Notes: generated by a model not told the origin, from the letters alone. A stretch of 64,000 bases of DNA from Blastocatellia bacterium (GCA_046565505.1 JBKHYJ010000042.1:67770-131769), one strand, 5' to 3'; shown: positions 1 through 64,000, counted from the stretch's first letter. A program made the numbers and translations.

Positions 1-1
1 G

Positions 2-442
2 AGCACGGAAGCGCTACGCGAGATAGATTTAGAGATCAGACAAATATATGACGCGCTGCGGGCGCTCGGGCCCGAGAGCCACGCCCCGGCCGAGGCGGCA
101 TTGAATGATAAGCAGGCGGGCTTCCCCGGCGGCGGGTTCACGACCGAGCCGGGCGCAAAGAGCCTCGTCTCCAGGCTGGGATTTTTGGGCCGCGAGCTTA
201 CCCCCCAGCTCGCGAGCTACTTCCAGGCGCGAGGCGGCATTCTGGTGACGGGCATCATGAAGGACAGCGCGGCCGCGCGTTCGGGTCTCAAGGCCGGCGA
301 CGTAATAGAAGGGACCGAGGAGCGCCACCCGCTGACGATGAGCCAAATGGAACAGTTGCTCTCAGTAGAGCATGGGCTTATATCGCTCAAAGTGGTGCGC
401 GAGAAAAAGCCGATCGTAATTAAACTCGACGCCCGGCAGTGA
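2..442 (+). CDS. PDZ-domain protein, C-terminal fragment (gene begins upstream of window; HtrA/Tsp-like or PDZ protein)
   Basis: Frame is open from the window edge with no stop, so the track's ATG at 101 is internal. C-terminal PDZ-like segment (GLKAGDVI ... LKVVREKKPIVIKL). Confidence 0.5.
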   Translation, partial: STEALREIDLEIRQIYDALRALGPESHAPAEAALNDKQAGFPGGGFTTEPGAKSLVSRLGFLGRELTPQLASYFQARGGILVTGIMKDSAAARSGLKAGDVIEGTEERHPLTMSQMEQLLSVEHGLISLKVVREKKPIVIKLDARQ

Positions 443-645
443 GAATTAAAACCGACGCTTTCATTCCGGCAATCCCGGCCCGCCATGCAATTAGTTATCT
501 ACGCCGGTGGCAGGTTCGGGCGCGTTTACTACGCTGCGGCCCGTGGCATTTCCAGGGTCGGCTCTTCGCCGGAGCGCTCAAAACCTCTCTCTGATACGAA
601 GACATCCGCGAGCGACTTCCCGGCCGCCGGGCCAATCTCATCTCC

Positions 646-999
646 CTATTTGAAGTGCCCCCTCACATCATCCACCTTCTTTTCAATCCTCCTGAGCATG
701 TTTATTAAGTCCCTGTCGCCCCCGGCCGCTCCTACTTCTTCATCGTCTTCCGCCCTCGGCCTGTCGTTGTTACTCTCACCCCTGTCGTTGTTCAGGATGA
801 ACTCCACGGCCTTATCAAGCCCTTCCATAAACGAATCCAGGCTCTCCTCAAACACCATCACGCGGTGGCGCTCAGTCTCGCTGCCTACTTGCGTCAACTC
901 CCCTATGACAAGGTATTTTGCCCCATCCCTTGTCTCCTTCACGTCGAAGAAGTAAGTCCTCCTGCTGGTCATGACTTTTTCTGAAAAGATCTCGCTCAT
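646..999 (-). CDS. PUR-alpha-like / DUF3276 family nucleic-acid-binding protein
   Basis: RTYFFDVKETRDGAKYLVI motif is typical of DUF3276 (Pur-alpha-like) proteins. The track start at 1038 is a TTG. ATG at 997-999 (MSEIF...) has a GGAG 6 nt upstream. Confidence 0.55.
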   Translation of the reverse strand: MSEIFSEKVMTSRRTYFFDVKETRDGAKYLVIGELTQVGSETERHRVMVFEESLDSFMEGLDKAVEFILNNDRGESNNDRPRAEDDEEVGAAGGDRDLINMLRRIEKKVDDVRGHFK

Positions 1000-1325
1000 T
1001 GCCATCTCCAATCGCACACATTCAGGTATAAAACGCAATATAGTTTACAATGCCGGGGCGAGTAGAATCGAGCCATCGCATGCCCTGATCGGCCGCGCGG
1101 GCGCAAGAGTCGGCGGCGGGAGATTTACAGACAACCTACCCCCCCGGCCGGACGGCCATGAAAAGTCTGCCGCGCACCTCTATTATTTCATGTTGACTTG
1201 TTTACTTCAGAGCCTGCAGGCATCCTCCGGCATTCGGAGGGCACCTACGGTTGGCAATTAGTTTACGCGAGAAATGCATTTCTCGCGGCGTGAGGTGCGG
1301 CCTCCTGCCAAACCTGTCCGGCAGG

Positions 1326-1706
1326 CTACTTAGATTTCTTGGTGGCGCTTTTCTTTCCGCCTCCGCCGGAGCGTTTGCGAACATTAATCTTCTGCCTCTT
1401 GTTCGCCCCGATAACCTCTATGCCTTTCGTGCCCAGAATTCCGTCAAGCGGGATAGAGACGGTATAAGGCGCAGTCGCAGGCAGGCCGATGCCTGGTAAT
1501 GAGCCGATAACCTCTATCCCCCAATACTCTGGCCTGCGAATGTAGACCAGAGGGCTGAGCTCGACGGTCATGTTGAGATACGGCTTGGTTCCTGAAACTA
1601 CCAGGAAGTAAGCGCCGGGAACTATCCCGCTATGAATCTCGGCATGGTCGAAATCTATAAGCCTGATCGACCCCGAGGTCGGCGCGTTCAAGAAAGCTTC
1701 AATCAT
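1326..1706 (-). CDS. hypothetical protein with Lys/Gly-rich C-terminal tail
   Basis: ATG start with GAGGAG 6 nt upstream. No recognisable family. Confidence 0.45.
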   Translation of the reverse strand: MIEAFLNAPTSGSIRLIDFDHAEIHSGIVPGAYFLVVSGTKPYLNMTVELSPLVYIRRPEYWGIEVIGSLPGIGLPATAPYTVSIPLDGILGTKGIEVIGANKRQKINVRKRSGGGGKKSATKKSK

Positions 1707-1868
1707 ATGTAGCTCCTCTGTTTCTGAGTTGGTTGTGAGGCTGACGCCGACAAAGCGTCGCCGGCAGAATATGAAACCGCTTTGTAACCCTTGTATGCCG
1801 CAAAGATATTCAGGTCGGAATGACGTGTCAATAGCAATTCAAACTACTTGCATCAGCCGGCGGGTGGC

Positions 1869-1906
1869 GCCCGGCCGGTTTCGCCGCCGGACCTAACCGG
1901 CCGGGC
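1869..1906. repeat. perfect 12-bp GC-rich inverted repeat (GCCCGGCCGGTT / AACCGGCCGGGC) with 14-nt loop, intergenic
   Basis: Read directly. Lies between two minus-strand genes. No U-tract follows, so not a canonical intrinsic terminator. Confidence 0.5.
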
Positions 1907-1994
1907 GCGTCGGTCTGACTGCGGCCGGCGCGCCATGTGAGATTTGCTTACCGCGCCCTGGCCGGGCGACTTCCGGCGCCGCCCGACTATGTAA

Positions 1995-2621
1995 TCACAG
2001 CCTCCGCACCGCGGCCAGACTCACCCCCGCGCCGATTAAGAATCCGCCCGCCACTCGATCCAGCAACGCGGGCAACCTCCCCTTCTTTATAACTCTACTG
2101 CCTCGTTCCGCCGCCCACCCATAGATCAGTAGCACGGGGAATTCTACGCCGACCGAAATTATTCCCAGGATTATTAGCTGCTCAAACACTTCGCCGCCGG
2201 GAGACACGAATTGCGGCAACAGGGCGCTGAAAAACACTATTGCCTTGGGGTTCGACAGTTGAGTGACAAGCCCTTCCGAATACAACCTCACGGGGCGTTT
2301 GGGCCTATACATGACTTGATTCGCGCCGCCTTCATACCCTCTGGCGAGGCACATCTTTAATCCGATGAAGATCAGGTAAGCCGCCCCGGCCCACTTGATA
2401 ATGTGAAACAGAGTCGCGGACGCCAAAAGGAGCGCACCCAGCCCGAGTGCCGATAACATAAAGTAGATGGCGTTACCAGTGAGGATGCCCATCGCCCCCA
2501 TCAGACTAGGCTTGAACCCATTTCTCATACTCTGCGATATGACCAGCAGGACGGCTGGGCCCGGCGTCAGTGATAGAAAAAATTCCGTGATGGCGAAAAC
2601 GGCCAATAATCTTAATGACAT
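1995..2621 (-). CDS. LysE/RhtB-family amino-acid exporter
   Basis: 208 aa, about 6 TM segments, LysE-type N-terminal motif (LTPGPAVLLVISQS) and size. Confidence 0.8.
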   Translation of the reverse strand: MSLRLLAVFAITEFFLSLTPGPAVLLVISQSMRNGFKPSLMGAMGILTGNAIYFMLSALGLGALLLASATLFHIIKWAGAAYLIFIGLKMCLARGYEGGANQVMYRPKRPVRLYSEGLVTQLSNPKAIVFFSALLPQFVSPGGEVFEQLIILGIISVGVEFPVLLIYGWAAERGSRVIKKGRLPALLDRVAGGFLIGAGVSLAAVRRL

Positions 2622-2740
2622 TCAAACTCCGAAGACTATCATACATAAATCGGTCCCGGCGGCGGATCGCCGGCCCGGCGGCAAAGCTGAGCCTGCCCAC
2701 GTGACCGCCGCGAGGTGGGTATTTCAGCGGCCCGGAGGCT

Positions 2741-4309
2741 TCAATTGACCGCCGGGGCGGGAGCCGGCGCGCGTCGAATAGTAACCACGCTTCCCGTAGC
2801 CCTCACCTCCAGCACCTTCGCGGCCGAGTCCCAGCTCATCTCGCCGCCCGTGACCATCCCCGGCTCCCATGCCCCCAGCTTGAAGCGCTCTTTTGAATGC
2901 TCGTCGAACTTTGTGTATGTGATCGCCTCAGGCCCATAGCTTATACTCTGAATTACCGAGCTCGTCCGCAGGAGATGGTTCTGATCGTCGGGCGCGAGCT
3001 CCGGCGCCGAGGCCATAGCGCGCAAGTAATGGCGCACGTAGTCCCCGTAACCATCCGTCAGCCATATGTCGTTTTGCGGGTAACGATTCCTCCCGCCCTC
3101 ATCGACCATGTAGGTGGCCCAGCTCAGCCGCCTGATCGCTCCGGCCTTGCGCGAATCGTCCCCGGTTTTCTCCCCGAACAGCAGCTCGACCGAAGCGTGC
3201 CTGGATGTATGACTGTTGCCGGGGACCATGTAGCGCGTTTGTTCATTAATCGGGACGACTCCATACCTGGCCCACCCGCCGTTGCCGAAGGTGGCGGCCG
3301 ACCAATCGAGAATAGATTCCGCATGCCGCCGCCAGTCGGCATCCCACGCGGGGCGCTCTAAGATATAGGCGGCCATAGTATCAGCGTTAGTCTCCGTGTC
3401 GGAATAATGGTGCGTCGGGACGTCTTCAAAGAAGGGCCCCCACCGATTTGTCTTTAGGGGATACGCCTTGATCCAATCGACCAGCATGCGGCGCGCCCTT
3501 TCGTAATCAGCGGCGCGGCCTTCGCCGAGCGCGATCAAATCGTCGTATAGCCGCAACGCGGGAGCCCAGTTGGCGGTATAGGACGCCACGTAAGCCTTCC
3601 CCTTCTTGACCACCTGATGCGCCTCGCCGGTTTTCGCGTTCACGCGGTAAGGCCAGGGCGAATTATCAGCGTCCCCCGGCCGGATCTTTTCCGCCAGAGT
3701 ATCCGCTATCCGTATGGCGACGTCTAAATACTTGCGCGACCCTGTGAGCTTGTACAGCATGACCAGCTCCGCGGCGAATGAAGCCGCCTTGTCCGGTTGC
3801 AAGTAACCCCTGCCCGCCTTCATGTCTCCGTCATATATGCCTGAATGCAGGTCCGTATTGTAAGGGTAAGGGGCATTGGGCCAGGCGTCTGAGGGCTCGC
3901 TGAGGGCATGGTCTATGTAGTAGTCGGCCATGTAGATCATGTCTTCTTTTACCGCCGCGTTGCCGAGGTACTGGTGCAGCAGGTTCCATGAAGAGAGCGC
4001 CATACTCAATTGGTCCCCGCCCAACCCATTAGGGTCATCCGCGCGCCTCTTCCAGACCTGGTGCTGCATGTAATACTTGACGCCGTTGGGGCACAGCCTC
4101 ATGTCCTTCCAGAAATCCCACACCAGCCTGATGTTGTGATCGTATGCCTTCCCGAGGTTGGGCGAAAACCACGGGATGATATTGCCCTCAATATCCGTCT
4201 TGATCGGGTGGTAGATAAGCTCCTCTTGAGGTATGGCCCCGGCCGAGTTTTGCAAGCTCGTGACCGCGAGCGCCAGAATCAATGTAGTAACTACGCCACC
4301 CCTGGCCAT
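2741..4309 (-). CDS. secreted hypothetical protein (signal peptide; possibly an alpha/alpha-toroid glycoside-hydrolase-like fold)
   Basis: N-terminal signal peptide MARGGVVTTLILALAVTSLQNSAGA. GGGGGA RBS. 522 aa, Trp/Tyr-rich. Family not recognised with confidence. Confidence 0.55.
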   Translation of the reverse strand: MARGGVVTTLILALAVTSLQNSAGAIPQEELIYHPIKTDIEGNIIPWFSPNLGKAYDHNIRLVWDFWKDMRLCPNGVKYYMQHQVWKRRADDPNGLGGDQLSMALSSWNLLHQYLGNAAVKEDMIYMADYYIDHALSEPSDAWPNAPYPYNTDLHSGIYDGDMKAGRGYLQPDKAASFAAELVMLYKLTGSRKYLDVAIRIADTLAEKIRPGDADNSPWPYRVNAKTGEAHQVVKKGKAYVASYTANWAPALRLYDDLIALGEGRAADYERARRMLVDWIKAYPLKTNRWGPFFEDVPTHHYSDTETNADTMAAYILERPAWDADWRRHAESILDWSAATFGNGGWARYGVVPINEQTRYMVPGNSHTSRHASVELLFGEKTGDDSRKAGAIRRLSWATYMVDEGGRNRYPQNDIWLTDGYGDYVRHYLRAMASAPELAPDDQNHLLRTSSVIQSISYGPEAITYTKFDEHSKERFKLGAWEPGMVTGGEMSWDSAAKVLEVRATGSVVTIRRAPAPAPAVN

Positions 4310-4482
4310 GTGTCATCCCCCATCGCATTGTTCGATCTAATCCGCCCCCATGAGTCACGAGCCTCTTACGAGGGCGCTGACCTTCGGCGTAGTCGCGGGC
4401 CTGCCGGGCGGGGCCCGCCCGGGAGGACGCGCCCCCGCCGGCACGACCGGGCGTCCTGTCAGCGTTCAATCTATTAGAGAAC

Positions 4483-5145
4483 TTAGTTTTTCGAGGTCGC
4501 TTTTCTTTGGGACTCCGCTGCCTTTTCGTGCGCTCTTTCTAAGGCTTTTATGTAGTCCGCTATCGGGATCAGCCCTACTTTATGCCGCCTCTCGTCCACA
4601 TGTTCTTCGTCTTCTATCGGCGCGAGCGCAACTTTGCCATCGACGAATTCGGCCTGCGTCCCATAGGCCTGCCGCTTCCCTTCCTTCAAAAGCACCCTGT
4701 CGACCAGCATGGCGTATGCTTCCATCGCCAGTTCGCCTCTGTCGGCAGAGGCCTTCAACGCGGGCAGCATCTCCTTTTGAAACTCAATTGATGGGCTTTG
4801 TTGAATCAGCAAGAACACGGCTCGCAAACCGTCCACGCCTACCGCGTCAATGCCGGGCAACCCGTTGGCCTCCATTATTCTTCGCAGGCGCTCGGTATTG
4901 AGCGAGTCAATTCTGTCCATCTCTTCGTTGATATTATTGTCCAGGTACTTCGACGCGAGCGCGCGCTGGCGCACTTCTTGCCCGGCGGCTTGCAGTTGGA
5001 ATATCTCTTTGCGCAGCGACTCGTTATACTCCTGCCCGTGAGCGGCGCCGGCCCGGGCGTTGGCTCTGTCCTGACCGCCGGCAGAAATCGAACCAATCCC
5101 GCACAACAGGAGCGCCGAAAAAACCAGATACATGATTCTCTTCAT
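4483..5145 (-). CDS. secreted hypothetical protein
   Basis: AGGAGG RBS 7 nt upstream of ATG. Signal peptide MKRIMYLVFSALLLCGIGSISA. Confidence 0.6.
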   Translation of the reverse strand: MKRIMYLVFSALLLCGIGSISAGGQDRANARAGAAHGQEYNESLRKEIFQLQAAGQEVRQRALASKYLDNNINEEMDRIDSLNTERLRRIMEANGLPGIDAVGVDGLRAVFLLIQQSPSIEFQKEMLPALKASADRGELAMEAYAMLVDRVLLKEGKRQAYGTQAEFVDGKVALAPIEDEEHVDERRHKVGLIPIADYIKALERAHEKAAESQRKATSKN

Positions 5146-5239
5146 AAGGAGACCTCCTGAATTTCAATCTCGAAAAGGAATGCCGACGTGAAGACCTGTG
5201 GCGTGGCGGGCGCATCGACGCGGCCCGGGGCAACACAAC

Positions 5240-5773
5240 TCATAGGGTGGCCTTCTCCGGGCTCTGGTTATCACTATCTTTCTCCATCTTAATCACGCTT
5301 ATGTGCCCATCCCCCTCAAGGTAACATTTCTTGACTTCCGACACGTTCTCCACCCCTTGCTCTCGTAGCTGGCTAATCAATTCCTCCTCCGAGATCATCT
5401 CGTGGCGCATGTTCTTGCGTAACATGCGCCCGTCCTTTATCAGCAGCAGGGGCGCGGGCCGGACGAAGCGCTGGAAGCGCGGGAACCTGTAACCCAGCCA
5501 GTCAAGCACGTAGTCCCAGAAGGCGATTGTCGAGACCAGGACCGCGCCCTCTGTAACTGATTTGTATTCGCCCGCCATCGCATTCTGCGCCGCGTCGGCG
5601 ATAAGTACAATCACCAGCACGTCCGCGATGCCGATGACCCCCGCCTCGCGCCTGAGCACGCGTAGGAGTACGAACAGAAAGAGGTAAACCAGCGTGCCTC
5701 GTAGAATGATCTCGATAATGCCTACGGACGGGACAAAGACTGACTTCCAATCCACCTGAAGAAAATTCCCCAT
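5240..5773 (-). CDS. YetF/DUF421-family membrane protein
   Basis: Two N-terminal TM helices followed by a conserved cytoplasmic domain (LIKDGRML..N..HE.ISEEEL...LREQG) typical of the DUF421/YetF family. Confidence 0.7.
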   Translation of the reverse strand: MGNFLQVDWKSVFVPSVGIIEIILRGTLVYLFLFVLLRVLRREAGVIGIADVLVIVLIADAAQNAMAGEYKSVTEGAVLVSTIAFWDYVLDWLGYRFPRFQRFVRPAPLLLIKDGRMLRKNMRHEMISEEELISQLREQGVENVSEVKKCYLEGDGHISVIKMEKDSDNQSPEKATL

Positions 5774-5865
5774 ATCGCCGTCTACTATAACCTGCCTCCG
5801 TATAATCGCCTAACGGTTAAGCCCGGCCTTCGCCTCACTCCTCGGCCGGCGGCCGGAAAGTCACC

Positions 5866-6912
5866 TCAAACCTCCAGGTCTTTTTTCCCTTTGTACAGCG
5901 AGGTCAGCTCGCTCTCCGCGCTCTCCTTCGATATTGAATGCTCAATCTTACCAATCAAGGCGGTTAATTCCTCGAACGCCTCGCGGGTCAGAAGCCCTTC
6001 CATCTTCTCCAGCAGGGTCCGCATCTTATCCGTTATGTATGGCATGCGCTCTATCTCTCGGGTCTTGTCCTTCGTCGCCGACACGATCTCGGCATCACCA
6101 AGGTCAGATATGCTGTAGGACACAGTTTCGATAAACTCCTTGATCAGCCTTATGGAGTTGTAATAGCGCGTGGCGAAGTAGCCGGCCGAGCTGCTCATCA
6201 GTTCGTTAGAGAGCGAATTGATCAAGGCCGGGAGACTCGCCTCCGCCCTGTATTGCCTCATAGCGATGTCGGACGCCTTCTGCAATATGGTCACGGAGAT
6301 CATCGGGGAGTAGGCGTCGTTGATTATCCTATCGAGAAGCTCTATCGTGTACCTGACGACCGAAAGGTTGCCGCGTAAAGAAGTGCTGCTATTCTTGAGC
6401 CGCCTGACGGACTCGTCCACCATGTCCGTCTGCTTGGCGCGGTGCCACCCGTTGACGCTGACGAATAACATTAGTTGATTATCTTTGCCCAGGTACTTCC
6501 AGAAATCTTCAGGCGTCGCACCCGGGCCCAGGCGTTGACCGTACTCCGCGGCGACCTCATGTGCGCCAATCAGTAAAGTATTGCCGCTCCTCAATACGTC
6601 ATAAAGGCCTTCGGATTCCTGCGCTATCGTGAAAAGATTTTTTCGGATGCCGTTGGCGGTCTCCCTTAATATTTCGGCCTGCCTTTGCCTCAAGGCGGCT
6701 ATAAAGTCACTAGCGCCACTATGGCGGCGATGGCGGTCGCTATGGACCCGATGGCCGTCATCCACAAGGTTAACGAGTCCTTCATCTCTTCCTCCTTCAG
6801 AAAGCGCCGCGGGGCGGCCGGTTAGTTTATTAGATAATATAGCCCAAAATGATGGGTCGGCAGCGCTGAAAAGCCGGTCTGCTCCGGCCGGAGCTTCCAA
6901 ACGTATACTCAC
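5866..6912 (-). CDS. hypothetical protein (start uncertain; track start is GTG)
   Basis: Long ORF. The C-terminal ~190 aa look protein-like (helical, lower GC). The N-terminal portion may be non-coding read-through. Confidence 0.4.
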   Translation of the reverse strand: MSIRLEAPAGADRLFSAADPSFWAILSNKLTGRPAALSEGGRDEGLVNLVDDGHRVHSDRHRRHSGASDFIAALRQRQAEILRETANGIRKNLFTIAQESEGLYDVLRSGNTLLIGAHEVAAEYGQRLGPGATPEDFWKYLGKDNQLMLFVSVNGWHRAKQTDMVDESVRRLKNSSTSLRGNLSVVRYTIELLDRIINDAYSPMISVTILQKASDIAMRQYRAEASLPALINSLSNELMSSSAGYFATRYYNSIRLIKEFIETVSYSISDLGDAEIVSATKDKTREIERMPYITDKMRTLLEKMEGLLTREAFEELTALIGKIEHSISKESAESELTSLYKGKKDLEV

Positions 6913-7191
6913 ATGGTTGGGTTAAATCTTCTTGCCCGACTATTGAGCCTGCTTTCCGTAAGCAAGAAAGCTGACGGGCGAAACGGGAGCAGCTTAATCA
7001 CGGTAAAGGCGAATGTCAATGCATCCCGCCCGCGCGGAATGAATTGTACGCGGCGTTTATAACTTCAAACCTGCCTGGCGCGGCGTATCCACGCCGTCGT
7101 TCGCTGATTCAAATCGGGTTCTCGAACAACTTCATACTCACCCGGCCCGAATCCGCGGCTATTCATCTACGCGGTTGGCTAACGTCCGTGC

Positions 7192-8139
7192 TCACCGGGG
7201 CCCCGGCGGCGAGTCCCGCTCCAGCTCGCGGCGGTCCCACGCACCCAGGCCGGCGGCCGCGTCATAGCTGCTTTGCAGGAACTCAAGCAACGCCTCATCC
7301 GGCGACGCCGCCCGCCGAACGTCGTCGTAGGGGAAGATAAATTCCCTCAGCGCCGGATCGTAGCCTGCACCCCCCGGGCGCGCCTCAGCGGCATTAAAAC
7401 CGTCCGGCTCGGGATACGCGTAGGCATAGAACACCGGCCGCGGCGCCTGCACACTTCCCGGCCAGAACCCGCAGCTACTCACCTCGTGAGAGTATGCTTC
7501 GCGCGTGACCCAATCCGGCAAATGTGGGACGCCGCCGGGGTGCTCGGGCGCCCGCCGCCCGGAAAAGCGAGTTACGGCCAGATCGAAGCTTCCCCAGAAG
7601 AAATGTACGGGGCTACATTTGCCGATGAAGCGCGCCCGGAATTGCTTGAATACCCGATCAGCCTGTACCAGCGCGCGCCAGAATCTGTTCGCGTAATCCG
7701 CGTCATAGGACGCATGCTCGTAGTCTTTCTCGAACGGGATGGGGGCCGCCACTTCGTTAGGCGTAGCGTGAATCTTCACCTCTAAATTAAGCTCCCCCAG
7801 CTTATCAAATAACTCTGCGTAGAAATCAGCGACCGGGCGCGGCGATAGCCGCATCGTCTTAATCTCCCCCAGGCTTGTTCGGATAAGGAGGCTGTGGTCG
7901 ATGAAATCGAAGTCAATTTGAAACGTTCGGCCGCCATACGGAATGGGCGAAGTCGTCAGGCCGCGCGAGGTGACGTACAGCGTCGAATGCCACGAGTGAT
8001 TGACCCACGGCGTGTGGGCTAGTCTGATTTTGCCTACGACTTGCGTCCACATGTGGAGTGTCGCGCACGTGTCTTGCCACTCTTGAAAAGGCAGGCTCGG
8101 CCATAGGTCGTCGCCGCCGGAAGGACTTGAATGAGTCAT
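7192..8139 (-). CDS. DUF5996-family protein
   Basis: Motifs WQDTCATLHMWTQVVGKIRL and FFWGSFDLAVTRFSGR are characteristic of DUF5996. Start chosen at MTHSS (GGAGAG upstream) rather than the track start at 8193. Confidence 0.6.
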   Translation of the reverse strand: MTHSSPSGGDDLWPSLPFQEWQDTCATLHMWTQVVGKIRLAHTPWVNHSWHSTLYVTSRGLTTSPIPYGGRTFQIDFDFIDHSLLIRTSLGEIKTMRLSPRPVADFYAELFDKLGELNLEVKIHATPNEVAAPIPFEKDYEHASYDADYANRFWRALVQADRVFKQFRARFIGKCSPVHFFWGSFDLAVTRFSGRRAPEHPGGVPHLPDWVTREAYSHEVSSCGFWPGSVQAPRPVFYAYAYPEPDGFNAAEARPGGAGYDPALREFIFPYDDVRRAASPDEALLEFLQSSYDAAAGLGAWDRRELERDSPPGPR

Positions 8140-8710
8140 ATTCTCTCCATTAAGTAGAGGGCCATCTAACGTCTCACACGCCAGGGCACGCAACGCGACA
8201 GCGAATTGCCGATATGAGACTTGCTTTTCGCGCCCAGGTCCACGTGATTGTCGGGCCAGGTGCCGTCATGCGTGCGACCGCGCCGCTGGCGCGTGAGTCG
8301 CCGCCATAAGAATCAGCCGGCCTCGACCTCGCCGAACCTGCTCATTGTATATCAACGCAGGCTCTGCATCACGCCGATGCCGCGCGGCCGCGCCCGGGGC
8401 GACGGCACTCCATGCAGCCGCCCGCCTGCGCGCTTTCATCACCGCATCACGCGCGGCGTCTAACCCCACATTGCATATCCCGGCTCCCATGTCGCGCGGC
8501 CTTCCCTCTCGCCCGAGGTCGGCCCTATTCAGTCCGCCCGGGCCTGTAGATACGGCGATTCAAACATCCACGGGCGCAAGCAGGCGAGTAGAGAGAACTT
8601 GAGTAATGCAGACAATCAAATTATACTGTCGGCCAGTAGAGGCTTCCGAAATTCATTATCGCCCGCTTCGGCCCTTTCACGGTTCGTCGAGAGATCGGAG
8701 GGAACACAGT

Positions 8711-10525
8711 ATGAGGAAGTTGAGTTGCCTGGTCGCCGCCCTGCTCTTCGCCGGCGCAACGCAGGCGGCTACTGTCCGGGCGCACAAGACGCATGCCGCC
8801 GCGCCCGTTACGGAGATTGTTTTGAGCAGTGAGCCCGGCGATTACGTCGGGCAAGGAAAGAGTTACTCGTACGCGGAGGGCGATGGCAAGTACGAGGTCT
8901 TTCTCAGAGATTTATCGCATGACGGCGTGATAGATGACGTTATATTCAGTTTCAACTCCGCCGATTCTTGGTATCTTGAGTTTGAAACTTCTAAAGCCGG
9001 CACGCCGCTTGAGCAGGGGTTTTATGATAACGCGCAACGCGCGTCATTCGCGGAGCCTAACCACCCTGGCTTTTCTGTCAGCGGGGTCGGGCGCGGGTGC
9101 AACGAGCTGACGGGCAGCTTCACTATCCTCGACATCGAGATCGATTCTTCGGGCGCGGAGCCGCGCATGGTCAGCTTTGCAGCCCTGTTTGAACAGCACT
9201 GCGAAGGCACGAAGCCATCGCTCACGGGTCACATCTACTACAACTACTCAGCGCCGGCCGGCCTTGCGATCGTGAACCCTTCTGCCCTGCCGGAGGCAAC
9301 GGTCGGCCGGCCATACTCGCGCGCGTTCGTGGCCGCAGGTGGCATGGGGCCCTACGCGTACCGCAAGGCGGCCGGCGTAATTCCCCCAGGGCTCGCGCTG
9401 AGCCCGGGCGGTACGCTGAGCGGCACTCCGACGGCAAGCGGCAGCTATAACTTTACCGCCCAGGTGACGGACGCGCGGGGCCGCATGGCGCAGAATTCGT
9501 TCTCGGTCATGGTAATCATTCCGCTCTCCGTAACCGCGCCGCCGGAGCTTCCCGCCGCGACTCTGGGGCTGCCCTATTCGTACACGCTTACCGCGCAGGG
9601 CGGGTCTCCGCCTTACAAATGGGAAGGCTTTTCCCCCGCCCAGCTTCCCGACGGCCTGACGCTGAATCCGGGCGGCACGATCAGCGGCGTGCCCGTCACG
9701 ACCAGCACATTCACTATCACTTTCCGCATAAAGGATGCTCAATCGCGCGAGGCTGAAGAGACGCGCGTACTGAAGGTGCAAACGGTTTCGGGCGAAGTGG
9801 GCTTGACGCAGCTCACTATGAGCAGCGAGGGGGATTACGTGGGCAGCGGGCTCAACTACTTTTTCAATCGCAAGCGCGGCCTCTGGTTTGCCGCCGCCCG
9901 GGACTTCACGCAAGATGGGTCAGCGGATTACATCAGCCTCCGCTATGTTGACCCTGAGCTGGGAGGCGTATTTTGGTCTCTGGACTTTTCAACGGCCGGG
10001 CTCGGCACAAACCTCGCGGCGGGCGTCTACGAGAATGCGCGGAGGGCGCCGTTCGCCGCCCCGGGCCATGCGGGACTGGACGTGTCCGGGCAGGGGCGCG
10101 GGTGCAACGTGTTGACCGGGCGGTTCATGGTCCTCGACGCGAAGTTCGATTATTCGGGCGACCAACCGAAGGTCATTAGCTTTGCGGCAAAGTTCGAGCA
10201 AAACTGCGAAGGCGGCGGGCCCCCGCTTTTTGGGAGTATTTATTACAACTCGCTCGCGAGACCCAATGGCTCGGCGCCAAAAATAACTAAAGTCTCTTAC
10301 GACGCCCGGGGCGAATTGCTCACGGTAAAAGGGAAGAAGTTTGACCCCACGGCCTCTGTAATCATAAACGGGGAGATGCTGAGAGCTGCGCATTTCGATA
10401 GTAGGAATAAGATTTCAAGCAAGGCTATAAAGGTGGGGTCGGTCGTCTTGCGGCCGGGCACCTACATGATTCAAGTCGCCAACCTTGAGGGCGCAATCTC
10501 GGCCCCATTCGCATTTTCGTTTTGA
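8711..10525 (+). CDS. secreted multi-domain protein: signal peptide, duplicated Cys-containing ~150-aa domain, two He_PIG/putative-Ig repeats, C-terminal IPT/TIG
   Basis: ATG at 8711 with GGAGGG upstream. Signal peptide MRKLSCLVAALLFAGATQA. Two internal repeats sharing GDYVG...G.GRGCN.LTG.F.VLD...SG..P...SFAA.FEQ.CEG. Between them, two repeats of the 'putative Ig' (He_PIG) type (PYS..L.A.GG..PY......LP.GL.L...G..SG.P). C-terminal IPT/TIG-like segment. Confidence 0.75.
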   Translation: MRKLSCLVAALLFAGATQAATVRAHKTHAAAPVTEIVLSSEPGDYVGQGKSYSYAEGDGKYEVFLRDLSHDGVIDDVIFSFNSADSWYLEFETSKAGTPLEQGFYDNAQRASFAEPNHPGFSVSGVGRGCNELTGSFTILDIEIDSSGAEPRMVSFAALFEQHCEGTKPSLTGHIYYNYSAPAGLAIVNPSALPEATVGRPYSRAFVAAGGMGPYAYRKAAGVIPPGLALSPGGTLSGTPTASGSYNFTAQVTDARGRMAQNSFSVMVIIPLSVTAPPELPAATLGLPYSYTLTAQGGSPPYKWEGFSPAQLPDGLTLNPGGTISGVPVTTSTFTITFRIKDAQSREAEETRVLKVQTVSGEVGLTQLTMSSEGDYVGSGLNYFFNRKRGLWFAAARDFTQDGSADYISLRYVDPELGGVFWSLDFSTAGLGTNLAAGVYENARRAPFAAPGHAGLDVSGQGRGCNVLTGRFMVLDAKFDYSGDQPKVISFAAKFEQNCEGGGPPLFGSIYYNSLARPNGSAPKITKVSYDARGELLTVKGKKFDPTASVIINGEMLRAAHFDSRNKISSKAIKVGSVVLRPGTYMIQVANLEGAISAPFAFSF

Positions 10526-10578
10526 AGCCGTGCGACGGCGGCGAAATCTTAGCCGGCAGGCGCGCGAGCAAGCCGCGT

Positions 10579-11415
10579 TCAATCGGTCGCGGCGTAGTGG
10601 TGAAGGAATGAATAGAACTCTTCTCTCGCGTCAACCATGAGCCAGTGAGAGGCGCCCGGGAATGACTTGCTCTCCAGGCCCATGCGATCCAAGAAGCGGG
10701 CGGTTTCTGGCGAAAGGCTCTCCGTGCCGTAACAGAAGACCTTCGGAATTCTAAGAGAGCAATACGTCCCGCCGATCTCGCTTTGGTATTCCCCTTCGAC
10801 AGATGTGTTCCTGTCATACAGCTCCCTAGCATTAGCCAGAAACGCGTCCTGACGCGCGAAGTGCAGGGACGCATAATACCTCCGGCAAGACTCGTAGCGG
10901 CTGCCCAGCTCGGCGTATACCTTTCGTTCCATGAAGTCGGACTCGAACCACTGCTTGAACTCGCCGCGGCCGGCCGCTTCCACCGCCCGGCCGGAAATAA
11001 AAAGGTCGAATTGCGTTACGTCGCCCTCAACGTTTACGAACTTGCTCACCTTGCCGCGGCGGTCGGAATTACAGAACAGGGTTGCGATGTCTCCGCCCAG
11101 CGAGTGGCCCACGACGATCAGCCTTTCGATTCCTATTCGCTCGCGCGATTCGAGTTTCTCAATCAGACTCCACAGCCTTTCAGTGTGCGCGGCGAAACTA
11201 TAATCCGTCGAAGCGGAGCTTCTGCCATAGCCCGCGAGGTCCGGGACCAGGATATTAAACCGCCCGAGTCTTTTATCCTCGAATGCCTCCTGGAAGGTAT
11301 TTCCCGAATCGCCCAGACCGTGTACGAACAACAGCGTCGGCCTGCCAGCGAGCAGCGGGCTATGTCTTAGAAATAAGTGGTCGTCAAGAATCTTGATGAA
11401 CGATTCGCGCATCAT
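10579..11415 (-). CDS. alpha/beta-hydrolase fold protein (cluster-flanking; possible esterase or editing thioesterase)
   Basis: Oxyanion-region HGLGDSG and nucleophile elbow GHSLGG. 278 aa. Confidence 0.75.
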   Translation of the reverse strand: MMRESFIKILDDHLFLRHSPLLAGRPTLLFVHGLGDSGNTFQEAFEDKRLGRFNILVPDLAGYGRSSASTDYSFAAHTERLWSLIEKLESRERIGIERLIVVGHSLGGDIATLFCNSDRRGKVSKFVNVEGDVTQFDLFISGRAVEAAGRGEFKQWFESDFMERKVYAELGSRYESCRRYYASLHFARQDAFLANARELYDRNTSVEGEYQSEIGGTYCSLRIPKVFCYGTESLSPETARFLDRMGLESKSFPGASHWLMVDAREEFYSFLHHYAATD

Positions 11416-11560
11416 TATATTTTACCGTAGGCGTCGCCGTCGGATCGAACGCATGCGCCGAGTGGGTGTCGGTCCCATGAAATAACGTCGCGCGGTGGGC
11501 CGGCGGCGTGCGAGATTTTATTGTTCGCCCGGGCGGCGCCCCGCCGGAGGTATATCAAAC

Positions 11561-12595
11561 ATGTTAATTAGTCATGAAGGCGATGAAGGCGTTGACACAC
11601 CTTCGCGAGCGGGGGTCAGGATCGGCAACCTCGGGGCGGGCGGGGCCATTCCGCTGGCGTTAGAGCCGGAAACCGACGACGCCGACCTGGTGTCCTGGGC
11701 GAGGAGTAATGCACAGTTCATAGAATCGCTTCTGCTACGGCATGGCGCCCTGCTTTTCCGCAATTTCAATATTGACTCACTGTCCGTTTTCAAAGAATTC
11801 GCGGAGTCCACGTCGGCGGCGCTGATGCCATACAGCGAGCCCTCGACGCCGCGCACGGAATTGACCGCCGATGTCTACACGACGACAGAATACCCCGCGA
11901 CGGAGAATATTTCGCTCCACAACGAGATGTCATACTCCCACGTCTGGCCGATGAAGATATGGTTTCATTGTATCAAGCCCGCCGACGCGGGCGGGGAGAC
12001 CTCCATCGGCGACAGCCGGAAAGTCTTTCAACTGCTCAGCCCCGGCATAAGGGAGGCGTTCGCACGCAGAAACGTCATGTACGTACGCAACTATGGCTAT
12101 GGGATGGGGCTCCCGTGGCAGACCGTCTTCCGCACGGCGAGCAAAGAGGTGGTCGAAAGGCATTGTAGCGAGAATGGCATCCGGTGCGAGTGGACCGGCG
12201 GCGGCCGTCTGAGAACGTACCAGGTCCGTCAGGCCGTCGCGAAGCACCCGAAGACCGGAGAGGATGTCTGGTTCAACCAGGCGCACATCCACAACATCAA
12301 GAATTTCTCCCCCTCACTGCGCGAGGCGTTGCTCTCCCTCGTCGAGTCCAAGGATTACCCACTCGACATTAACTGTGTCTACGGGGACGGGGGGGACATA
12401 GAGGCCCCCGTGCTCGAAGAGATTCGCAATGCCTACGAGCGAGTCACTACGACCTTCCCGTGGCAGAGGGGTGACATATTGATGCTCGACAACATGCTCG
12501 TGTCGCATGGGCGGACCGCGTTCTCCGGCCGCCGGAAGATAGCCGTGGCTTTGGGGGAACCCTTCGCCGCGGGCGGCCTTCAACATCAGCCCTGA
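11561..12595 (+). CDS. TauD/TfdA-family Fe(II)/2-oxoglutarate dioxygenase, SyrP-like (putative beta-hydroxylase of an NRPS-bound amino acid)
   Basis: ATG at 11561 with GGAGG upstream. Clavaminate-synthase-like family signature (HNE facial triad region, C-terminal H..R...G). These are frequently trans-acting amino-acid beta-hydroxylases in NRPS clusters. Confidence 0.7.
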   Translation: MLISHEGDEGVDTPSRAGVRIGNLGAGGAIPLALEPETDDADLVSWARSNAQFIESLLLRHGALLFRNFNIDSLSVFKEFAESTSAALMPYSEPSTPRTELTADVYTTTEYPATENISLHNEMSYSHVWPMKIWFHCIKPADAGGETSIGDSRKVFQLLSPGIREAFARRNVMYVRNYGYGMGLPWQTVFRTASKEVVERHCSENGIRCEWTGGGRLRTYQVRQAVAKHPKTGEDVWFNQAHIHNIKNFSPSLREALLSLVESKDYPLDINCVYGDGGDIEAPVLEEIRNAYERVTTTFPWQRGDILMLDNMLVSHGRTAFSGRRKIAVALGEPFAAGGLQHQP

Positions 12596-13740
12596 GCGTC
12601 GGCGTAGTGTAACATCGCCTCGAACGGCGTCATGTTGAAAGACGTTACAAGCCTGGTGATCTTAGACAGGAGGTGCCCTTCGACTTCCCGCACCGTAAGG
12701 TGAGCCAGCTCCTTGTCGAAGGACACGTGGGACCTGGATTTCCTCCAGAACCATTCGAGCCTCGAAGTCAGCGCGCCGCCGAGCGTCAGGACCTGGCCCG
12801 GCACGGAGTAGACGTTCCTGGCCGCGATGCCTTTCATGACGCTGAGGCCCTTGCTCCCCAGGGGCACCGACAGGTTATGCGCCAGGACCAGGACGCTCCC
12901 GGGCGGGATCGCCTTCCAGTTTGAATTCTCTAGCTCCTCCCCGTATGTCGTCGCGATGATCATGCCGCCCCGCTTCAAGCATTCTTCTGTCAGAGCGCCC
13001 ATCTTTGAAGTCAGCTTCTGGACGCCGGGCGGGGGCGCCGAAGTCCCGTCGTCGTACACCAGGTCGCACACGGCGAGGTCCGCGAACCCTCTCGCCGACA
13101 GGTATTTCAATACGTCGCTGCCCAGTGCGCCCGCCGAGCCTATGAGCGTTACAGGCTTGTCCTGGTAGTCGGAAATGCCGAGCATCTCCAGGGCGGTTAT
13201 GATGCCCGTGGCCGCGTAGGAAGATTTCCCGCCGCACCCGCCGGCCTCGCAGCGTATGCCCAGCACGTGAGTCGTGAACCTGGCGAGGATGTCGGCCATG
13301 CCCGCGTACCGGCCGAAATCGGGCGTCAGCTTAACCATGCCGCCATGTTCGTTGAGCAGCCCCCCGAGCCTTTCAAAGATGCCGGAGATGGTCGCGTCGA
13401 AATCGGGGTTGGCCGGGTTCTGGAGGGTCGCGTATATCTTCTCGTCTCTCGGCCTGAGTATACACCGGGCGCCGCCGACCTTGCTCCCCAGGAAGCCCTC
13501 GGGCATCCTGCCGTTATAGGCGGCGAACGTCTCTTGCGTAAGAACTTTATTGATGAGCCTGTTTTTGAACTCGCTCTCTTCGCTCATCAGCCTTGAGACG
13601 ATGCGGACGACGTCCGGCTCGGCCGTGGCCGGCGGGACCATCCGCGTCCCCCCATAGTAATAGTCGAAGCCTTCCTTCTCATCAAAAGCGATCCAGGCGT
13701 CGGCATTAGGGTGCGACACGTTCAGAATCTTAATGCTCAT
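12586..13740 (-). CDS. Glu/Leu/Phe/Val-dehydrogenase-family amino-acid dehydrogenase
   Basis: N-terminal GGTRM and GSKVGG motifs, then a Rossmann region (VTLIGSAGALGSDV...LAVCD). The 3' end overlaps the convergent TauD gene by 10 bp. Confidence 0.6.
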   Translation of the reverse strand: MSIKILNVSHPNADAWIAFDEKEGFDYYYGGTRMVPPATAEPDVVRIVSRLMSEESEFKNRLINKVLTQETFAAYNGRMPEGFLGSKVGGARCILRPRDEKIYATLQNPANPDFDATISGIFERLGGLLNEHGGMVKLTPDFGRYAGMADILARFTTHVLGIRCEAGGCGGKSSYAATGIITALEMLGISDYQDKPVTLIGSAGALGSDVLKYLSARGFADLAVCDLVYDDGTSAPPPGVQKLTSKMGALTEECLKRGGMIIATTYGEELENSNWKAIPPGSVLVLAHNLSVPLGSKGLSVMKGIAARNVYSVPGQVLTLGGALTSRLEWFWRKSRSHVSFDKELAHLTVREVEGHLLSKITRLVTSFNMTPFEAMLHYADAQG

Positions 13741-13957
13741 AAGTTATCTCCTTTGAGTTAACGGACCGTATAGAATCATTTCGCACAGCGGTCCCCGGCC
13801 GCGTGAGGCCCGGCCCGGCGGGCCGCCTGCTCAATTTGCGCAGTCGTTTTCGTGAAGAAAATATGACGAATCTTTCAGTCGATTTGAGGTCCGCCCGGCT
13901 CTCGACCCGGCAGGTCAATCGCCGCGCGGCGGGTGGGGCCTCGCCCCCGCGCGTGAA

Positions 13958-14806
13958 TTAGCCGGGCTTCTCGCCCGCCGCCATTAACAGTATCCTCATA
14001 TAGAAAGGGTCATCCGACGCCATGAACTTCTCTATGGCGGCGCGGTAATCCTCCGCTTCGTCCCGGGACAGCACGCCCGCCTCGACCAGCGGCATAATGC
14101 GGTCGGGGCTGATCTGCGGGTAAAACCATTCCATGCCCATCTCGCCGCTGTGCGCGGCGACGGCCTCAAGGTCTAATTTCTTGAACCCCGCCGAATCGAG
14201 CACGCGCCATAGGCGCCGCCCGGCCAGCGCGGACCTCCCCCGCGATGATTGATACCGCAGAAGCTTTTCCATGAGGGGCCGGGACTCGGCCAGGTGCGGG
14301 TCCGTGATGTGATTAAGAGAAAAATCGGTCTCGGAGATCACCAGTTTTCCGCCGGGCTTGAGCACGCGCAGAATCTCCCTGGCCGCGCCGCGCATGTCCT
14401 CCAGGTGGACGAAGATTAAACGCGCGAAAGCGAAATCGAAAGTGTCATCCGGGATGCCCATGCCCATCACGGACCCATTCAGAATGCGATACGGGCACCG
14501 CGCCTTGCCTTCCAGATACCGCTCCGCGTGCCGGATCAAAACGGGGTCTATCTCGACGCCGGTGATGGAGCCATTGGGGACCATTTCGGAAAGCCATTCC
14601 GTCACGAACCCGGGGCCGCTCGCGACTTCCAGGACGGACATCCCATCCGTCAACCCGAACCGGCTCAGGACGCGCTTCTCTTTCGCCTTGCTGCCATTGG
14701 CCTGGTTGTATAGACGGCGTAGCTCGTCTTCCAGGGAAACGTTTGCGGTTGTCGCGTCGTACAGCCTTGCCTTTTCCATGCGCGTCCTTTCGGCGAGCGG
14801 GGCCAA
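13958..14806 (-). CDS. class I SAM-dependent methyltransferase (paralogue 1)
   Basis: Motif I LEVASGPGFVTEWL, post-I acidic residue, motif II/III. Clear paralogue of the 24082-24900 gene. Confidence 0.85.
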   Translation of the reverse strand: MAPLAERTRMEKARLYDATTANVSLEDELRRLYNQANGSKAKEKRVLSRFGLTDGMSVLEVASGPGFVTEWLSEMVPNGSITGVEIDPVLIRHAERYLEGKARCPYRILNGSVMGMGIPDDTFDFAFARLIFVHLEDMRGAAREILRVLKPGGKLVISETDFSLNHITDPHLAESRPLMEKLLRYQSSRGRSALAGRRLWRVLDSAGFKKLDLEAVAAHSGEMGMEWFYPQISPDRIMPLVEAGVLSRDEAEDYRAAIEKFMASDDPFYMRILLMAAGEKPG

Positions 14807-14827
14807 TCGCCCGCCGCACCGCCGCGG

Positions 14828-17800
14828 TCAGATCAGATCATGCAGCTCCGGCCCCGGCAGGTCGTTTGCGTTCTTGATGACGCCGAGTTGTATTTGAAGG
14901 CGCTCGGCAAGCGCGCTGCAATGCGGCGGCCGGAGTATCGTAAAGTGATTGCCGCCGATTGTCTCCTCATGGACCGTACCCCTGGTGTATTTGCCCCAGT
15001 CCGTGCGAGGCAGACCGGCCCGCGCCTTCTCGCCGGCCCACCACACATGCAGGCTCGTTTGAATCACCGGCGCGTTGTGCGCCCGCAGCAACCTGTCATG
15101 TATTTCGGCCAGGGCGACCTGTTGGCGGATGACTTCCGCTGACAGGTCGGCGGGGAGCAAGTTGCGCCGCTGCCCCCAGCCGATGACCCTCTCTATTCGC
15201 TCTTCGGGCGACAGCGGCAGGAGTTCATCGCGAAAGGCTTGCTGAGCCCGCGCGTCGAGGGCGTTGAAGGCGTCCGTGAGCGCGCCGCCGAACGTGAGGC
15301 TGATCCCGAGCAACGGGTCGCTATCAAAAGTGAAAGGGTCGTCCTCGAACAGGTAAGAGTCTACGAGCCCGACGAAGGCCACGTCCTCGTTCTGTCGTTC
15401 CAGCTCGCGGGCGACGCTGACGGCGATCACCCCGCCCATCGACCAGCCGAGCAGATAATATGGGCCGTGGGGCTGCTGCTCTCGGATGACGCCGGCGTAA
15501 TCTGCGGCCATCTGCTCAAGGCTCTCGTGCTCACGCTCAAGGCCCGACAGCCCGCGCGACTGTAACCCGAAGACTGCCTGCCCGGGGTCATGCGAATCCG
15601 CCAGATGCTGGTACAACATCACCTGCCCGCCCGCGCCATGTATGCAGAATAATGGCGGCCACGTCCCGCCGGACCGGATGGGCACGAGGACCGAAAAGGC
15701 CGCCCCGGCGTCTTTCCCCGCTATGAGCGCCGCAAGCTCGGCCACCGTCGGGGCGCGAAACAGCGACGTTAGAAGCAGCTCCGCGCCGAGCCTCTGCCGA
15801 ACTTTCAACAGTAGCTGGATCGCTAGAAGCGAATGGCCCCCGAGCTTGAAGAAGTTGTCGTGTATGCCCACCCGGTCCAGGCCGAGCGTGTCCGCCCAGA
15901 TTCCCGCAAGCTCTTCTTCGACCGCGTCGCGAGGTGCGGCGTAGGATTGTCTCAGCTCCGGCCTGCTCTGGTCCGGCGGCGGGAGGGCGCGTTTATCGAC
16001 TTTCTTGTTCGGCGTGAGGGGCATCGCGTCGAGCGTCACGAACGCCGAAGGGATCATGTAATCGGGCAGCATCTCTTCGAGGTGATCGCGCAGCTCACTA
16101 ACGTCGATGGGCCGCTCGCCCGGCACCACGTAAGCGACCAGCCGCTTGTCGCCGGGCGAGTCTTCCCGCGCGATTGCTACCGCCTCGCGGACGGAGGGGT
16201 GCCGGCTCAGCGCGGACTCGATCTCCCCGAGCTCAATCCTGAACCCGCGTATTTTCACCTGGTGGTCTACGCGGCCGATGAACTCTATATTCCCATCCGG
16301 CATGTGACGCGTAAGGTCGCCGGTCTTATACATGCGGGCGCCTTGTTCGGGGCTGAACGGGTCCGGGATATACTTTTCGGCCGTCGCGTCGGGGCGCCCC
16401 AGGTACCCCCTGGCGGGGCTCGCGCCGCCGATGTATAACTCGCCGGTCACGCCCACGGGAACGACGTTGAGGCGTCTGTCCAGAATGTAAAGCCGTATGT
16501 TCGCGATCTGCCGCCCGATGGTGGGCCTTGCGGGCGGTATCCGTATCAGGAAGTATGTCGTATCGTCAGTGCATTCGGTCGGGCCATAGAGGTTGTAAAA
16601 ATCCGTCCAGTCGTTGCGGGCCAGGTGGTTCCAGGAAGCTTCGTCCAGGGCCTCGCCGGCGACGAAGACCACCTCCGGGGAAGTCTCCGCGGTCCCGGAT
16701 AGACCCGCCGCGAGCAACAGCTTCATCATTGAGGGCGTGACATCCAAAACGTCCAGCCCATGACGGGCTATGAAAGAAATTATCTCATCCGAATCGAGCC
16801 TCACCTCCTCGGGCAGTATGTACAGCGCGTGCCCGTAGGCCAGTTGCATCAACTGCTTTACGGAGGCGTCGAACGCGAGCGGCGCGTTCATGCTGACTTT
16901 CAGAGGGGCGCGCCTCCCCGCGTATATAGCTTCATGGAAGGCCGCCGCCAGGTTTACGAGCGAGCGGTGCTGCACCATGACCCCTTTGGGCCTGCCCGTA
17001 GACCCGGAGGTGTAGATCACATAAACGAGGTTCTCGGCCGAGGCCGCGTTGGCGGGGTTGTGCGAGCTTTGCCGCGAGATTTCTTGCCGGTCGGCGTCGA
17101 GGCAGATGGCCTTCGTCCTCTCTAATGGCAAGTCCGCCAGCAGCTTTTGCTGCGTCAGAATCGCCAGCGCGCGCGAATCTTCTATCATCAACGACAAGCG
17201 CTCCTTCGGGTAATCAGGGTCGAACGGCACGTACGCCCCTCCCGCCTTCAGGATGCCTAGAAGCGTCACCATCATGTCCACGGAGCGCTCCATGTAGATC
17301 CCGACGAGCGTCTCCGGCCCCACCCCGCGCGCCCTGAGGTAATGGGCCAACTGGTTAGCCCTGTCATTCAACTCGCGGTAGGTCAACCGCTGTCGCCGGA
17401 AGACGACCGCCGCCGCGTCAGGGGTCCGCTCGACCTGGTCCTCAAACAATTGATGGAAGCATACGTCGCGCGCGACCGGCAGCTCTATGCTGTTCCACTC
17501 CACCAGTATCTGGCGGCGTTCGGCTTCCCCGAGCAGCGGCAGGGCTGAAATACGCCGGGCGGGGTCCGCCGCCAAGCCCTCCAGCAGCGTTCGCAAGTGG
17601 CCCGCCATTCGGTCGATGGTGGCTTCGTCTAATATGTCGGCGTTATACAAGAAGAGCAGGCTCAGGCCGCCATCGGGGGACTCTTCTTTCGCCGTCTCCC
17701 AAACAGAGAGGCTCAGGTCGAACCGCGTAATCTCCCAATCTAGGTCGAGCACGTCAAGGGTGAGGTCGCCCATCCTGAGCGTAGGCAGCGGGATGTTCTG

Positions 17801-18991
17801 CACGCTGAGCGTCACCTGGAAGAGCGGGTTTCTGCCCGGGTCGCGGCCGGGCTGAAGCTCCTGTACCAACTTTTCAAATGGTAGGTCCTGGTGCGCGAAT
17901 CCGTCCAGTGACACCTTGCGAACCCGCCCGAGCAGCTCGCGGAAGCTCGGGTCGCCCGACAGGTCGCATCGCATCGCCAGAATATTCGCGAAGAACCCTA
18001 TCACCGTTTCCAGCTCCGGTCTGTTCCGGTTCGCGACAGGGACTCCCGTAATGATGTCCTCCTGGTCCGAGTAGCGACACAGCACGACATTGAAGGCGGC
18101 CAGCATTAGCATGAAGAGGGTCGCATTCTCTTGCCGCTGCAAATCGTTGAGCGCGTCGGCGAGCGGCCGCCCCAGCCTGAACAACCGGCGCTTGCCGCCG
18201 TAGGGCCGGGCGGACGTGCGGGGCCGGTCTGTCGGCAGCTCCAGCACGGGCAGCGCCCCGCCCAGCTGGTTGTTCCAATAGTCGAGATGCGCCGCCAGCA
18301 CCTCGCCTTGCAGCCATTCGCGCTGCCACACCGCGTAGTCTTTATATTGAATAGCGGGCTCCGGCAGCGTAGGGATCCGGCCAGCCGAGTACGCTTCGTA
18401 GTGGCTTATCAACTCTTCCACGATCAGTTTCAGGGACCACCTGTCGGAAATTATGTGGTGTTTCGTGAGCAAGAAAATGTAATCCTCTTCGCCCAGCCTA
18501 AGCAGCAGGGGTCGGAAAAGGGGGAGCCTCCCGAGGTCGAACGGCTTCCTCCCCTCCTCGACCGTCAGGCTTTGCGCCCTGGCCTCGCGCTCGGCTTCGG
18601 GTACGCCGCGCAGGTCGAACATGGGGATGGTCACGGTCAGGGAAGGGGCTATCACCTGGACGGGATTATCGCCCTCCATCGCGAAGGTGGTGCGCCAGCT
18701 CTCGTGTCTTTTCACAATCTCGTTCAGGCTGCGCTTAAGGGCTTCAACGTCGAGCCGCCCTTTAATGCGCGCCGCCGCGGGCGCTATATATTTCGAGCTG
18801 CCCGGCTCAAGCCTGTCGTGAATCCAGAGGCTCTGCTGCGAGAACGAAAGCGGGAACGGGCCGGGGCCTGTCTCCCTGCGGATGATCGCCCGCCCTTCGG
18901 GTTGGGCCGCCTTTTTTTCTTTGAGTCTTTTGAGAAAGAGATCGCGCTTATCCGGGGGAAGCGCCATTATCTGGGAAAGAACGTCGCTCAT
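14828..18991 (-). CDS. non-ribosomal peptide synthetase, terminating module (C-A-T-TE)
   Basis: C domain with HHIISDRWS. A-domain core motifs (YTSGSTGRPKG, NLYGPTE, YKTGDL, GRVDHQVKIRGFRIELGEIE, NKKVDKRAL). PCP FFKLGGHSLLA. TE with GWSMGG. AAGAAGG RBS. Confidence 0.97.
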   Translation of the reverse strand: MSDVLSQIMALPPDKRDLFLKRLKEKKAAQPEGRAIIRRETGPGPFPLSFSQQSLWIHDRLEPGSSKYIAPAAARIKGRLDVEALKRSLNEIVKRHESWRTTFAMEGDNPVQVIAPSLTVTIPMFDLRGVPEAEREARAQSLTVEEGRKPFDLGRLPLFRPLLLRLGEEDYIFLLTKHHIISDRWSLKLIVEELISHYEAYSAGRIPTLPEPAIQYKDYAVWQREWLQGEVLAAHLDYWNNQLGGALPVLELPTDRPRTSARPYGGKRRLFRLGRPLADALNDLQRQENATLFMLMLAAFNVVLCRYSDQEDIITGVPVANRNRPELETVIGFFANILAMRCDLSGDPSFRELLGRVRKVSLDGFAHQDLPFEKLVQELQPGRDPGRNPLFQVTLSVQNIPLPTLRMGDLTLDVLDLDWEITRFDLSLSVWETAKEESPDGGLSLLFLYNADILDEATIDRMAGHLRTLLEGLAADPARRISALPLLGEAERRQILVEWNSIELPVARDVCFHQLFEDQVERTPDAAAVVFRRQRLTYRELNDRANQLAHYLRARGVGPETLVGIYMERSVDMMVTLLGILKAGGAYVPFDPDYPKERLSLMIEDSRALAILTQQKLLADLPLERTKAICLDADRQEISRQSSHNPANAASAENLVYVIYTSGSTGRPKGVMVQHRSLVNLAAAFHEAIYAGRRAPLKVSMNAPLAFDASVKQLMQLAYGHALYILPEEVRLDSDEIISFIARHGLDVLDVTPSMMKLLLAAGLSGTAETSPEVVFVAGEALDEASWNHLARNDWTDFYNLYGPTECTDDTTYFLIRIPPARPTIGRQIANIRLYILDRRLNVVPVGVTGELYIGGASPARGYLGRPDATAEKYIPDPFSPEQGARMYKTGDLTRHMPDGNIEFIGRVDHQVKIRGFRIELGEIESALSRHPSVREAVAIAREDSPGDKRLVAYVVPGERPIDVSELRDHLEEMLPDYMIPSAFVTLDAMPLTPNKKVDKRALPPPDQSRPELRQSYAAPRDAVEEELAGIWADTLGLDRVGIHDNFFKLGGHSLLAIQLLLKVRQRLGAELLLTSLFRAPTVAELAALIAGKDAGAAFSVLVPIRSGGTWPPLFCIHGAGGQVMLYQHLADSHDPGQAVFGLQSRGLSGLEREHESLEQMAADYAGVIREQQPHGPYYLLGWSMGGVIAVSVARELERQNEDVAFVGLVDSYLFEDDPFTFDSDPLLGISLTFGGALTDAFNALDARAQQAFRDELLPLSPEERIERVIGWGQRRNLLPADLSAEVIRQQVALAEIHDRLLRAHNAPVIQTSLHVWWAGEKARAGLPRTDWGKYTRGTVHEETIGGNHFTILRPPHCSALAERLQIQLGVIKNANDLPGPELHDLI
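14882..15694 (-). other. thioesterase (TE) release domain of terminal NRPS
   Basis: GWSMGG nucleophile elbow and C-terminal His region. Approximate boundaries from residue counting. Confidence 0.8.
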
Positions 18992-19090
18992 TGTTGCCTT
19001 CTTTCAGTAAAGAATCAGTATCGTTTGTGACTGTGTTTCCCGCCGCCCATCTTTCATAAACCTGACTGACCGCCGCCCGGAGTCTGAGCC

Positions 19091-19834
19091 TCAACCCTCA
19101 AATGAGAGGACCGCGCCGGGCGACTCCTTTGACGCGAAACGGACCGGCCCGACAGAGGCCCCGGCGTCGGAAAGCAGCCCGCGCAGTTCCGCCAGCGCGC
19201 GAGAGACCGAATCGACCTGCGCGGCGGCGACGCCCTCGCTGAAGAAAGCGGCGAAGTCTGTTTCGCGTTCGAGGCAAGTCTTTCTCGAATCGCGGTAGTT
19301 GAAGCCATAACAGATCACCTCCGCGCCGCAGGCGTAAACCACCACGCCCGGCGAAAGCGGCATGTCTTCAACTCGCCCCGAGAGGGGAACGAAGTGGTCG
19401 GACTCAGGTTTGGCAAACCGCACAACTACTTTTGGTTCGGGCAGCCGGGCCAAATCGTAGCCGCCCATCGCCGCGAGGTGCATGGCGGAAATGGCGCAGT
19501 AAGCGTCCACGACCGGCAGTGGGGTGGATATGACATCGCCTTTGAGCAGCCGCCGCGCGAGTTGCTCGGGGCTGCTCTTGTAGGTCGAAGGCTTCAGCCC
19601 CATGCCGCGGAAAGCGTCGCGCCAGGCGGCGACCCTCGGCTCGTCGGAGAGATTCTGGACGCAAAGCCCCAGGTCAATCAGCCCGGCCCGCGCGCGCCGC
19701 ATCAGGTCTGCCGGGCAGGCATTCAGCGCCTTCAACCCGCCGACCAGAAACCCTCCCACCGCGACCTCCGGGAACTTTTTGACCACGCCCTGCTCGACCT
19801 CAAGCTCAAGCGCAGGTTTCATATAGAGCATCAC
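19091..19834 (-). CDS. B3/4-domain protein (phenylalanyl-tRNA synthetase beta-subunit editing-domain homologue), stand-alone
   Basis: AAWRDAFRGMGLKPSTYKSSPEQLARRLLKG and PVVDAYCAISAMHLAAMGGYDLARL resemble the stand-alone B3/4 family (PF03483). Confidence 0.6.
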   Translation of the reverse strand: MMLYMKPALELEVEQGVVKKFPEVAVGGFLVGGLKALNACPADLMRRARAGLIDLGLCVQNLSDEPRVAAWRDAFRGMGLKPSTYKSSPEQLARRLLKGDVISTPLPVVDAYCAISAMHLAAMGGYDLARLPEPKVVVRFAKPESDHFVPLSGRVEDMPLSPGVVVYACGAEVICYGFNYRDSRKTCLERETDFAAFFSEGVAAAQVDSVSRALAELRGLLSDAGASVGPVRFASKESPGAVLSFEG

Positions 19835-19994
19835 TCAAAAACCGGATGATTCTATGAAAGATACTGGGGCAAACGAACCTGGGCAAGCCATAATTATTAC
19901 CACCGTCCGCGGCGCCGGAATGACGCGCGGCCGCGCAGGACGAGGGTGCGCCTCCCGCAGTCGGAAGCGCCCCCGCAGGCGGCCCGGCGTGTGG

Positions 19995-20963
19995 TCATAT
20001 CACCGCGCTGAACATCTTTTCTTCCGTGTCTTCCTCCTCGCCCCTCCAGGGCCTGTTCAGATTCTGCCGGCGCAAATTATGAAAGAATTCTCGGTAAAAC
20101 GCCCAGTAGGAGGATTCGAGGTTTTTGATCCGCGACGCGACGTGCCCGTGCAGCTCAGGGAACTTGTCGTTCGGCACGCCGGGCAGCCAGTGGTGCTCAA
20201 CGTGGTAGTTATTGCCATCCGTGAACCAGACGGCGAACTTTCCCGCCTTGATCGTGCGCGTGTTTTCCAGGACGTTAGTCGTGTGCGTCTTGCAGCCTAT
20301 GTGTTCCGGCAGTTCGATCAGGGCGTGTGTCGGCACCCCGATCAGGAACGGGACGAGCCACAGCTTCAGGAATATCGGCGTCTGGAACGCTATCGTGATG
20401 GCGGCCATCACGATGACAAAAACGGCCATCAACTGATACTCGAACCGAATCTTCTTGGCCGCCTTCAGCGTGGCTTCTTTTTCCCGGACGAGCTTCCCCG
20501 CCATAGATCTGATCATGTACCCGGCAACGTCGCGGTAGTGGCGCACCATCCATAGGTGCGGGATCAGCGCCCACAACGATGACAGCTTCTGATAGCTGTA
20601 ATTGAAGAACTCTTTATCTTCCGGCGTGCCGAGCAGCCTGTGATGTTTGAAGTGACTGTTCTGGTAATCTGAGAAGGACACGAATAGCGGCAGCCCCATC
20701 ATGACCCCCACCGCGCGGTTCCTCCCCTTCCCCTGGTAGGCCGTGTAATGAAGGCACTGATGCTGAAGCTCTACGGCATGCGCGTAAGCCAGGCCGAGCA
20801 AGATCGACGGCACCACCCAGAGCGGGCCCGGGGCCAGTAGCGTGAGGGCGATCAAGGCCGCCGTCGCCAACACCAGGACCAATACCTTTTGTTGAAATTT
20901 GTAACTTCTTACCTGCGCAAGCTCGTGCAGATTTATACCGACAATCTCTTGTCCGACTATCAT
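19995..20963 (-). CDS. membrane fatty-acid desaturase family protein
   Basis: Three His boxes (HQCLH, HFKHHRLLG, HVEHHWLPG). About 4 TM segments. Start set at the ATG with AAAGGAGG 9 nt upstream; the track start at 21074 is an upstream alternative. Confidence 0.85.
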   Translation of the reverse strand: MIVGQEIVGINLHELAQVRSYKFQQKVLVLVLATAALIALTLLAPGPLWVVPSILLGLAYAHAVELQHQCLHYTAYQGKGRNRAVGVMMGLPLFVSFSDYQNSHFKHHRLLGTPEDKEFFNYSYQKLSSLWALIPHLWMVRHYRDVAGYMIRSMAGKLVREKEATLKAAKKIRFEYQLMAVFVIVMAAITIAFQTPIFLKLWLVPFLIGVPTHALIELPEHIGCKTHTTNVLENTRTIKAGKFAVWFTDGNNYHVEHHWLPGVPNDKFPELHGHVASRIKNLESSYWAFYREFFHNLRRQNLNRPWRGEEEDTEEKMFSAVI

Positions 20964-21268
20964 AACTGCATTCCTCCTTTCTAATCCTCGGCTGTAATCA
21001 CTGAATTCCGTGAGTAAGTCCCGGGCAGCGGTGTGCCGCCGCGTCACGCGAGCATGCGGGCGCCCACTGCTCAAGATTGTTGGCCTGTTAGGTGGTTCGG
21101 ACGGATGGTCCCGGCTTTACTGTGACCGAAGAAAGCGGTCCGGCATTCAGGCGGCTCGGTCAAGCCGCCCGAAGCATCATGGCATGGACATGTAAGCTGG
21201 TTTCTCTACGCGGTTGTGGCGGCAAAGCAATCTTCGCCGCCCTGTTACTTTCACGGGGGCGCCGACCC

Positions 21269-23722
21269 CTACTCGGCGCGGAGCGCCGCCAGCGGGTTCA
21301 CCCTCATCGCCCTGCGGGCCGGGAGGTAGCTCGCCAGCAGCCCGACGCAGATCAGTAACACGGAGGTGAGGACGAAAGTAGGTATGTCGATAGCGTTGAC
21401 CCTGAAGAGCAGGCTCGCTATAAGGCTTGTCGACGCGGCCGCGCCGATCAGACCTACCACCACGCCCATGATTAGAAGAGTTAACGTTTGTCTAACGATC
21501 AGCCCCAGGACATGCGCCGGCTGTGCGCCGAGCGCCATGCGTATGCCTATCTCCTGCGTGCGCTGCGTGACGGCGTAAGAGATGACCGCGTAGATCCCCG
21601 TCGCCGCCAGCAGCAACGCGACGGCGGCGAAGGCCCCGACCAGTAGCAGGTTGAACCGCCTCGGCGCGATCGAGGCTGAGATCAACTGCTCCATCGTCCT
21701 ATGACTCGAAGCGGGGACCGTCGCGTCCACGCTGTGGACCTCCTGCCGCACCGCGCCCGCCATAGCCAGGGGTTCGGAATTGGTGCGCACCATAAGGCTC
21801 ATGGTGTTAATGAGCCAGCCGACGGCGTCGTCGGGAATCTGGTGGAACGGAACGTAGATGTCGGGCGATGGCTCTTCGTCCAGCCTGATGTGTTTCACAT
21901 TCCCCACTACCCCGACTACCTCCACGTCCCTCAACTCGGGGCCGTCGTCTATCATCAGGTGCGCCCCGATGGCGTTCTCCGAGGGCCAGTAGGTGTTGGC
22001 GAGCGCCTCGCTTATGACGGCGACGGGCTGCGAGCGCGGCGTGTCCTGTGTGCTGAAGTCACGGCCCCTTAAAATAGGGATCCCCATTGTTGTGAAGTAG
22101 TCCGGGCTCACCATGCGCGCCTGCGCGGATGGCCTCTCGGAGGCCGAAACGGGCGGCCGCCCGACGACGACGTAATCCACGCGGGCGATCAACCCGCTGA
22201 GCGGGAGGATCGAGGCCGCGCCGACCGACTTGACGCCGGGCAGGCTCTGTATGCGCGGCGCGATCTTGTCATAAAAATTCACGACCGAGGCGCGGTCTGA
22301 ATACCTCGTCTTGGGCAAAGACAGGCTGACGACCAGCAGGTTCTCGGCGTTAAAGCCGGGGTCGACTTGCTGGAGCCGCGTGAAGCTCTTCACGAATAAC
22401 CCGGCGCTGATCAGAAGCATCAGCGAAAGGCCCACCTCGGAGATAACCAGGAAGCCGCGGGTGCGACTGCGGCCGTTGCCCCCCGTCGTCCCGCGCGAGC
22501 CCGCCTTGAGGTCTTCGCTCAAGTTGGCCTTCGACCCGACGAGCGCGGGCGCCAGCCCGAAGATAATGCCTACTAGGACTGAAAGCCCCAGCGTGAACCC
22601 GAGCACACGCCAGTCAGTGTCCACCTCGCTTGCGCGCGGGAGGTCCGCGGGCGTGAGCGACATCAACAGGCCGCGGCCCAGATGCGCAAGGAATAGCCCG
22701 AGCATGCCCCCCAACACCGCGAGCAGCACGCTCTCTGTGAGCAGTTGCCGGATCAGGCGGCCCCTGGAAGCTCCCAGCGCCATTCGTATGGCGATCTCTT
22801 TAGTGCGCGCGGAGGACCGGGCGAGCAGCAGGTTCCCTATATTCGCGCAGGCGATGAGCAACACCAGGCCGACTGCGCCCATTATCATCAGCAACGCCGA
22901 CTGGTAGTCGCCCACGATGTGGTCGCGCAGGGACACGAGCGTGACGGAGGTCTTTCGCGCGTTGGTCTTGGGGTACTGCTCTTGCAGATTACGCGCGATT
23001 GAAGTCAAGTCGGCCTGCGCCTGCTGCTGCGTGACGCCGGGCTTCAGGCGTGCAATCGCCCTGAGGAAGTTGGAGTCGCGCTCGGTGCGCCTGGGGTCTA
23101 CTTCCAGCCTTATGGGTATCGCCAGCTCGGCCCTGGTCCCAGGAAAAACAAAATTAGGAGGCAGGACGCCGACGACGGTGTAGCTCTCGTCATTCAGGGT
23201 GAGGGTCCGGCCGACCAGGCCGGGGTCGCCCCCGAAACGTCGCTTCCACAGGCCGTGCGTCACGACCACGACCGGCGCGCTTCCGGCGTTGTCGTCTTCG
23301 GGTATCAAGGCGCGGCCCGCCACTGCCTCGACGCCCAGCATCCGAAAGACGTTGGCGGAGATTCTTAGCCCCTGTATGCGCTCCGAGTCCCCGCCGCCCG
23401 TGAGGTTGGCGCTCCAGTCGGAGAAGGCAGACATGTGTTCGAGGGTCTGGTTTTGATCCCTCTCATCCAAGAAGTCCGGCACTGAGAATGGCGCCTTGTC
23501 ACGGTCCGTCCGCGTGGACCATACCCACACCAGGCGCTCGGAATCCTTGAAGGGTAACTGGCGGAGCACGATGCTATTGACCATGCTGAAGATGGCCGTG
23601 TTAGCCCCTATGCTAAGGCCCAGGCCTATAAGCGCCGCCACGGTGAACCCGGGCCGCCTGCCCAGCATGCGAAAGCTGAAGCGAACATCCCTCAGAAAAG
23701 TCTCCATTGAATCGCCCTCCAC
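21269..23722 (-). CDS. MacB-like FtsX-domain permease with duplicated permease modules and no ATPase (ADOP family)
   Basis: 817 aa. N-terminal TM + large periplasmic domain + FtsX 4-TM unit, repeated twice. Typical ADOP N-terminus (FLRDVRFSFRMLGRRPGFT). Confidence 0.85.
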   Translation of the reverse strand: MEGDSMETFLRDVRFSFRMLGRRPGFTVAALIGLGLSIGANTAIFSMVNSIVLRQLPFKDSERLVWVWSTRTDRDKAPFSVPDFLDERDQNQTLEHMSAFSDWSANLTGGGDSERIQGLRISANVFRMLGVEAVAGRALIPEDDNAGSAPVVVVTHGLWKRRFGGDPGLVGRTLTLNDESYTVVGVLPPNFVFPGTRAELAIPIRLEVDPRRTERDSNFLRAIARLKPGVTQQQAQADLTSIARNLQEQYPKTNARKTSVTLVSLRDHIVGDYQSALLMIMGAVGLVLLIACANIGNLLLARSSARTKEIAIRMALGASRGRLIRQLLTESVLLAVLGGMLGLFLAHLGRGLLMSLTPADLPRASEVDTDWRVLGFTLGLSVLVGIIFGLAPALVGSKANLSEDLKAGSRGTTGGNGRSRTRGFLVISEVGLSLMLLISAGLFVKSFTRLQQVDPGFNAENLLVVSLSLPKTRYSDRASVVNFYDKIAPRIQSLPGVKSVGAASILPLSGLIARVDYVVVGRPPVSASERPSAQARMVSPDYFTTMGIPILRGRDFSTQDTPRSQPVAVISEALANTYWPSENAIGAHLMIDDGPELRDVEVVGVVGNVKHIRLDEEPSPDIYVPFHQIPDDAVGWLINTMSLMVRTNSEPLAMAGAVRQEVHSVDATVPASSHRTMEQLISASIAPRRFNLLLVGAFAAVALLLAATGIYAVISYAVTQRTQEIGIRMALGAQPAHVLGLIVRQTLTLLIMGVVVGLIGAAASTSLIASLLFRVNAIDIPTFVLTSVLLICVGLLASYLPARRAMRVNPLAALRAE

Positions 23723-24081
23723 CCGAAGCTCTTTACAGACGATTTAGGTCAGCTATGATACTCGTCAAAGCCTTTCAGCAAAGCAGCAGGCATGATTCGC
23801 CCGCTAGAAATCTCATGGCTAACTCATCACCTGGCTAAACGCCCGCTCACTTTCCGCCGACGAGCGGCCCGACATCCGGCGGCAATTGCCGGGGGCGGCA
23901 TCGTCCGTAAATCGGGGAGTGAGTTTTGGTGTGAAAATCGTTACGAAGTCGGGCCAAATATAGCACCGGGACTAGGATTCGACAAGAGTTCACGCCGGCC
24001 GCCTCGCGCCGGGCGAGCGCCCCCGGGCGGGCAAAATGGCCCGCCGCGCCTAAGTATCAGAGGCCGAATCAACCCCCTCCG

Positions 24082-24900
24082 CTAGGGCTTTTCGCCGCAT
24101 GCCATAAGCAGCAGCCTGATGACAAACCTGTCCTCGGAGGCGAGGAGTTTGTCGGAGGCCGCGCGGAGGGTTTCGTACTCTTCTTCTGTTATTACGCCCG
24201 CATCAACGAGGGGCAACGCGCGTTGGGGGTTGATCTGCGGGTAAAACCCTTCGATGCCTTTGTCGCCGCTGTGCGTCGCCACGATTTCGAGGTCTATGTT
24301 TTTAAACCCGGCTTTGCTCAGTATCCGCCAGAGCTCGCGGCCTATCATCGTATTCCCGCCGAGCGAGGTCTGGTACTGCCTGAGCTTCTCGCGGACGGGC
24401 TGGATCTCGGGGAAATAAGGGTCGGTCATGAGGTTGAAGGCGAAGTCGCCTTCGGTCAGCACAAGCCTGCCGCCCGGCTTGAGCAGGCGTTTGATCTCAT
24501 TTAACGCCTCGACGCGGTCGGGTATGTGCTCGAAGACGAGCCGGCCGAAAGCGAAATCGAAGCTCTCGTCCGGGAGGTCCGTCTTATTTATTGACGCTTC
24601 GACGAAGCGGTACTTGCACTGCGCCGCCCGCTCTAAATGCTGCTCGGCGTATTTAATCATGACCGGGTCAAGCTCGACGCAGGTGATCGAGCCGTTCGGG
24701 ATCAGCTTGGAAACCCATTCCGTGACGAATCCCGGCCCGCTCCCCACCTCCAGGACGGACATGCCATCCCGCAGGCCGAACGCCAACAGGTTGCGCCCTT
24801 CTTTCTCCACGTTCAGGTTAGCCTGGTAGTAAAGGCGCTCGATCTCCGCGTCCAGGCTGACATTCGCCGTGCTAACGTCGTACACTTTCGGTTGAGCCAT
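24082..24900 (-). CDS. class I SAM-dependent methyltransferase (paralogue 2)
   Basis: LEVGSGPGFVTEWV motif I. Roughly 55-60% identical across its length to the 13958-14806 product. Confidence 0.85.
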   Translation of the reverse strand: MAQPKVYDVSTANVSLDAEIERLYYQANLNVEKEGRNLLAFGLRDGMSVLEVGSGPGFVTEWVSKLIPNGSITCVELDPVMIKYAEQHLERAAQCKYRFVEASINKTDLPDESFDFAFGRLVFEHIPDRVEALNEIKRLLKPGGRLVLTEGDFAFNLMTDPYFPEIQPVREKLRQYQTSLGGNTMIGRELWRILSKAGFKNIDLEIVATHSGDKGIEGFYPQINPQRALPLVDAGVITEEEYETLRAASDKLLASEDRFVIRLLLMACGEKP

Positions 24901-24994
24901 GAGGTCCTCCTTCGTGATTTGTACTCAGTCATTCAAGACACATATTTCTCTCAGGGGCCGCCCCGAGAAATCGCCCGGCAAAATTACCGATTGG

Positions 24995-26308
24995 CTAAAG
25001 AGCCTCGGACTCGGACTCGGCCGCCGCCGGCCCGCTTGTGAATGGCTCATCAGGCTTGCGGACGTTCGCCGAGGTGAATAGCCCCGCCGTGGCGAGCAGA
25101 ATGCACATCAGGCCCGTGGCGACCAGCACCGCCGACGCGCCGGCCCGCTCGGCGACCATAGAGGCGGCCGCCGTGCCGAGCGGGCCTATCACCGTGAGTA
25201 TCATCCAGAAGGCGGAAGTTACGCGCCCGAGCAGGCGGTCCGGCGTGACCTGCTGGCGCAAAGACATAGAGCTGACGTTCCTCACAGTGATGCCGAAGCT
25301 GTAGCACGCAGAGAGCGCCGCCAGGGCCGCCACGTTAGGCGCGAGGCCGATTGCGGCGATGGCCGCGCCCATCAAAATATTGCTGCCCAGAAAAGACCAG
25401 CCGAACCCTTTCCTGCGGCGCAGCGCCGGCGCGAGTACGCCCGCCAGTATCGCACCTACGCTGGCGATGCCGAAGATGATCCCGACCGTGTCGTCGTTTC
25501 GGCCCATGTCATGCTTCAGGCGGAATATGACCAGATTCATCGTCGCGCCTGAGATGAAAGAAAAGATGGCGAGCAGCACCGTGACCGACCTCAGCACGCG
25601 GTGGGTGAACACGAAGCGGACCCCTGCGAGGATGTTATCTATCTTCGAGCGGCCCGAATCGGTGGATTGCTCCGCGGGCTCGGGGTCGGCCTTGCGCAGC
25701 CTGACCATCAGCATAAAAATCGCGGAGGCCCCATACGACAGTGCGACCGTTATGACCGCATTGGTGGCGCTGAAGTGTCTGGAGGCAAGGCCGGCCAGCA
25801 TGGGGCCCGCCACGTAGGCGACGGCGACCGTGGCCTGCAACCGGCCATTGGCCTCGGTTATCTGTTCTTTATTGACCACGCCGGGTATTACCGACGTGTA
25901 CGCGATGAAGAAAAATGTCGTCAGGTAAGCGGTTATGGTCGCGACGACGTAAATGGCCATCAGGCTCGGGCCGAGCAGCCACCAGATGAGCGGTATGGCG
26001 AGGTAAAATAACATCCTGCCCAGGTCCGAGAGAATCATTACCTTTCGCCGATCCACCCTGTCTACCACGACCCCGCTTACCATGCTCGAAATCAGGTTGC
26101 CCGCGCCGATGGCCGCCGTGACCAGCCCCATCTGCGCAACCGACCCCGTCGCCTCAAGCACCAGCAACGGGATCACGATCAGGGCGGCCGAATCGCCGAG
26201 GGCGTCAAAGGTCTGCCCCACCCAGAAGGTGTTGAAATTACGGTCGCGCCACAGCCCGCGGCCGGGCGAAGCAGCGGCCGCCACGCCGAGCGGTGTTGTA
26301 TTACTCAT
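24995..26308 (-). CDS. MFS transporter (EntS-like / DHA-type exporter)
   Basis: 12 predicted TM helices, MFS motif region G..VDR.DRRKVM. Start overlaps the upstream carrier-protein gene by 8 nt. Confidence 0.85.
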   Translation of the reverse strand: MSNTTPLGVAAAASPGRGLWRDRNFNTFWVGQTFDALGDSAALIVIPLLVLEATGSVAQMGLVTAAIGAGNLISSMVSGVVVDRVDRRKVMILSDLGRMLFYLAIPLIWWLLGPSLMAIYVVATITAYLTTFFFIAYTSVIPGVVNKEQITEANGRLQATVAVAYVAGPMLAGLASRHFSATNAVITVALSYGASAIFMLMVRLRKADPEPAEQSTDSGRSKIDNILAGVRFVFTHRVLRSVTVLLAIFSFISGATMNLVIFRLKHDMGRNDDTVGIIFGIASVGAILAGVLAPALRRRKGFGWSFLGSNILMGAAIAAIGLAPNVAALAALSACYSFGITVRNVSSMSLRQQVTPDRLLGRVTSAFWMILTVIGPLGTAAASMVAERAGASAVLVATGLMCILLATAGLFTSANVRKPDEPFTSGPAAAESESEAL

Positions 26309-26558
26309 GCCGGGTCCGGTTTAATATATTGTCTCGGACGAGTCGAGGCGTGCGGAACGAGTTGACGGACTGCGCATTCAGATTGATCGCATGACCGCTG
26401 ACCCTTTCCAGAAGGTGGATGAACTCGATAAAGCCTAACGAGTCGATTACCCTTCCTTCTATGAGGTCAGTGTCGGGGCCGATTTCTTTCAGCTCGCGCT
26501 TTCTAGCCATGAGCCACCGCTTAACCGTCAGGATCGGGGCTGACTTGGTTGCGCTCAT
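26301..26558 (-). CDS. stand-alone peptidyl/acyl carrier protein
   Basis: 85 aa. Phosphopantetheine attachment motif GRVIDSLGFIEFI. AAGGAGG RBS 8 nt upstream of ATG. Confidence 0.75.
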   Translation of the reverse strand: MSATKSAPILTVKRWLMARKRELKEIGPDTDLIEGRVIDSLGFIEFIHLLERVSGHAINLNAQSVNSFRTPRLVRDNILNRTRHE

Positions 26559-26739
26559 CGTATCAGCCTCCTTACTTAAACATCAGGCGATGATTTCCGG
26601 CGGCACATCGGCTGCCTCCTATGAGTCAAACGCGGACGCGCCCGGCCGCTTCAGCCTGCCGGGCCTGCGCCGCTTCGCGGTACCCGGGTTGAAAGCTACG
26701 TTTGAATGGCTCGTCGCGCCGCGCGGACCGGCATGCCCT

Positions 26740-29700
26740 CTAGTCCGCCCCGAGTTTCTCGCCCGGAGATTCCTCCGCGAACGCCTCCACGTCGTCACCT
26801 GTAAGCTCTTGCATCTCCGACAGCACCTCTGCCATCAGGTTCATTTCCGCCTCATCCAGGTTTTGCTGGCCTTGTTCGATTGCGGCGGCGAGCCGGGCGA
26901 CGGTGGGCGACTCAAAGATAGTTCGCAAAGGAAGCTCTATGGGCAGGGCCTGTTGAATCTTCGATATGAGCTGAGTCGCCAGTATGGATTGGCCGCCCAT
27001 CTCGAAGAAGTCGTCATGTACACCCACGCGCTCGACGCCGAGCACGTCGGCCCACACGCCCGCCAGAAGCTCCTCAAGCGGGGAGCGCGGCGAGGCGAAA
27101 GGCGTTTGCGACCGCAGTTGCGATTGGTCGGGCGCGGGCAGCGCCTTACGATCAATCTTGCCGTTGGGGGTCAGCGGCATCTGCTCCAGAGCCACGAACG
27201 CCGAAGGGATCATGAAATCCGGCAGCCTCTCTTTCAAGGAGCCGCGTAGCTGGTCTGCCGAAAGAGTCTCCCCGGCCTCCGCGACGACGTATGCCACCAG
27301 ACGCTTGTCGCCCGGCCTATCTTCTCTGTCCACGACCACGGCTTCCCTGACGGAGGCGTTCCGCCTTATCGCCTCCTCGATCTCGCCAAGCTCTATGCGG
27401 AACCCGCGTATCTTGACCTGATGATCTATGCGCCCGAGGAACTCGATATTGCCATCGGGCAGGTAGCGCGCGAGGTCCCCCGTGTCGTAGAGTCGCGCCC
27501 CGGGCTCTTCGGAAAATGGGTTGGGGATGAACTTCTCTGCCGTCAGGTCCGGCCGCTTCAGGTAGCCGCGCGCTAGGCCCTCGCCGCCTATGTGTAACAC
27601 GCCAGGTATCCCGACCGGGGCCGGGCCGAGGTAGCCGTCCAGTATATAAATGTTTGTGTTCGCGACCGGCCGGCCGATAGGCACCAGCCCCGCCTCGCTA
27701 CGCCCGCCGCATTCCCAGTAAGTCACGTCCACGGAGGCTTCAGTCGGGCCATACAGGTTGTGCAATTCCGCGCTCATCAGATCGAAGAATCTCTGCTGTA
27801 GCTCGTAGGGCAACGCCTCCCCGCTGCATACGACTCGCTTCAGCCTGTAGCAAGCTTCCAGCCCATCACCCGCGAGGAAAAGCTGTAGCATCGAGGGCAC
27901 AAAATGAATCGTGGTTATCTTCTGCCTTGCTATCTCCTCGATCAGGTATTGCCTGTCTTGATGCCCCTCGGGCAGGGCCATTACCACGCACGCCCCGGTA
28001 ATCAGCGGCCAGAAGAACTCCCAGACGGACACGTCGAAGCTGAAAGGCGTCTTCTGCAATACCCTGTCGTCGCCCGTCATCTGATACGCCTCCTGCATCC
28101 ACAGCAGCCGATTACAGATTCCTCGATGAGGGATCATCACGCCTTTGGGCTTGCCCGTAGACCCGGAGGTGTAGATCACGTACGCCAGGCTCTCGCCCGA
28201 AGCCTCGTTGACAAGGTTTGCCTCGGACTCCCGCGATATGACATCCCAATCAGAATCAAGGCGGACGGTCTTCCCCATGTGCTCCGGCAACCGTCCCGCC
28301 AATCCGCCCTGAGTGAGCAGCACGGGCGGGCGGGCGTCGTCGAGCATGAACGTTAAGCGTTCTTTCGGGTAGGCCGGGTCTAAAGGCACATAAGCCCCGC
28401 CCGCCTTGAGAATGCCGAGCAGACCTACCACCATTTCCAACGACCGCTCGGCGCATACGCCCACGGGCACGTCCGGGCCGACCCCCCGCCGCCGCAGGAA
28501 ATGGGCCATTTGATTCGCCCGCCGGTTCAGCTCCGCATAACTGAGCCGCCGGTCGTCAAAGATGACCGCGTCGGCGAGCGGCGTGCGCTCGGCCTGCGCC
28601 TCGACCATCTCATGCAGGCACACGCCGCGCGGGTAGTCTCTCTTCGTTTGATTGAATTCGACAAGGACCTGGTGCTGTTCCTCCTCCGACAGCATGCGCA
28701 GGCCGCGCACGGGTCGGCTCCAGTCTTCTGTCGCGGAATCGAGTATCGCCAGAAAATGCCTCGCGGCATCCGCGCTCTGCCCTTCGCCGAACGCGCCGCA
28801 GTTGAAGTCAAAATCTAATACGAAATCTCCGCTCCCCTTGAAGTCGCTGACCTGTAGGGTCAAAGTGTCGTTGGAATGCCCCGAATGGACCAGGTCGAAT
28901 TCTACATGCAGCCCGCACAATTCCGTGAGCGACGCGCTTTGATAATTGAAGTAGACGTTGTAGACCCTGTTGTCGCGGGAGTTGCGGACAGGGTACATCT
29001 GGTTTCTCGACGATTCGAGCATCTCGACCTGCACGCGCCTGGCGAGCGAGTCGAAGTTGTCTCCCCCCGAGACGGAGACTTCGAGCGGGCAAACGTTTAT
29101 GAACAGCCCGGGCGTCTGCCTGAAAGCGTCCGGCCGGTTGGCGAACGGCGAGCCTATCCTCAGCCGCCGCTCCCCGGAGACGCGGTGCTGGTAGGCGAAT
29201 AACGTCGCGGCGAATACGACGGCCGGCGAGAATAACCCTTCGCGGCCCGCGACCTGCTTGACCCTCCGGCTGCGCTCCGCCCCGAGGTTGATTGATACCC
29301 TGCGGGTGCGGGTGGTCTTCGCGGAGGAATCTCTCTTATAAAACTGAAACAGATTGGGCGCCGTGGCGAGCTTCTTCCTCCAATAGAGTTCGGCCTGGCC
29401 GTATTGGGGCGAACGGCGGAATTCCCTCTCGTATTCTATGTAGGCCGCGTATGGGGGGAGCGGACGCGCCTCACCGATTCTGCCTTCGAGCGAGAGATGG
29501 TAATACTCGGACACCGACCGTAAGATCACGGCCACCGACCACAGGTCCGCTATCATGTGACTCAGGCTCAAGAACCACACGAACCGATCTTGCGAGAGCT
29601 TGAAGAGGGCCGAGTCGAACAGCCTCTCCCCCAGATCGAGCGGCTCGGCGCACAGCCGCCTGAGCGCCTCCCCGCATTCGGCGCGCGGGTCTTCGCCCCC

Positions 29701-32700
29701 GGAGAGGTCAACGTAGTCGATCTCGAAGTGGATATTCTGGTGCTCTATCCGCCGCGGCGCGCCGTTCGACTCGACGACGGTGCTGCGCAGCACGTCACTG
29801 TTATCTATGACCTTCTGGAACGCCGCGCGGAAATGCGCAACGTCGATCGCGCCTTCGATGGCGAACGTCCCTAGAACGTTGTCGAAGTACAGCTGTACGT
29901 CAGGCTGTAGCTTTTTGCTGAACCAGAACAACAACTGGTTCTGTGCCATGTTCGATTGTTCGTAGATGGCGTCAGTCGCGTCGGCTATGACGCCCTGGCC
30001 GTCCTTTTCCGCCTGCGGGAGTGCAGGCCCCGTCTGCCCCGGCCGTCGTTCGACCAGCGGCGGCAGCGTGAGGATGCGTCGCTCGGGATGGTGGGCGACA
30101 TCCTCCAACACCGCCTCGAAGAATTCCAGGAACCGCCGGGCCGTCGAAGCCTCAAACAGGTCGGAGTTGTATTCGAGCGCCCCCCTTAGTTTCCCCTGCT
30201 CTTCGCGGACGAAAACGGTCAGGTCGAGCCTGGACGTGTGGTCCTCGAACGGGATGCGGCTGACGGTGACGCCGGGCAGGTCAAGGAGCTGGGGTGAAGA
30301 ATTCTCGAAGGCGAACGCGACCTGGCGCAGAGGCGGGCGGCTAAGGTCTCTCTTCTGCTGGAACGCCTCCACCATCTTCTCGAATGGCATGTCCTGGTGG
30401 TCGAAGGCGTCGAGCGTCGCCTCGCGCACGCGATTTATCAGCTCCTTATAAGTCGGGTCGCCCGACAGGTCTATCGGCGGGACCAGTATGTTAGTGAAGA
30501 AGCCGATCAGCCCCTCCGTCTCCATGTGATTCCGGTTGGCGACGGGCAGCCCGACGATTATCTTCTCCTGGCCGGAACACCTGTGCAGCACGGCGGCGTA
30601 AGCCGCCAGCAGCGTCATGAATAGTGTGCTCCCTTGCTGTAGGCTCAGCTCCCTGACGGCCCTCGACAGCGAATCGGGAAACTCAAATGTCAGGGTCGCG
30701 CCGCGGAATGCCTGGACGGCGGGCCGCGGCCTGTCGGTCGGCAGGTCCAGCGTGGGAATGTCATCGCCCAGGCGGCGCTTCCAATGCTCAAGCTCCGCCC
30801 CTAACACGGGGCCGTCGAGCCACCGGCGCTGCCAGACGGCGAAGTCCGCGTACTGGATGGGCAGCGCGGGCAGGGGCGAGGCCAGCCCCTCCGAGAAAGC
30901 CCTGTAGAGCGCGGAAATCTCCCCGTTGAAAATCCCGACCGACCAGTCGTCAGACACTATGTGGTGAATGGCGAGAATCAGCACGTGTTCGTGTTCGCCG
31001 AGCCGGGCAAGGGCGGTCCTCAGCAAAGGCCCTCGGGTCAGGTCGAACGGACGGCGCGCCTCTTCGGCGGCCATTCGCAGGACGGCTTCTTCCCGCGCAG
31101 GCTCATCCAGGTGCGACAGATCGACGACCGGAAAATCCACTTCAAGGCTCGGCGCGACGACCTGCACGGGCTGGCCCTTGTCAGCGCTGAAAGTCGTGCG
31201 CAGTATGTCGTGGCGGCGCACGACTTCGTTGATGCTGCGCCCGAAGGCCCTCACGTCCAGCGGTCCGCTCAGGCGCAAGGCGACGGAGACGTTATAAACC
31301 GGGTTGTTCGGCACGAGCCGGTCGAGGAACCACAGCCGCCACTGCGAGTAAGATAAAGGGATCGCCGCGCGACTCCGCGATTTTTCAATGGGCGGGGCCT
31401 GAAGTCCCGTCCCATTCGCCCGCTCGCTCTTGATGAACTCGGCCAGGGCCGACACGGTCGGCGACTCGAACAGCTTGCGCAAAGGCAACTCCATTTGAAA
31501 GGCGGCGCGGAGGCGCGAGACGGCCTGTGTCGCGAGCAGCGAGTTGCCCCCTGCCTCGAAGAAATTCTCATGCACGCCTACCCGCTCAAGGCCCAGCACC
31601 TTCGCCCACACGTTAGCCACGATCTCTTCCACGGGGTTCGTGATGCCGGGACTCACGGCCTCGGATGCGGCTTCGTGTTGATCGGGCGCGGGAAGCGAGC
31701 GGCGGTCCACCTTGCCGTTCGGCGTCAGCGGGATGGCGTCCAAAAACAGGAACCGCGACGGAACCATGTACTCAGGGAGCCGCGCTTTCAGGAAAGCGCG
31801 CAGGTCGTCCGCACTGACATCTCTGCCCTGCTCCGCTACGACATAAGCCACCAGCCGCCTGTCGCTCGCCTCATCTTGCGCGGCCAATACCACGGCGTTG
31901 CGCAAGGCGTCGTGGCCTCGCAACACCGATTCGATTTCGCTCGGCTCTATCCGAAAACCCCTGACCTTCACTTGATCGTCTACACGGCCGAGGAACTCGA
32001 TGGCCCCATCGGGCAAGTGACGAGCCAGGTCGCCCGTTTTGTAAAGGCGCTCGCCCGGCGGGCCGCCGAACGGGTTCGGTATGAACTTTTCGGCGGTCAA
32101 GTTCGGGCGTTTGAAGTAACCGCGTGCCAGCCCCGCCCCTCCGATATGGATTTCGGCCGGGACTCCCGCGGGTACGGGCTGGGCGTCGCCGTCGAGCAAA
32201 TAGACCTGCGCGTTCGGGAGCGGATAGCCTAATGGGACGGTCGCGAGGTGATCGGCCATGCGCCGCGGGTCAGCATGATAGGTCAGCACGCCCACGGTGG
32301 TCTCCGTCGGGCCGTAGTGATTGATAACCGTCAGGCCGGGGTTGAGGCCCCGGAGCTGCTCGACCCAATTCCTCTGCGACGCCTCGCCGCCCAGCACGAG
32401 CATCTTGCGCGGTAAGACCTGCTCGCCATTAGAGAACGACCGCAAGCTCGCGAGGTGGCTCGGCACTACCTTGAGGCAGTCGATTGAGTTCTCGCGGAAG
32501 TAGCTGCTCATCGCGTCGGCGTCGGAGGCACGGTCCTCTGATATTACATGGAGGCAGCCGCCATTGCAGAGCGAAGGAAAGATGACCGTGTTTCCGAGGT
32601 CGGCCGCCGGCGTGGATACCAGCGCGAAGCTGCTCATGGCGGCCAGTCCTAACCTTTCGGCCGCGCCAATCATGTAATTGACCAGTTGCCTGTGCTCGAT

Positions 32701-35700
32701 GGCGACGCCCTTTGGCCGCCCGGTCGAACCTGATGTATAGAGCACGTAAGCGAGATTGTCGCCTGCTACATTAGAGGCCGGGTTCCCGTCGCTTTCCCGA
32801 CTTATCAGGTCCCAGTCCGAATCCACGCACACCGCCGCGTCCCCGTGTTCGGGCAAGGCATGAATCAACCGCTCCTGAGTCAACAGCGTCGCGGCCCCAA
32901 CGTCTTCGAGCATGAAAGCCACACGGTCCTTCGGGTATGACGGATCGATGGGCACGTAGGCCCCGCCGGACTTTAGTATTCCGAGCAGCCCGACGAACAT
33001 CTCCGGCGACCGCTCCATACACATGCCTACGGGCGTCTCGGGGCCGACGCCCAGCTTGCGCAGGTAATGCGCCAGCCGGTTCGCCCTCGCGTTCAAGTCC
33101 CGGAAGGTGAGCCGTTGCCCCTCGAACATTATCGCGATGTTGTCGGGCGTTCGCTCGACCTGCTCTTCAAAGAATTGATGCACGCACAGGTCTTCGCGGA
33201 AATCCCTCCGGGTGTCGTTGTACGCCACGAGCAAATGATGCAGCTCGGCCTCGGAGAGCATGGGCAGCGCCGAAATGGGCGTTGCGGGGGCCGACGCGGC
33301 TGCCTCCAGCAGCCGCTGGAAGTGGCCGGCCATCCTCCCTATCGTGGGCGCGTCGAATAGCTCTGTCTTGTACTCTATCCAGCCGCTTATCACGTCGGGC
33401 TGCTCTTCCGACAGCGCCATCGTCAGGTCAAATTTCGTCGCCTTTCTTTCGACTTCCACGAAGCTCGTTTTCAGTCCCGCCAAACTCGGCTCGGGCGTCG
33501 GCTCCATTTGCATCTCGAACATGGCTTGAAAGATCGGGTTACGGCTCAACTGCCTTTCGGGTTGTAGCTCATCGACCAACATTTCAAAAGGCAGGTCCTG
33601 GTGGGCGTAAGCGTCAAGACACACGCCTCGCTCGCGGGCTAACGTCTGCGTAAAGCTCGGCCTCCCGGAGAGGTCCGTGCGCAGGACCAGTGTATTTACG
33701 AAGAAACCGATCAACCCTTCCAACTCCGCGCGGTTGCGGCCCGCTATGGGCGTGCCGACGATTATGTCTTCCTGGCGGGTATACCTGTGGAGCAATACCT
33801 TGAATGCGCACAGCAGGGTCATGAACATGGTGACGCCCTCCTGCCTGCTGAGCGCCTTGAGCGACCGCGTCAAATCCTCCGACAGAGCGAACGACTGCCT
33901 GGAGCCTTGGAAGTCCGAGGCCTGCGCGTGCGGCCGGTCCGTCGGCAGCTCCAGCACCGGGAGGTCGCCCGAGAGCTTCTGTCTCCAGTACGACAACTGC
34001 GATTCCAACAACTCACCTTGTAACCACCCCCGCTGCCATACGGCGAAATCAGCGTACTGGATCGGCAACCCGGGAAGCGGCGAAGGTCTGCCGGCGGAAA
34101 AGGCGTCATAGAGTACGCCCATCTCGCGCGCGAACACGCCCAGAGACCACCCATCCGAAACAATGTGGTGCAAGCACAGAATCAGCAGGTGGTCATCTTC
34201 GCCCACGCGCAGGAGCTTCGCACGAAGCAACGGCCCCGCGGCGAGGTCAAAAACATGCGCGGCCTCTTCTTCGGCTAACTTTAGCGCGCCGGCCTCGCGT
34301 GAGCCGGCCGGCAGGTCAGTAAGGCTTATCACGGGGAGAGGCAGCTTAAGCTCCGGCGAGATGACTTGCCGGGGCCGCCCCTCCGCGGAGATGAATGTGG
34401 TTCTGAGGGATTCGTGACGCCACACTAGCTCATTCAAGCTCTGCTCTAAGGCCGAAATGTCGAGCCGGCCCTTGATGCGTATGGCCCCCGGCATGTTGTC
34501 TGCGCGGCGGCCGGGCTCTAACTGGCTGAGGAACCACAGGCGCTGTTGGGCGAAGGAAAGCGGCAGTTGCCCGTCGCGGGAGGCGGGCGATAGCTGCGGC
34601 GCCGCAGGCGCGGCCGCCGACCGGAGCGCCCTCTCTACGACCTGCGCCAGCCCGGCCACTGTCGGCGATTCAAACAGCGCGCGGACAGACAACTCTACGC
34701 CGAACGCATTATGCACGCGAGACAAAAGCTGCATGGCTAGCAGCGAGTGTCCGCCCATCTCGGAAAAGTCGTCATAAATACTTACGCGGTCGAGCCCGAG
34801 CACCTCCATCCAGATTTCCGCAAGGGCCTCCTCGACCGGCGTGCGCGGGGCGGCAAAGATACCCGCCGAGGCGGGCTTAGTCCAGTCTGGCGCGTGAAGC
34901 GCGCGGCGGTCCACCTTGCCATTCGGCGAGAGCGGCAGCGCGTCGAGAAGCACGAGCGAGGAAGGCACCATGTATTCGGGAAGCTTCTCCTCCAAGTAGC
35001 TGCGCAGAATCGGGACCAGTTTTTCGATGTGGACCCCCTGAAGCGGCGCGGTCGCGTACTTGCCCCACGGCCTGGGGCTTATAGTCTCTTTGACGAGAGG
35101 GGCGGCCGCCCTGATCGCGGCTTCTCCCTGCCCGGCGGCGCGGCGCTGGAAGACGATCTCGTATCGGCCATCCGCCCTCGATTCCGACCAGCCTATGCTG
35201 ACGGAGTACGGCTCTTCGTCGCCTATCGCCCAGATGTCCTCGGGGTCTATTCCCTCTTCGCCCGCCCCGGCGTATTCTGCCATCAACTCCGCCGCGGTCG
35301 CCGGGCCGTTGGCCTGTTTCAGCATTTGCACCAGTTTCACATCCGCCATGACCCTGGCGTTGGGCACTCCCTTTATGGCTAGCAGGTCAGGCCGGCTCTC
35401 TCGCAGCAGTCGCCGCACGCCGGCCGCCGTCAGGCCTTCAGTTTCCCAGTCGAGCCAATCGACATGCCGGGCGGCGCGCCTCTCGCCCCCGACATGCAGA
35501 ATCACGTCGTAGCGGAATTTGCTTAGCTCGTTCCGATTGCGCCCCCGCATCAGCAGTATTTCCACATGGCTTATCTGCGGCAGGTGGCGCTTCAGCGCGA
35601 TAAAGAACTCGGGGTCGATCACCAGTTGTTTTTCTTTTAGCAACTGTGTTTGTACCTGCTGCAATAACTCCGCCTTAGACAGCCCGGGCGGCGACTTGTG

Positions 35701-38700
35701 CAGTTGGACGGAGGTGTGGAAGGCTTCGAGCAGCGACAAGTTCCTAACGTCGCCCAGGAAAATATGCCCGCCTTTCGCGACCGCCCTCACGGCCTGTTCG
35801 AGTACGCGCATGAGGTAATCGACGCTCGGGAAGTACTGCGCAACCGAAACGATCAGCACCGCGTCGAACTCGCCCTCCTCCACGCCCTGGAAATTATCCC
35901 CGCCCCTGAGCTTGAAGCTCACCTGCGGCAGGTCGACGCCCATGATCTTTAACTGCTCCTGAATCAGTTCGAGCGAGCGCACCGCCTGATCCGTCGCGTA
36001 ATACTTCTCGCAAGAGGGCGCGACGCGCAGCAGCATAAGCCCGCTGCCCCCCGAGCCGATCTCATACACGCGCGAAGGGCGCAGCGACAGGATTCGCTCG
36101 ACCGTCTGGTCCATCCACTCGCGCACCTCTTCGCCGGGGATGGGCGCATCGGAGTAGCTGCTGGTCCAGCCCTTGATGTAGAACCCGAGTTCTTCGCCCG
36201 GGTCCATGTCCCTGTAGAGGTCGTTGAAAATCTCGCGCCAGTCGGCGGCCTGCCTGCTTTGCAGGTCATCGCCCGCCGCGCGCTCGTCGAATTCCACGTG
36301 CTCCCTGTCCGGGACCACGAACCCGACGAGCCGCTTATTGCCCGCGCCATATTCCTGCGCGAGGATCACGGCGTCCCGCACGGCGCGGTGCTGCCTCAGC
36401 ACAGTTTCGATCTCCTCAAGCTCGACGCGGAACCCGCGTATTTTCACCTGCTGATCGACCCGGCCGAGGAATTCAAGGTTGGCGTCCGGGAGGTAGCGGG
36501 CGAGGTCGCCGGTTCGGTACATCCTTTCGCCGGGCTTGAGCGCGAAGGGGTTAGGTAAGAACCTGTCGGCGGTCGTGTCGGGCCGCCCGTGATAGCCTCG
36601 GGCCAGGAGGGCGCCGCCCAGGTAGACCTCGCCCTGCACGCCGACCGGGGCGGGCTGTAGGTTCGTATCCAGTATATAAATCTTGGCGTCGGGTATGGCG
36701 GACCCTATCGGTAGCTCGCGCGTCACGCCCTCCCTCACGGGGAACTCCGATATGTCGCACATAGAGACGGAGATCGTCGCTTCGGTCGGGCCATAAGTGT
36801 GCATGAGCCGGGTCCGGCCTGCCGCATGCTTCTGCCAGGCGGCGAGCCTCTCCGGGAACGCCCTTTCCCCCGCTATGACGACCATCCTCAGCGAGGGCGG
36901 CAGCGACAGATTCTCTTCTTCCAGCGTGGCCGTGATTTGATGCCAGTATGCGGTCGGCAGGCTCATCACGGATATCCCCCACTCCCTGCACCTCTCCAGG
37001 AAGACGGTTACGGAGTCGAGCATAGAATCGGTCCGCAGCACGAGCGCCGCCCCGCGGGTGAGACACGGGTATATCTCTTCCCCGCTTATGTCGAAACTGA
37101 TCGAGCAGAATTGAAGCGCGCGGTCACCGGGCTTCACCCCGTAGTTGACCGCGCAAGTTTCCGCGTAGCTCACAAGCGAGCGGTGCTGGACCATCACGCC
37201 TTTCGGGGACCCCGTGGAGCCCGACGTGTAAATGACGTAGACGAGATTTTCTCCCGCGACGGTGTTGACAGGGTTCTCTTCGCTCTCGCCCGCGACCGCT
37301 TCCCATCCGGAATCCAAACAGATCACGCGCACGTCCCCGGCCGGAATGGTCTTGAGCAATCGCCGTTGCGTCAGCAGCACGGGCACGCGGGCGTCGTCCA
37401 ACATCAGTGCGAGGCGCTCCGGCGGGTAGTCTTTGTCTAACGGCACGTAGGCGCCCCCGGCTTTGATGATCCCGAGCATACCCACCATCATTTCCAGAGA
37501 GCGTTCCATGCACAGGCCGACAAGAACGTCTGGCCCCACCCCCATAGACCGTAAGCGATGAGCCACCTGATTGGCGCGGCTGTTCAACTGACGGTAAGTG
37601 AGTTCTTCTTTCTCGAAGGCCAGGGCGATGGCTTCGGGCGACCGCTCGACCTGCCGCTCGAATAGCAGGTGTATGCAAGGAGATTGAATATACTGCCGGT
37701 CGGTATCGTTCCAGGCGAAGAGGATCTGTTGGCGTTCAGACCTCGACAGGAGGTCTAAATCCGAGATGCGCGCGGCGGGGTCGGCCACTATACTCTCCAG
37801 GAGTCTTTGGAAATGGCCCACCATCCTGCCGACCGTGCCGGATTCAAACAGGTCCGTGTTGTACTCGAAGGAGGCGGCCAGCCCCTCGTCCACCTCGGCT
37901 ATGCTCAGGGACAAATCGAACTGAGCTATCTGCTGGTGCAGGCCCGTAGATTCCAGTAGCAAATCTCCCAGCCGCATCTGCACCCCGGCCTCCCCCAGCG
38001 CGAACGTAGCCAGCCTTTGCACGTCCGGCAGGGGCGACTTTTGCCATACGAACATCACCTGAAAAATAGGCGAGCGGCTGAGGTCGCGCACGGGTTGCAG
38101 TCGCTCGACAAGTAGCTGGAACTGGAAATCCTGGTGCTCGAAGGCTTCCAGTGCGGTCCGGCGCACCTGGTCCAGAAACTCGTCGAATCTAACGGAGGCC
38201 GACGCCTGCGCCCGCATCACGACGGGGTTGACGAAATAGCCTACGACCCCGCGCAAGTCGGCCCTGCCGCGGCCGGCCGTCGGCGAGCCCACGAGGATGT
38301 CCTCCTGAGCGGTGTAGCGGTAAAGCAGCGCCTGGAACGTCGCCAGCAACGTCATGTAGGGCGTCGCTGAGCGCGCGGCGGCGAGGGACTTCAGGCCCCG
38401 GGTGAGGTCGCGTTCCAGCTTGAAGAATATCGACGCACCGTTGTAAGTCTGGACGGGCGGCCTGACTTTATCCGTGGGGAGATTCATCACGGGGAGGTCG
38501 CCGGCAAGCTTTTCCTGCCAGTACTGCCACAGCCGGTCGCCGGCGGGACCGGACAGCATCTCTATTTGCTGCCTGACGTACTCCACATACTCTAATTCGA
38601 TGGGCGGGAGCGCCGCCTCCTCGCCGGCCGTCTTAGCCTGGTACAGTATCCCTAGCTCACGCATCATCACGGCCAGGGACCAGAGGTCGGCTATGATGTG

Positions 38701-41181
38701 GTGCATGGTCATTAGCAGAACGTGATCCTGCGCCGACCGCGTGAAAAGGGTGACGCGCAGCAGCGCGCCCCGTTCGAGGTTGAACGGGCGCTGAGCGTCC
38801 TCGATCACCCGCCTGTTCAGAAATTCGTCGTCCCACCGCGAAGCGTCCTCTAACTGGAAACACACCTCTGCGCGATCATGAATCAATTGTATGGGACTAC
38901 CCCCGGGGGCGGTGAAATTCGTGCGCAAGGAGGGGTGACGGTCGATGAGCGATTGAAATGCCCGGCGCAACGCGTCCGAATCTACGCGCGACCTGATGCG
39001 GACGGCGCCCATAATATTGTAGGCCGCGCTGTGCGGGGCCAGTTTATGCAGGAACCAGAGAGCGCGCTGTCCGTGGGAGAGAGGGTGTTCAGATTCGGCG
39101 TCACGTTCGGGGGCGGCGAGAGCCGGCGAGGGTCCGGGCGCGGCCGCCAAGCGGGAAAAAACCTGCGCGGCGATTTGAGCGACGGACAAGTTTTCGAGGA
39201 AATTCGCCATCGGGAGGTTCACGCCCAGACTGGTCTCTATGCCGTACGCTAGCTCGACTGCCACGAGGGAATCTAAACAGAATTGGGCTATGGGCCGGCT
39301 CGGGTCTATGCCGGAGGGCTCTACTCCCAGCATCATCGCCAGTCGCGATATAAGACCGGATTCGATCTCTTCGGTAGTTTGCGGAGGTGAGGCGAGCGCC
39401 TGCGGCTCGCTTCGAGGTATCAGGTTTAAATTGGACTGCGCGACCGCTTCGAGGCTCCCGGCCATATACCTTGCGCGGCAGGCTTGGCGTTGAATCTTGC
39501 CGCTGGAAGTCTTCGGTATGCTTCCCGGCTCAAGCAGGACGACCGCGTACGTTTGGATTTCATGTTCTTCCGCCACGGCCCTGCGGACGGCCTCTATAAC
39601 CGCGTCTGCGTCGAGGGGCGGCCGATTACTTACTTCCTGAGCCAGCACGAGGCGCTCTTCGCCGCCCACTTCGACTGAGAACGCGGCGCCGCAGCCGGGC
39701 CTCAGGGCCGGGTGACTCCTCTCGGCCGTCAACTCGATGTCCTGTGGGTAATGGTTACGCCCCCTTATGATAATCAGGTCTTTGAGTCTGCCGGTGACGA
39801 ACAACTCTCCGCCCTGTAGGAAGCCGAGGTCGCCTGTACGCATGTAAGGGCCATCGCCCGTGTCGGAGACGTACGCTTCAAACGTGTCCCGCGTCTCATC
39901 CGGGCGGCCCCAGTAGCCGCGGGCCATACTCGGCCCCCTCAGCCATATCTCCCCTATCTGATCTGTCGCACACTGAGTCAGAGATTCAGTGTTTACGATC
40001 ACCGCGTCGAGACCAATCGCGAGCCTGCCGCAGCCGGTCAGACTGCGCGAATCCAGCCCGCGCGCGGTGGCTTCGACCAGCCGGTTTTCTTTAAGGGCGG
40101 ATTCGTCAAAGGCGCTGATGACTGGGGGCGATTGTTTCGGCCCGCCCGCCACGAATAAAGTGGCCTCGGCCAAGCCGTAGCAGGGGCAGAAAGCCTCTCT
40201 GCGAAAGCCGCATGGCTCGAATGCGGCCGAGAACCGCTCTATCGTTTCAGGGCGGACTGGCTCCGAGCCATTGAAAGCCACCGTCCAACTGGAGAGGTCA
40301 AGGTCGGCTCGCTGTTCGTCACTGATCTTGCGAACACAGAGGTCGTAGGCGAAGTTCGGCCCCCCGCTCGTCGCGGCTTTATAACGCGACACGGCCTGTA
40401 GCCAGCGCAGGGGCTTTTGTAAGAACGCTTCCGGCGATAAGAGGATCGACCTTGAGCCTATGTACAATGGCTGGAGCACGTTGCCTATCAGCCCCATGTC
40501 GTGGAAGAGCGGCAGCCACCCGACGAAGGTCGATTCTTCGGTGTGGTCGAACGAGGCCCGGATCATACGTTCGTTATGTAACACGTTGCCATGAGTGACC
40601 ATCACGCCCTTCGGGGCGGCTGTCGAGCCGGACGTATACTGAAGGAAGGCTAACGTTTCAGAATCAACTTCAGGCTCGTGCCATTCGTCAGCAAGGCCGC
40701 GGGCCATTGCGTCCGTGGCAACCCTTCGCACGGACCGGATGTCCTGATCCAGGCCCGGCAGGCTCTCGATCATAGAAAGGATGGGAGATACGGTCAGGAC
40801 GACGAAAGGTCCCGCGTCATTTACGATGGCTCTGAATCTGGGCAGGCTCCGGCTCAGGCGGGCGGGGTCGGGTGAGTATGTAGGCACGGCAGTAACACCC
40901 GCGTACAGGCAGCCGAAAAAGGCGGCTATGAAATCTAACCCCGAGGGGTAAAGTAGCAGGGCGCGTTCCCCAGTCGCGTTCAAGGACTGGAGGTATGCGC
41001 CTATGGCTCGCGCCCGCCGGTCTAATTCTTCGTAGGTGAGGCTGGCCTCCTTGGTTTCCCCATCCGAAAGGAAGCTGTAGGCTAGTCGATCAGGCTGGTT
41101 CAGTGCCCTCCATCTCAGAAGCTCGATCAGGGAGGAGAATCCCGCATGGCTGCTAGAACCAGCTACTCTCTTGCTTTTCAT
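26740..41181 (-). CDS. non-ribosomal peptide synthetase, 4813 aa: FAAL-ACP-C-A(N-MT)-T-C-A-T-C-C*-A-T plus C-terminal docking region
   Basis: All core motifs read from the translation. FAAL (YTSGSTAAPKGVMVTHGN, extended insertion) with fused ACP (FCLDSLV). C1 MHHIIADLWS. A1 (SGSTGSPKG ... GRVDQQVKIRGFRVE) carrying an inserted SAM-MT domain (VYEIGSGGSG) before NGKVDRRAL. T1 GGHSL. C2 LHHIVSDGWS. A2. T2 GGNSL. C3 IHHIVSDDWS. C* with SHMIADLWS. A3. T3 GGQSIL. ATG with GGGGGA RBS. Confidence 0.97.
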   Translation of the reverse strand: MKSKRVAGSSSHAGFSSLIELLRWRALNQPDRLAYSFLSDGETKEASLTYEELDRRARAIGAYLQSLNATGERALLLYPSGLDFIAAFFGCLYAGVTAVPTYSPDPARLSRSLPRFRAIVNDAGPFVVLTVSPILSMIESLPGLDQDIRSVRRVATDAMARGLADEWHEPEVDSETLAFLQYTSGSTAAPKGVMVTHGNVLHNERMIRASFDHTEESTFVGWLPLFHDMGLIGNVLQPLYIGSRSILLSPEAFLQKPLRWLQAVSRYKAATSGGPNFAYDLCVRKISDEQRADLDLSSWTVAFNGSEPVRPETIERFSAAFEPCGFRREAFCPCYGLAEATLFVAGGPKQSPPVISAFDESALKENRLVEATARGLDSRSLTGCGRLAIGLDAVIVNTESLTQCATDQIGEIWLRGPSMARGYWGRPDETRDTFEAYVSDTGDGPYMRTGDLGFLQGGELFVTGRLKDLIIIRGRNHYPQDIELTAERSHPALRPGCGAAFSVEVGGEERLVLAQEVSNRPPLDADAVIEAVRRAVAEEHEIQTYAVVLLEPGSIPKTSSGKIQRQACRARYMAGSLEAVAQSNLNLIPRSEPQALASPPQTTEEIESGLISRLAMMLGVEPSGIDPSRPIAQFCLDSLVAVELAYGIETSLGVNLPMANFLENLSVAQIAAQVFSRLAAAPGPSPALAAPERDAESEHPLSHGQRALWFLHKLAPHSAAYNIMGAVRIRSRVDSDALRRAFQSLIDRHPSLRTNFTAPGGSPIQLIHDRAEVCFQLEDASRWDDEFLNRRVIEDAQRPFNLERGALLRVTLFTRSAQDHVLLMTMHHIIADLWSLAVMMRELGILYQAKTAGEEAALPPIELEYVEYVRQQIEMLSGPAGDRLWQYWQEKLAGDLPVMNLPTDKVRPPVQTYNGASIFFKLERDLTRGLKSLAAARSATPYMTLLATFQALLYRYTAQEDILVGSPTAGRGRADLRGVVGYFVNPVVMRAQASASVRFDEFLDQVRRTALEAFEHQDFQFQLLVERLQPVRDLSRSPIFQVMFVWQKSPLPDVQRLATFALGEAGVQMRLGDLLLESTGLHQQIAQFDLSLSIAEVDEGLAASFEYNTDLFESGTVGRMVGHFQRLLESIVADPAARISDLDLLSRSERQQILFAWNDTDRQYIQSPCIHLLFERQVERSPEAIALAFEKEELTYRQLNSRANQVAHRLRSMGVGPDVLVGLCMERSLEMMVGMLGIIKAGGAYVPLDKDYPPERLALMLDDARVPVLLTQRRLLKTIPAGDVRVICLDSGWEAVAGESEENPVNTVAGENLVYVIYTSGSTGSPKGVMVQHRSLVSYAETCAVNYGVKPGDRALQFCSISFDISGEEIYPCLTRGAALVLRTDSMLDSVTVFLERCREWGISVMSLPTAYWHQITATLEEENLSLPPSLRMVVIAGERAFPERLAAWQKHAAGRTRLMHTYGPTEATISVSMCDISEFPVREGVTRELPIGSAIPDAKIYILDTNLQPAPVGVQGEVYLGGALLARGYHGRPDTTADRFLPNPFALKPGERMYRTGDLARYLPDANLEFLGRVDQQVKIRGFRVELEEIETVLRQHRAVRDAVILAQEYGAGNKRLVGFVVPDREHVEFDERAAGDDLQSRQAADWREIFNDLYRDMDPGEELGFYIKGWTSSYSDAPIPGEEVREWMDQTVERILSLRPSRVYEIGSGGSGLMLLRVAPSCEKYYATDQAVRSLELIQEQLKIMGVDLPQVSFKLRGGDNFQGVEEGEFDAVLIVSVAQYFPSVDYLMRVLEQAVRAVAKGGHIFLGDVRNLSLLEAFHTSVQLHKSPPGLSKAELLQQVQTQLLKEKQLVIDPEFFIALKRHLPQISHVEILLMRGRNRNELSKFRYDVILHVGGERRAARHVDWLDWETEGLTAAGVRRLLRESRPDLLAIKGVPNARVMADVKLVQMLKQANGPATAAELMAEYAGAGEEGIDPEDIWAIGDEEPYSVSIGWSESRADGRYEIVFQRRAAGQGEAAIRAAAPLVKETISPRPWGKYATAPLQGVHIEKLVPILRSYLEEKLPEYMVPSSLVLLDALPLSPNGKVDRRALHAPDWTKPASAGIFAAPRTPVEEALAEIWMEVLGLDRVSIYDDFSEMGGHSLLAMQLLSRVHNAFGVELSVRALFESPTVAGLAQVVERALRSAAAPAAPQLSPASRDGQLPLSFAQQRLWFLSQLEPGRRADNMPGAIRIKGRLDISALEQSLNELVWRHESLRTTFISAEGRPRQVISPELKLPLPVISLTDLPAGSREAGALKLAEEEAAHVFDLAAGPLLRAKLLRVGEDDHLLILCLHHIVSDGWSLGVFAREMGVLYDAFSAGRPSPLPGLPIQYADFAVWQRGWLQGELLESQLSYWRQKLSGDLPVLELPTDRPHAQASDFQGSRQSFALSEDLTRSLKALSRQEGVTMFMTLLCAFKVLLHRYTRQEDIIVGTPIAGRNRAELEGLIGFFVNTLVLRTDLSGRPSFTQTLARERGVCLDAYAHQDLPFEMLVDELQPERQLSRNPIFQAMFEMQMEPTPEPSLAGLKTSFVEVERKATKFDLTMALSEEQPDVISGWIEYKTELFDAPTIGRMAGHFQRLLEAAASAPATPISALPMLSEAELHHLLVAYNDTRRDFREDLCVHQFFEEQVERTPDNIAIMFEGQRLTFRDLNARANRLAHYLRKLGVGPETPVGMCMERSPEMFVGLLGILKSGGAYVPIDPSYPKDRVAFMLEDVGAATLLTQERLIHALPEHGDAAVCVDSDWDLISRESDGNPASNVAGDNLAYVLYTSGSTGRPKGVAIEHRQLVNYMIGAAERLGLAAMSSFALVSTPAADLGNTVIFPSLCNGGCLHVISEDRASDADAMSSYFRENSIDCLKVVPSHLASLRSFSNGEQVLPRKMLVLGGEASQRNWVEQLRGLNPGLTVINHYGPTETTVGVLTYHADPRRMADHLATVPLGYPLPNAQVYLLDGDAQPVPAGVPAEIHIGGAGLARGYFKRPNLTAEKFIPNPFGGPPGERLYKTGDLARHLPDGAIEFLGRVDDQVKVRGFRIEPSEIESVLRGHDALRNAVVLAAQDEASDRRLVAYVVAEQGRDVSADDLRAFLKARLPEYMVPSRFLFLDAIPLTPNGKVDRRSLPAPDQHEAASEAVSPGITNPVEEIVANVWAKVLGLERVGVHENFFEAGGNSLLATQAVSRLRAAFQMELPLRKLFESPTVSALAEFIKSERANGTGLQAPPIEKSRSRAAIPLSYSQWRLWFLDRLVPNNPVYNVSVALRLSGPLDVRAFGRSINEVVRRHDILRTTFSADKGQPVQVVAPSLEVDFPVVDLSHLDEPAREEAVLRMAAEEARRPFDLTRGPLLRTALARLGEHEHVLILAIHHIVSDDWSVGIFNGEISALYRAFSEGLASPLPALPIQYADFAVWQRRWLDGPVLGAELEHWKRRLGDDIPTLDLPTDRPRPAVQAFRGATLTFEFPDSLSRAVRELSLQQGSTLFMTLLAAYAAVLHRCSGQEKIIVGLPVANRNHMETEGLIGFFTNILVPPIDLSGDPTYKELINRVREATLDAFDHQDMPFEKMVEAFQQKRDLSRPPLRQVAFAFENSSPQLLDLPGVTVSRIPFEDHTSRLDLTVFVREEQGKLRGALEYNSDLFEASTARRFLEFFEAVLEDVAHHPERRILTLPPLVERRPGQTGPALPQAEKDGQGVIADATDAIYEQSNMAQNQLLFWFSKKLQPDVQLYFDNVLGTFAIEGAIDVAHFRAAFQKVIDNSDVLRSTVVESNGAPRRIEHQNIHFEIDYVDLSGGEDPRAECGEALRRLCAEPLDLGERLFDSALFKLSQDRFVWFLSLSHMIADLWSVAVILRSVSEYYHLSLEGRIGEARPLPPYAAYIEYEREFRRSPQYGQAELYWRKKLATAPNLFQFYKRDSSAKTTRTRRVSINLGAERSRRVKQVAGREGLFSPAVVFAATLFAYQHRVSGERRLRIGSPFANRPDAFRQTPGLFINVCPLEVSVSGGDNFDSLARRVQVEMLESSRNQMYPVRNSRDNRVYNVYFNYQSASLTELCGLHVEFDLVHSGHSNDTLTLQVSDFKGSGDFVLDFDFNCGAFGEGQSADAARHFLAILDSATEDWSRPVRGLRMLSEEEQHQVLVEFNQTKRDYPRGVCLHEMVEAQAERTPLADAVIFDDRRLSYAELNRRANQMAHFLRRRGVGPDVPVGVCAERSLEMVVGLLGILKAGGAYVPLDPAYPKERLTFMLDDARPPVLLTQGGLAGRLPEHMGKTVRLDSDWDVISRESEANLVNEASGESLAYVIYTSGSTGKPKGVMIPHRGICNRLLWMQEAYQMTGDDRVLQKTPFSFDVSVWEFFWPLITGACVVMALPEGHQDRQYLIEEIARQKITTIHFVPSMLQLFLAGDGLEACYRLKRVVCSGEALPYELQQRFFDLMSAELHNLYGPTEASVDVTYWECGGRSEAGLVPIGRPVANTNIYILDGYLGPAPVGIPGVLHIGGEGLARGYLKRPDLTAEKFIPNPFSEEPGARLYDTGDLARYLPDGNIEFLGRIDHQVKIRGFRIELGEIEEAIRRNASVREAVVVDREDRPGDKRLVAYVVAEAGETLSADQLRGSLKERLPDFMIPSAFVALEQMPLTPNGKIDRKALPAPDQSQLRSQTPFASPRSPLEELLAGVWADVLGVERVGVHDDFFEMGGQSILATQLISKIQQALPIELPLRTIFESPTVARLAAAIEQGQQNLDEAEMNLMAEVLSEMQELTGDDVEAFAEESPGEKLGAD
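27112..28659 (-). other. A domain 3, hand-derived code D-V-W-H-V-S-L-V-D-K (close to Ser code DVWHLSLIDK)
   Basis: FDVSVW...TTIHFVPS...VVCSGE...NLYGPTEASVD. Manual derivation. Confidence 0.5.
28702..31368 (-). other. tandem condensation-family domains (canonical C3 followed directly by divergent C* with SHxxxD) preceding A3
   Basis: C3 has C1/C3/C5/C6/C7 motifs (LSYSQWRLWFL, HHIVSDDWS, IGFFTNILV, HQDMPFE, RDLSRPPL). The next ~425 aa form a second C-like domain (LLFWFSKKLQP, LSLSHMIADLWS) that lacks the HQD and RDxSRNPL motifs. No A or T domain lies between them. Confidence 0.75.
31687..33204 (-). other. A domain 2, hand-derived specificity code D-L-T-K-V-G-H-V-G-K (near-identical to Asp code DLTKVGHIGK)
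   Basis: Positions 235/236/239/278 from AADLGNT...CLK, 299/301 from VLGGE, 322 from NHYGPTE, 330/331 from TTVG. Manual alignment to GrsA numbering, so tentative. Confidence 0.5.
35182..36264 (-). other. N-methyltransferase domain inserted between A8 and A10 motifs of A domain 1
   Basis: VYEIGSGGSG (checked at nt 36040-36069) resembles the NRPS N-MT motif VLEIGTGSG. Flanked by GRVDQQVKIRGFRVE (A8) and NGKVDRRAL (A10). Confidence 0.8.
39142..41181 (-). other. FAAL (fatty acyl-AMP ligase) starter domain with fused ACP
   Basis: N-terminal FAAL-type adenylation region (aa 1-~585) followed by a DSL carrier motif at aa ~637. Implies N-acylation, i.e. a lipopeptide. Confidence 0.85.
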
Positions 41182-42484
41182 TTATTCCCCCAAGATTACC
41201 GACATAAAGACCGCGCGTTGCCCGCCGCGTCGCGCACGGGCTTAACCGGCCTGGCCGCCGCCGGGGCTTCGCGCGTGCGGCGCGGCGTCTGATGATTGCG
41301 CCGGGGCCGAACTCTAGAGCATTGTTGATGTCGGGTAAAATACTCCGGCAGGTCGGCGGAAGGTGCCCTGCTTCAGGAATTGGTTCTGGCCGCGCCCGGG
41401 GCGAACTAATCCGCATGAAGTGTTAGCCCTTTAAGGGAAGCTGCTTCGCAGCGTAAGAATTGCCAGGGCTGGTAGGGAACGAGAGGCTAAGGCGATAAGC
41501 GTACAGATCACTTACGACGGTTAGGGACTGTCACCCTCTGTGTCGGGACCTGATAATGGTATTGCCAGATGAGGAGCGTTCTCTCGGAATCGAATGAGCC
41601 AGCAATTTAATGTCTCTGTTCGTCACTAGCACTTCTGCCCCCGTGCCCTACTCGCAAAGAGGTCCAGACCGGGCACTATGACCCAAGCCCACATTCATCA
41701 TGTAATCTTTGTAAACCTGAAGCCGGGGAGCCCGCTTCGCGGGAAGGATGGGCGAGCAAGCTCCATAGCGTTGAAGATTCGACATCTTACATATGCTCCT
41801 TAGTCGTGGGTTGTGTTGGAGGACAATTCGGACTACAGCCCCGGGCTTGCATCAGTTTTGTCCTAATTCTTAAACCTGAAAGAGGTATGTAAATTCCCAC
41901 GGCTTGCTGCGGTTCCTCTTCGTACAGTGAGATTCAATATAAGAGCGTGTTCCGCAAGCCTGCGCCGCACCGATTGGCGCGGAGAGCTTTATCCCGCGAT
42001 ACACTGGTGACAGAGCGTATCTCTTAATAATGACTATGCTTGCCGTTGGGGCGTATTAAATTTCTAAACTGTTCGTATTTTTCAAAGAGGCCATTCAGAC
42101 CTACCGCTCAAAAAGAAATAATGCGCAGGCCAGCCTGCGATCTTCGAGAGAGCACGGACATGAGCGGCCAAATTTAAACTCGGCGTTTTGAGATAAGAAT
42201 CACATCTTGCTAAAGCCTCACCCATTTTAGCGATGGATATTACTTTGTCAAGAAAAATCGTACCCGCGCGCCGCCACGCGCCGGGCCATTAACTCATGGC
42301 CCGACGCGTAGTCCTGAGGTCGCTTCTTATGTTTGCCTTAAGATATGGGCGAAAGGTGGGCGTAAGTAGTGGGAATTACCTGGCACTCGCTTGCTGCCTT
42401 ACGGTCCTGCATGGTGGCGCGCGGTGCATTCACGCGCCTCTCCCTTCCGCCTTGCTCTCCCGCTCACAGTTATCTCTTGCCTTA

Positions 42485-42919
42485 TCAATCTACCACCACC
42501 GCTATTTCCCGCTGCTCGTAATACACGCGCGCGGGCAGCCTTACCTTCCCATTCAGTGCGTAGTATTCCCTCGTGCGCGCGCCCGGGGCCACGTCCCTGC
42601 CGGCGGCGGGCCAGTAATGGTCGCCCGACTGTATCGCCAGTATGTCCACCTGGCGGTCGTCGCTGCCCACGAATGATAAGCTCTGGGGATTGAACCGTGC
42701 GAAGTCCTTTGATGTGTTCTCCACCTCTATCTCTACGGACCCATTTCCGATCTTGAGCAAACTCCCCCTGAATTTAGTCATCCTGATCTTTATCGGGCCG
42801 ACGTTGATCGGGCTGGTATCCAGATCAGAGTTTCTGATGCGCGGCGTCTGATCCGCGGCCATAACAGATGGCAGGCACGACAAGATTAACAGCACCAGAG
42901 TAGATATCACTCTTCTCAT
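42485..42919 (-). CDS. secreted/lipoprotein-like hypothetical protein
   Basis: Start chosen at MRRVISTLVLLILSCLPSVMA (signal peptide) with AGGAGG 9 nt upstream. The track start at 43015 is an upstream alternative. Confidence 0.55.
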   Translation of the reverse strand: MRRVISTLVLLILSCLPSVMAADQTPRIRNSDLDTSPINVGPIKIRMTKFRGSLLKIGNGSVEIEVENTSKDFARFNPQSLSFVGSDDRQVDILAIQSGDHYWPAAGRDVAPGARTREYYALNGKVRLPARVYYEQREIAVVVD

Positions 42920-43167
42920 AGGTTTGACCTCCTGGTGAAGAATGATAATCGTACTCCCGCGGCGGTGACAATGAGGCCGCACGGGTGACCGCCTTGACCG
43001 CGGCCAGCTCGGCATTAAGACGCGGCGGTTTCAGTAGTAAGGAATGCGGCTTCCACATTCTACAAATCAGAACCTCCGCAGTCGGCGCCCCGGCGCAAAG
43101 CGTCCTTTCATTTCTCGGGCCGAGCGCCGGGAGTCGGATTATTAATCCGCGGCATGAAATCCAAAAT

Positions 43168-44643
43168 CTAGAACCGGGATGGCGCGCCCTTTCTGTTCTT
43201 CTTTTTCGGCGGAGCTTGAGGGACTGTGCCGGGCTTCAGCAATTCTTCAATCGCCTTCCCCTCCGCTTCGGTAAAGCTCAATCCCAGAACTGCCGCGGCA
43301 GTCGGCGCTATGTCAATCATTCGCGCCACGGCCAGCTTTGCGCCCACGCGGGCGCGCGCGCCATAGACTATGAGCGACGAGCGCATTTCAATTCGCGTGG
43401 GCAGGTGGCCGTGGGTCCCTCGATAGTCCTTCGAGTCATGGATCTCGGGGCCGCTCAACTCTTCGCCGAAAGCGTAGTCCGGCGCGGCGTCGAGCATCAG
43501 CGCGGCCTCCGGTATCGACTGCATGCGCTTGAGGTCGTCGCGGGTCAGGACGCGGTTGATAGGCCCATTGTCAGCGGACGCCATTCGGTTAAAAATCGTA
43601 AATACTTTTTGAGCAGTCTCTTTGTCGTTCGGGTCGCGCAAGACGATAGCGCATGAGCCGCCCGCAGGCCACGCCGCGGCTTTCCAATCTACAGGATTAC
43701 CGCCCGGGCCGAGCGTGATGAGCTTCTCCTTGACCAAGACCACACCTGGCTCGAACTTCTTCTTGACTTCCGCGAACCCATGATCGGACACCAGGAAGAA
43801 AGTCGTCTGGTCGAATACGCCCGCCTTCCGAGTCGCTTCGATTATACGGCCGACGTAGGCGTCCATCCGCTCCGCGGTTTCAAGGGCCGGCGGGGTGCGC
43901 GGTCCATACTTGTGGTGCGCGTCGTCTAGAGCCAGCAGGTGGATCAGCATCAGGTCGGGCTTGTAGGCGCTGATGATGTATTCGCTTATCGCCGTGCGGC
44001 GGCCGTCCGTGCTCGTATCGCCGCCCATGCCCATGCCGACCGCCTTCGCAATCAGGCCCGGCGTAGAGTATTGCAAGGTGCGCTTCGGCGTCGGGGGGTG
44101 CTCTTTAGGGTCCTTGATCTCCGGCACGTTGTAATCTATTTCCGCCCCGACCGTGACGGGCCACCCGACGTTGGCGGTGACGAGCCCCGCCCTCTTCGCG
44201 ATTGACCAGAGCGTCTCCGACTTCAGCGCCTCGGCGAACCAGTACCATTCGAGTGTCTGGGGCCCGGTCGGCGCTTCAAAGATGCGGTTTTGAACTATGC
44301 CATGAATGGCCGGGCGGACGCCCGTGATGAGCGTCGTGTGCGCCGGGTAGGTGACGGATGGGTAGATGCCTTCGACGCCCTCGGCGTACGCCCCGCCGAG
44401 CTTCATCATCGTGAGGCTAGGCACACGCAATCCCACGCGCGCCGCGGCCGTGTAGTATTCGGGCACAAGCCCATCAATCGAAATCATTATGACTCGCGAA
44501 TCACGACGCCGCTGGGCGGGCCGTGTGGGTTCGCCCGCCGGCGAAGGTTCCTGCGCGCCGAGCGGGCCGCCCGGGATTGCTGAGGCGATCAGCAGAAGAG
44601 CGAGCGCGGTTGAAGCAGCCCGCGAAAAAGATTGCTTGACCAT
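43168..44643 (-). CDS. nucleotide pyrophosphatase/phosphodiesterase (NPP / alkaline-phosphatase superfamily), secreted
   Basis: ISIDGL...YPSVTYPAHTTLITG (NPP metal-site region), D..HH and SDHGF motifs. Signal peptide after MVKQSF. Confidence 0.75.
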   Translation of the reverse strand: MVKQSFSRAASTALALLLIASAIPGGPLGAQEPSPAGEPTRPAQRRRDSRVIMISIDGLVPEYYTAAARVGLRVPSLTMMKLGGAYAEGVEGIYPSVTYPAHTTLITGVRPAIHGIVQNRIFEAPTGPQTLEWYWFAEALKSETLWSIAKRAGLVTANVGWPVTVGAEIDYNVPEIKDPKEHPPTPKRTLQYSTPGLIAKAVGMGMGGDTSTDGRRTAISEYIISAYKPDLMLIHLLALDDAHHKYGPRTPPALETAERMDAYVGRIIEATRKAGVFDQTTFFLVSDHGFAEVKKKFEPGVVLVKEKLITLGPGGNPVDWKAAAWPAGGSCAIVLRDPNDKETAQKVFTIFNRMASADNGPINRVLTRDDLKRMQSIPEAALMLDAAPDYAFGEELSGPEIHDSKDYRGTHGHLPTRIEMRSSLIVYGARARVGAKLAVARMIDIAPTAAAVLGLSFTEAEGKAIEELLKPGTVPQAPPKKKNRKGAPSRF

Positions 44644-44703
44644 TTTCTTTTCACCTTTACGAAGTATGGGAATGAACAGCCGCACGTGCGCTCAACTCTA
44701 TTC

Positions 44704-46407
44704 TCAAACGGGGGCGGCCGTCTCCGCCGCCCTGTCCCTGCCGCGCAGACCGGCCGCCCGCCTTACCGCCATCCACACGGCGCGCCCGACCAGCACCCAG
44801 GCCGCCGCCGCGAAGATGAAGATGAAGTATTGCATGGGGAGTGTGTACCTGAATTCCGTGTGCATAAGCGATTGAACGAGCATGTAGTAAAGCGGCACTA
44901 TCATCACGCGGAGCCACCGCCGCGCGCTCAGCAGCAGCAGGCAGGCCGCCCCTATGAGAATAAATAGCAGCAGGCTCTCTTTGGCGATTCTTTGGGACGC
45001 TCTCACGACCGGCCGCGCCCACGAGATGCTTTCGCCATAGGCGAGCGCGCGGAGCATGGAAGCCCTCCGCGCCGAAGGCTTATCGCGGCGGTCTGAATTT
45101 TTATCGCCCTCGCCGCTTCTGGCATGCCGGGCGGCCTCGCCCGCTTCGACCAACCTCGTATCTGTGCTCTTAAAAACCAGCGGGGCCTGCGCCGAGTACT
45201 TAAACATCTCGCCCATTCGCCAAAACATCGCGCCCGCGAACCAGGCCGGGTGCCTGACTATAACGCCCAGGCTTCTCCTGATCCTGTCGCGGTCGCGCTT
45301 TATCCCGTCGGGCACGGCCCACGACTCAGCGTAGCGCGGGTCGCCATACAAAATGGCTTCCTGGTCGGCCACTTTCTTGTCGTCGTCTACCGCGCCGAAT
45401 CGCCCCCCGCCCCCGTCCGCGATGCCTTCCCAGAGCACTATCCCCGTGTTTGCGCTTACGGGCACGAACTCCCCGAAGATTACATAATTGCGTACCGTGA
45501 TCGGGGCGATCACCAGGAGTGGCGCTATTGCGACGACCCATGCGCGCTTTGCCGTCTGCGCCTTCCGCGAAGAGAGCAGGACGAGCAGGGCGGCCAGAAA
45601 TGGCCCCATCATTAACGTGTTCGGCCTGAGCCAGGTTGACAGCCCTATCATCACGCCCGCGAGCCCATAAATCCACCACGCACGTGCGCGGCCGCGCCCC
45701 GTCACGGCGAGCAGGTACACGGCCATCAACAGCGGCAGCGAGCAGATGGAATCCGGGAGAATGAAATTCGAGTAGTAAGAAAGATGATGCGACAGCGCGG
45801 CCAATAATCCCGCCGCCGCCCCTACGGGCCAAGTGAGCAGATTCCCTGCGATAAGAAAGATCAAGACGGCTGAGAACGAGTTCAGGATGTTTTGAATCAA
45901 CTGAACGTTGAAATAGCTCTTGCCGAGGAGCGAGTAAATCGCCGCGAGGTAGATCGGATACCCCGGCGCGTGCACGAGCAGACTCGTGTCGGCCGGGTCC
46001 CAATTATCCGGGATCAGCAGCCCATGACCTTCCGTGATCGAAACGGCTTCGCGGTGGTATTCGGACGCCATGCCCCCGGCGGGCTGCTCGACCGTGTACA
46101 TGACGGGCGAGAGGTCCACCGCGACCAGCGATTTGATCGAGAATGAGGTGAAAAAAATCAGGAGAGAGAAAAGCAGCTTGGCCCTGTCGCCGAAACGGCT
46201 GCGGCCCCCGAGCGCAATGATGATGCGCCGGCGCAAGCGCGGGGCGTTCAAGCCCGCGGGCCATATAATTGCGCAGCCTGCTACGGTCCGCGCAGGGCGT
46301 GAAGAGTTGTTTTGAGTCATCGCCTCGGGCCAAACAGCATACAAAGCCCTGCGACGAACGGTCAACAGGCTCACTCGATGCGAACGCCGGCCGGGAATGG
46401 TAACCAT
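44704..46407 (-). CDS. polytopic membrane protein, putative GT-C-fold (ArnT/PMT-like) glycosyltransferase (start uncertain)
   Basis: 10+ TM helices. N-terminal periplasmic-loop acidic motif region (E.HREA.SI.EG.G...D..D) reminiscent of GT39/GT83 enzymes. The first ~60 aa of the track ORF look non-coding. Confidence 0.4.
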   Translation of the reverse strand: MVTIPGRRSHRVSLLTVRRRALYAVWPEAMTQNNSSRPARTVAGCAIIWPAGLNAPRLRRRIIIALGGRSRFGDRAKLLFSLLIFFTSFSIKSLVAVDLSPVMYTVEQPAGGMASEYHREAVSITEGHGLLIPDNWDPADTSLLVHAPGYPIYLAAIYSLLGKSYFNVQLIQNILNSFSAVLIFLIAGNLLTWPVGAAAGLLAALSHHLSYYSNFILPDSICSLPLLMAVYLLAVTGRGRARAWWIYGLAGVMIGLSTWLRPNTLMMGPFLAALLVLLSSRKAQTAKRAWVVAIAPLLVIAPITVRNYVIFGEFVPVSANTGIVLWEGIADGGGGRFGAVDDDKKVADQEAILYGDPRYAESWAVPDGIKRDRDRIRRSLGVIVRHPAWFAGAMFWRMGEMFKYSAQAPLVFKSTDTRLVEAGEAARHARSGEGDKNSDRRDKPSARRASMLRALAYGESISWARPVVRASQRIAKESLLLFILIGAACLLLLSARRWLRVMIVPLYYMLVQSLMHTEFRYTLPMQYFIFIFAAAAWVLVGRAVWMAVRRAAGLRGRDRAAETAAPV

Positions 46408-46557
46408 TCGGAGGCGAGTTTCAGGCGAACGCTCTGAATAAAAGAGGCGAGATCGTTACGCCGAGCAGCCCTGCCGCGGGGGCCGGACTGCTCGCCCAGA
46501 GTTCTAACTTCCCGCCCATCAGTTCGAGCAGGGGTAACGCTCGATACACGCCCACAC

Positions 46558-49242
46558 TTACTCGTACCTCAGCGCGACGAGCGGGTCGACGCGCGAGCCG
46601 CGACGCGCAGGTATGTAACAGGCCGCAAACGCGACCGCCGCCAGCAGCAGCGCGGCGCCGGAGTAAACAACAGGGTCCGTCGCGCTGACCTCGAAGAGCA
46701 GGCCCGCGATTGCCCGCGTCAAAGCCGCCGCGCCCGCGGCCCCCGCCAGGACCCCGACCGCCGTTAGCCGCATACCCTGCCGCAGTATCGAGCGCATCAA
46801 GTCACGAGGCTCGGCGCCGAGCGCCAGGCGAATGCCGAATTCTGTCGTCCGGCTGCTGACGTAAACGGACATGACGCCATATATCCCGACCGCGGCCAGC
46901 ACCACGGCAAGCAACGAAAACGCCGTGAGGAGCAGGTTGGTCAGGCGCTGGCTGTTGAGCGTCCGGCCGACCAGCTCCGTCATAGTGCGGACGGAATAGA
47001 TGGGCAGGTCGGGGTCGAGTCCCTGAATTTTGCCGCCGACGAGAGAAGTGACGGCCGCCGGGTCGCCTGCCGTGCGGACGACCAGGTACATTGACGGCTG
47101 CGGGTCTTGCGTGTAAGGAATGTAGAGGTGCGGCTCTATTGTTTCAGTCAGGCTCCTGTGCTTGACCCCGCCCACGACCCCCACGATGGTCATCCACGCA
47201 TCAGGCCCCGTCGCCCAGCCGTACCTTATTCGCTTGCCTACCGCGTTGCCGTCGGGCCAGTATTGCAGCGCGAGCGTTTCGTCGACGACCGCCACGGGCG
47301 GCGAGCTGCCCAGGTCCGCCTCTGAAAAATCCCGCCCACGCAGCAAGGCGATCCCGAGGGACTGAAAGTAGCCCTGGCTCACTATTCGGATTTGCGCGTT
47401 CGGATAAACGCTGCTTAGTGGCGGCTCGTGCCCTTCGACGACGTAACCATCCGAGGTGCGGCCACTGCCGAAGGGCAGGTTGGAGATTGCGCCGGCGTCT
47501 CTGACGCCCGGCAGGCCGCGCACCTGCTCAAGCAGGCTGCGGTAGAACTGAGATGTTTGCTCGGGGCTGGAGTACTTCCGGGCCGGCAGCGAGAGTCGCA
47601 GAGACAGCACCCTGTCAGGCTGAAAGCCAGGGTCGACTGACATCAAACGCTGGAAGCTCTTAAGCAGCAGCCCCGCGCCCACGAGCAGAACGACCGAGAG
47701 AGCGAACTGTGCCGCCACGAGCGCGTTGTTCATGCGGCGGCTAGAAGCGGAGGCGCTGCCCCGCAGACCTTCCCGCATGCCCGCGCTGAAGCCGAGCTTG
47801 TAAGCCCGCAACGCGGGCGCCAGGCCGAAAAGCAATCCCGTCAGCACAGCCACGCCGGCCGTGAACATCAGCACGGGGCCATTGACGGTCACCTCATCAA
47901 TCCGCGGAATGCCTTCGACCGGAAGCCTGCCGATCATACGCACGCCCCACCACGCGAGCGCGGTCCCGGCGGCCGCGCCCGCCAGCGCGAGCAGCAGGCT
48001 TTCCGTGATGAGTTGCCTTACCACGCGACGCGGCGACGCGCCCAGGGCCAGCCGCACGGCCATCTCCCTCGCGCGCGAAGTCGCCCGCGCCAGCAGGAGG
48101 TTGGCGACGTTCGCGCAGGCGATGAGGAGAACAAATCCGACCGCGCCCAGCAAAACTACCAGTGGCTTCTGGGTCTCTCCGGTGATCAGTTTCTTGAGCG
48201 GGGTTACGATGGTCTTCAGGTCCGCCCCCTCTGGAGGCGGGGCGTCGCCCTGCCGTGCCTCGTTCCACATTATAGTCGTCGTCTCGACGCGCGCTTCGGA
48301 AGGCGAGGTCCCGGGTTTCAACCTCGCGATGGCTGTCAAATTATATGGGTTTCGCTTCTGGGGATTCAGCCCCAGCGGGACCCACACGTCCGCGATGGGG
48401 TCTGGGAAGCCGAACCCCTGACGCATGACCCCCACGACTTCGGTCGGCGTGCCGTTCAGGTTCAAGGACGTCCCGATGATCTGTGGGTCCCCCCCGAACC
48501 GCCGCTGCCAGAACCCATAACTCAGAACGCATACGAGGTTCTTGCCGGGAACGTCTTCTTCGGGCCGGAAGACGCGGCCGACGACAGGCTCGACACCTAG
48601 CACGCTGAAAAAATCAGCGGTGACGCTCACGCCCCGCAGCCGCTCAGGCTCGCCCGCGCCCGTCAGGTTGAACCCTGTGCTGGTGAACCCGGCCATTTTT
48701 TCAAACACATGGTTTTGGTCGCGGTACATCGCAAAATCCGCCTGCGACAGCCCCCACGAATCCAAACCTTTCTGCGGGTATGACTTCACGAGGGTGACCA
48801 GCCGGTCTGGGTCCGAGTATGGCAGCGGGCGCAGCAACACCGCGTTGACAAGGCTGAAGATAGCCGTGTTGGCCCCGATGCCTAGCGCCAGCGTCAGCAC
48901 CGCTATGAATGTAAATCCCCTGTGCTTTCGCATCATCCGAACGCCAAAGCGCAAGTCCTGCCACAGGTCTGCGAACATGTTTCCCCTCCCCGCGCCTAAG
49001 GCCACAATCTCTGGCCCGGCGGCGCGCTCCGTACGTTTCAGCCCCCGCACCAGCAGGCTATTATCACTCAACTCCGAGAGCGCGACGCGGCGAGCTTCCT
49101 CTTCAGAGGCCCCGGCGAGCCGCGCTTCCTCGTACCGATCTTCCAAGTGCTGGGCCAGCTCTTCGACTATCTCGGCCTCGCGCGACGGCTCAAGCTTGAG
49201 CCTGGCCAGCCGCCCCCTTATGTGTTGCTTCCACTCACGCAT
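46558..49242 (-). CDS. ADOP-family duplicated FtsX permease with N-terminal extension
   Basis: 894 aa, same architecture as 21269-23722. 8-nt overlap with upstream PadR gene, the classic PadR-permease pairing. Confidence 0.85.
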   Translation of the reverse strand: MREWKQHIRGRLARLKLEPSREAEIVEELAQHLEDRYEEARLAGASEEEARRVALSELSDNSLLVRGLKRTERAAGPEIVALGAGRGNMFADLWQDLRFGVRMMRKHRGFTFIAVLTLALGIGANTAIFSLVNAVLLRPLPYSDPDRLVTLVKSYPQKGLDSWGLSQADFAMYRDQNHVFEKMAGFTSTGFNLTGAGEPERLRGVSVTADFFSVLGVEPVVGRVFRPEEDVPGKNLVCVLSYGFWQRRFGGDPQIIGTSLNLNGTPTEVVGVMRQGFGFPDPIADVWVPLGLNPQKRNPYNLTAIARLKPGTSPSEARVETTTIMWNEARQGDAPPPEGADLKTIVTPLKKLITGETQKPLVVLLGAVGFVLLIACANVANLLLARATSRAREMAVRLALGASPRRVVRQLITESLLLALAGAAAGTALAWWGVRMIGRLPVEGIPRIDEVTVNGPVLMFTAGVAVLTGLLFGLAPALRAYKLGFSAGMREGLRGSASASSRRMNNALVAAQFALSVVLLVGAGLLLKSFQRLMSVDPGFQPDRVLSLRLSLPARKYSSPEQTSQFYRSLLEQVRGLPGVRDAGAISNLPFGSGRTSDGYVVEGHEPPLSSVYPNAQIRIVSQGYFQSLGIALLRGRDFSEADLGSSPPVAVVDETLALQYWPDGNAVGKRIRYGWATGPDAWMTIVGVVGGVKHRSLTETIEPHLYIPYTQDPQPSMYLVVRTAGDPAAVTSLVGGKIQGLDPDLPIYSVRTMTELVGRTLNSQRLTNLLLTAFSLLAVVLAAVGIYGVMSVYVSSRTTEFGIRLALGAEPRDLMRSILRQGMRLTAVGVLAGAAGAAALTRAIAGLLFEVSATDPVVYSGAALLLAAVAFAACYIPARRGSRVDPLVALRYE

Positions 49243-49588
49243 TTTCCAACCCTGTTATGCGATTGATAGCCTCGACGAAAGCCCGCCAGTTGCTCCGCTG
49301 CGCGGCCAGCACCTTCCTGCCTTCGGGAGTCAGCCGGTAAAAGCGCCGCCGCCGCTGGCCCGCCTTCTCCACCCAGCGGCCCTGAATCCAGCCGCGCTTC
49401 TCCAGCCTGTACAGCAGCGGGTAAAGCGAGGCGACGTTGAACTGCAACGCCCCGCCCGAGCGCGCCTCAATCAACTTGCTGATCTCGTAGCCGTGCCGGG
49501 GCCGGCCTTCGACCAGCGACAGTATCAACAACTCCGCGCTCCCTTTCTTCAGCTCGCGGTCAAGCATTCGAGAGTCTATATGTGGCAT
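49235..49588 (-). CDS. PadR-family transcriptional regulator
   Basis: 117 aa winged-HTH PadR signature (ELLILSLVEGRPRHGYEISKLIE...LYPLLYRLEKRGWI). Confidence 0.9.
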   Translation of the reverse strand: MPHIDSRMLDRELKKGSAELLILSLVEGRPRHGYEISKLIEARSGGALQFNVASLYPLLYRLEKRGWIQGRWVEKAGQRRRRFYRLTPEGRKVLAAQRSNWRAFVEAINRITGLENA

Positions 49589-49836
49589 AGCGACATATTA
49601 CTTAGATATATGTCGCAGGTCAACCGAAATCTGCGCGGCTCCGGCGGGCCGGCTGAAACAGGGGGCGGGGCAAGGTCTCGCGGCAGGCGATTGGACAAAA
49701 GGGCGGGGCTCTGCGGGGCGGGCCGCGCGGGTACGAAAGCGCACGGGGGCGGGGGCGGCCGGGCGGCGAGGCAATGACTCGCTTCGACATCTCCCGGCCA
49801 TAAGCGTGCGCACACGAGGGGCAGGGGCCTCGGCTT

Positions 49837-50595
49837 TCAAACCTCGACCGTCAAGCCGTCCCGCCCGATCAGCACTTCGCCCGAGAAGTGCTCGCGAAGC
49901 TCGCGCCTCAACTCGTCCTCATTCACGTCAAAATAGAAATGCGTGACCAGCAACCTCTCCGCGCGCGCGGCGGCGGCCATCCCGGCCGCGTCTTTGATTG
50001 ATAGGTGCAGGGCGCCTTCGCGCCGCTCGCGGAACGAGCATTCGGAAACCACCAGGCTCGCGCCCGCGAAGAAGCGGCTCACTTCGTCGCTGCGATTCGT
50101 GTCGCCCGTGTAACAGATGGCACTGCAGCCGGCCTCGACCCTCGCCGCAAGGCTCTCCGCCGTGTGAGGCGTCTTCTCGACCGTCAGCGAGCAATGGCCG
50201 GAAAGCTCTACGCGGTCGCCGGGCGAAACCGCCCGCACGTCGAACGGGAACTTCGGCGCGAAGAGGTTCTCGCCGAACGCCGCCTTCAGGCCGTCCATCA
50301 CTCGGTCGATCCCGCGCGGGGCGATCAGCGTGAGCGGCCCGGCGCGCTTGTCCTTCATGCCGTGGCGGAACGCGAAGAAGAGCGACGCGAGCTCGCCGCA
50401 GTGGTCCACGTGAAAATGGCTGATGAACAGGTGCGTCATACGCTCCCACGGAAGGCCATACCGCGCGAGCGCGTGCAGCGTCCCCGCCCCGCAGTCCATC
50501 ATCATTCTTACGCCGCGCGATTCGATGAAATAGCCGGAAGAGTTCCTTCCGCCATCGGGGACGTTTGTGCCCGACCCTAGAACAGTGAGTTTCAT
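49837..50595 (-). CDS. MBL-fold metallo-hydrolase
   Basis: HFHVDHCGE (HxHxDH) motif. Start set at MKLTVLGSG with GGGGAGG RBS; the track start at 50793 is upstream. Confidence 0.8.
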   Translation of the reverse strand: MKLTVLGSGTNVPDGGRNSSGYFIESRGVRMMMDCGAGTLHALARYGLPWERMTHLFISHFHVDHCGELASLFFAFRHGMKDKRAGPLTLIAPRGIDRVMDGLKAAFGENLFAPKFPFDVRAVSPGDRVELSGHCSLTVEKTPHTAESLAARVEAGCSAICYTGDTNRSDEVSRFFAGASLVVSECSFRERREGALHLSIKDAAGMAAAARAERLLVTHFYFDVNEDELRRELREHFSGEVLIGRDGLTVEV

Positions 50596-50811
50596 GCCGC
50601 CTCCCCATCCGCCCTGCTTGCGACCCGGCCGCGCGCCGGAGGCATTTATACAATTTTTTACAAACGCCCACACGCCAACGTCGTTCATCGGATTGTTGGT
50701 TCTGATTTTATCACGCAGGCTCAGTGCCGCGCCCATGCCGCCGCTCGCGGCAAGCGTTGACATGGCCGCGTCGGTTCTTCTAGCATCGCACAAGCTACGG
50801 GCTGACTAAGA

Positions 50812-52074
50812 ATGGCATTCGCTAATTCAGATGGCGCAGAGACGGTCGAGCGATCCGGTTCCGTGCCGCGCGCCGGCGCGGTGATGGCGATCCTTTTATT
50901 GGTCTTCTTTCTGGGGACGAGCGACAACCAGATGATGTCGCCGCTGCTGCCGCTGATCGCGGGGGACTTCGGTTACGGCGGCCGCGTGGGAGAAGTTGGG
51001 CGCTTTCTAGGGCCCGCCTACGCGCTCGCCGCGGCCGTCGCGGCGCTGCTCGTCGGCCCCATCTCGGACAAGTATGGCCGCCGCCGTTTCCTGCTCTGCG
51101 CCTCGGTGCTCTTCGGCGTCTCGCTGCTGGCCGTGCTTTTGATTAAAGATTTCCGCGCGCTGGCCATCACGAGAATCTTCACGGGGCTCGCGGCCGGGAC
51201 GTTCTCCACCTGCTCGATCGCTTACGTCGCAGACTACTTCCCTTACAACCGGCGCGGCGTCGCGATGAGCGTCGTCCAGGCGGGGTACTTCGGCGCGCTC
51301 GTCGTAGGCGTGCCGGTGGCGAACCAGATCGCGCACTGGCAGGGCTGGCGGTCGAGCTTCGCCTTCTTCGGCCTGCTCTCGCTGCTCGCCTTTATTCTGA
51401 TAGCCGCGCTGCTGCCGGAAGATAAACACCTGATGCGCGAGCAGAACCTCTCGGCGCGAATGGCGAGGCGCTTCGATAACATCAGGCTCGTGTTCGAGAG
51501 GGGTGACCGCGTGGCCTCGATAGCCGCGGCCTTCTTCGTGTCCGGGGGCTTCGTCGGCTTCTTCTTCTACCTGGGCTCGTGGCTGCGCAAGGACCTGAAG
51601 CTCGACGTGGGAGAAGTGAATCTTTTCTTCATAGCGGTCGGGGTGGCGTTGCTGGTCGGGGCGGTCGTGGCGGGCCCCGTGGCCGACAGGTTCGGCAAGC
51701 GCCGCCTCTCAATCCTGAGCACGGTATTACTGGCGCCGATGCTTGTGCTGATACCGAATCTAGGGTGGGGCCTCCCGCTGCTAGCATGCTTTCTTACGGC
51801 GAGCCTCGCGTTCGCCTTCAGGCAAGGGCCGCTCCAGGCCCTCGCCACTGGGCTTGTGCCGCGCCGCGCGCGCGGCGCGCTCGTGGCGGTCCGCAACACG
51901 GCCTCTCAAATCGGCATCGCCGTTTCGACCGTCGCCAGCGGCCCGCTCTACGATAATTTCGGCTATGTGGCGGTGGGGGCCTTCGGCGGGGTGCTGACGC
52001 TCGCGGCCATTTTCTGCATAATCTTGATGAAGGAGCCGGGCGCGGAATTAGCGGAAGGTGGCGAACAGGTGTAA
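50812..52074 (+). CDS. MFS transporter
   Basis: 12 TM helices, MFS loop motif GPISDKYGRRRFLL. Confidence 0.8.
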   Translation: MAFANSDGAETVERSGSVPRAGAVMAILLLVFFLGTSDNQMMSPLLPLIAGDFGYGGRVGEVGRFLGPAYALAAAVAALLVGPISDKYGRRRFLLCASVLFGVSLLAVLLIKDFRALAITRIFTGLAAGTFSTCSIAYVADYFPYNRRGVAMSVVQAGYFGALVVGVPVANQIAHWQGWRSSFAFFGLLSLLAFILIAALLPEDKHLMREQNLSARMARRFDNIRLVFERGDRVASIAAAFFVSGGFVGFFFYLGSWLRKDLKLDVGEVNLFFIAVGVALLVGAVVAGPVADRFGKRRLSILSTVLLAPMLVLIPNLGWGLPLLACFLTASLAFAFRQGPLQALATGLVPRRARGALVAVRNTASQIGIAVSTVASGPLYDNFGYVAVGAFGGVLTLAAIFCIILMKEPGAELAEGGEQV

Positions 52075-52085
52075 ACTCTAGCCCC

Positions 52086-53051
52086 ATGAAAGCACCCCTC
52101 GCATCGCGCGGCGGCCCGAGACCCGGCCGCTGGAAGCGCGTGCTCAAGCGCGTGATCTTAGCCCTTCTAATCCTCTTCGTAGTTTTAGTCTATTGCGTGT
52201 TCCCGCTCTGGTTGTCGTCGGTCGTGACGAACGCGAGGACGCGCCCGGCGGACCGTCAACTGACCGAAACGCCCGCGGATTATAAAGCGGAGTTCAGGGA
52301 CGTTGAGTTCCATACGTCGGACGGCGTCAGGATAAGCGCCTGGCTGATGCCGAGCCGCGGCAGGCGTACGACGATCATTTACTCGCACGGGCTGTTCCGG
52401 TCGAGGCGAGAGCTTTTGGAGCGCGCGGCGGACCTCTGGCAGCTCGGCTATGGGGCGCTGCTGTACGACGCGCGCAACCACGGCGACAGCGGGCCTGCGC
52501 GCGTGAGCTTCGGCTATAACGAGCGGCTCGACGCCGAGGCGGCGGTCCGTTTCCTGCGCGAAGACCTGCGCTCGGGCGACCGCGTCGTGTTGTTCGGAAT
52601 ATCTATGGGCGCGGCGACCGCCTTGCTCGCCGCGGCCGAAACGCCTGAAGTCGCCGCCATCATCTCCGACAGCTCTTTCCTGTCTTTTAAGGACACCACG
52701 GACCATCACGTCAGGTTGTTCTTACACCTGCCGGCCTTCCCTCTGTCGAATGAGATGCGGTATTTGATGGAGTGGCGCGCGGGGTTCGATGGCTCAAGGC
52801 TCGACGCCCTGGACGCGGTTAAGAGAATCGGCCCCCGCCCAATACTCTTCATCGCTGCGGCGCATGATAAACGCATGCCGCCCGACCTTGCGCAAAGGCT
52901 GTACGAAGCTTCCGCAAGCCCCCGGCGCGATCTGCTTGTCGTTGACGGCCCCGGCTCCGAGATACACGGGCACGCCTACCAGGCCGACAGGAAACTTTAC
53001 GTCACGAGGGCCGCGCAGTTCCTTGAGGCCGCTCTTGAGAATCAGGATTGA
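52086..53051 (+). CDS. alpha/beta-hydrolase family protein (membrane-anchored)
   Basis: N-terminal TM helix, then GISMGAA nucleophile elbow with Asp/His downstream. Confidence 0.7.
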   Translation: MKAPLASRGGPRPGRWKRVLKRVILALLILFVVLVYCVFPLWLSSVVTNARTRPADRQLTETPADYKAEFRDVEFHTSDGVRISAWLMPSRGRRTTIIYSHGLFRSRRELLERAADLWQLGYGALLYDARNHGDSGPARVSFGYNERLDAEAAVRFLREDLRSGDRVVLFGISMGAATALLAAAETPEVAAIISDSSFLSFKDTTDHHVRLFLHLPAFPLSNEMRYLMEWRAGFDGSRLDALDAVKRIGPRPILFIAAAHDKRMPPDLAQRLYEASASPRRDLLVVDGPGSEIHGHAYQADRKLYVTRAAQFLEAALENQD

Positions 53052-53185
53052 GTACGGGATCGGGCGAGGGCCTATGACGTTAACGGGAAAGACATAAGCC
53101 CCGCGGGCGCGACACCCGGCCGCGCCATGTAAGACCCACGAAAGAGCATTATTCGGCGGCCCCTCGCGTCGCCCCCTGGGGCTTA

Positions 53186-56122
53186 TTGCCTTTTGCCTTT
53201 CATACTCCTCTTCTCTATGATTGCGGTATGGAAGATGATTCGTTATTCGAGAATCGGCTGATTGACATCACCCCCCGCAGGCGGCGGGTCTGGCTTTACG
53301 TGACCATCGCCATGGCCGTGGCCGCGCTCCTGTTCGGTTCACAGCTACTCAGAATATACGTGGACTCCCTGTGGTATTCGTCGGTCGGCTACTCGGATGT
53401 TTACTGGTACAAGTTCCGTTTAGGGGGGTTACTGTTCGCGGCCTTCTTCGTCGTCACATTCCTCATCTTCAGGGGCTCTTTCGCGCTGCTGAGCCGCGCC
53501 TTCCCGGAGCTGACGGAGCGGCCCGTCATACGCATCGCGGCTGTCGAAGACATCAAAGAGGTAAACTTCCTGCCATACCTCTACCGCCCGGGGGTATGGG
53601 TGATCTCTACGGGCGCGGCACTGCTGTCCGCGATCAGCATGAGCCAGGCGTGGGCGGACTTCGCGCTGTACCTTAACGCACAGCAGGCGGGCGCGGCTGA
53701 CCCGATCTTCAGCCGCGACGTGGGCTTTTACCTCTTCAAGCTGCCGACGATTGAGATGCTCACGGGGTGGCTGCAAACGATTTCCGTGTTCTTGTTCATC
53801 GTCGTCGCGGGGGCGGCGGGCTACATCTGGTACCTTGAGCGCGTGAGGAACGACGTGACTGCTTCCACGAGGCGGCGCGCGACGGCCGCCATCAGCGCGG
53901 CGGCCGCGCTGATGGCGCTCGCGTTCGCCGCCGGCACCTACGTCGAGCGGTTCGACCTTCTTCAAACCCGCAACAGATTCTTCACGGGGATCAACTACAC
54001 TGACGCGAACGTGCGGCTCGCGGTGATGAATATCTTAATAGTCATCTTTCTCATCTCGGCGGCGGCGCTCGCGGTGAACGCCTTCTCGATGAGGCGGCTC
54101 AAGCTGATCTTCTGGCTCGCGGCTTCCGTCGCGCTCGTCTGGGTGGCGGGGCTGGTGATCATCCCGCAGTCGGTCTTTTACGTCTCCGTCAGGGCGAACG
54201 AGCTCGCGAAGGAATCGCCCTACGTAGAGCATAACATCCAGATGACCAGGCAGGCGTTCGCGCTCGATAATTTCGAGGTGCGGCCATTCGTGCCGGCGGC
54301 GACCCTGACGGCGGAGCAAATCCAGGCTAACCGCGACACGCTCGATAACGTGAGGCTGTGGGACAGGCGTGCCTTGCAGGCCACGCTCGGGCAGATTCAA
54401 GAGATTCGCACCTATTACGATTTCAACATGCCCGACGTTGACAGGTACGTGGTCAATGGCAAGCTCCGGCAGGTGATGCTCACAGCGCGCGAGATGAACA
54501 CGAACCAGTTGCCCGAGAGAAACTGGATCAACCAACACCTCGTCTATACGCACGGGTTCGGCGTGGCGATGAACACCGTCAGCGAGTTCACGCCGGAAGG
54601 CATGCCGCACCTGGTTTTGAAGAACATGCCCGTCGAGAGCTCCGCGCCGGAGATTCAGGTGACCCGGCCCGAAATCTATTTCGGCGAAGAGACCAACGCG
54701 CACGTCTACGTCCGCACGCGGCCGCAGCGCGGGGACCAGCCGGAGTTCAATTACCCCGCGCCCGACAATACGGAGTCCTACACCACGTACGAAGGCGGCG
54801 CGGGGATAGAGGTCGGCGGGCTACTCAGGAAGACGGCGCTCAGCCTTTACCTGGGGGATGGGGCGAACCTGCTATTCTCCGATTACATAAACTCCGACAG
54901 CCGCGTGCTCATCCACCGCAACGTCCGCGAGCGCGTCGAGAAGATCGCCCCATTCCTCATGTTCGACGATGACCCCTACATAGTCATCAGCCGCGCGGGG
55001 AAGCTTTTCTGGATCGTGGACGGCTTCACCTACTCCGACCGCTACCCTTATTCGACCCAGTACTCCGTGGGCGGGCGCGGCCTCAATTATATACGCAACT
55101 CCGTGAAGGCGGTCGTCGACGCCTACGACGGGTCCGTGAACTTTTACGTGTTCGACGAGCCGGCCGACCCCGTAATCAACGCCTACCGAAAAATCTTCCC
55201 CTCGCTCTTCCACGCGAAGGACGAGATGCCCGCCGACCTGCGCGAGCATGTGCGGTACCCGAGCCTGTTGGTGAACGCGCAGGCCCGCGCTTACCTGCTC
55301 TACCACATACAGAACCCGCAGACCTTCTATAACCATGAGGACCTGTGGGCCATCGCCGCGTCGGAAACCCCGGTACAGCAGGGGGGCGACCCTGAACCCA
55401 TGCAGCCTTATCATGTGCTGATGCAGTTGCCCGGCGAGCAACGGCAATCCCTTGAGTTCTTGAACATCCTTCCGTTCACCCCGTCCGGCGGCAGGAGTAA
55501 TATGATAGGGTGGATGGCCGCGCGCAACGACGGCGAGAACTATGGGAAAGTGCTCGTCTACAGCTTCCCGAAGAACGTGACCGTCAATGGGCCCGCGCAG
55601 ATCAGGGCGCGGGTGAACCAGGACCCTGTGCTTTCGCAACAGATGACGCTGTGGAGTCAGAGGGGGTCGGAGCTGCTGCGCGGCAACCTGCTGGTGATTC
55701 CCCTGGCCGACTCGCTGCTCTACGTCGAAGCGTTTTACCTGCAGGCGGAGGGCGGACAGTCCAAGCTGCCGGAGTTAAGGCAAGTGGCCGTCGCGACGCA
55801 GGACAGGCTCGCGTCGTCAAAGACGTTTGACGACGCGCTACAGCTCCTCTTCCCGCAACTTCAAACGAAGCAGCCGCCCCCGCCCGCACAGCCCGAAGGG
55901 CAGATGGCTCGGTCGGGGCCGCAGCAGAATCAGCCCTCGGCCGCGCAGCCTTCAACCCCGCCCCAGGGCGGCGACGTGGACCGCCTCATACAACAGGCGC
56001 AGCAGTCGTTTTCGGATTATGAGAGGCTGACGGCGGAAGGCAAATACAGGGAGGCGGGAGAAAGGCTCGACCAGTTGAAGCAAACCTTCGCGGAGCTCAG
56101 GCGAAAGCGCGCGGGGCAGTGA
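53186..56122 (+). CDS. UPF0182-family large membrane protein
   Basis: About 7 N-terminal TM helices followed by a large extracytoplasmic domain and a Gln/Pro-rich tail. Overall layout and motifs (YxSVGYSDVYW) match UPF0182. Confidence 0.75.
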   Translation: MPFAFHTPLLYDCGMEDDSLFENRLIDITPRRRRVWLYVTIAMAVAALLFGSQLLRIYVDSLWYSSVGYSDVYWYKFRLGGLLFAAFFVVTFLIFRGSFALLSRAFPELTERPVIRIAAVEDIKEVNFLPYLYRPGVWVISTGAALLSAISMSQAWADFALYLNAQQAGAADPIFSRDVGFYLFKLPTIEMLTGWLQTISVFLFIVVAGAAGYIWYLERVRNDVTASTRRRATAAISAAAALMALAFAAGTYVERFDLLQTRNRFFTGINYTDANVRLAVMNILIVIFLISAAALAVNAFSMRRLKLIFWLAASVALVWVAGLVIIPQSVFYVSVRANELAKESPYVEHNIQMTRQAFALDNFEVRPFVPAATLTAEQIQANRDTLDNVRLWDRRALQATLGQIQEIRTYYDFNMPDVDRYVVNGKLRQVMLTAREMNTNQLPERNWINQHLVYTHGFGVAMNTVSEFTPEGMPHLVLKNMPVESSAPEIQVTRPEIYFGEETNAHVYVRTRPQRGDQPEFNYPAPDNTESYTTYEGGAGIEVGGLLRKTALSLYLGDGANLLFSDYINSDSRVLIHRNVRERVEKIAPFLMFDDDPYIVISRAGKLFWIVDGFTYSDRYPYSTQYSVGGRGLNYIRNSVKAVVDAYDGSVNFYVFDEPADPVINAYRKIFPSLFHAKDEMPADLREHVRYPSLLVNAQARAYLLYHIQNPQTFYNHEDLWAIAASETPVQQGGDPEPMQPYHVLMQLPGEQRQSLEFLNILPFTPSGGRSNMIGWMAARNDGENYGKVLVYSFPKNVTVNGPAQIRARVNQDPVLSQQMTLWSQRGSELLRGNLLVIPLADSLLYVEAFYLQAEGGQSKLPELRQVAVATQDRLASSKTFDDALQLLFPQLQTKQPPPPAQPEGQMARSGPQQNQPSAAQPSTPPQGGDVDRLIQQAQQSFSDYERLTAEGKYREAGERLDQLKQTFAELRRKRAGQ

Positions 56123-56176
56123 CGGAGCATTCTCCACGGGACAAAAACGACGCGGTCACTCTCTCGCCAGGACCCG

Positions 56177-57295
56177 TCATGGCTTATGCACGATCACGTC
56201 TACGCCGCGCGATGCGAGCTCGCCTTCGATGTCGCCGGCCAAAAACCGCCGCGCTTCCTCCCTTTGCCTCAACACCGAGTCCATATGGCAAAGCGTGAGC
56301 CCGCGCACGAACAGGTGTGCCTGTTCCCCCGAACATAGTTCCGAGATGGGGAGCATCTCCTTCGGAATCCATGCCAGCTCCCCCGAGAACGGCATTGCCC
56401 GTATGCTCTCATGCTCTTGCTCGACGTTGTCCATGAAGTGCGCGTGGTCGGCCCTGCGCAAGATGACCATTTGTTTTGTCGCCGGAGTCCTTTGGAATAG
56501 CTCATACAGGCCGGCCAGCGGAATGGGGGTGTCGTTCTCCGCGGCCAGGTACAACGTCGGAACGTCGCGCCCCCATGCGAAAGTAAGCTTCACGGGCAGA
56601 ATCCCCGGACGGGGCTTGGAATTTCCGCCCGGCGCGAGCGCCACCACGGCCCGTATGCGCCGCTCGACTTCGGTCGCGGCGAGCGCCGTCCACCCCCCGA
56701 AGCTGTGGCCGACGATCCCGACCCGGCCGCCATCAATCAGCGCTTCCGACTCCCACGCCGCGCTATTAAGCAGGTGATCGAGGAGGAAGCGTACATCAGG
56801 CACTCGGCTCGCTATCATCGCGTCCACTCGCGCGGCCCTCTGGTCGTCCGTCTCGCCGTCCCTGCGTGCCAGTTCCGCCGCCACCACCTCCGAGTGGTCC
56901 AACGCCGCGACGACGTACCCGTGGCTGCTCAAGTGCGTGCAAAGAAACGTGGCGGCCCGACGGTGCCCGCCGCTGTGGTGCGAGAAAATTATCAGCGGGT
57001 AAGTTCCGGGCAGCGCCGCGGCGTCGCGCACGGCCATCTGGCCGCGCGGCGTGTCCCGCGGCGGAACAGTGAATAGGTCTTGTGTTCCCGGCGCGCTATC
57101 CTGGCCCGCATGGCGCGCGGCCGCAGGATACCAGACCTCGCAGGGGAATGGCCTGTCCCGCGCCGCATCGAGCGCCCGGATCGTACGCACGCCCACAGGG
57201 AATCGCCCCCGGACGAAGGGGTCGTACTCGCCGGCATCTGCCGGCCCGCTTTTTTTGGAGCGTTGTTTCGCAGGCTCAAAGTTTTCGATGGCCAT
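56177..57295 (-). CDS. alpha/beta hydrolase (dienelactone-hydrolase / PAF-acetylhydrolase-like)
   Basis: GHSFGG nucleophile elbow. Start at MAIENF with GGAGAGG RBS; the track start is upstream. Confidence 0.7.
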   Translation of the reverse strand: MAIENFEPAKQRSKKSGPADAGEYDPFVRGRFPVGVRTIRALDAARDRPFPCEVWYPAAARHAGQDSAPGTQDLFTVPPRDTPRGQMAVRDAAALPGTYPLIIFSHHSGGHRRAATFLCTHLSSHGYVVAALDHSEVVAAELARRDGETDDQRAARVDAMIASRVPDVRFLLDHLLNSAAWESEALIDGGRVGIVGHSFGGWTALAATEVERRIRAVVALAPGGNSKPRPGILPVKLTFAWGRDVPTLYLAAENDTPIPLAGLYELFQRTPATKQMVILRRADHAHFMDNVEQEHESIRAMPFSGELAWIPKEMLPISELCSGEQAHLFVRGLTLCHMDSVLRQREEARRFLAGDIEGELASRGVDVIVHKP

Positions 57296-57484
57296 CAAAA
57301 ATACCTCTCCGTCCCGGCGCGGACGCGCCCCGGACTCCGCACACATTATATCGTTTAGGGGGCCGCGCTCACAGAGAGATTGAGGGAAGCGTGGGCGCGC
57401 GAAGCTACGGACGGCGGGCGTGACCTGAGGGAGGCCGGGGCCGGACTCGCCCCGCCCAGGTGTAGGTCTTGATTGCTTCCGCGC

Positions 57485-58732
57485 TCATCCTTCCGGCCGG
57501 GGCGCTTCTATTTCGGCGACTATAGAATGTAGCTGATTTGTTATCGCTTCGCGCTCAAACTTGATCCCGATCATCGGCAGGAATACGCGCTCGCGCGCCG
57601 CGCCGCTTATCTCTTTCAACAGCAAATGGCAAAATGCCGTCAGCACCTCCGGCGCGAATTGCTTGCCTGAGTTCCGCCGCAAGTCCGCCAGCGCGCGTTC
57701 GAGCGGCAGGCGCGAGCGGTACGGCCTGTCGGTCATCATCGCGTCGAACGAATCCGCGAGCGTGACTATCTTTGCGCCCAGGGGAATCTGGTCGCCCCTC
57801 AGGCCCTGCGGGTAGCCCGTCCCGTCCACTTTCTCGTGATGGCACTTCGTCATGTAAGCTATCTCGTTCCAGGGGTGCCTGATGTGCGACAGGATTTCGT
57901 ACCCGGTCGTCACATGCTTGTTCAGCTCCGTGAATTCCCGTTCGGTCAGGGGGCGCGGGTTGTTTATGATGGCGCGGTCGACGGTTATTTTTCCGATGTC
58001 GTGTAGGTAGGCGGCAACGCCGATGTACTCCAGCTCCTGTCCCGCCAGGCCCATCTCGCGGGCGATGGCGTCGGCGTATTTTGCCACGCGGTCCGAGTGG
58101 CCGCTCGTGTAAGTGTCCTTCAGGTCGATCGCGGTCCCGAAGGCGCGGACCGTGTCGCGATAAATCTGGCGCATCTCGCGAAACATCCTGCGGTTCTCGT
58201 CCGCCTTGCGCTTGAGCGACACCATCAGGCGGTGGTTGTAGAAGGCTATGGCTATGTGCCGCGAGATTGTGTTGATGATTTCAAGGTCGTCGCCGCCGTA
58301 CTCCTCGCGCGTGAACTTCTCGGATAAGAAAATCATGCCCATCAGTTCGCCGCGGGCCACCATAGGGATCGCGGCGTGAGCGCGCAGGCGCTTTAGCAAG
58401 TCGTCGTTCCTGCGGACGAAATGCGCGAGCCCGTTGCGCTCCGAGGCGAGCGACACGGGGCGTGCGCGGAGCGCGAGTTGCTCCGCCTCGTCACGGCCGA
58501 GCGAAATCGTCTGGCCCACCGCGCCCGCAAGCCCCTTCGCCGCGACTATTTTCAACAGGCGAGGGCGGTTGCTGAATCGCGCGATGGCCCCGCGCGGTAT
58601 GGCGAGCGTGCCGAGCAGCGTGTGCAGCGAGGCGCGCGTGACCTCTTCAAAATTATGCGTCGAGCTTATCTCCGCCCCGAGGTCTGTGATAGAGCCCAGA
58701 GTGTGCATTAACTTCCTGAGAGTGAGTTTCAT
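57485..58732 (-). CDS. GAF-domain HD-GYP phosphodiesterase (c-di-GMP)
   Basis: HDIGK ... HHEKVDGTGYP motifs of HD-GYP. N-terminal GAF-like region. Confidence 0.85.
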   Translation of the reverse strand: MKLTLRKLMHTLGSITDLGAEISSTHNFEEVTRASLHTLLGTLAIPRGAIARFSNRPRLLKIVAAKGLAGAVGQTISLGRDEAEQLALRARPVSLASERNGLAHFVRRNDDLLKRLRAHAAIPMVARGELMGMIFLSEKFTREEYGGDDLEIINTISRHIAIAFYNHRLMVSLKRKADENRRMFREMRQIYRDTVRAFGTAIDLKDTYTSGHSDRVAKYADAIAREMGLAGQELEYIGVAAYLHDIGKITVDRAIINNPRPLTEREFTELNKHVTTGYEILSHIRHPWNEIAYMTKCHHEKVDGTGYPQGLRGDQIPLGAKIVTLADSFDAMMTDRPYRSRLPLERALADLRRNSGKQFAPEVLTAFCHLLLKEISGAARERVFLPMIGIKFEREAITNQLHSIVAEIEAPRPEG

Positions 58733-59112
58733 ACGCCCTCCCCTGCCCGGATTCCTGGCCCGGCTTGCGCGCGAATCCTCTGGAGCGCGCTCTGCTCGGT
58801 CTGTTCAATGCGGACGTGCGACAGGAGGCCGAGCATCTCGAACAGCTCCCGGTTAGACGCGCTGAGGTTGGAGAGCATCAACGTCCCGCGCGCGTCGTTG
58901 ACGGCCTCGATCACGCCGAGCAGGATCGAGATGCCTATGCTGTTGATCAGCTCTGTCTCTTCAAAATTGATGACGATGTGGCGCACGCCCCCCCGAAGCA
59001 ACTCTTGACAGTGCGCCTCTATGTCCTCGCCCCTGAGTTGATTGAGGTAAGGGCCGGGGGAAATTACGGCCGCGCCCTGGACTATCTTTGCTCTGATTTC
59101 GGTAGCATTCAT
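58729..59112 (-). CDS. STAS-domain anti-sigma-factor antagonist
   Basis: 127 aa SpoIIAA-like protein (INFEETELINSIGISILLG, conserved phospho-Ser region). 4-nt ATGA overlap with downstream HD-GYP. Confidence 0.8.
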   Translation of the reverse strand: MNATEIRAKIVQGAAVISPGPYLNQLRGEDIEAHCQELLRGGVRHIVINFEETELINSIGISILLGVIEAVNDARGTLMLSNLSASNRELFEMLGLLSHVRIEQTEQSALQRIRAQAGPGIRAGEGV

Positions 59113-59239
59113 CTAGGCCTCCAGACGAAGACTTCAAGGATTAATCGGTTATGCCTGCGTGGATGAGAAGCCGAACGATAATGGTGCCGGGTGCCCGGCG
59201 CGGCGCGAGCGCCGCGTCAAGAGACGAGCGACTCGGCGC

Positions 59240-61684
59240 TCAGTCTTCAACCTTCGTGCGCTTGAGAAACTTTGTCATAACGAGGCTGGCGCCGTCGTCC
59301 GCGCGCTCGAAACGTACCTCGTCCATCAGCGCGCGGATTATCTTCAGGCCGCGGCCGCGCGAGGCGGCCGCGGGCGTCACGCCAATCAAGGGGGTAGATT
59401 GGCCTTCCGCCGCGCCTACCGCTTTACCCCTGTTCGATACGGTGATTACCAGCCGGTCGTCTTCGATCGAGAACCGCTGGTATATGCGCCGGTCAGGGCT
59501 GTCGCCGTGCTCGGCCGCGTTGATGCAGGCTTCGATCAGGGCGGTCTTGATTTGGTTAATCGCCTCCTGCTCGAAATCGGCCGCCCGCGCGATCTGCTCC
59601 ACGGTCCGCGCCGCTATAAGCTCGGCCTCGTCTTCGGCCGGGATGACTAGCTCGAACTCGCTCGCGGGCCGCGGCCCGGCCTCGCCCGCCGACAGCTTCA
59701 CCAGGTAATCCTGTATCAGGTCGAGCTGAGAGTAAGTCGAGCGATAAGCCCGCAGGCTCGACAGCCGCTCGGCGGCGACGGCGGAAAAACCTTCCTTGCT
59801 GATGTACCAGCGGACCGCCCGCCCGGCCTGGGCCGACCTGTCGCGCGCCGCGCGCGAGCCTGTTTCCAGCCGCTGGTCTATCCTGTTGAGAGTCTCCACG
59901 TCGAGCGGCTCCTTAGAATTTATCAGCGCGATCAGCCAGTGGACCTCGTTAGCCTCGCTGTAGATGCCTCCCTCGAAGCCGTTCGCGGAAAATAGCCGCC
60001 AAGTAATCCCCGGCTGCTCGCCGGCGCCCGCGTCGTCAACCATGACGATCTGCGGCAGGCGCACGCGGTCGGGCTCCTCGTCCAGCGCCCTGCGCACCTG
60101 CACGCGGCTCATCCCGCGATACCGCTTCTCGAACGCCGACTGGTCAAAAAGCGTCGCGGGCAGGCCTTGAAAGTCGAAGCGCGATAAGAGGGCCACGAGC
60201 TGGGATTCCACGGCGCGGTTGTAGCGCGACATCATCAGGCGGTAGGAATCCTTCAGCTTTTCGCCGAGCAGTCGTTCGCCCGCGACGGGCCGCCGGCCCC
60301 CGGCTATCTCGCTCCTGTACTTCGCCCGCGCGAAGTCCGCGAGGACCGGGTCGTCCGGCGCATTCACAAACCCGTAATTGATCTCAAGAAGCTCGCGGGT
60401 GTGCAAGCGGGCGAGCAACGCGTCCGCGTCGGCCACATGCTCGCTCATCCGATCTATCACCGCGTCGATAGGGACGGCGGAGCCGGAATCAAGAACCAGG
60501 CCGACCGCCTCAAAAGCCGCGCGGCGCGAGCGCGGGTCGGGCGCAAGGTCTCGCAGCAGCGCCCCCAGGTAATGGCTTATGCGACCGCTGAGGACCTCTT
60601 CCGTATACACGCGCTCAAACTCCATGAAGGTCTTCAGCGCCATGCCCCGCGACGCCGCGCCATCAAGGAGCGCATGAATGTAAAAGAGGTCGCGGTTGAG
60701 CTGTTGGATCATCAGCTCGGTCGTCGAATCGCTTATATCTACGCCGAGCCCTCGCGCTGACGCGCGGATCATGCGTTCGAGGGGTTCTTCGCCCATCGCC
60801 TCAAGGCGGATCAAATCGAGCCTGCTGAAGAGTGCTTCGTCGGGGGGTATGAGGTCAACCATCATGCGGCGCAGCCCGCAGAGCAAGTACGTCGGGACGG
60901 CCATGTGGGCCGCGCCCGCCTGTGCTTGCGGGCCATCGGCGGCGAGCGCCCTGAGAAGCTCCGAGCGAAGTCCCGCGAGCGATGTTCTGGCGCGGCCCGC
61001 CCCGGCGGCCTCCGCCGCAGACTTATCGTGCGAAGCTCCCCCGAGGCCCTGCGCCTCCGCGCCGCCCGCGAGCAGGTGGGAATTATCTATCATCACGAAG
61101 GGCGAGATGCGGGCGTTCGCGGCCGCGGCCGCCGGCGCGGACAGGGCTGCTCGCACGAGCGAGGGCGTGTCGCCCGCGGCGGCGGCCCGGGAGAACGAAT
61201 CGACTATCGCTCTGACCCAGAGGTAATCCTCCGGGGGGGCCGCGCGCGCGATCGCGGCTGGAGGCTCGTCCGCGGCCCCGACCAGCCTGGGGTCCGCGCG
61301 GCGGAACGCTATGAGCTGTGCGAGAAATTGCGATAGGAAATCGAGCGCGAACCGCTCAGGCTCCAGCGGGTAGGGCTTGAAGGCGTAATAAACCGGCGCG
61401 ACCTCCCCGCCCTCGTTGAACAGGAGGTCGAAGCACTTGCGGAGGAGTTCGGACTTGCCCACGCGGGGTGGCCCGAGCAGCAGCGCGTTGCGGGCGCGGC
61501 GCGACCTCTGCCCCTGCCGAATGGCGACGGGTGATTCGGCCGCGCGGCCCGGCGGCGGGAGCTCACGCCTGACCCGCCCGGTCGCTAACGAGTAGAGCTT
61601 ATCCAGCTCGGCCTCGCGGTCGAAGAATTCATCACCGGAGAGCCGACTAAGAACCCGCCTCAGGTCAGAATTATCCATTTGCAT
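59240..61684 (-). CDS. fusion protein: N-terminal P-loop NTPase (AAA/STAND-like) plus C-terminal RsbW-type HATPase_c serine-kinase domain
   Basis: Walker A LLLGPPRVGKSEL near the N-terminus. C-terminal IEACINAAEHG ... GRGLKIIRALMDEV (GHKL kinase N- and G-boxes). The start overlaps the GGDEF stop; the alternative track start is 61753. Confidence 0.7.
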   Translation of the reverse strand: MQMDNSDLRRVLSRLSGDEFFDREAELDKLYSLATGRVRRELPPPGRAAESPVAIRQGQRSRRARNALLLGPPRVGKSELLRKCFDLLFNEGGEVAPVYYAFKPYPLEPERFALDFLSQFLAQLIAFRRADPRLVGAADEPPAAIARAAPPEDYLWVRAIVDSFSRAAAAGDTPSLVRAALSAPAAAAANARISPFVMIDNSHLLAGGAEAQGLGGASHDKSAAEAAGAGRARTSLAGLRSELLRALAADGPQAQAGAAHMAVPTYLLCGLRRMMVDLIPPDEALFSRLDLIRLEAMGEEPLERMIRASARGLGVDISDSTTELMIQQLNRDLFYIHALLDGAASRGMALKTFMEFERVYTEEVLSGRISHYLGALLRDLAPDPRSRRAAFEAVGLVLDSGSAVPIDAVIDRMSEHVADADALLARLHTRELLEINYGFVNAPDDPVLADFARAKYRSEIAGGRRPVAGERLLGEKLKDSYRLMMSRYNRAVESQLVALLSRFDFQGLPATLFDQSAFEKRYRGMSRVQVRRALDEEPDRVRLPQIVMVDDAGAGEQPGITWRLFSANGFEGGIYSEANEVHWLIALINSKEPLDVETLNRIDQRLETGSRAARDRSAQAGRAVRWYISKEGFSAVAAERLSSLRAYRSTYSQLDLIQDYLVKLSAGEAGPRPASEFELVIPAEDEAELIAARTVEQIARAADFEQEAINQIKTALIEACINAAEHGDSPDRRIYQRFSIEDDRLVITVSNRGKAVGAAEGQSTPLIGVTPAAASRGRGLKIIRALMDEVRFERADDGASLVMTKFLKRTKVED

Positions 61685-63320
61685 CTTCGCAGACTGCCAC
61701 GCAATTGCGGCCGCGCGTCTTCGCCTGATAAAGGGCGCGGTCTGCGGACTCAATGATCGAAAGGGGGCTTTGCCTTGCGAGGCCGAAAGAAGAAACGCCT
61801 ATGCTGAGGGTGACTCTCTCCATCAGTTCGCCCTGCTCGGACCTGTACTCCGCCTCACAGACGGCCTTGCGCAGCCGCTCCGCGATACGCGCGGCGTCGC
61901 CGACCTCCGTTTCCGGGAGCACGATGCAGAACTCGTCGCCGGCGAACCGGGCGGACATGTCAATCGCGCGGATCGAGCCGCGCAGCATCTGGGCCGTCTT
62001 CACAAGGACGTGGTCGGCGTTCGTGTGGCCGTAGAAGTCGTTGTAGCTCTTGAAGCGGTCAACGTCGAGAATCATGAAAGACATGGGCGTGTTGTAACGC
62101 TTCGACCGCTCGACCTCTTCAAAGAGCCTGTCCTGAAGGTAGCGCCGGTTCGGCAGGCCCGTCAGGGGGTCTGTCAGAGACATCCGCTGATAAGCCTCCG
62201 CCTTACGGTGCCACTCGGTCCTGTCGATTATGAGCGCCAGGTGCGGGGACATCAGCTCAAGCAGCGGCAGGTCCTCGTCTCCGTATGGGATGCCGCCGGT
62301 GCGGTCCGTCAAGTTGATGACGCCGACCTTTCGTGCACCGAGCGTTATCGGGTAGCTGATGAATGAGCCGGACTTGTAGCGCCCGGGCCGGCCGCGCGGC
62401 ACGCGCTTGTCCGTCTCGGCGTCGCGCACGACGAGCGGCCTGCCGCTGGCCAGCACCGCGCCGGCCACGCCCTCCCCGAGCTTGAGGCGGACGGCCCCCA
62501 TCCGCTCGGAATAGGCTCCCAGAGCCGCTTCCAGGGCAAGCTCGTTCGACGTTTCGTTGAGAATCATGAGCGAGCTGCGCTCCGCCCTCAGTATCTCGCT
62601 GAACCTGGCGAGGACGCTGTGGTAGACCTTTTGGGAGTCGATAGTGGACGCGATGCCGCGCAAAAAATCGTAGAACTGCGCGAGGGCGCGCTTTCTGCTT
62701 TCGAGCTGGTCGGTGAGCCGAATGATCTCCAGGTGCGCGTCCATCAGCTCGGGCGAGGCCTGGGTTATCTCCGCCGGCCGGGGCTGTGGCTCGCCCGCTT
62801 CGCGGAAATGACAGGCGGCGGACGAGGCGACCTGTTCGGCGGCCTCGCGCAAGTCCCGCGAGGCCACGAACTTTACGTTCTTCATACAGTCCCCGGCCGT
62901 CAACGCGTCAAGGTCGCCGTAGCGCCTCATCATGTCCGCGTATTCGGCGGCCGTGGTGAAGGCCCTGCCGCCCAGTATCACCAACTGCTTTCCGGCGAAG
63001 TGGACGGGTATGGCGAAGCAATGGAGCCCCGCGTGGCAGACGAAGTCAACGCGCGCGCCGCCCCCCGCCGTGTTGGCGCATGCCGCCGCGCAATCGGCCG
63101 CGCACAACTGCCCGTAGTCGGCAGAGACTCTGAGCGCCTGGCAGATGCTGTTGTCATTCTCTATGCTCCCCACCACGTCGCCGTTATGGCCGAGCGTGCT
63201 GAGAGATATGTCATTTCTTTCGGCGAGCGACTTTTGAAGGCGCAACCAGACGGCGAGCGAGGTATCGGATTGGCTTTCGCCCTGCGAGGCTGCTGCCTTC
63301 CTGATGATCTGTTTGCTCAA
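61671..63320 (-). CDS. GAF-GGDEF diguanylate cyclase (AGDEF variant) with Cys-rich N-terminal region
   Basis: RYLQDR...MSFMILDVDRFKSYNDFYGH...RFAGDEFCIVL (GGDEF domain, with A at the first G position). N-terminal CAADCAAACAN...CHAGLHC cluster. Confidence 0.85.
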   Translation of the reverse strand: MSKQIIRKAAASQGESQSDTSLAVWLRLQKSLAERNDISLSTLGHNGDVVGSIENDNSICQALRVSADYGQLCAADCAAACANTAGGGARVDFVCHAGLHCFAIPVHFAGKQLVILGGRAFTTAAEYADMMRRYGDLDALTAGDCMKNVKFVASRDLREAAEQVASSAACHFREAGEPQPRPAEITQASPELMDAHLEIIRLTDQLESRKRALAQFYDFLRGIASTIDSQKVYHSVLARFSEILRAERSSLMILNETSNELALEAALGAYSERMGAVRLKLGEGVAGAVLASGRPLVVRDAETDKRVPRGRPGRYKSGSFISYPITLGARKVGVINLTDRTGGIPYGDEDLPLLELMSPHLALIIDRTEWHRKAEAYQRMSLTDPLTGLPNRRYLQDRLFEEVERSKRYNTPMSFMILDVDRFKSYNDFYGHTNADHVLVKTAQMLRGSIRAIDMSARFAGDEFCIVLPETEVGDAARIAERLRKAVCEAEYRSEQGELMERVTLSIGVSSFGLARQSPLSIIESADRALYQAKTRGRNCVAVCEDANG

Positions 63321-63817
63321 GAGTACAAGGAACCGGAGTCGGCTCCTACCTCCACCTGTTTATAGCCAAGAAGAAATACAAGATGCAACCTGGTCTCTAG
63401 TTCCTGCTAGTTACCCGAGGCGACGGGGCATATATAGACGGCCGGATGGGCCTGCCCGGCGCTGAAATACATGTCCACGTGAGTCTGTAAACTGCCTGCT
63501 TGATAATAGGTGCGATGCGCAGTCGCAAAGTAGCATATGCGTAATAAGTTTTCAATAGCAACTTATAGTACCGATTCAGGTAACTCGCCGCCCTGGAGAG
63601 CGCGGTGCGCGGGCCGGCGCATAGGCGCGGCGGCGTGAGGGATCGCGGATTGTCATGAATGAGACAGACCCATGTCGGCCCGAGTCGACCACACATTACC
63701 TATGCCATGCGTGGTTCACCCCTTCCAACTCGCAAGTACGCCGGCCCGGCGGTGAGAAACTGGGGTCATATACTCGCCCGGAGTGTGCAATAACCTGGGC
63801 GCATGATGAGAGCAATC

Positions 63818-63844
63818 TTGACAAAGCAAAAGGCGTGGTATAGG
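63818..63844 (+). promoter_or_regulatory. sigma70-like promoter (TTGACA, 15-nt spacer, extended -10 TGgTATAGG) reading toward window end
   Basis: Hexamers read directly. Downstream ~150 nt are ORF-free with GC hairpins. Confidence 0.35.
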
Positions 63845-64000
63845 TTCGGTTCCGGGGTTGAGAAGAGGCCGGCGTTAGGGCGGGCCTCTCTGTGACCCGC
63901 GTCGAGTACGCCCTTTGGGTGAAACGGGTTTAATTTTGGCTGGCTCTGCTTCTGACTCAATGCTTGGAAAATTGCTAGACAATCGTTACCGCCTCGTCGA

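Follow-up and report, generated by a model that had tools for sequence, protein, structure and literature searches.

Predicted aspartate activation and a stand-alone aminoacyl beta-hydroxylase in a Blastocatellia lipopeptide gene cluster

Aspartate module and proposed assembly line

The 64-kb stretch of DNA analyzed here (the window), from a member of the Blastocatellia (Acidobacteriota; soil), holds a lipopeptide NRPS gene cluster (Table 1) and raises the question of which substrate is served by a TauD-like oxygenase encoded within it. The original prediction had proposed beta-hydroxy-Asp, formed on module 2 of the main synthetase. The cluster annotation is fairly ordinary and can be read as a linear assembly line, in which a fatty acyl-AMP ligase would load an acyl chain, module 1 would add a methylated and probably basic residue (the N-terminal part of A1 is nearest to Lys/Orn-type A domains in sequence comparison), module 2 would add L-Asp, module 3, with its tandem C3-C4' and Ser code, would add Ser, and the separate C-A4-T-TE protein would add a Glu-like residue and then release the product. 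The stand-alone hydroxylase would convert Asp-S-T2 to beta-hydroxy-Asp, giving a product with 3-hydroxy-Asp at position 2. Taken as a whole, this lipopeptide line with its hydroxylation of Asp-S-T2 is the best explanation of the locus, held with slightly less than even confidence.

Table 1. Features of the cluster (positions counted from the first nucleotide of the window).
Feature	Coordinates	Strand	Remarks
Alpha/beta hydrolase	10579..11415	-	Conserved beside the hydroxylase in cluster variants
Hydroxylase	11561..12595	+	Stand-alone Fe(II)/2-oxoglutarate enzyme, NRPS-embedded TauD/TfdA subfamily, 344 aa
Dehydrogenase-like protein	12586..13740	-	384 aa; no Pfam family; predicted amino-acid (Phe/Leu/Glu) dehydrogenase fold
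SAM-dependent methyltransferase	13958..14806	-	282 aa; between dehydrogenase-like gene and small NRPS
Terminal (small) NRPS	14828..18991	-	1387 aa; C5-A4-T4-TE
A4 adenylation domain	15959..17446	-	Code DAKDFALDDK (motif anchors) or DAKDLGLDDK (pairwise alignment)
B3/4-domain protein	19091-19834	-	Accessory gene
Fatty-acid-desaturase-like di-iron enzyme	19995-21074	-	Accessory gene
MacB/FtsX permease	21269-23722	-	Accessory gene
Methyltransferase	24082-24900	-	Accessory gene
MFS exporter	24995-26308	-	Accessory gene
Main NRPS	26740..41181	-	4813 aa; FAAL-T-C1-A1(embedded methyltransferase)-T1-C2-A2-T2-C3-C4'-A3-T3-acidic docking tail
A3 adenylation domain	27127..28617	-	Ser code DVWHVSLVDK
C4' domain	28669..29973	-	Divergent condensation-like domain (SHMIADL), second in the C3-C4' tandem; precedes the Ser A domain
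T2 carrier domain	31432..31644	-	Core GGNSL, not GGDSI T_E type
A2 adenylation domain	31687..33204	-	Residues 2660-3165; Asp code DLTKVGHVGK (alignment and literature precedent)
C2 domain	33217..34602	-	Ordinary elongation C domain (HMM scores), HHIVSDG; directly upstream of A2
A1 adenylation domain	34852..37674	-	Split by methyltransferase domain; code DIESVATI[C/S]K

A2 is the second amino-acid A domain of the main NRPS (Pfam AMP-binding and AMP-binding_C) and matches GrsA-PheA (1amu, E=2e-112). Its residues were numbered by MAFFT alignment to GrsA-PheA, checked at D235, A236, W239, T278, I299, A301, A322, I330, C331 and K517. Multiple and pairwise alignment alike return DLTKVGHVGK, with D235 and K517 both present, which reproduces the Asp-like code of the original prediction. 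That code had been read on the assumption that the alignment runs from 239 to 278 without a gap; the printed alignment is gap-free there, its sole nearby indel being an insertion of four residues after position 283, and the placement of residue 278 is correct. The code agrees with the Bacillus Asp code DLTKVGHIGK at nine of ten positions and is identical at all ten in 12 hydroxylase-partner A domains of related loci. It is also the exact partner code of tistrellabactin, in which the corresponding residue was characterized as L-erythro-beta-OH-Asp (PMC10391617 Table 1), and a published survey of 2051 A domains enters it mainly as Asp. When the whole A2 domain was compared with 184 A domains taken from hydroxylase loci, its best 12 matches were without exception Asp-coded partners (DLTK[IV]GHVGK; 53-58% identity). 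On this sequence evidence, the module 2 A domain almost certainly loads aspartate.

The hydroxylase and its relatives

The TauD-like ORF of the original prediction is real: read from the ATG at 11561, it has the same length as its homologues and matches PF02668 (E=1.4e-46). It is kept with the same cluster in relatives, whose enzymes are 95%, 63% and 60% identical. The residues expected for binding of metal and 2-oxoglutarate are conserved: H120, E122, H316, R318 and R325 are unchanged across 34 homologues, the first three being candidate metal ligands and R318 and R325 candidate 2-oxoglutarate-binding arginines, as assigned by motif rather than by structure. A wider sample comprised 103 relatives from 88 loci, nearly all of which sit within NRPS genes or operons, most of them between a C domain and an interface-type (I)-A-T module. 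For 76 of them the partner A domain had a readable code; 39 of these carry an Asp code (DLTK[IVL]GH[IV]GK) and about 10 a Glu-like one, making Asp partners four times commoner. Homologue P0088, 50% identical to the window enzyme, is a fusion of a C domain with TauD, and a 48% identical enzyme comes from the beta-OH-Asp-producing cyanochelin cluster, where it precedes I-A(DLTKIGHVGK). Sequence and context together place the enzyme encoded at 11561-12595 in the NRPS-embedded Fe(II)/2-oxoglutarate aminoacyl beta-hydroxylase family.

Its designation as SyrP-type finds little backing. An OrbG-like protein annotated as "syringomycin biosynthesis enzyme", which stood in for SyrP, is 42% identical to the window enzyme and groups with the proteins of loci L078 and L083, not with the window enzyme. 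In a neighbor-joining tree, the window enzyme, together with its cluster orthologues, joins L002 in 100/100 bootstraps. L002 is the closest relative outside the cluster family (60% identity); it has the I-domain layout and its partner A domain carries a non-Asp code, DAWHFGQVNK. The next neighbors in the tree have Glu-like partner codes (DSKDLGVVDK, DS-DLGVVDK) rather than belonging to Asp clades, but the joining of the window clade to L088 has a bootstrap of only 46%, and since other parts of the tree interleave the substrate classes, phylogeny is a weak predictor of substrate.

Two groups of aspartyl beta-hydroxylases invite comparison. In interface-domain-coupled systems (IbH-Asp; Reitz et al., 2019), such as cupriachelin CucF, potashchelin PtcB and the cyanochelin cluster of Leptolyngbya sp. 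NIES-3755, the hydroxylase, fused or separate, lies between a C domain and the interface domain that immediately precedes the Asp A domain. The window enzyme belongs to the same TauD/TfdA subfamily (48-53% identity) and has the same conserved candidate catalytic residues, its cluster has an Asp A domain whose code is identical or almost so, and the lipopeptide would be FAAL-initiated, as in potashchelin (PMC7100376). In contrast to these systems, its gene is about 19 kb from A2, the window holds no interface domain, and no siderophore uptake genes were found among the ORFs scanned. The second group comprises the stand-alone enzymes (TbH-Asp; SyrP/OrbG/MobD-type) of syringomycin, ornibactin and tistrellabactin, which are likewise encoded by separate genes that can sit away from the NRPS gene; the OrbG-like gene of a Burkholderia siderophore locus provides a precedent for a hydroxylase gene far from its NRPS. 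However, the window enzyme falls outside the clade of the OrbG-like protein (L073, L078, L083, L085), and T2 (GGNSL) differs from the GGDSI partner carriers of that clade.

Recruitment and alternative substrates

The relatives of the hydroxylase display two recruitment marks. The first is a C domain of the interface type immediately preceding the partner A domain. The second, found in the SyrP/OrbG-like stand-alone clade, is a T_E carrier with a GGDSI core, in line with the rule described for partners of stand-alone SyrP/OrbG/MobD-type hydroxylases (PMC10391617); the partner carriers of the I-less clade are all GGDSI. When an HMM made from 76 domains of the interface type was compared with ordinary-C and C' models, no interface-type domain (I, no HHxxxD) was found in the window, as all five of its C-superfamily domains (four ordinary, one from the C' family) score higher as ordinary-C or C'; C2 scores 666 as ordinary, 304 as I-type and 178 as C'. 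None of the window's carriers has a GGDSI core either, T1 and T4 being GGHSL, T2 GGNSL and T3 GGQSI. Thus, of the beta-hydroxy-Asp proposal, the Asp code and the hydroxylase family stand, whereas with neither an I domain nor a GGDSI carrier in the window the action of the enzyme on module 2 is plausible but no firmer than that. Conversion of Asp-S-T2 to beta-hydroxy-Asp is the single most likely task of the hydroxylase, with T2-bound Asp as its putative substrate.

A4 offers an alternative target. The Glu-like residue that A4 loads onto T4 could be the substrate of the hydroxylase, which would leave plain Asp at position 2 and place a beta-hydroxylated Glu-type residue, which may also be methylated given the neighboring methyltransferase, at the C-terminus. 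Carrier-bound Glu is the substrate of KtzO/KtzP and related trans-acting hydroxylases of kutzneride biosynthesis, which serve here as a conceptual precedent only. Genomic context is consistent with such a role: in three cluster variants the hydroxylase stays with the novel dehydrogenase-fold gene, the methyltransferase and the small NRPS and not beside module 2, the recovered sequence of these variants leaving out the module-2 region. The order small NRPS, methyltransferase, dehydrogenase-like gene, hydroxylase, hydrolase is identical in L001 and locally rearranged in L086 and L087. The A4 code is Glu-like at six of ten positions and, after its own orthologues, the domain best matches exactly the Glu-like partner A domains of hydroxylase loci (52-56% identity; 52% for that of L088), a class that makes up about 10 of the 76 readable partners. 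The tree neighbors outside the cluster family, paired with DAWHFGQVNK and Glu-like modules, point the same way. Nevertheless, the A4 module likewise has no I domain, its C5 being of the ordinary type, and its T4 carries GGHSL, DAKDFALDDK shares no more than 6-7 of ten positions with the Glu-like partner codes, and the poorly supported L088 node, the interleaving of substrate classes and the fourfold excess of Asp partners in the family all weigh against A4. Hydroxylation of the A4-loaded residue is therefore possible but rather unlikely.

A further, improbable reading is that the hydroxylase, the dehydrogenase-fold protein and the methyltransferase form a cassette in which the hydroxylase takes a free substrate, an amino acid or a 2-oxo acid, and which would supply A4 or A1 with a non-proteinogenic building block such as a methylated, hydroxylated Glu analogue. 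GlmT/DptI-type methyltransferases supply 3-methyl-Glu in that a 2-oxo acid is methylated and then aminated. They too are a conceptual precedent only and differ from the window in that amination there would use a dehydrogenase-fold enzyme and not a transaminase. The amino-acid dehydrogenase fold of the 384-aa protein is confidently predicted (pLDDT 92; PheDH 1c1x, E=3e-17, TM 0.69-0.75), and its gene adjoins the hydroxylase in every cluster variant. In the unrelated locus L089, a homologue lies beside a methyltransferase and a different 2-oxoglutarate oxygenase. The conservation of the unusual A4 code across cluster variants and the lack of both known carrier-recruitment marks in the window would also fit a free substrate. 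However, every readable relative of the hydroxylase is flanked by a C domain and an I-A-T module or adjoins a T_E module, and this wiring into NRPSs points to carrier-bound substrates; L002, although outside the cluster family, still has the I-domain layout, and the dehydrogenase family occurs without any hydroxylase alongside in L090 and L091.

That the enzyme might be a catabolic sulfonate/taurine dioxygenase with no tie to the peptide is scarcely credible: its best solved-structure sequence match is the sulfoquinovose dioxygenase SqoD (9yut, E=5.7e-33) and JGI auto-annotation labels homologues as taurine dioxygenase, but no E. coli TauD structure appears among the PDB matches at E<=0.01, homologues at close and middle distance are all embedded in NRPS operons, the larger ORFs scanned in the window include no sulfonate transport or utilization genes, and the gene is conserved inside this NRPS cluster. 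Since the PDB sequence matches include no NRPS beta-hydroxylase structure of the enzyme's subfamily, SqoD is merely its nearest solved relative, at low identity. An identity as a taurine or sulfonate dioxygenase, named in the original prediction as a case that would overturn it, is effectively refuted by genomic context.

Product and tandem C domain of module 3

Returning to the preferred reading, with hydroxylation of Asp on T2, the modified residue would not adjoin the acyl chain as first proposed, since Asp follows the A1 residue and is residue 2 of the peptide. The accompanying suggestion of a metal-chelating lipopeptide also fares poorly. In agreement with what had been noted from the outset, a Pfam scan of 32 of the larger ORFs across the window found no TonB-dependent receptor, and no N-monooxygenase (hydroxamate), acetyltransferase or catechol genes were found among the ORFs scanned. 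A siderophore role is thus unsupported: the cluster has a single Asp module, and so one possible chelating residue, and its transporters are exporters of the MFS and MacB types. A lipopeptide exported as a surfactant or antibiotic is a likelier product than a siderophore.

Module 3 has the organization C3(HHIVSDD)-C4'(SHMIADL)-A3(DVWHVSLVDK)-T3. C4', the unusual C domain that stands second in the tandem ahead of the Ser A domain, is a member of a widespread, uncharacterized family of tandem C domains; it scores with the C' family and not with the interface-domain family, and retains the second, catalytic His of HHxxxD. It shows no similarity to the C domain at the N-terminus of a lipopeptide-type NRPS from Pseudomonas (L078). 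By architecture alone, C-C-A(Ser)-T with a catalytic His in the second C domain resembles module 3 of the icosalide synthetase IcoA, LCL-CI-A(Ser)-PCP, to which "dual priming" is ascribed (PMC6553374), a likeness that concerns module 3 of the window and not its Asp module 2.

The hydroxylase family and the aspartate code

The stand-alone TauD-family gene of the lipopeptide cluster encodes a PF02668 protein in which H120, E122, H316, R318 and R325 are invariant among 34 homologues, and its closest named homologues come from Blastocatellia/Pyrinomonadaceae MAGs; for one product of the cluster, a 100% identical protein is on record from a Blastocatellia (Acidobacteriota) MAG. NCBIfam yields no family-level assignment for it, giving weak C-terminal matches only. 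Its genomic setting was compared with that of 88 related loci, which contain 103 hydroxylase domains (45-60% identity) and share a strikingly uniform layout: a C domain closes one NRPS, the hydroxylase follows, either fused or as its own gene, and the next NRPS opens with a very divergent C-like domain lacking HHxxxD (the interface-domain type), followed by an A domain and a carrier. Among the 76 readable codes of these partner A domains, 39 are DLTK[IVL]GH[IV]GK (Asp), 17 are Asn-like and about ten Glu-like, the remainder being rarer. The cyanochelin plasmid of Leptolyngbya sp. NIES-3755 encodes a hydroxylase 48% identical to the window enzyme in the arrangement E-C, TauD, I-A(DLTKIGHVGK)-T-E. 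Judged by this layout, the partner codes and the cyanochelin reference, the window enzyme is therefore a member of the NRPS aminoacyl beta-hydroxylase family, for which Asp is the commonest substrate; the NRPS layout of the 88 loci agrees with the original prediction that it is NRPS-type rather than a taurine or sulfonate dioxygenase. In several Pyrinomonadaceae loci (L003/L004, L033 and L042), two consecutive hydroxylases, one C-fused and one stand-alone, precede a single I-A(DS-DLGVVDK)-T module, which may point to a Glu-like residue that is hydroxylated twice or with two stereochemistries.

Features of the lipopeptide cluster and its surroundings
Feature	Position	Strand	Description
Hydroxylase	11561-12595	+	344 aa, stand-alone
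384-aa protein	12586-13740	-	no Pfam family
Small NRPS	14828-18991	-	C5-A4-T4-TE (domain annotation)
A4	15959-17446	-	A domain of small NRPS
Accessory pair	19091-21074	-	B3/4-domain protein; desaturase-like enzyme
MacB_PCD/FtsX permease	21269-23722	-	817 aa
Large NRPS	26740-41181	-	4813 aa; four condensation, four AMP-binding and four carrier matches, one methyltransferase
C4'	28669-29973	-	motif SHMIADL; tandem after C3, before Ser A domain
C3	30043-31431		motif HHIVSDD
A2	31687-33204		residues 2660-3165 of large NRPS
A1	34852-37674	-	interrupted by methyltransferase domain (Pfam Methyltransf_11/12, residues about 1707-1808)
MacB_PCD/FtsX permease	46558-49242	-	894 aa
UPF0182 membrane protein	53186-56122	+	978 aa
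Signalling block	59240-63320	-	HATPase_c_2 protein, PocR-GAF-GGDEF diguanylate cyclase, GAF-HD protein

All four A domains were aligned to GrsA-PheA with the reference numbering checked (D235...K517). Pairwise and multiple alignment agree on DLTKVGHVGK for the A domain of module 2 (A2), bearing out the Asp-like code proposed earlier from manual extraction, and no gap falls from position 239 to 278, as the earlier placement of residue 278 had assumed. This code mostly belongs to Asp and occasionally to Asn in a survey of 2051 A domains, and a table on tistrellabactin (PMC10391617) gives exactly the same code for its L-erythro-OH-Asp residue. A3 reads DVWHVSLVDK (Ser), whereas A4, in the small terminal NRPS, reads DAKDLGLDDK by pairwise alignment and DAKDFALDDK if anchored on the AGEA motif; the corresponding codes of cluster variants L086 and L087 are DA-DFALD-K and DA-DLGMDDK. 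The A4 code is Glu-like at positions 235-278 and carries an extra Asp at 330 besides the Asp 331 already found in Glu codes; we know of no assigned substrate for DAKDFALDDK. The A1 code is DIESVATI[C/S]K, and the N-terminal part of this domain is nearest to Lys/Orn-type A domains, which makes a methylated basic amino acid the probable residue 1.

Motifs and domain annotation give the large NRPS the order FAAL-T-C1-A1(MT)-T1-C2-A2-T2-C3-C4'-A3-T3. Asp is thus residue 2, and not the neighbour of the acyl chain that had been proposed. The suggested siderophore-like metal chelation is also unsupported, as the product would offer at most one bidentate ligand, and hydroxamate and catechol genes are absent among the ORFs scanned; nor was a TonB receptor found among them, as already remarked from the sequence.

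Recruitment marks and the target of the hydroxylase

Rules for recruiting such hydroxylases were reconstructed from the related loci and secondary papers, and involve either an interface-type domain upstream of the partner A domain or a T_E carrier. Each ORF of the window was scored against profile HMMs representing the interface type (76 sequences), ordinary C domains and the C4' family. Only five C-superfamily domains were found, namely the ordinary C1, C2, C3 and C5, and C4', which falls into a family of its own; no ORF of the window holds an interface-type domain. Stand-alone hydroxylases lacking an interface domain form a minority clade (Pseudomonas kilonensis L078, Pseudidiomarina L083, Sorangium L073 and Nitrospira L085), with which an OrbG-like protein annotated as 'syringomycin biosynthesis enzyme' groups. 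The partner carrier has the core GGDSI in all four of these loci, which fits the T_E rule stated in the tistrellabactin paper (PMC10391617). None of the window carriers has this core (T1 GGHSL, T2 GGNSL, T3 GGQSI, T4 GGHSL). Both known recruitment marks are therefore missing, for the Asp module and for every other module. The Asp module and hydroxylase resemble, in family and chemistry, both the interface-type Asp systems (cupriachelin, potashchelin, cyanochelin) and the T_E-type systems (SyrP, OrbG, MobD), yet the pair fails one defining anatomical feature of each, the interface domain of the former and the T_E carrier of the latter.

Acting on Asp-S-T2, the hydroxylase would give beta-OH-Asp. 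Given the substrate frequencies of the family and the precedent of an identical code, Asp on T2 is the single most likely target, but neither recruitment mark is present, and this, together with synteny and the enzyme's place in the tree, holds its probability somewhat below even. Neighbour-joining of 108 sequences placed the window enzyme, its cluster orthologues (P0002, P0005, P0006, L086 and L087), L002 and P0011 in one group (bootstrap 100/100); the partner A code of L002 is DAWHFGQVNK. The next neighbours are L088 and P0012 (46% support); they and the clades alongside have D[AS]KDLGVVDK partner modules, and the large clades with Asp partners are placed elsewhere. The tree position does not favour Asp, although it is weak evidence, since elsewhere in the tree the substrate classes intermingle. 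The L002 partner module was considered as an orthologue of A2 or A4 and rejected, its best match being A3 and the methyltransferases unrelated.

The residue loaded by A4 is a possible, if rather unlikely, alternative target. Three versions of the cluster, whose hydroxylases show 95%, 63% and 60% identity, all keep this gene beside the 384-aa gene, a methyltransferase, the hydrolase and the small C-A4-T-TE NRPS. After its own orthologues, A4 is nearest to Glu-like partner A domains. The neighbours of A2 and A4 among A domains are nevertheless non-discriminating, as both match partner domains in a database assembled around hydroxylase loci. A metagenome scan with the small NRPS alignment, keyed on generic C-domain motifs, found no further cluster variants, only unrelated NRPSs of 34-48% identity.

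A role of the hydroxylase on a free substrate or precursor is improbable. Pfam at curated thresholds gives no match for the adjacent 384-aa protein, and its 273 detected homologues, all 'hypothetical', come largely from taxa rich in secondary metabolism. An AlphaFold2 model (35-sequence alignment, pLDDT 91.9) falls squarely within the Phe/Leu/Glu dehydrogenase fold in Foldseek (1c1x E=3e-17, TM 0.69-0.75, about 16% identity), and the sequence carries an invariant GGCGGK and a Rossmann GSAGALG motif. Members of this family are found repeatedly in secondary-metabolite loci of cyanobacteria, Chloroflexi, myxobacteria and Acidobacteria, next to a methyltransferase in some, including this cluster and L089, where another 2OG oxygenase is also present; in L091, the homologue accompanies an Asp decarboxylase and an Asn synthase beside a PKS-NRPS. 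Given the modelled fold and the L089 and L091 contexts, it is plausible that the protein serves precursor supply by aminating a modified 2-oxo acid, which leaves room for a hydroxylase serving the same pathway.

That the enzyme is instead a catabolic sulfonate dioxygenase is extremely improbable: by sequence, its nearest solved structures are those of SqoD, a sulfoquinovose dioxygenase (9yut), and of At3g21360 from plants, but the SqoD match carries little weight because no NRPS beta-hydroxylase structure is among the PDB sequence matches, E. coli TauD gives no match at E<=0.01 in that search, and nearly all relatives lie in NRPS operons, a context on which a SqoD-like function was rejected.

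If the hydroxylase does make beta-OH-Asp on T2, the cluster would simply join the lipopeptide pathways that use a known tailoring step, notable mainly for its origin in Blastocatellia (Acidobacteria), whose natural products are, to our knowledge, almost unexplored. Current genome-mining rules rely on the interface domain or the T_E carrier to predict beta-hydroxylation and its stereochemistry. Since the enzyme is present here and neither mark is, such rules would overlook the hydroxylation or leave it without a residue, and the identity of the target would tell whether a third coupling between hydroxylase and assembly line exists.

The tandem condensation domains

C4' shares 22-27% identity with the other C domains of the cluster, compared with 34-50% among the latter. 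It was considered as an interface domain, with Ser or a mis-assigned residue as the target, and rejected both on its scores (590 bits on its own-family model vs 137 on the interface model) and on its relatives without hydroxylase association. A word-indexed search for these relatives gave one match; an exhaustive search with HMMER, the 150 best matches of which were then annotated for domains, identified 55 C4'-like domains, 45 directly after another C domain and eight at a protein N-terminus, most of them keeping HHxxxD. The A domains that follow have codes for Ser (18), DIWExTADDK (9), which we take to be Dab-like, and Orn/Lys-like residues (about 11), with a few others. Where the following A domain is readable, the closest relatives (>=41% identity) all precede a Ser code save one, DIWEITADDK, and the position of C4' in cluster variant L087 is occupied by C'-A(DIWEITADDK).

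The only studied architectural analogue found for C3-C4'-A3(Ser)-T3 is module 3 of the 'dual-priming' icosalide synthetase IcoA (LCL-CI-A(Ser)-PCP), in which the embedded domain N-acylates Ser and starts a second chain (PMC6553374). As C4'-like domains occur almost only before Ser, Dab-like and Orn/Lys-like A domains, this widespread and apparently uncharacterised family may represent a general type of module that forms branches or adds a second acyl group at residues with a second nucleophile. Such tandem C' domains before Ser/Dab/Orn/Lys modules, as well as the Pfam-less amino-acid dehydrogenase family of secondary-metabolite loci, offer testable enzyme families for NRPS enzymology. A further reading, which we advance as speculative and doubtful, is that a hydroxylase that has lost both docking devices is recruited in a third, hitherto undescribed way, or is re-used with the dehydrogenase-fold enzyme and a methyltransferase to make a new hydroxylated, methylated acidic building block; independently of this, the C3-C4' pair would be of the branch-forming or second-acylation type.

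Accessory genes and surroundings

Around both NRPSs lie genes for an MFS exporter, a MacB/FtsX permease, two methyltransferases, an alpha/beta hydrolase, the 384-aa protein and the TauD-family enzyme. The cluster also encodes a B3/4-domain protein, whose domain family is that of the PheRS beta subunit, and a membrane di-iron enzyme that resembles fatty-acid desaturases and is weakly similar to GntB, the guanitoxin Arg hydroxylase. Variant L001 retains both. Large MacB_PCD/FtsX permeases with duplicated domains are common in Acidobacteria, and two occur in the window. The smaller of these falls within the cluster and is kept in variants L001 and L086, which makes it a likely exporter of the lipopeptide. 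Outside the cluster, the UPF0182 membrane protein and the signalling block are probably unrelated to it.

Follow-up and report, generated by a model that had tools for sequence, protein, structure and literature searches.

A conserved, lineage-specific non-coding region between a secreted-protein gene and a lipopeptide-type NRPS operon in a Blastocatellia bacterium

What occupies the 1.3 kb of DNA that precede a very large NRPS gene in a metagenome-assembled genome of the Blastocatellia (Acidobacteriota)? The stretch is of gene length, carries no called gene and lies between two genes read in the same direction, so that it could be control sequence, an RNA gene, a reading frame too short to be called or what is left of a lost gene. 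We analysed it within a window of 64 kb, by which we mean the whole stretch of 64,000 nucleotides, and all coordinates are counted from its first letter. The spacer and its neighbours are as follows.

41182-42484, between two minus-strand genes: the spacer, 1,303 nt, with exact bounds
26740-41181, minus strand: the NRPS gene, 4,813 aa, start at 41181, N-terminal order FAAL-ACP-C
42485-42919, minus strand: the upstream gene, encoding a 144-aa secreted hypothetical protein (MFP5261894)

The NRPS gene is the first of a co-directional minus-strand biosynthetic cluster that extends to about 10.5 kb. Further products encoded in this operon, which is about 30 kb long and of lipopeptide type, are an MFS transporter, methyltransferases, an ADOP permease, a desaturase, a second NRPS with a terminal thioesterase, and a TauD-type dioxygenase. 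With the NRPS start at 41181 and the spacer running from 41182, the spacer sits directly 5' of the synthetase gene, as the preliminary description of this DNA had placed it. The 144-aa gene has a 10/12 promoter of its own at 42971-42942 and, together with its terminator, seems to be a self-contained unit. NCBI accession numbering hints at an extra CDS between the MFS and 144-aa genes; this CDS is most likely the 85-aa ORF at 26301-26558 and nothing in the spacer.

The spacer had first drawn attention as an AT-richer, ORF-free stretch in a genome of about 65% GC. The GC content of the window is lower than that figure (0.614), and the spacer is indeed poorer in GC (0.539), with a minimum in its core (0.493 at 41421-42260). 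The 15 lowest-GC windows of 300 nt in the 64 kb (0.457-0.473) all fall at 41771-42300, and the AT-rich run quoted earlier is found at 42056-42087. The deficit against the window mean is only 7-12 points, and at the 1.3-kb scale another part of the window is comparable (0.535). The statement that no ORF of at least 60 aa occurs here holds for ORFs wholly within the spacer and fails for overlapping ones: an 87-aa minus-strand ORF (41153-41416) lies mostly within it, and plus-strand ORFs of 126 aa and 100 aa enter it from the upstream gene. None of these three is intact in the relatives described below. No gene-free stretch in the window is longer than the spacer, the other gaps between long ORFs measuring at most about 430 nt. 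In a set of 115 related FAAL loci the median ORF-free distance upstream is 168 nt, and it reaches at least 1 kb in five, all of them low-GC cyanobacteria. The gap is real, and it is unusual for a GC-rich genome.

The same gene order (144-aa gene, spacer, NRPS) is present in four other contigs, L081 and L082 from JGI and L166 and L167 from Logan. L081 and L082 share 99.5% identity, and L167 does not differ from the window, which leaves effectively three independent lineages. At 4-fold degenerate sites, about 0.85 of positions in L081 and 0.63 in L166 agree with the window. In all four contigs the spacer is without any called gene. The comparison of homologous loci, proposed earlier as a check, thus yields no intact gene at the spacer position and a conserved leader.

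The degree of conservation is well beyond that of neutral sequence. Between the window and L081 we count 87 substitutions over 1,298 nt of spacer, where 260 are expected from base-specific rates at 4-fold sites, which puts the ratio at 0.33 (p about 2e-41); the corresponding values for three other nearby spacers are 0.46-0.82. Base composition was considered as a cause of the low divergence and rejected, since 4-fold A/T sites diverge faster than G/C sites. The more distant L166 resolves the spacer into segments that evolve at very different rates.

42484-42262: 50% identity to L166, ratio to neutral 1.2, i.e. at the neutral level
Promoter region: 91% identity, ratio 0.19
Whole leader: 81% identity, ratio 0.43, single blocks going down to 0.04-0.26
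Best blocks: 84-98% identity, ratio 0.04-0.37
Linkers at 42034-41935 and 41284-41235: 60-67% identity, ratio 0.7-1.0, near neutral

The leader, by which we denote the part of the spacer downstream of the promoter described below, is under purifying selection. Substitutions in the spacer show no codon (3-nt) periodicity, 1-nt indels occur within conserved blocks, and neither a tRNA nor a tmRNA is found. The spacer is non-coding.

Its distribution is narrow. Searches with the spacer by blastn and nhmmer over 165 loci, to which L166 and L167 were added only afterwards, match the near relatives L081 and L082 and nothing else, and there is no spacer homologue upstream of about 160 other FAAL genes. 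Scans of genome and metagenome contigs with the NRPS N-terminus return only FAAL genes of at most 61% identity with unrelated upstream DNA, which argues that the spacer element is lineage-specific; a protein search with the same N-terminus finds no orthologue above 67% identity. The genes for remoter homologues of the 144-aa protein (54-72% identity) are followed by unrelated genes and no NRPS, which suggests that the cluster was inserted here at some time.

We also asked whether the spacer belongs to a described RNA family, as the suggestion of a riboswitch would require. Rfam gives no match at gathering thresholds anywhere in the window, be it to riboswitches, T-boxes, large ncRNAs such as OLE, GOLLD, ROOL and HEARO, or described sRNAs. 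At E<=10, the region 40900-42800 yields three sub-threshold matches of 15-20 bits against thresholds of 49-78, none of them credible, and the suggestion of a known riboswitch or RNA family is not supported. The spacer is a genuine control region, conserved, non-coding and specific to its lineage, and it can be placed in no described RNA family. Its features, all on the minus strand, are listed from the upstream gene towards the NRPS.

42250-42484: 3' UTR and predicted intrinsic terminator of the 144-aa gene, with a fold and a compensatory change
42224-42251: P1, putative promoter, TTGACA-16-TAAAAT, facing the NRPS
About 42217-41182: leader, about 1,035 nt, apparently untranslated
42173-42212: invariant 5' element, 40 nt, UAGCAAGAUGUGAUUCUUAUCUCAAAACGCCGAGUUUAAA, zero substitutions in all lineages
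42108-42141: hairpin T1, terminator-like, stem about 42140-42123, loop CUGG
42081-42110: conserved post-T1 block, UGAGCGGUAGGUYUGAAUGGCCUCUUUGAA
41935-42034: variable linker, 62-67% identity to L166, 0.7-0.9 of neutral
41921-41922: 29-nt deletion shared by the window and L167, the sequence being retained in L081, L082 and L166
41800-41921: best-conserved block, in which 41884-41835 is 98% identical to L166
41893-41866: P2, a weaker promoter-like site, TTTACA-16-AAGAAT, 9/12, in the best-conserved block
41648-41802: 45-aa ORF (41785-41648) with a Shine-Dalgarno-like UAAGGAG (41802-41796)
41435-41640: sequence-conserved blocks, 84-94% identical to L166, no ORF
41232-41278: hairpin H3, GC-rich, about 50 nt ahead of the NRPS start codon, in otherwise variable sequence
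41182-41214: NRPS ribosome-binding region, UUGGGGGAAUAA, followed by the AUG at 41181

The first of these features probably ends transcription of the 144-aa gene. A 16-bp core stem (42311-42296 paired with 42289-42274) is extended by a lower stem out to 42322/42259, directly after which comes a U-tract, AUUUUUCUU, at 42258-42250. Fold z-scores are -3.9 for the window and -6.9 for L081, and the minus strand scores -5.6 in a 150-nt scan. The window and L081 differ in one C-G pair replaced by U-A, a compensatory change, and in one G-U pair replaced by A-U. The L166 sequence cannot be aligned upstream of GGGUACGAUUUU (50% identity), but there too a different 5' arm pairs with the conserved GGGUA that directly precedes the U-tract. 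Stem-loop, U-tract and conserved structure together identify 42322-42250 as a likely intrinsic terminator.

P1 follows immediately. It is the sole 11/12 match to the sigma-70 consensus on both strands of the 64 kb. Six matches of at least 10/12 occur in the window and are mostly intergenic, which suggests that this consensus is meaningful in the host. L081, L082 and L166 preserve both hexamers, the -10 of L166 reading TAGAAT, and of the bases between the hexamers a single one varies, in L081/L082. By sequence, spacing, conservation and intergenic position, P1 is a good candidate for a sigma-70-type promoter, with a predicted transcription start near 42217, toward the NRPS.

Just downstream of this predicted start lies the invariant 5' element. 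Within it, at 42204-42189, is an inverted repeat, TGTGA-N6-TCTCA, the window's only match with at most one mismatch (9/10) to the CRP/FNR-type TGTGA-N6-TCACA; as chance alone would yield 0.71 such matches per window, we take the repeat as a lead only. The hairpin T1 follows about 80 nt downstream, and the first 110 nt of the leader consist of the invariant element and then T1. T1 is followed by a U-rich tract, AUUAUUUCUUUUU, in which the U-run is interrupted, and it is flagged by the consensus terminator scan. When each lineage is folded singly, the stem forms in all three, with 6, 7 and 8 bp, the 8-bp version having a shifted bulge, and the U-tract is likewise kept in 3/3. The 3' arm in L166 is out of register column-wise, and with three lineages the covariation lacks statistical support. 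The fold energy of T1 is unremarkable (z from -1.0 to +0.3).

The block that follows T1 is conserved too, and its GAGCGG can pair with a CGCUCA at 42166-42161 in a helix that would enclose T1. This helix (positions 55-60 with 111-116) forms in 100% of cells, a single pair having gone from G-C to G-U. Inspection revealed no alternative antiterminator pairing, and in the P1-T1 segment an aptamer fold has no covariation in its favour among the three lineages. A covariance model of P1-T1, run over the window and 1.5 Mb of related loci, finds no copy beyond this one.

The remainder of the leader alternates between conserved blocks and variable linkers. P2, in the best-conserved block, retains in L166 5/6 and 4/6 matches in its two hexamers, and its location suggests that NRPS transcription could instead begin nearer to the gene. 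The blocks at 41435-41640 have consensus fold z-scores of -0.3 to +1.9 and show no secondary structure that is stable or conserved; L166 carries a 1-nt indel in them, which argues against their being coding. A sigma-54 promoter, seen by eye at TGGCAATTCTTACGC (about 41465), was rejected because it departs from TGGCAY-N5-TTGCW at three positions, among them both T's of the -12 element. Close to the NRPS, in L166, hairpin H3 has three pairs changed on both sides (GC to AU, CG to UA and GC to AU), a compensatory level reached in 8/500 shuffles and for which slid controls give 0-1; its G-U pairs favour a minus-strand RNA. The ribosome-binding region, including the conserved Shine-Dalgarno sequence, is 97% identical to L166 and evolves at 0.07 of the neutral rate.

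Could the whole leader be one large structured RNA? The idea of a long structured 5' UTR is supported as far as position is concerned, in that the DNA is non-coding, lies where a leader and promoter would lie, and has a strong conserved P1 and a promoter-proximal terminator-like hairpin, as would fit a long 5' UTR with an attenuator; it is not supported as regards global structure. Over most of the leader, z-scores of both single-sequence and consensus folds lie near 0, and sliding consensus values lie mostly between -1.5 and +1.9. The whole-leader consensus contains 6 pairs with double changes against roughly 60 with broken cells, a comparison of low power with three lineages, and its covariation term is +2.88, where a positive value is a penalty. 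The evidence is for a few local hairpins together with constraint at the sequence level, not for a large structured RNA. As most of the leader carries no structure signal, its conservation may act on the DNA and not on the RNA.

Our best explanation, which we give an even chance of being right, is that the spacer is a composite, lineage-specific promoter and long regulatory leader that would control the lipopeptide operon through attenuation or antitermination. Transcription of the 144-aa gene would end at the intrinsic terminator at 42322-42250, and P1, immediately after it, would fire toward the NRPS. Starting at about 42217, a single transcript would carry an untranslated leader of about 1,035 nt. 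T1 would act as a checkpoint at which most transcripts end, unless a factor that works on the invariant element or on the polymerase during elongation permits read-through, upon which the polymerase would enter the remaining leader and the operon of about 30 kb. The remaining 900 nt, with their conserved blocks and variable linkers, are most simply understood as protein-binding or operator sequences and 5' UTR elements. That P1 is active, that the leader is a single transcript and that T1 is a regulated terminator we infer from sequence and its conservation. Against this reading, a Pfam scan of 29 window proteins finds neither a NusG-like protein nor another candidate factor among them. In a stronger form, the leader of about 1 kb would represent a new cis-regulatory system of Acidobacteria, in which the T1 checkpoint is followed by a constrained leader recognised by a factor, for instance a specialised elongation or antitermination factor or a metabolite-sensing protein, that licenses the operon. 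We consider this stronger form unlikely as things stand.

The main rival, possible although we rate its chances as rather low, divides the leader in two. Here P1-T1 would form a small-RNA gene in its own right, about 105-110 nt long and extending from 42217 to about 42108, transcription of the NRPS would start at a downstream promoter such as P2, and the other blocks would be operator or activator DNA and a 5' UTR of at most 680 nt. A small RNA had been among the candidates named at the outset, and P1 with its terminator-like hairpin does fit such a gene: a strong promoter, an invariant 5' half and a hairpin with a U-tract are the classic anatomy of a trans-acting small RNA. P2 sits in a block that is 98% conserved, and the scarcity of RNA structure signal in most of the leader fits constraint at the DNA level. 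On the other hand, P2 matches at just 9/12 positions and has a poor -10 (AAGAAT), the P1-T1 covariance model detects no further copy, and no target is known. Conservation is, moreover, equally high in the blocks directly after and before T1, as one would sooner expect of a continuous leader.

A second alternative concerns the 45-aa ORF, which could be a real micropeptide or a uORF controlling Rho-dependent termination or mRNA stability. It is the only one of 22 small ORFs that is intact in every lineage, with the same length, start and stop, its UAAGGAG is conserved 9-10 nt upstream, and its first seven residues are conserved, both changes in that part being synonymous. Against translation, dN/dS is 0.86 for L081 and 0.55 for L166, compared with roughly 0.1 for the flanking genes, the synonymous excess is not significant, and the adjoining sequence outside the ORF is conserved to the same degree. 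Chance alone would leave about one of 22 small ORFs intact. Gene callers do not predict the ORF in L081, L082, L166 or L167, and it has no Pfam match. On balance we regard a functional peptide or uORF as improbable.

Distinctly improbable as a full account is a region of silencing or architectural function at the DNA level, in which nucleoid-associated proteins, such as silencers of the H-NS, Lsr2 or MvaT type, or several transcription factors would bind the AT-richer core and hold a costly gene cluster silent. The core does contain the lowest-GC DNA of the window, and it shows sequence-level conservation with neither structure signal nor coding. Imperfect palindromes occur in invariant stretches, among them TGTGA-N6-TCTCA and AGTTTAAATT. 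Repeated motifs are nevertheless at chance level, with 19 observed against about 15.5 expected, and a GC content of 0.49-0.54 is only mildly AT-rich. Silencer sites usually tolerate drift, whereas the blocks here are 84-98% conserved, and H3 shows covariation of the RNA type, with G-U pairs. Neither silencing at the DNA level nor a translated 45-aa uORF would be mutually exclusive with a promoter and regulatory leader, and both may be compatible with it.

A decayed remnant of a regulator gene or mobile element, another of the early suggestions, is hardly credible despite the gene-like length of the spacer and the insertion of the cluster implied by the different surroundings of the remoter 144-aa homologues, since six-frame translations with stops masked contain no Pfam domain, tblastn with the genes that follow these homologues in remoter Blastocatellia finds no remnant, there is no similarity to plasmids or phages, internal repeats, terminal inverted repeats and MITE-like copies in the window do not exceed chance, and evolution at 0.33-0.43 of the neutral rate, which indicates purifying selection and not drift, argues against a dead gene: the spacer is not a pseudogene.

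How does the composite promoter and regulatory leader compare with described systems? Riboswitch and attenuator leaders have a promoter, a conserved segment and a terminator hairpin with U-tract, and here the same order is found, with a conserved segment of about 80 nt; unlike in such leaders, no Rfam family, antiterminator pairing or aptamer covariation is found. The Salmonella mgtA and mgtCBR leaders, of 250-300 nt, contain uORFs of diagnostic codon content that control Rho-dependent termination. They share with our locus a long untranslated leader with a short ORF preceded by its own Shine-Dalgarno sequence. The leader described here is longer, however, and the coding status of its 45-aa ORF is unsupported.

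Closer in overall plan are the RfaH/ops (JUMPstart) leaders of Proteobacteria, in which a long leader likewise precedes a long operon, and a block containing GCGGTAG is found here at 42105-42093, after a pause- or terminator-like site. This block does not match the 12-nt ops sequence GGCGGTAGnnTG within 2 mismatches, the C of its GCGGTAG is T in L081, and its presence is explicable by pairing with the upstream CGCUCA. We therefore rejected it as an ops element; in the window as a whole, matches with at most 2 mismatches are not enriched (61 found, 77 expected).

Leader terminators with factor-dependent read-through are documented in long antibiotic operons, as for LoaP and the dfn leader, and in the dfn/mln leaders a small hairpin and a NusA-dependent terminator carry all determinants (PMC12691694). 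As in these LoaP-dependent leaders of Bacillus velezensis (PMC12691694), a long untranslated leader stands before a very long co-directional secondary-metabolite operon, and a terminator-like hairpin with U-tract comes soon after the promoter, with a short conserved element before it. In contrast to them, inspection of the folds reveals no UNCG tetraloop (the loops are UCUU, UAAA and CUCU, and in T1 CUGG/CCGG), no loaP or other NusG-paralogue gene is found among the 29 window proteins scanned, the host belongs to a different phylum, and the leader is about 1 kb long and lies mostly after the terminator. Membership of the leader in either the LoaP or the RfaH/ops class is not supported.

Nothing is overturned by these observations, because long regulatory leaders before long operons are already a known theme. 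Acidobacteria are abundant in soil, carry many biosynthetic gene clusters and are seldom cultured, and a brief literature search turned up no account of how such clusters become activated. That a control region so strongly conserved in its lineage has no counterpart in Rfam illustrates that RNA-family libraries capture little of the non-coding regulatory repertoire of Acidobacteria. The leader gives a specific sequence to seek in metatranscriptomes. P1 and the putative leader checkpoint would further provide handles for heterologous expression of the lipopeptide operon, in which T1 may be kept or deleted and P1 replaced.

The leader, the non-coding stretch (41182-42484, minus strand) between the FAAL-NRPS gene and a gene for a 144-aa secreted protein, carries the 64-kb window's sole match to the CRP-type palindrome TGTGA-N6-TCACA at no more than one mismatch. 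This match (42189-42204) lies within the 40-nt element that is invariant in all compared lineages, just downstream of the predicted NRPS-facing promoter P1. Chance alone would give about one match of this kind in a window, which leaves its position as the sole suggestive feature. Elsewhere in the leader, 29 nt are missing at 41921/41922 in the window and in the identical contig L167 but are present in the related contigs L081, L082 and L166, which is a lineage-specific deletion in a variable linker. A 17-nt exact GC-rich match (GGCCGCGCCCGGGGCGA) between the leader (41388-41404) and another intergenic region (8386-8402; E 0.004 within the window) is probably a chance identity in GC-rich DNA.

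Features on both sides of the leader are as follows.
10500-41181, minus strand: biosynthetic cluster
14828-18991: second NRPS (C-A-T-TE), cluster member
21269-23722, minus strand: ADOP-type duplicated MacB/FtsX permease
26301-26558, minus strand: 85-aa ORF in the 431-nt gap separating the NRPS stop from the MFS gene
42485-43015, minus strand: mechanical 176-aa ORF
46558-49570, minus strand: upstream ADOP-type duplicated MacB/FtsX permease, the second of two
49235-49570: PadR-family regulator gene, preceding and overlapping the upstream ADOP-type permease gene
57485-63320, minus strand: signalling cluster, downstream of the region of interest

The real gene within the 176-aa ORF probably encodes 144 aa from a start at 42919; both JGI and NCBI call that length, and a promoter-like site (10/12, 42971-42942) falls inside the extension. 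The protein family has a hydrophobic, signal-peptide-like N-terminal stretch and no Pfam domain, and its named homologues all come from Acidobacteriota, either Blastocatellia or other members of the phylum. Among relatives at greater distance, the gene has no NRPS beside it.

No transcription-factor gene other than that for PadR was seen adjoining the biosynthetic cluster. The signalling cluster comprises an HD-GYP phosphodiesterase, a PocR-GAF-GGDEF diguanylate cyclase and an 837-aa protein that carries a histidine-kinase-like ATPase domain.

The 85-aa ORF gives a weak PP-binding match (E 0.0028, under the Pfam cut-off) and is probably a free-standing carrier protein; it also probably explains the one extra CDS implied by the NCBI accession numbering. 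The biosynthetic cluster appears as one long co-directional unit, with a TauD-type dioxygenase gene on the strand opposite to the rest. Besides the 4,813-aa FAAL-NRPS and the second NRPS, it includes a putative carrier protein, an MFS transporter, two methyltransferases, an ADOP permease, a fatty-acid desaturase and a B3_4-domain protein, a gene content that suggests a modified lipopeptide as its product.
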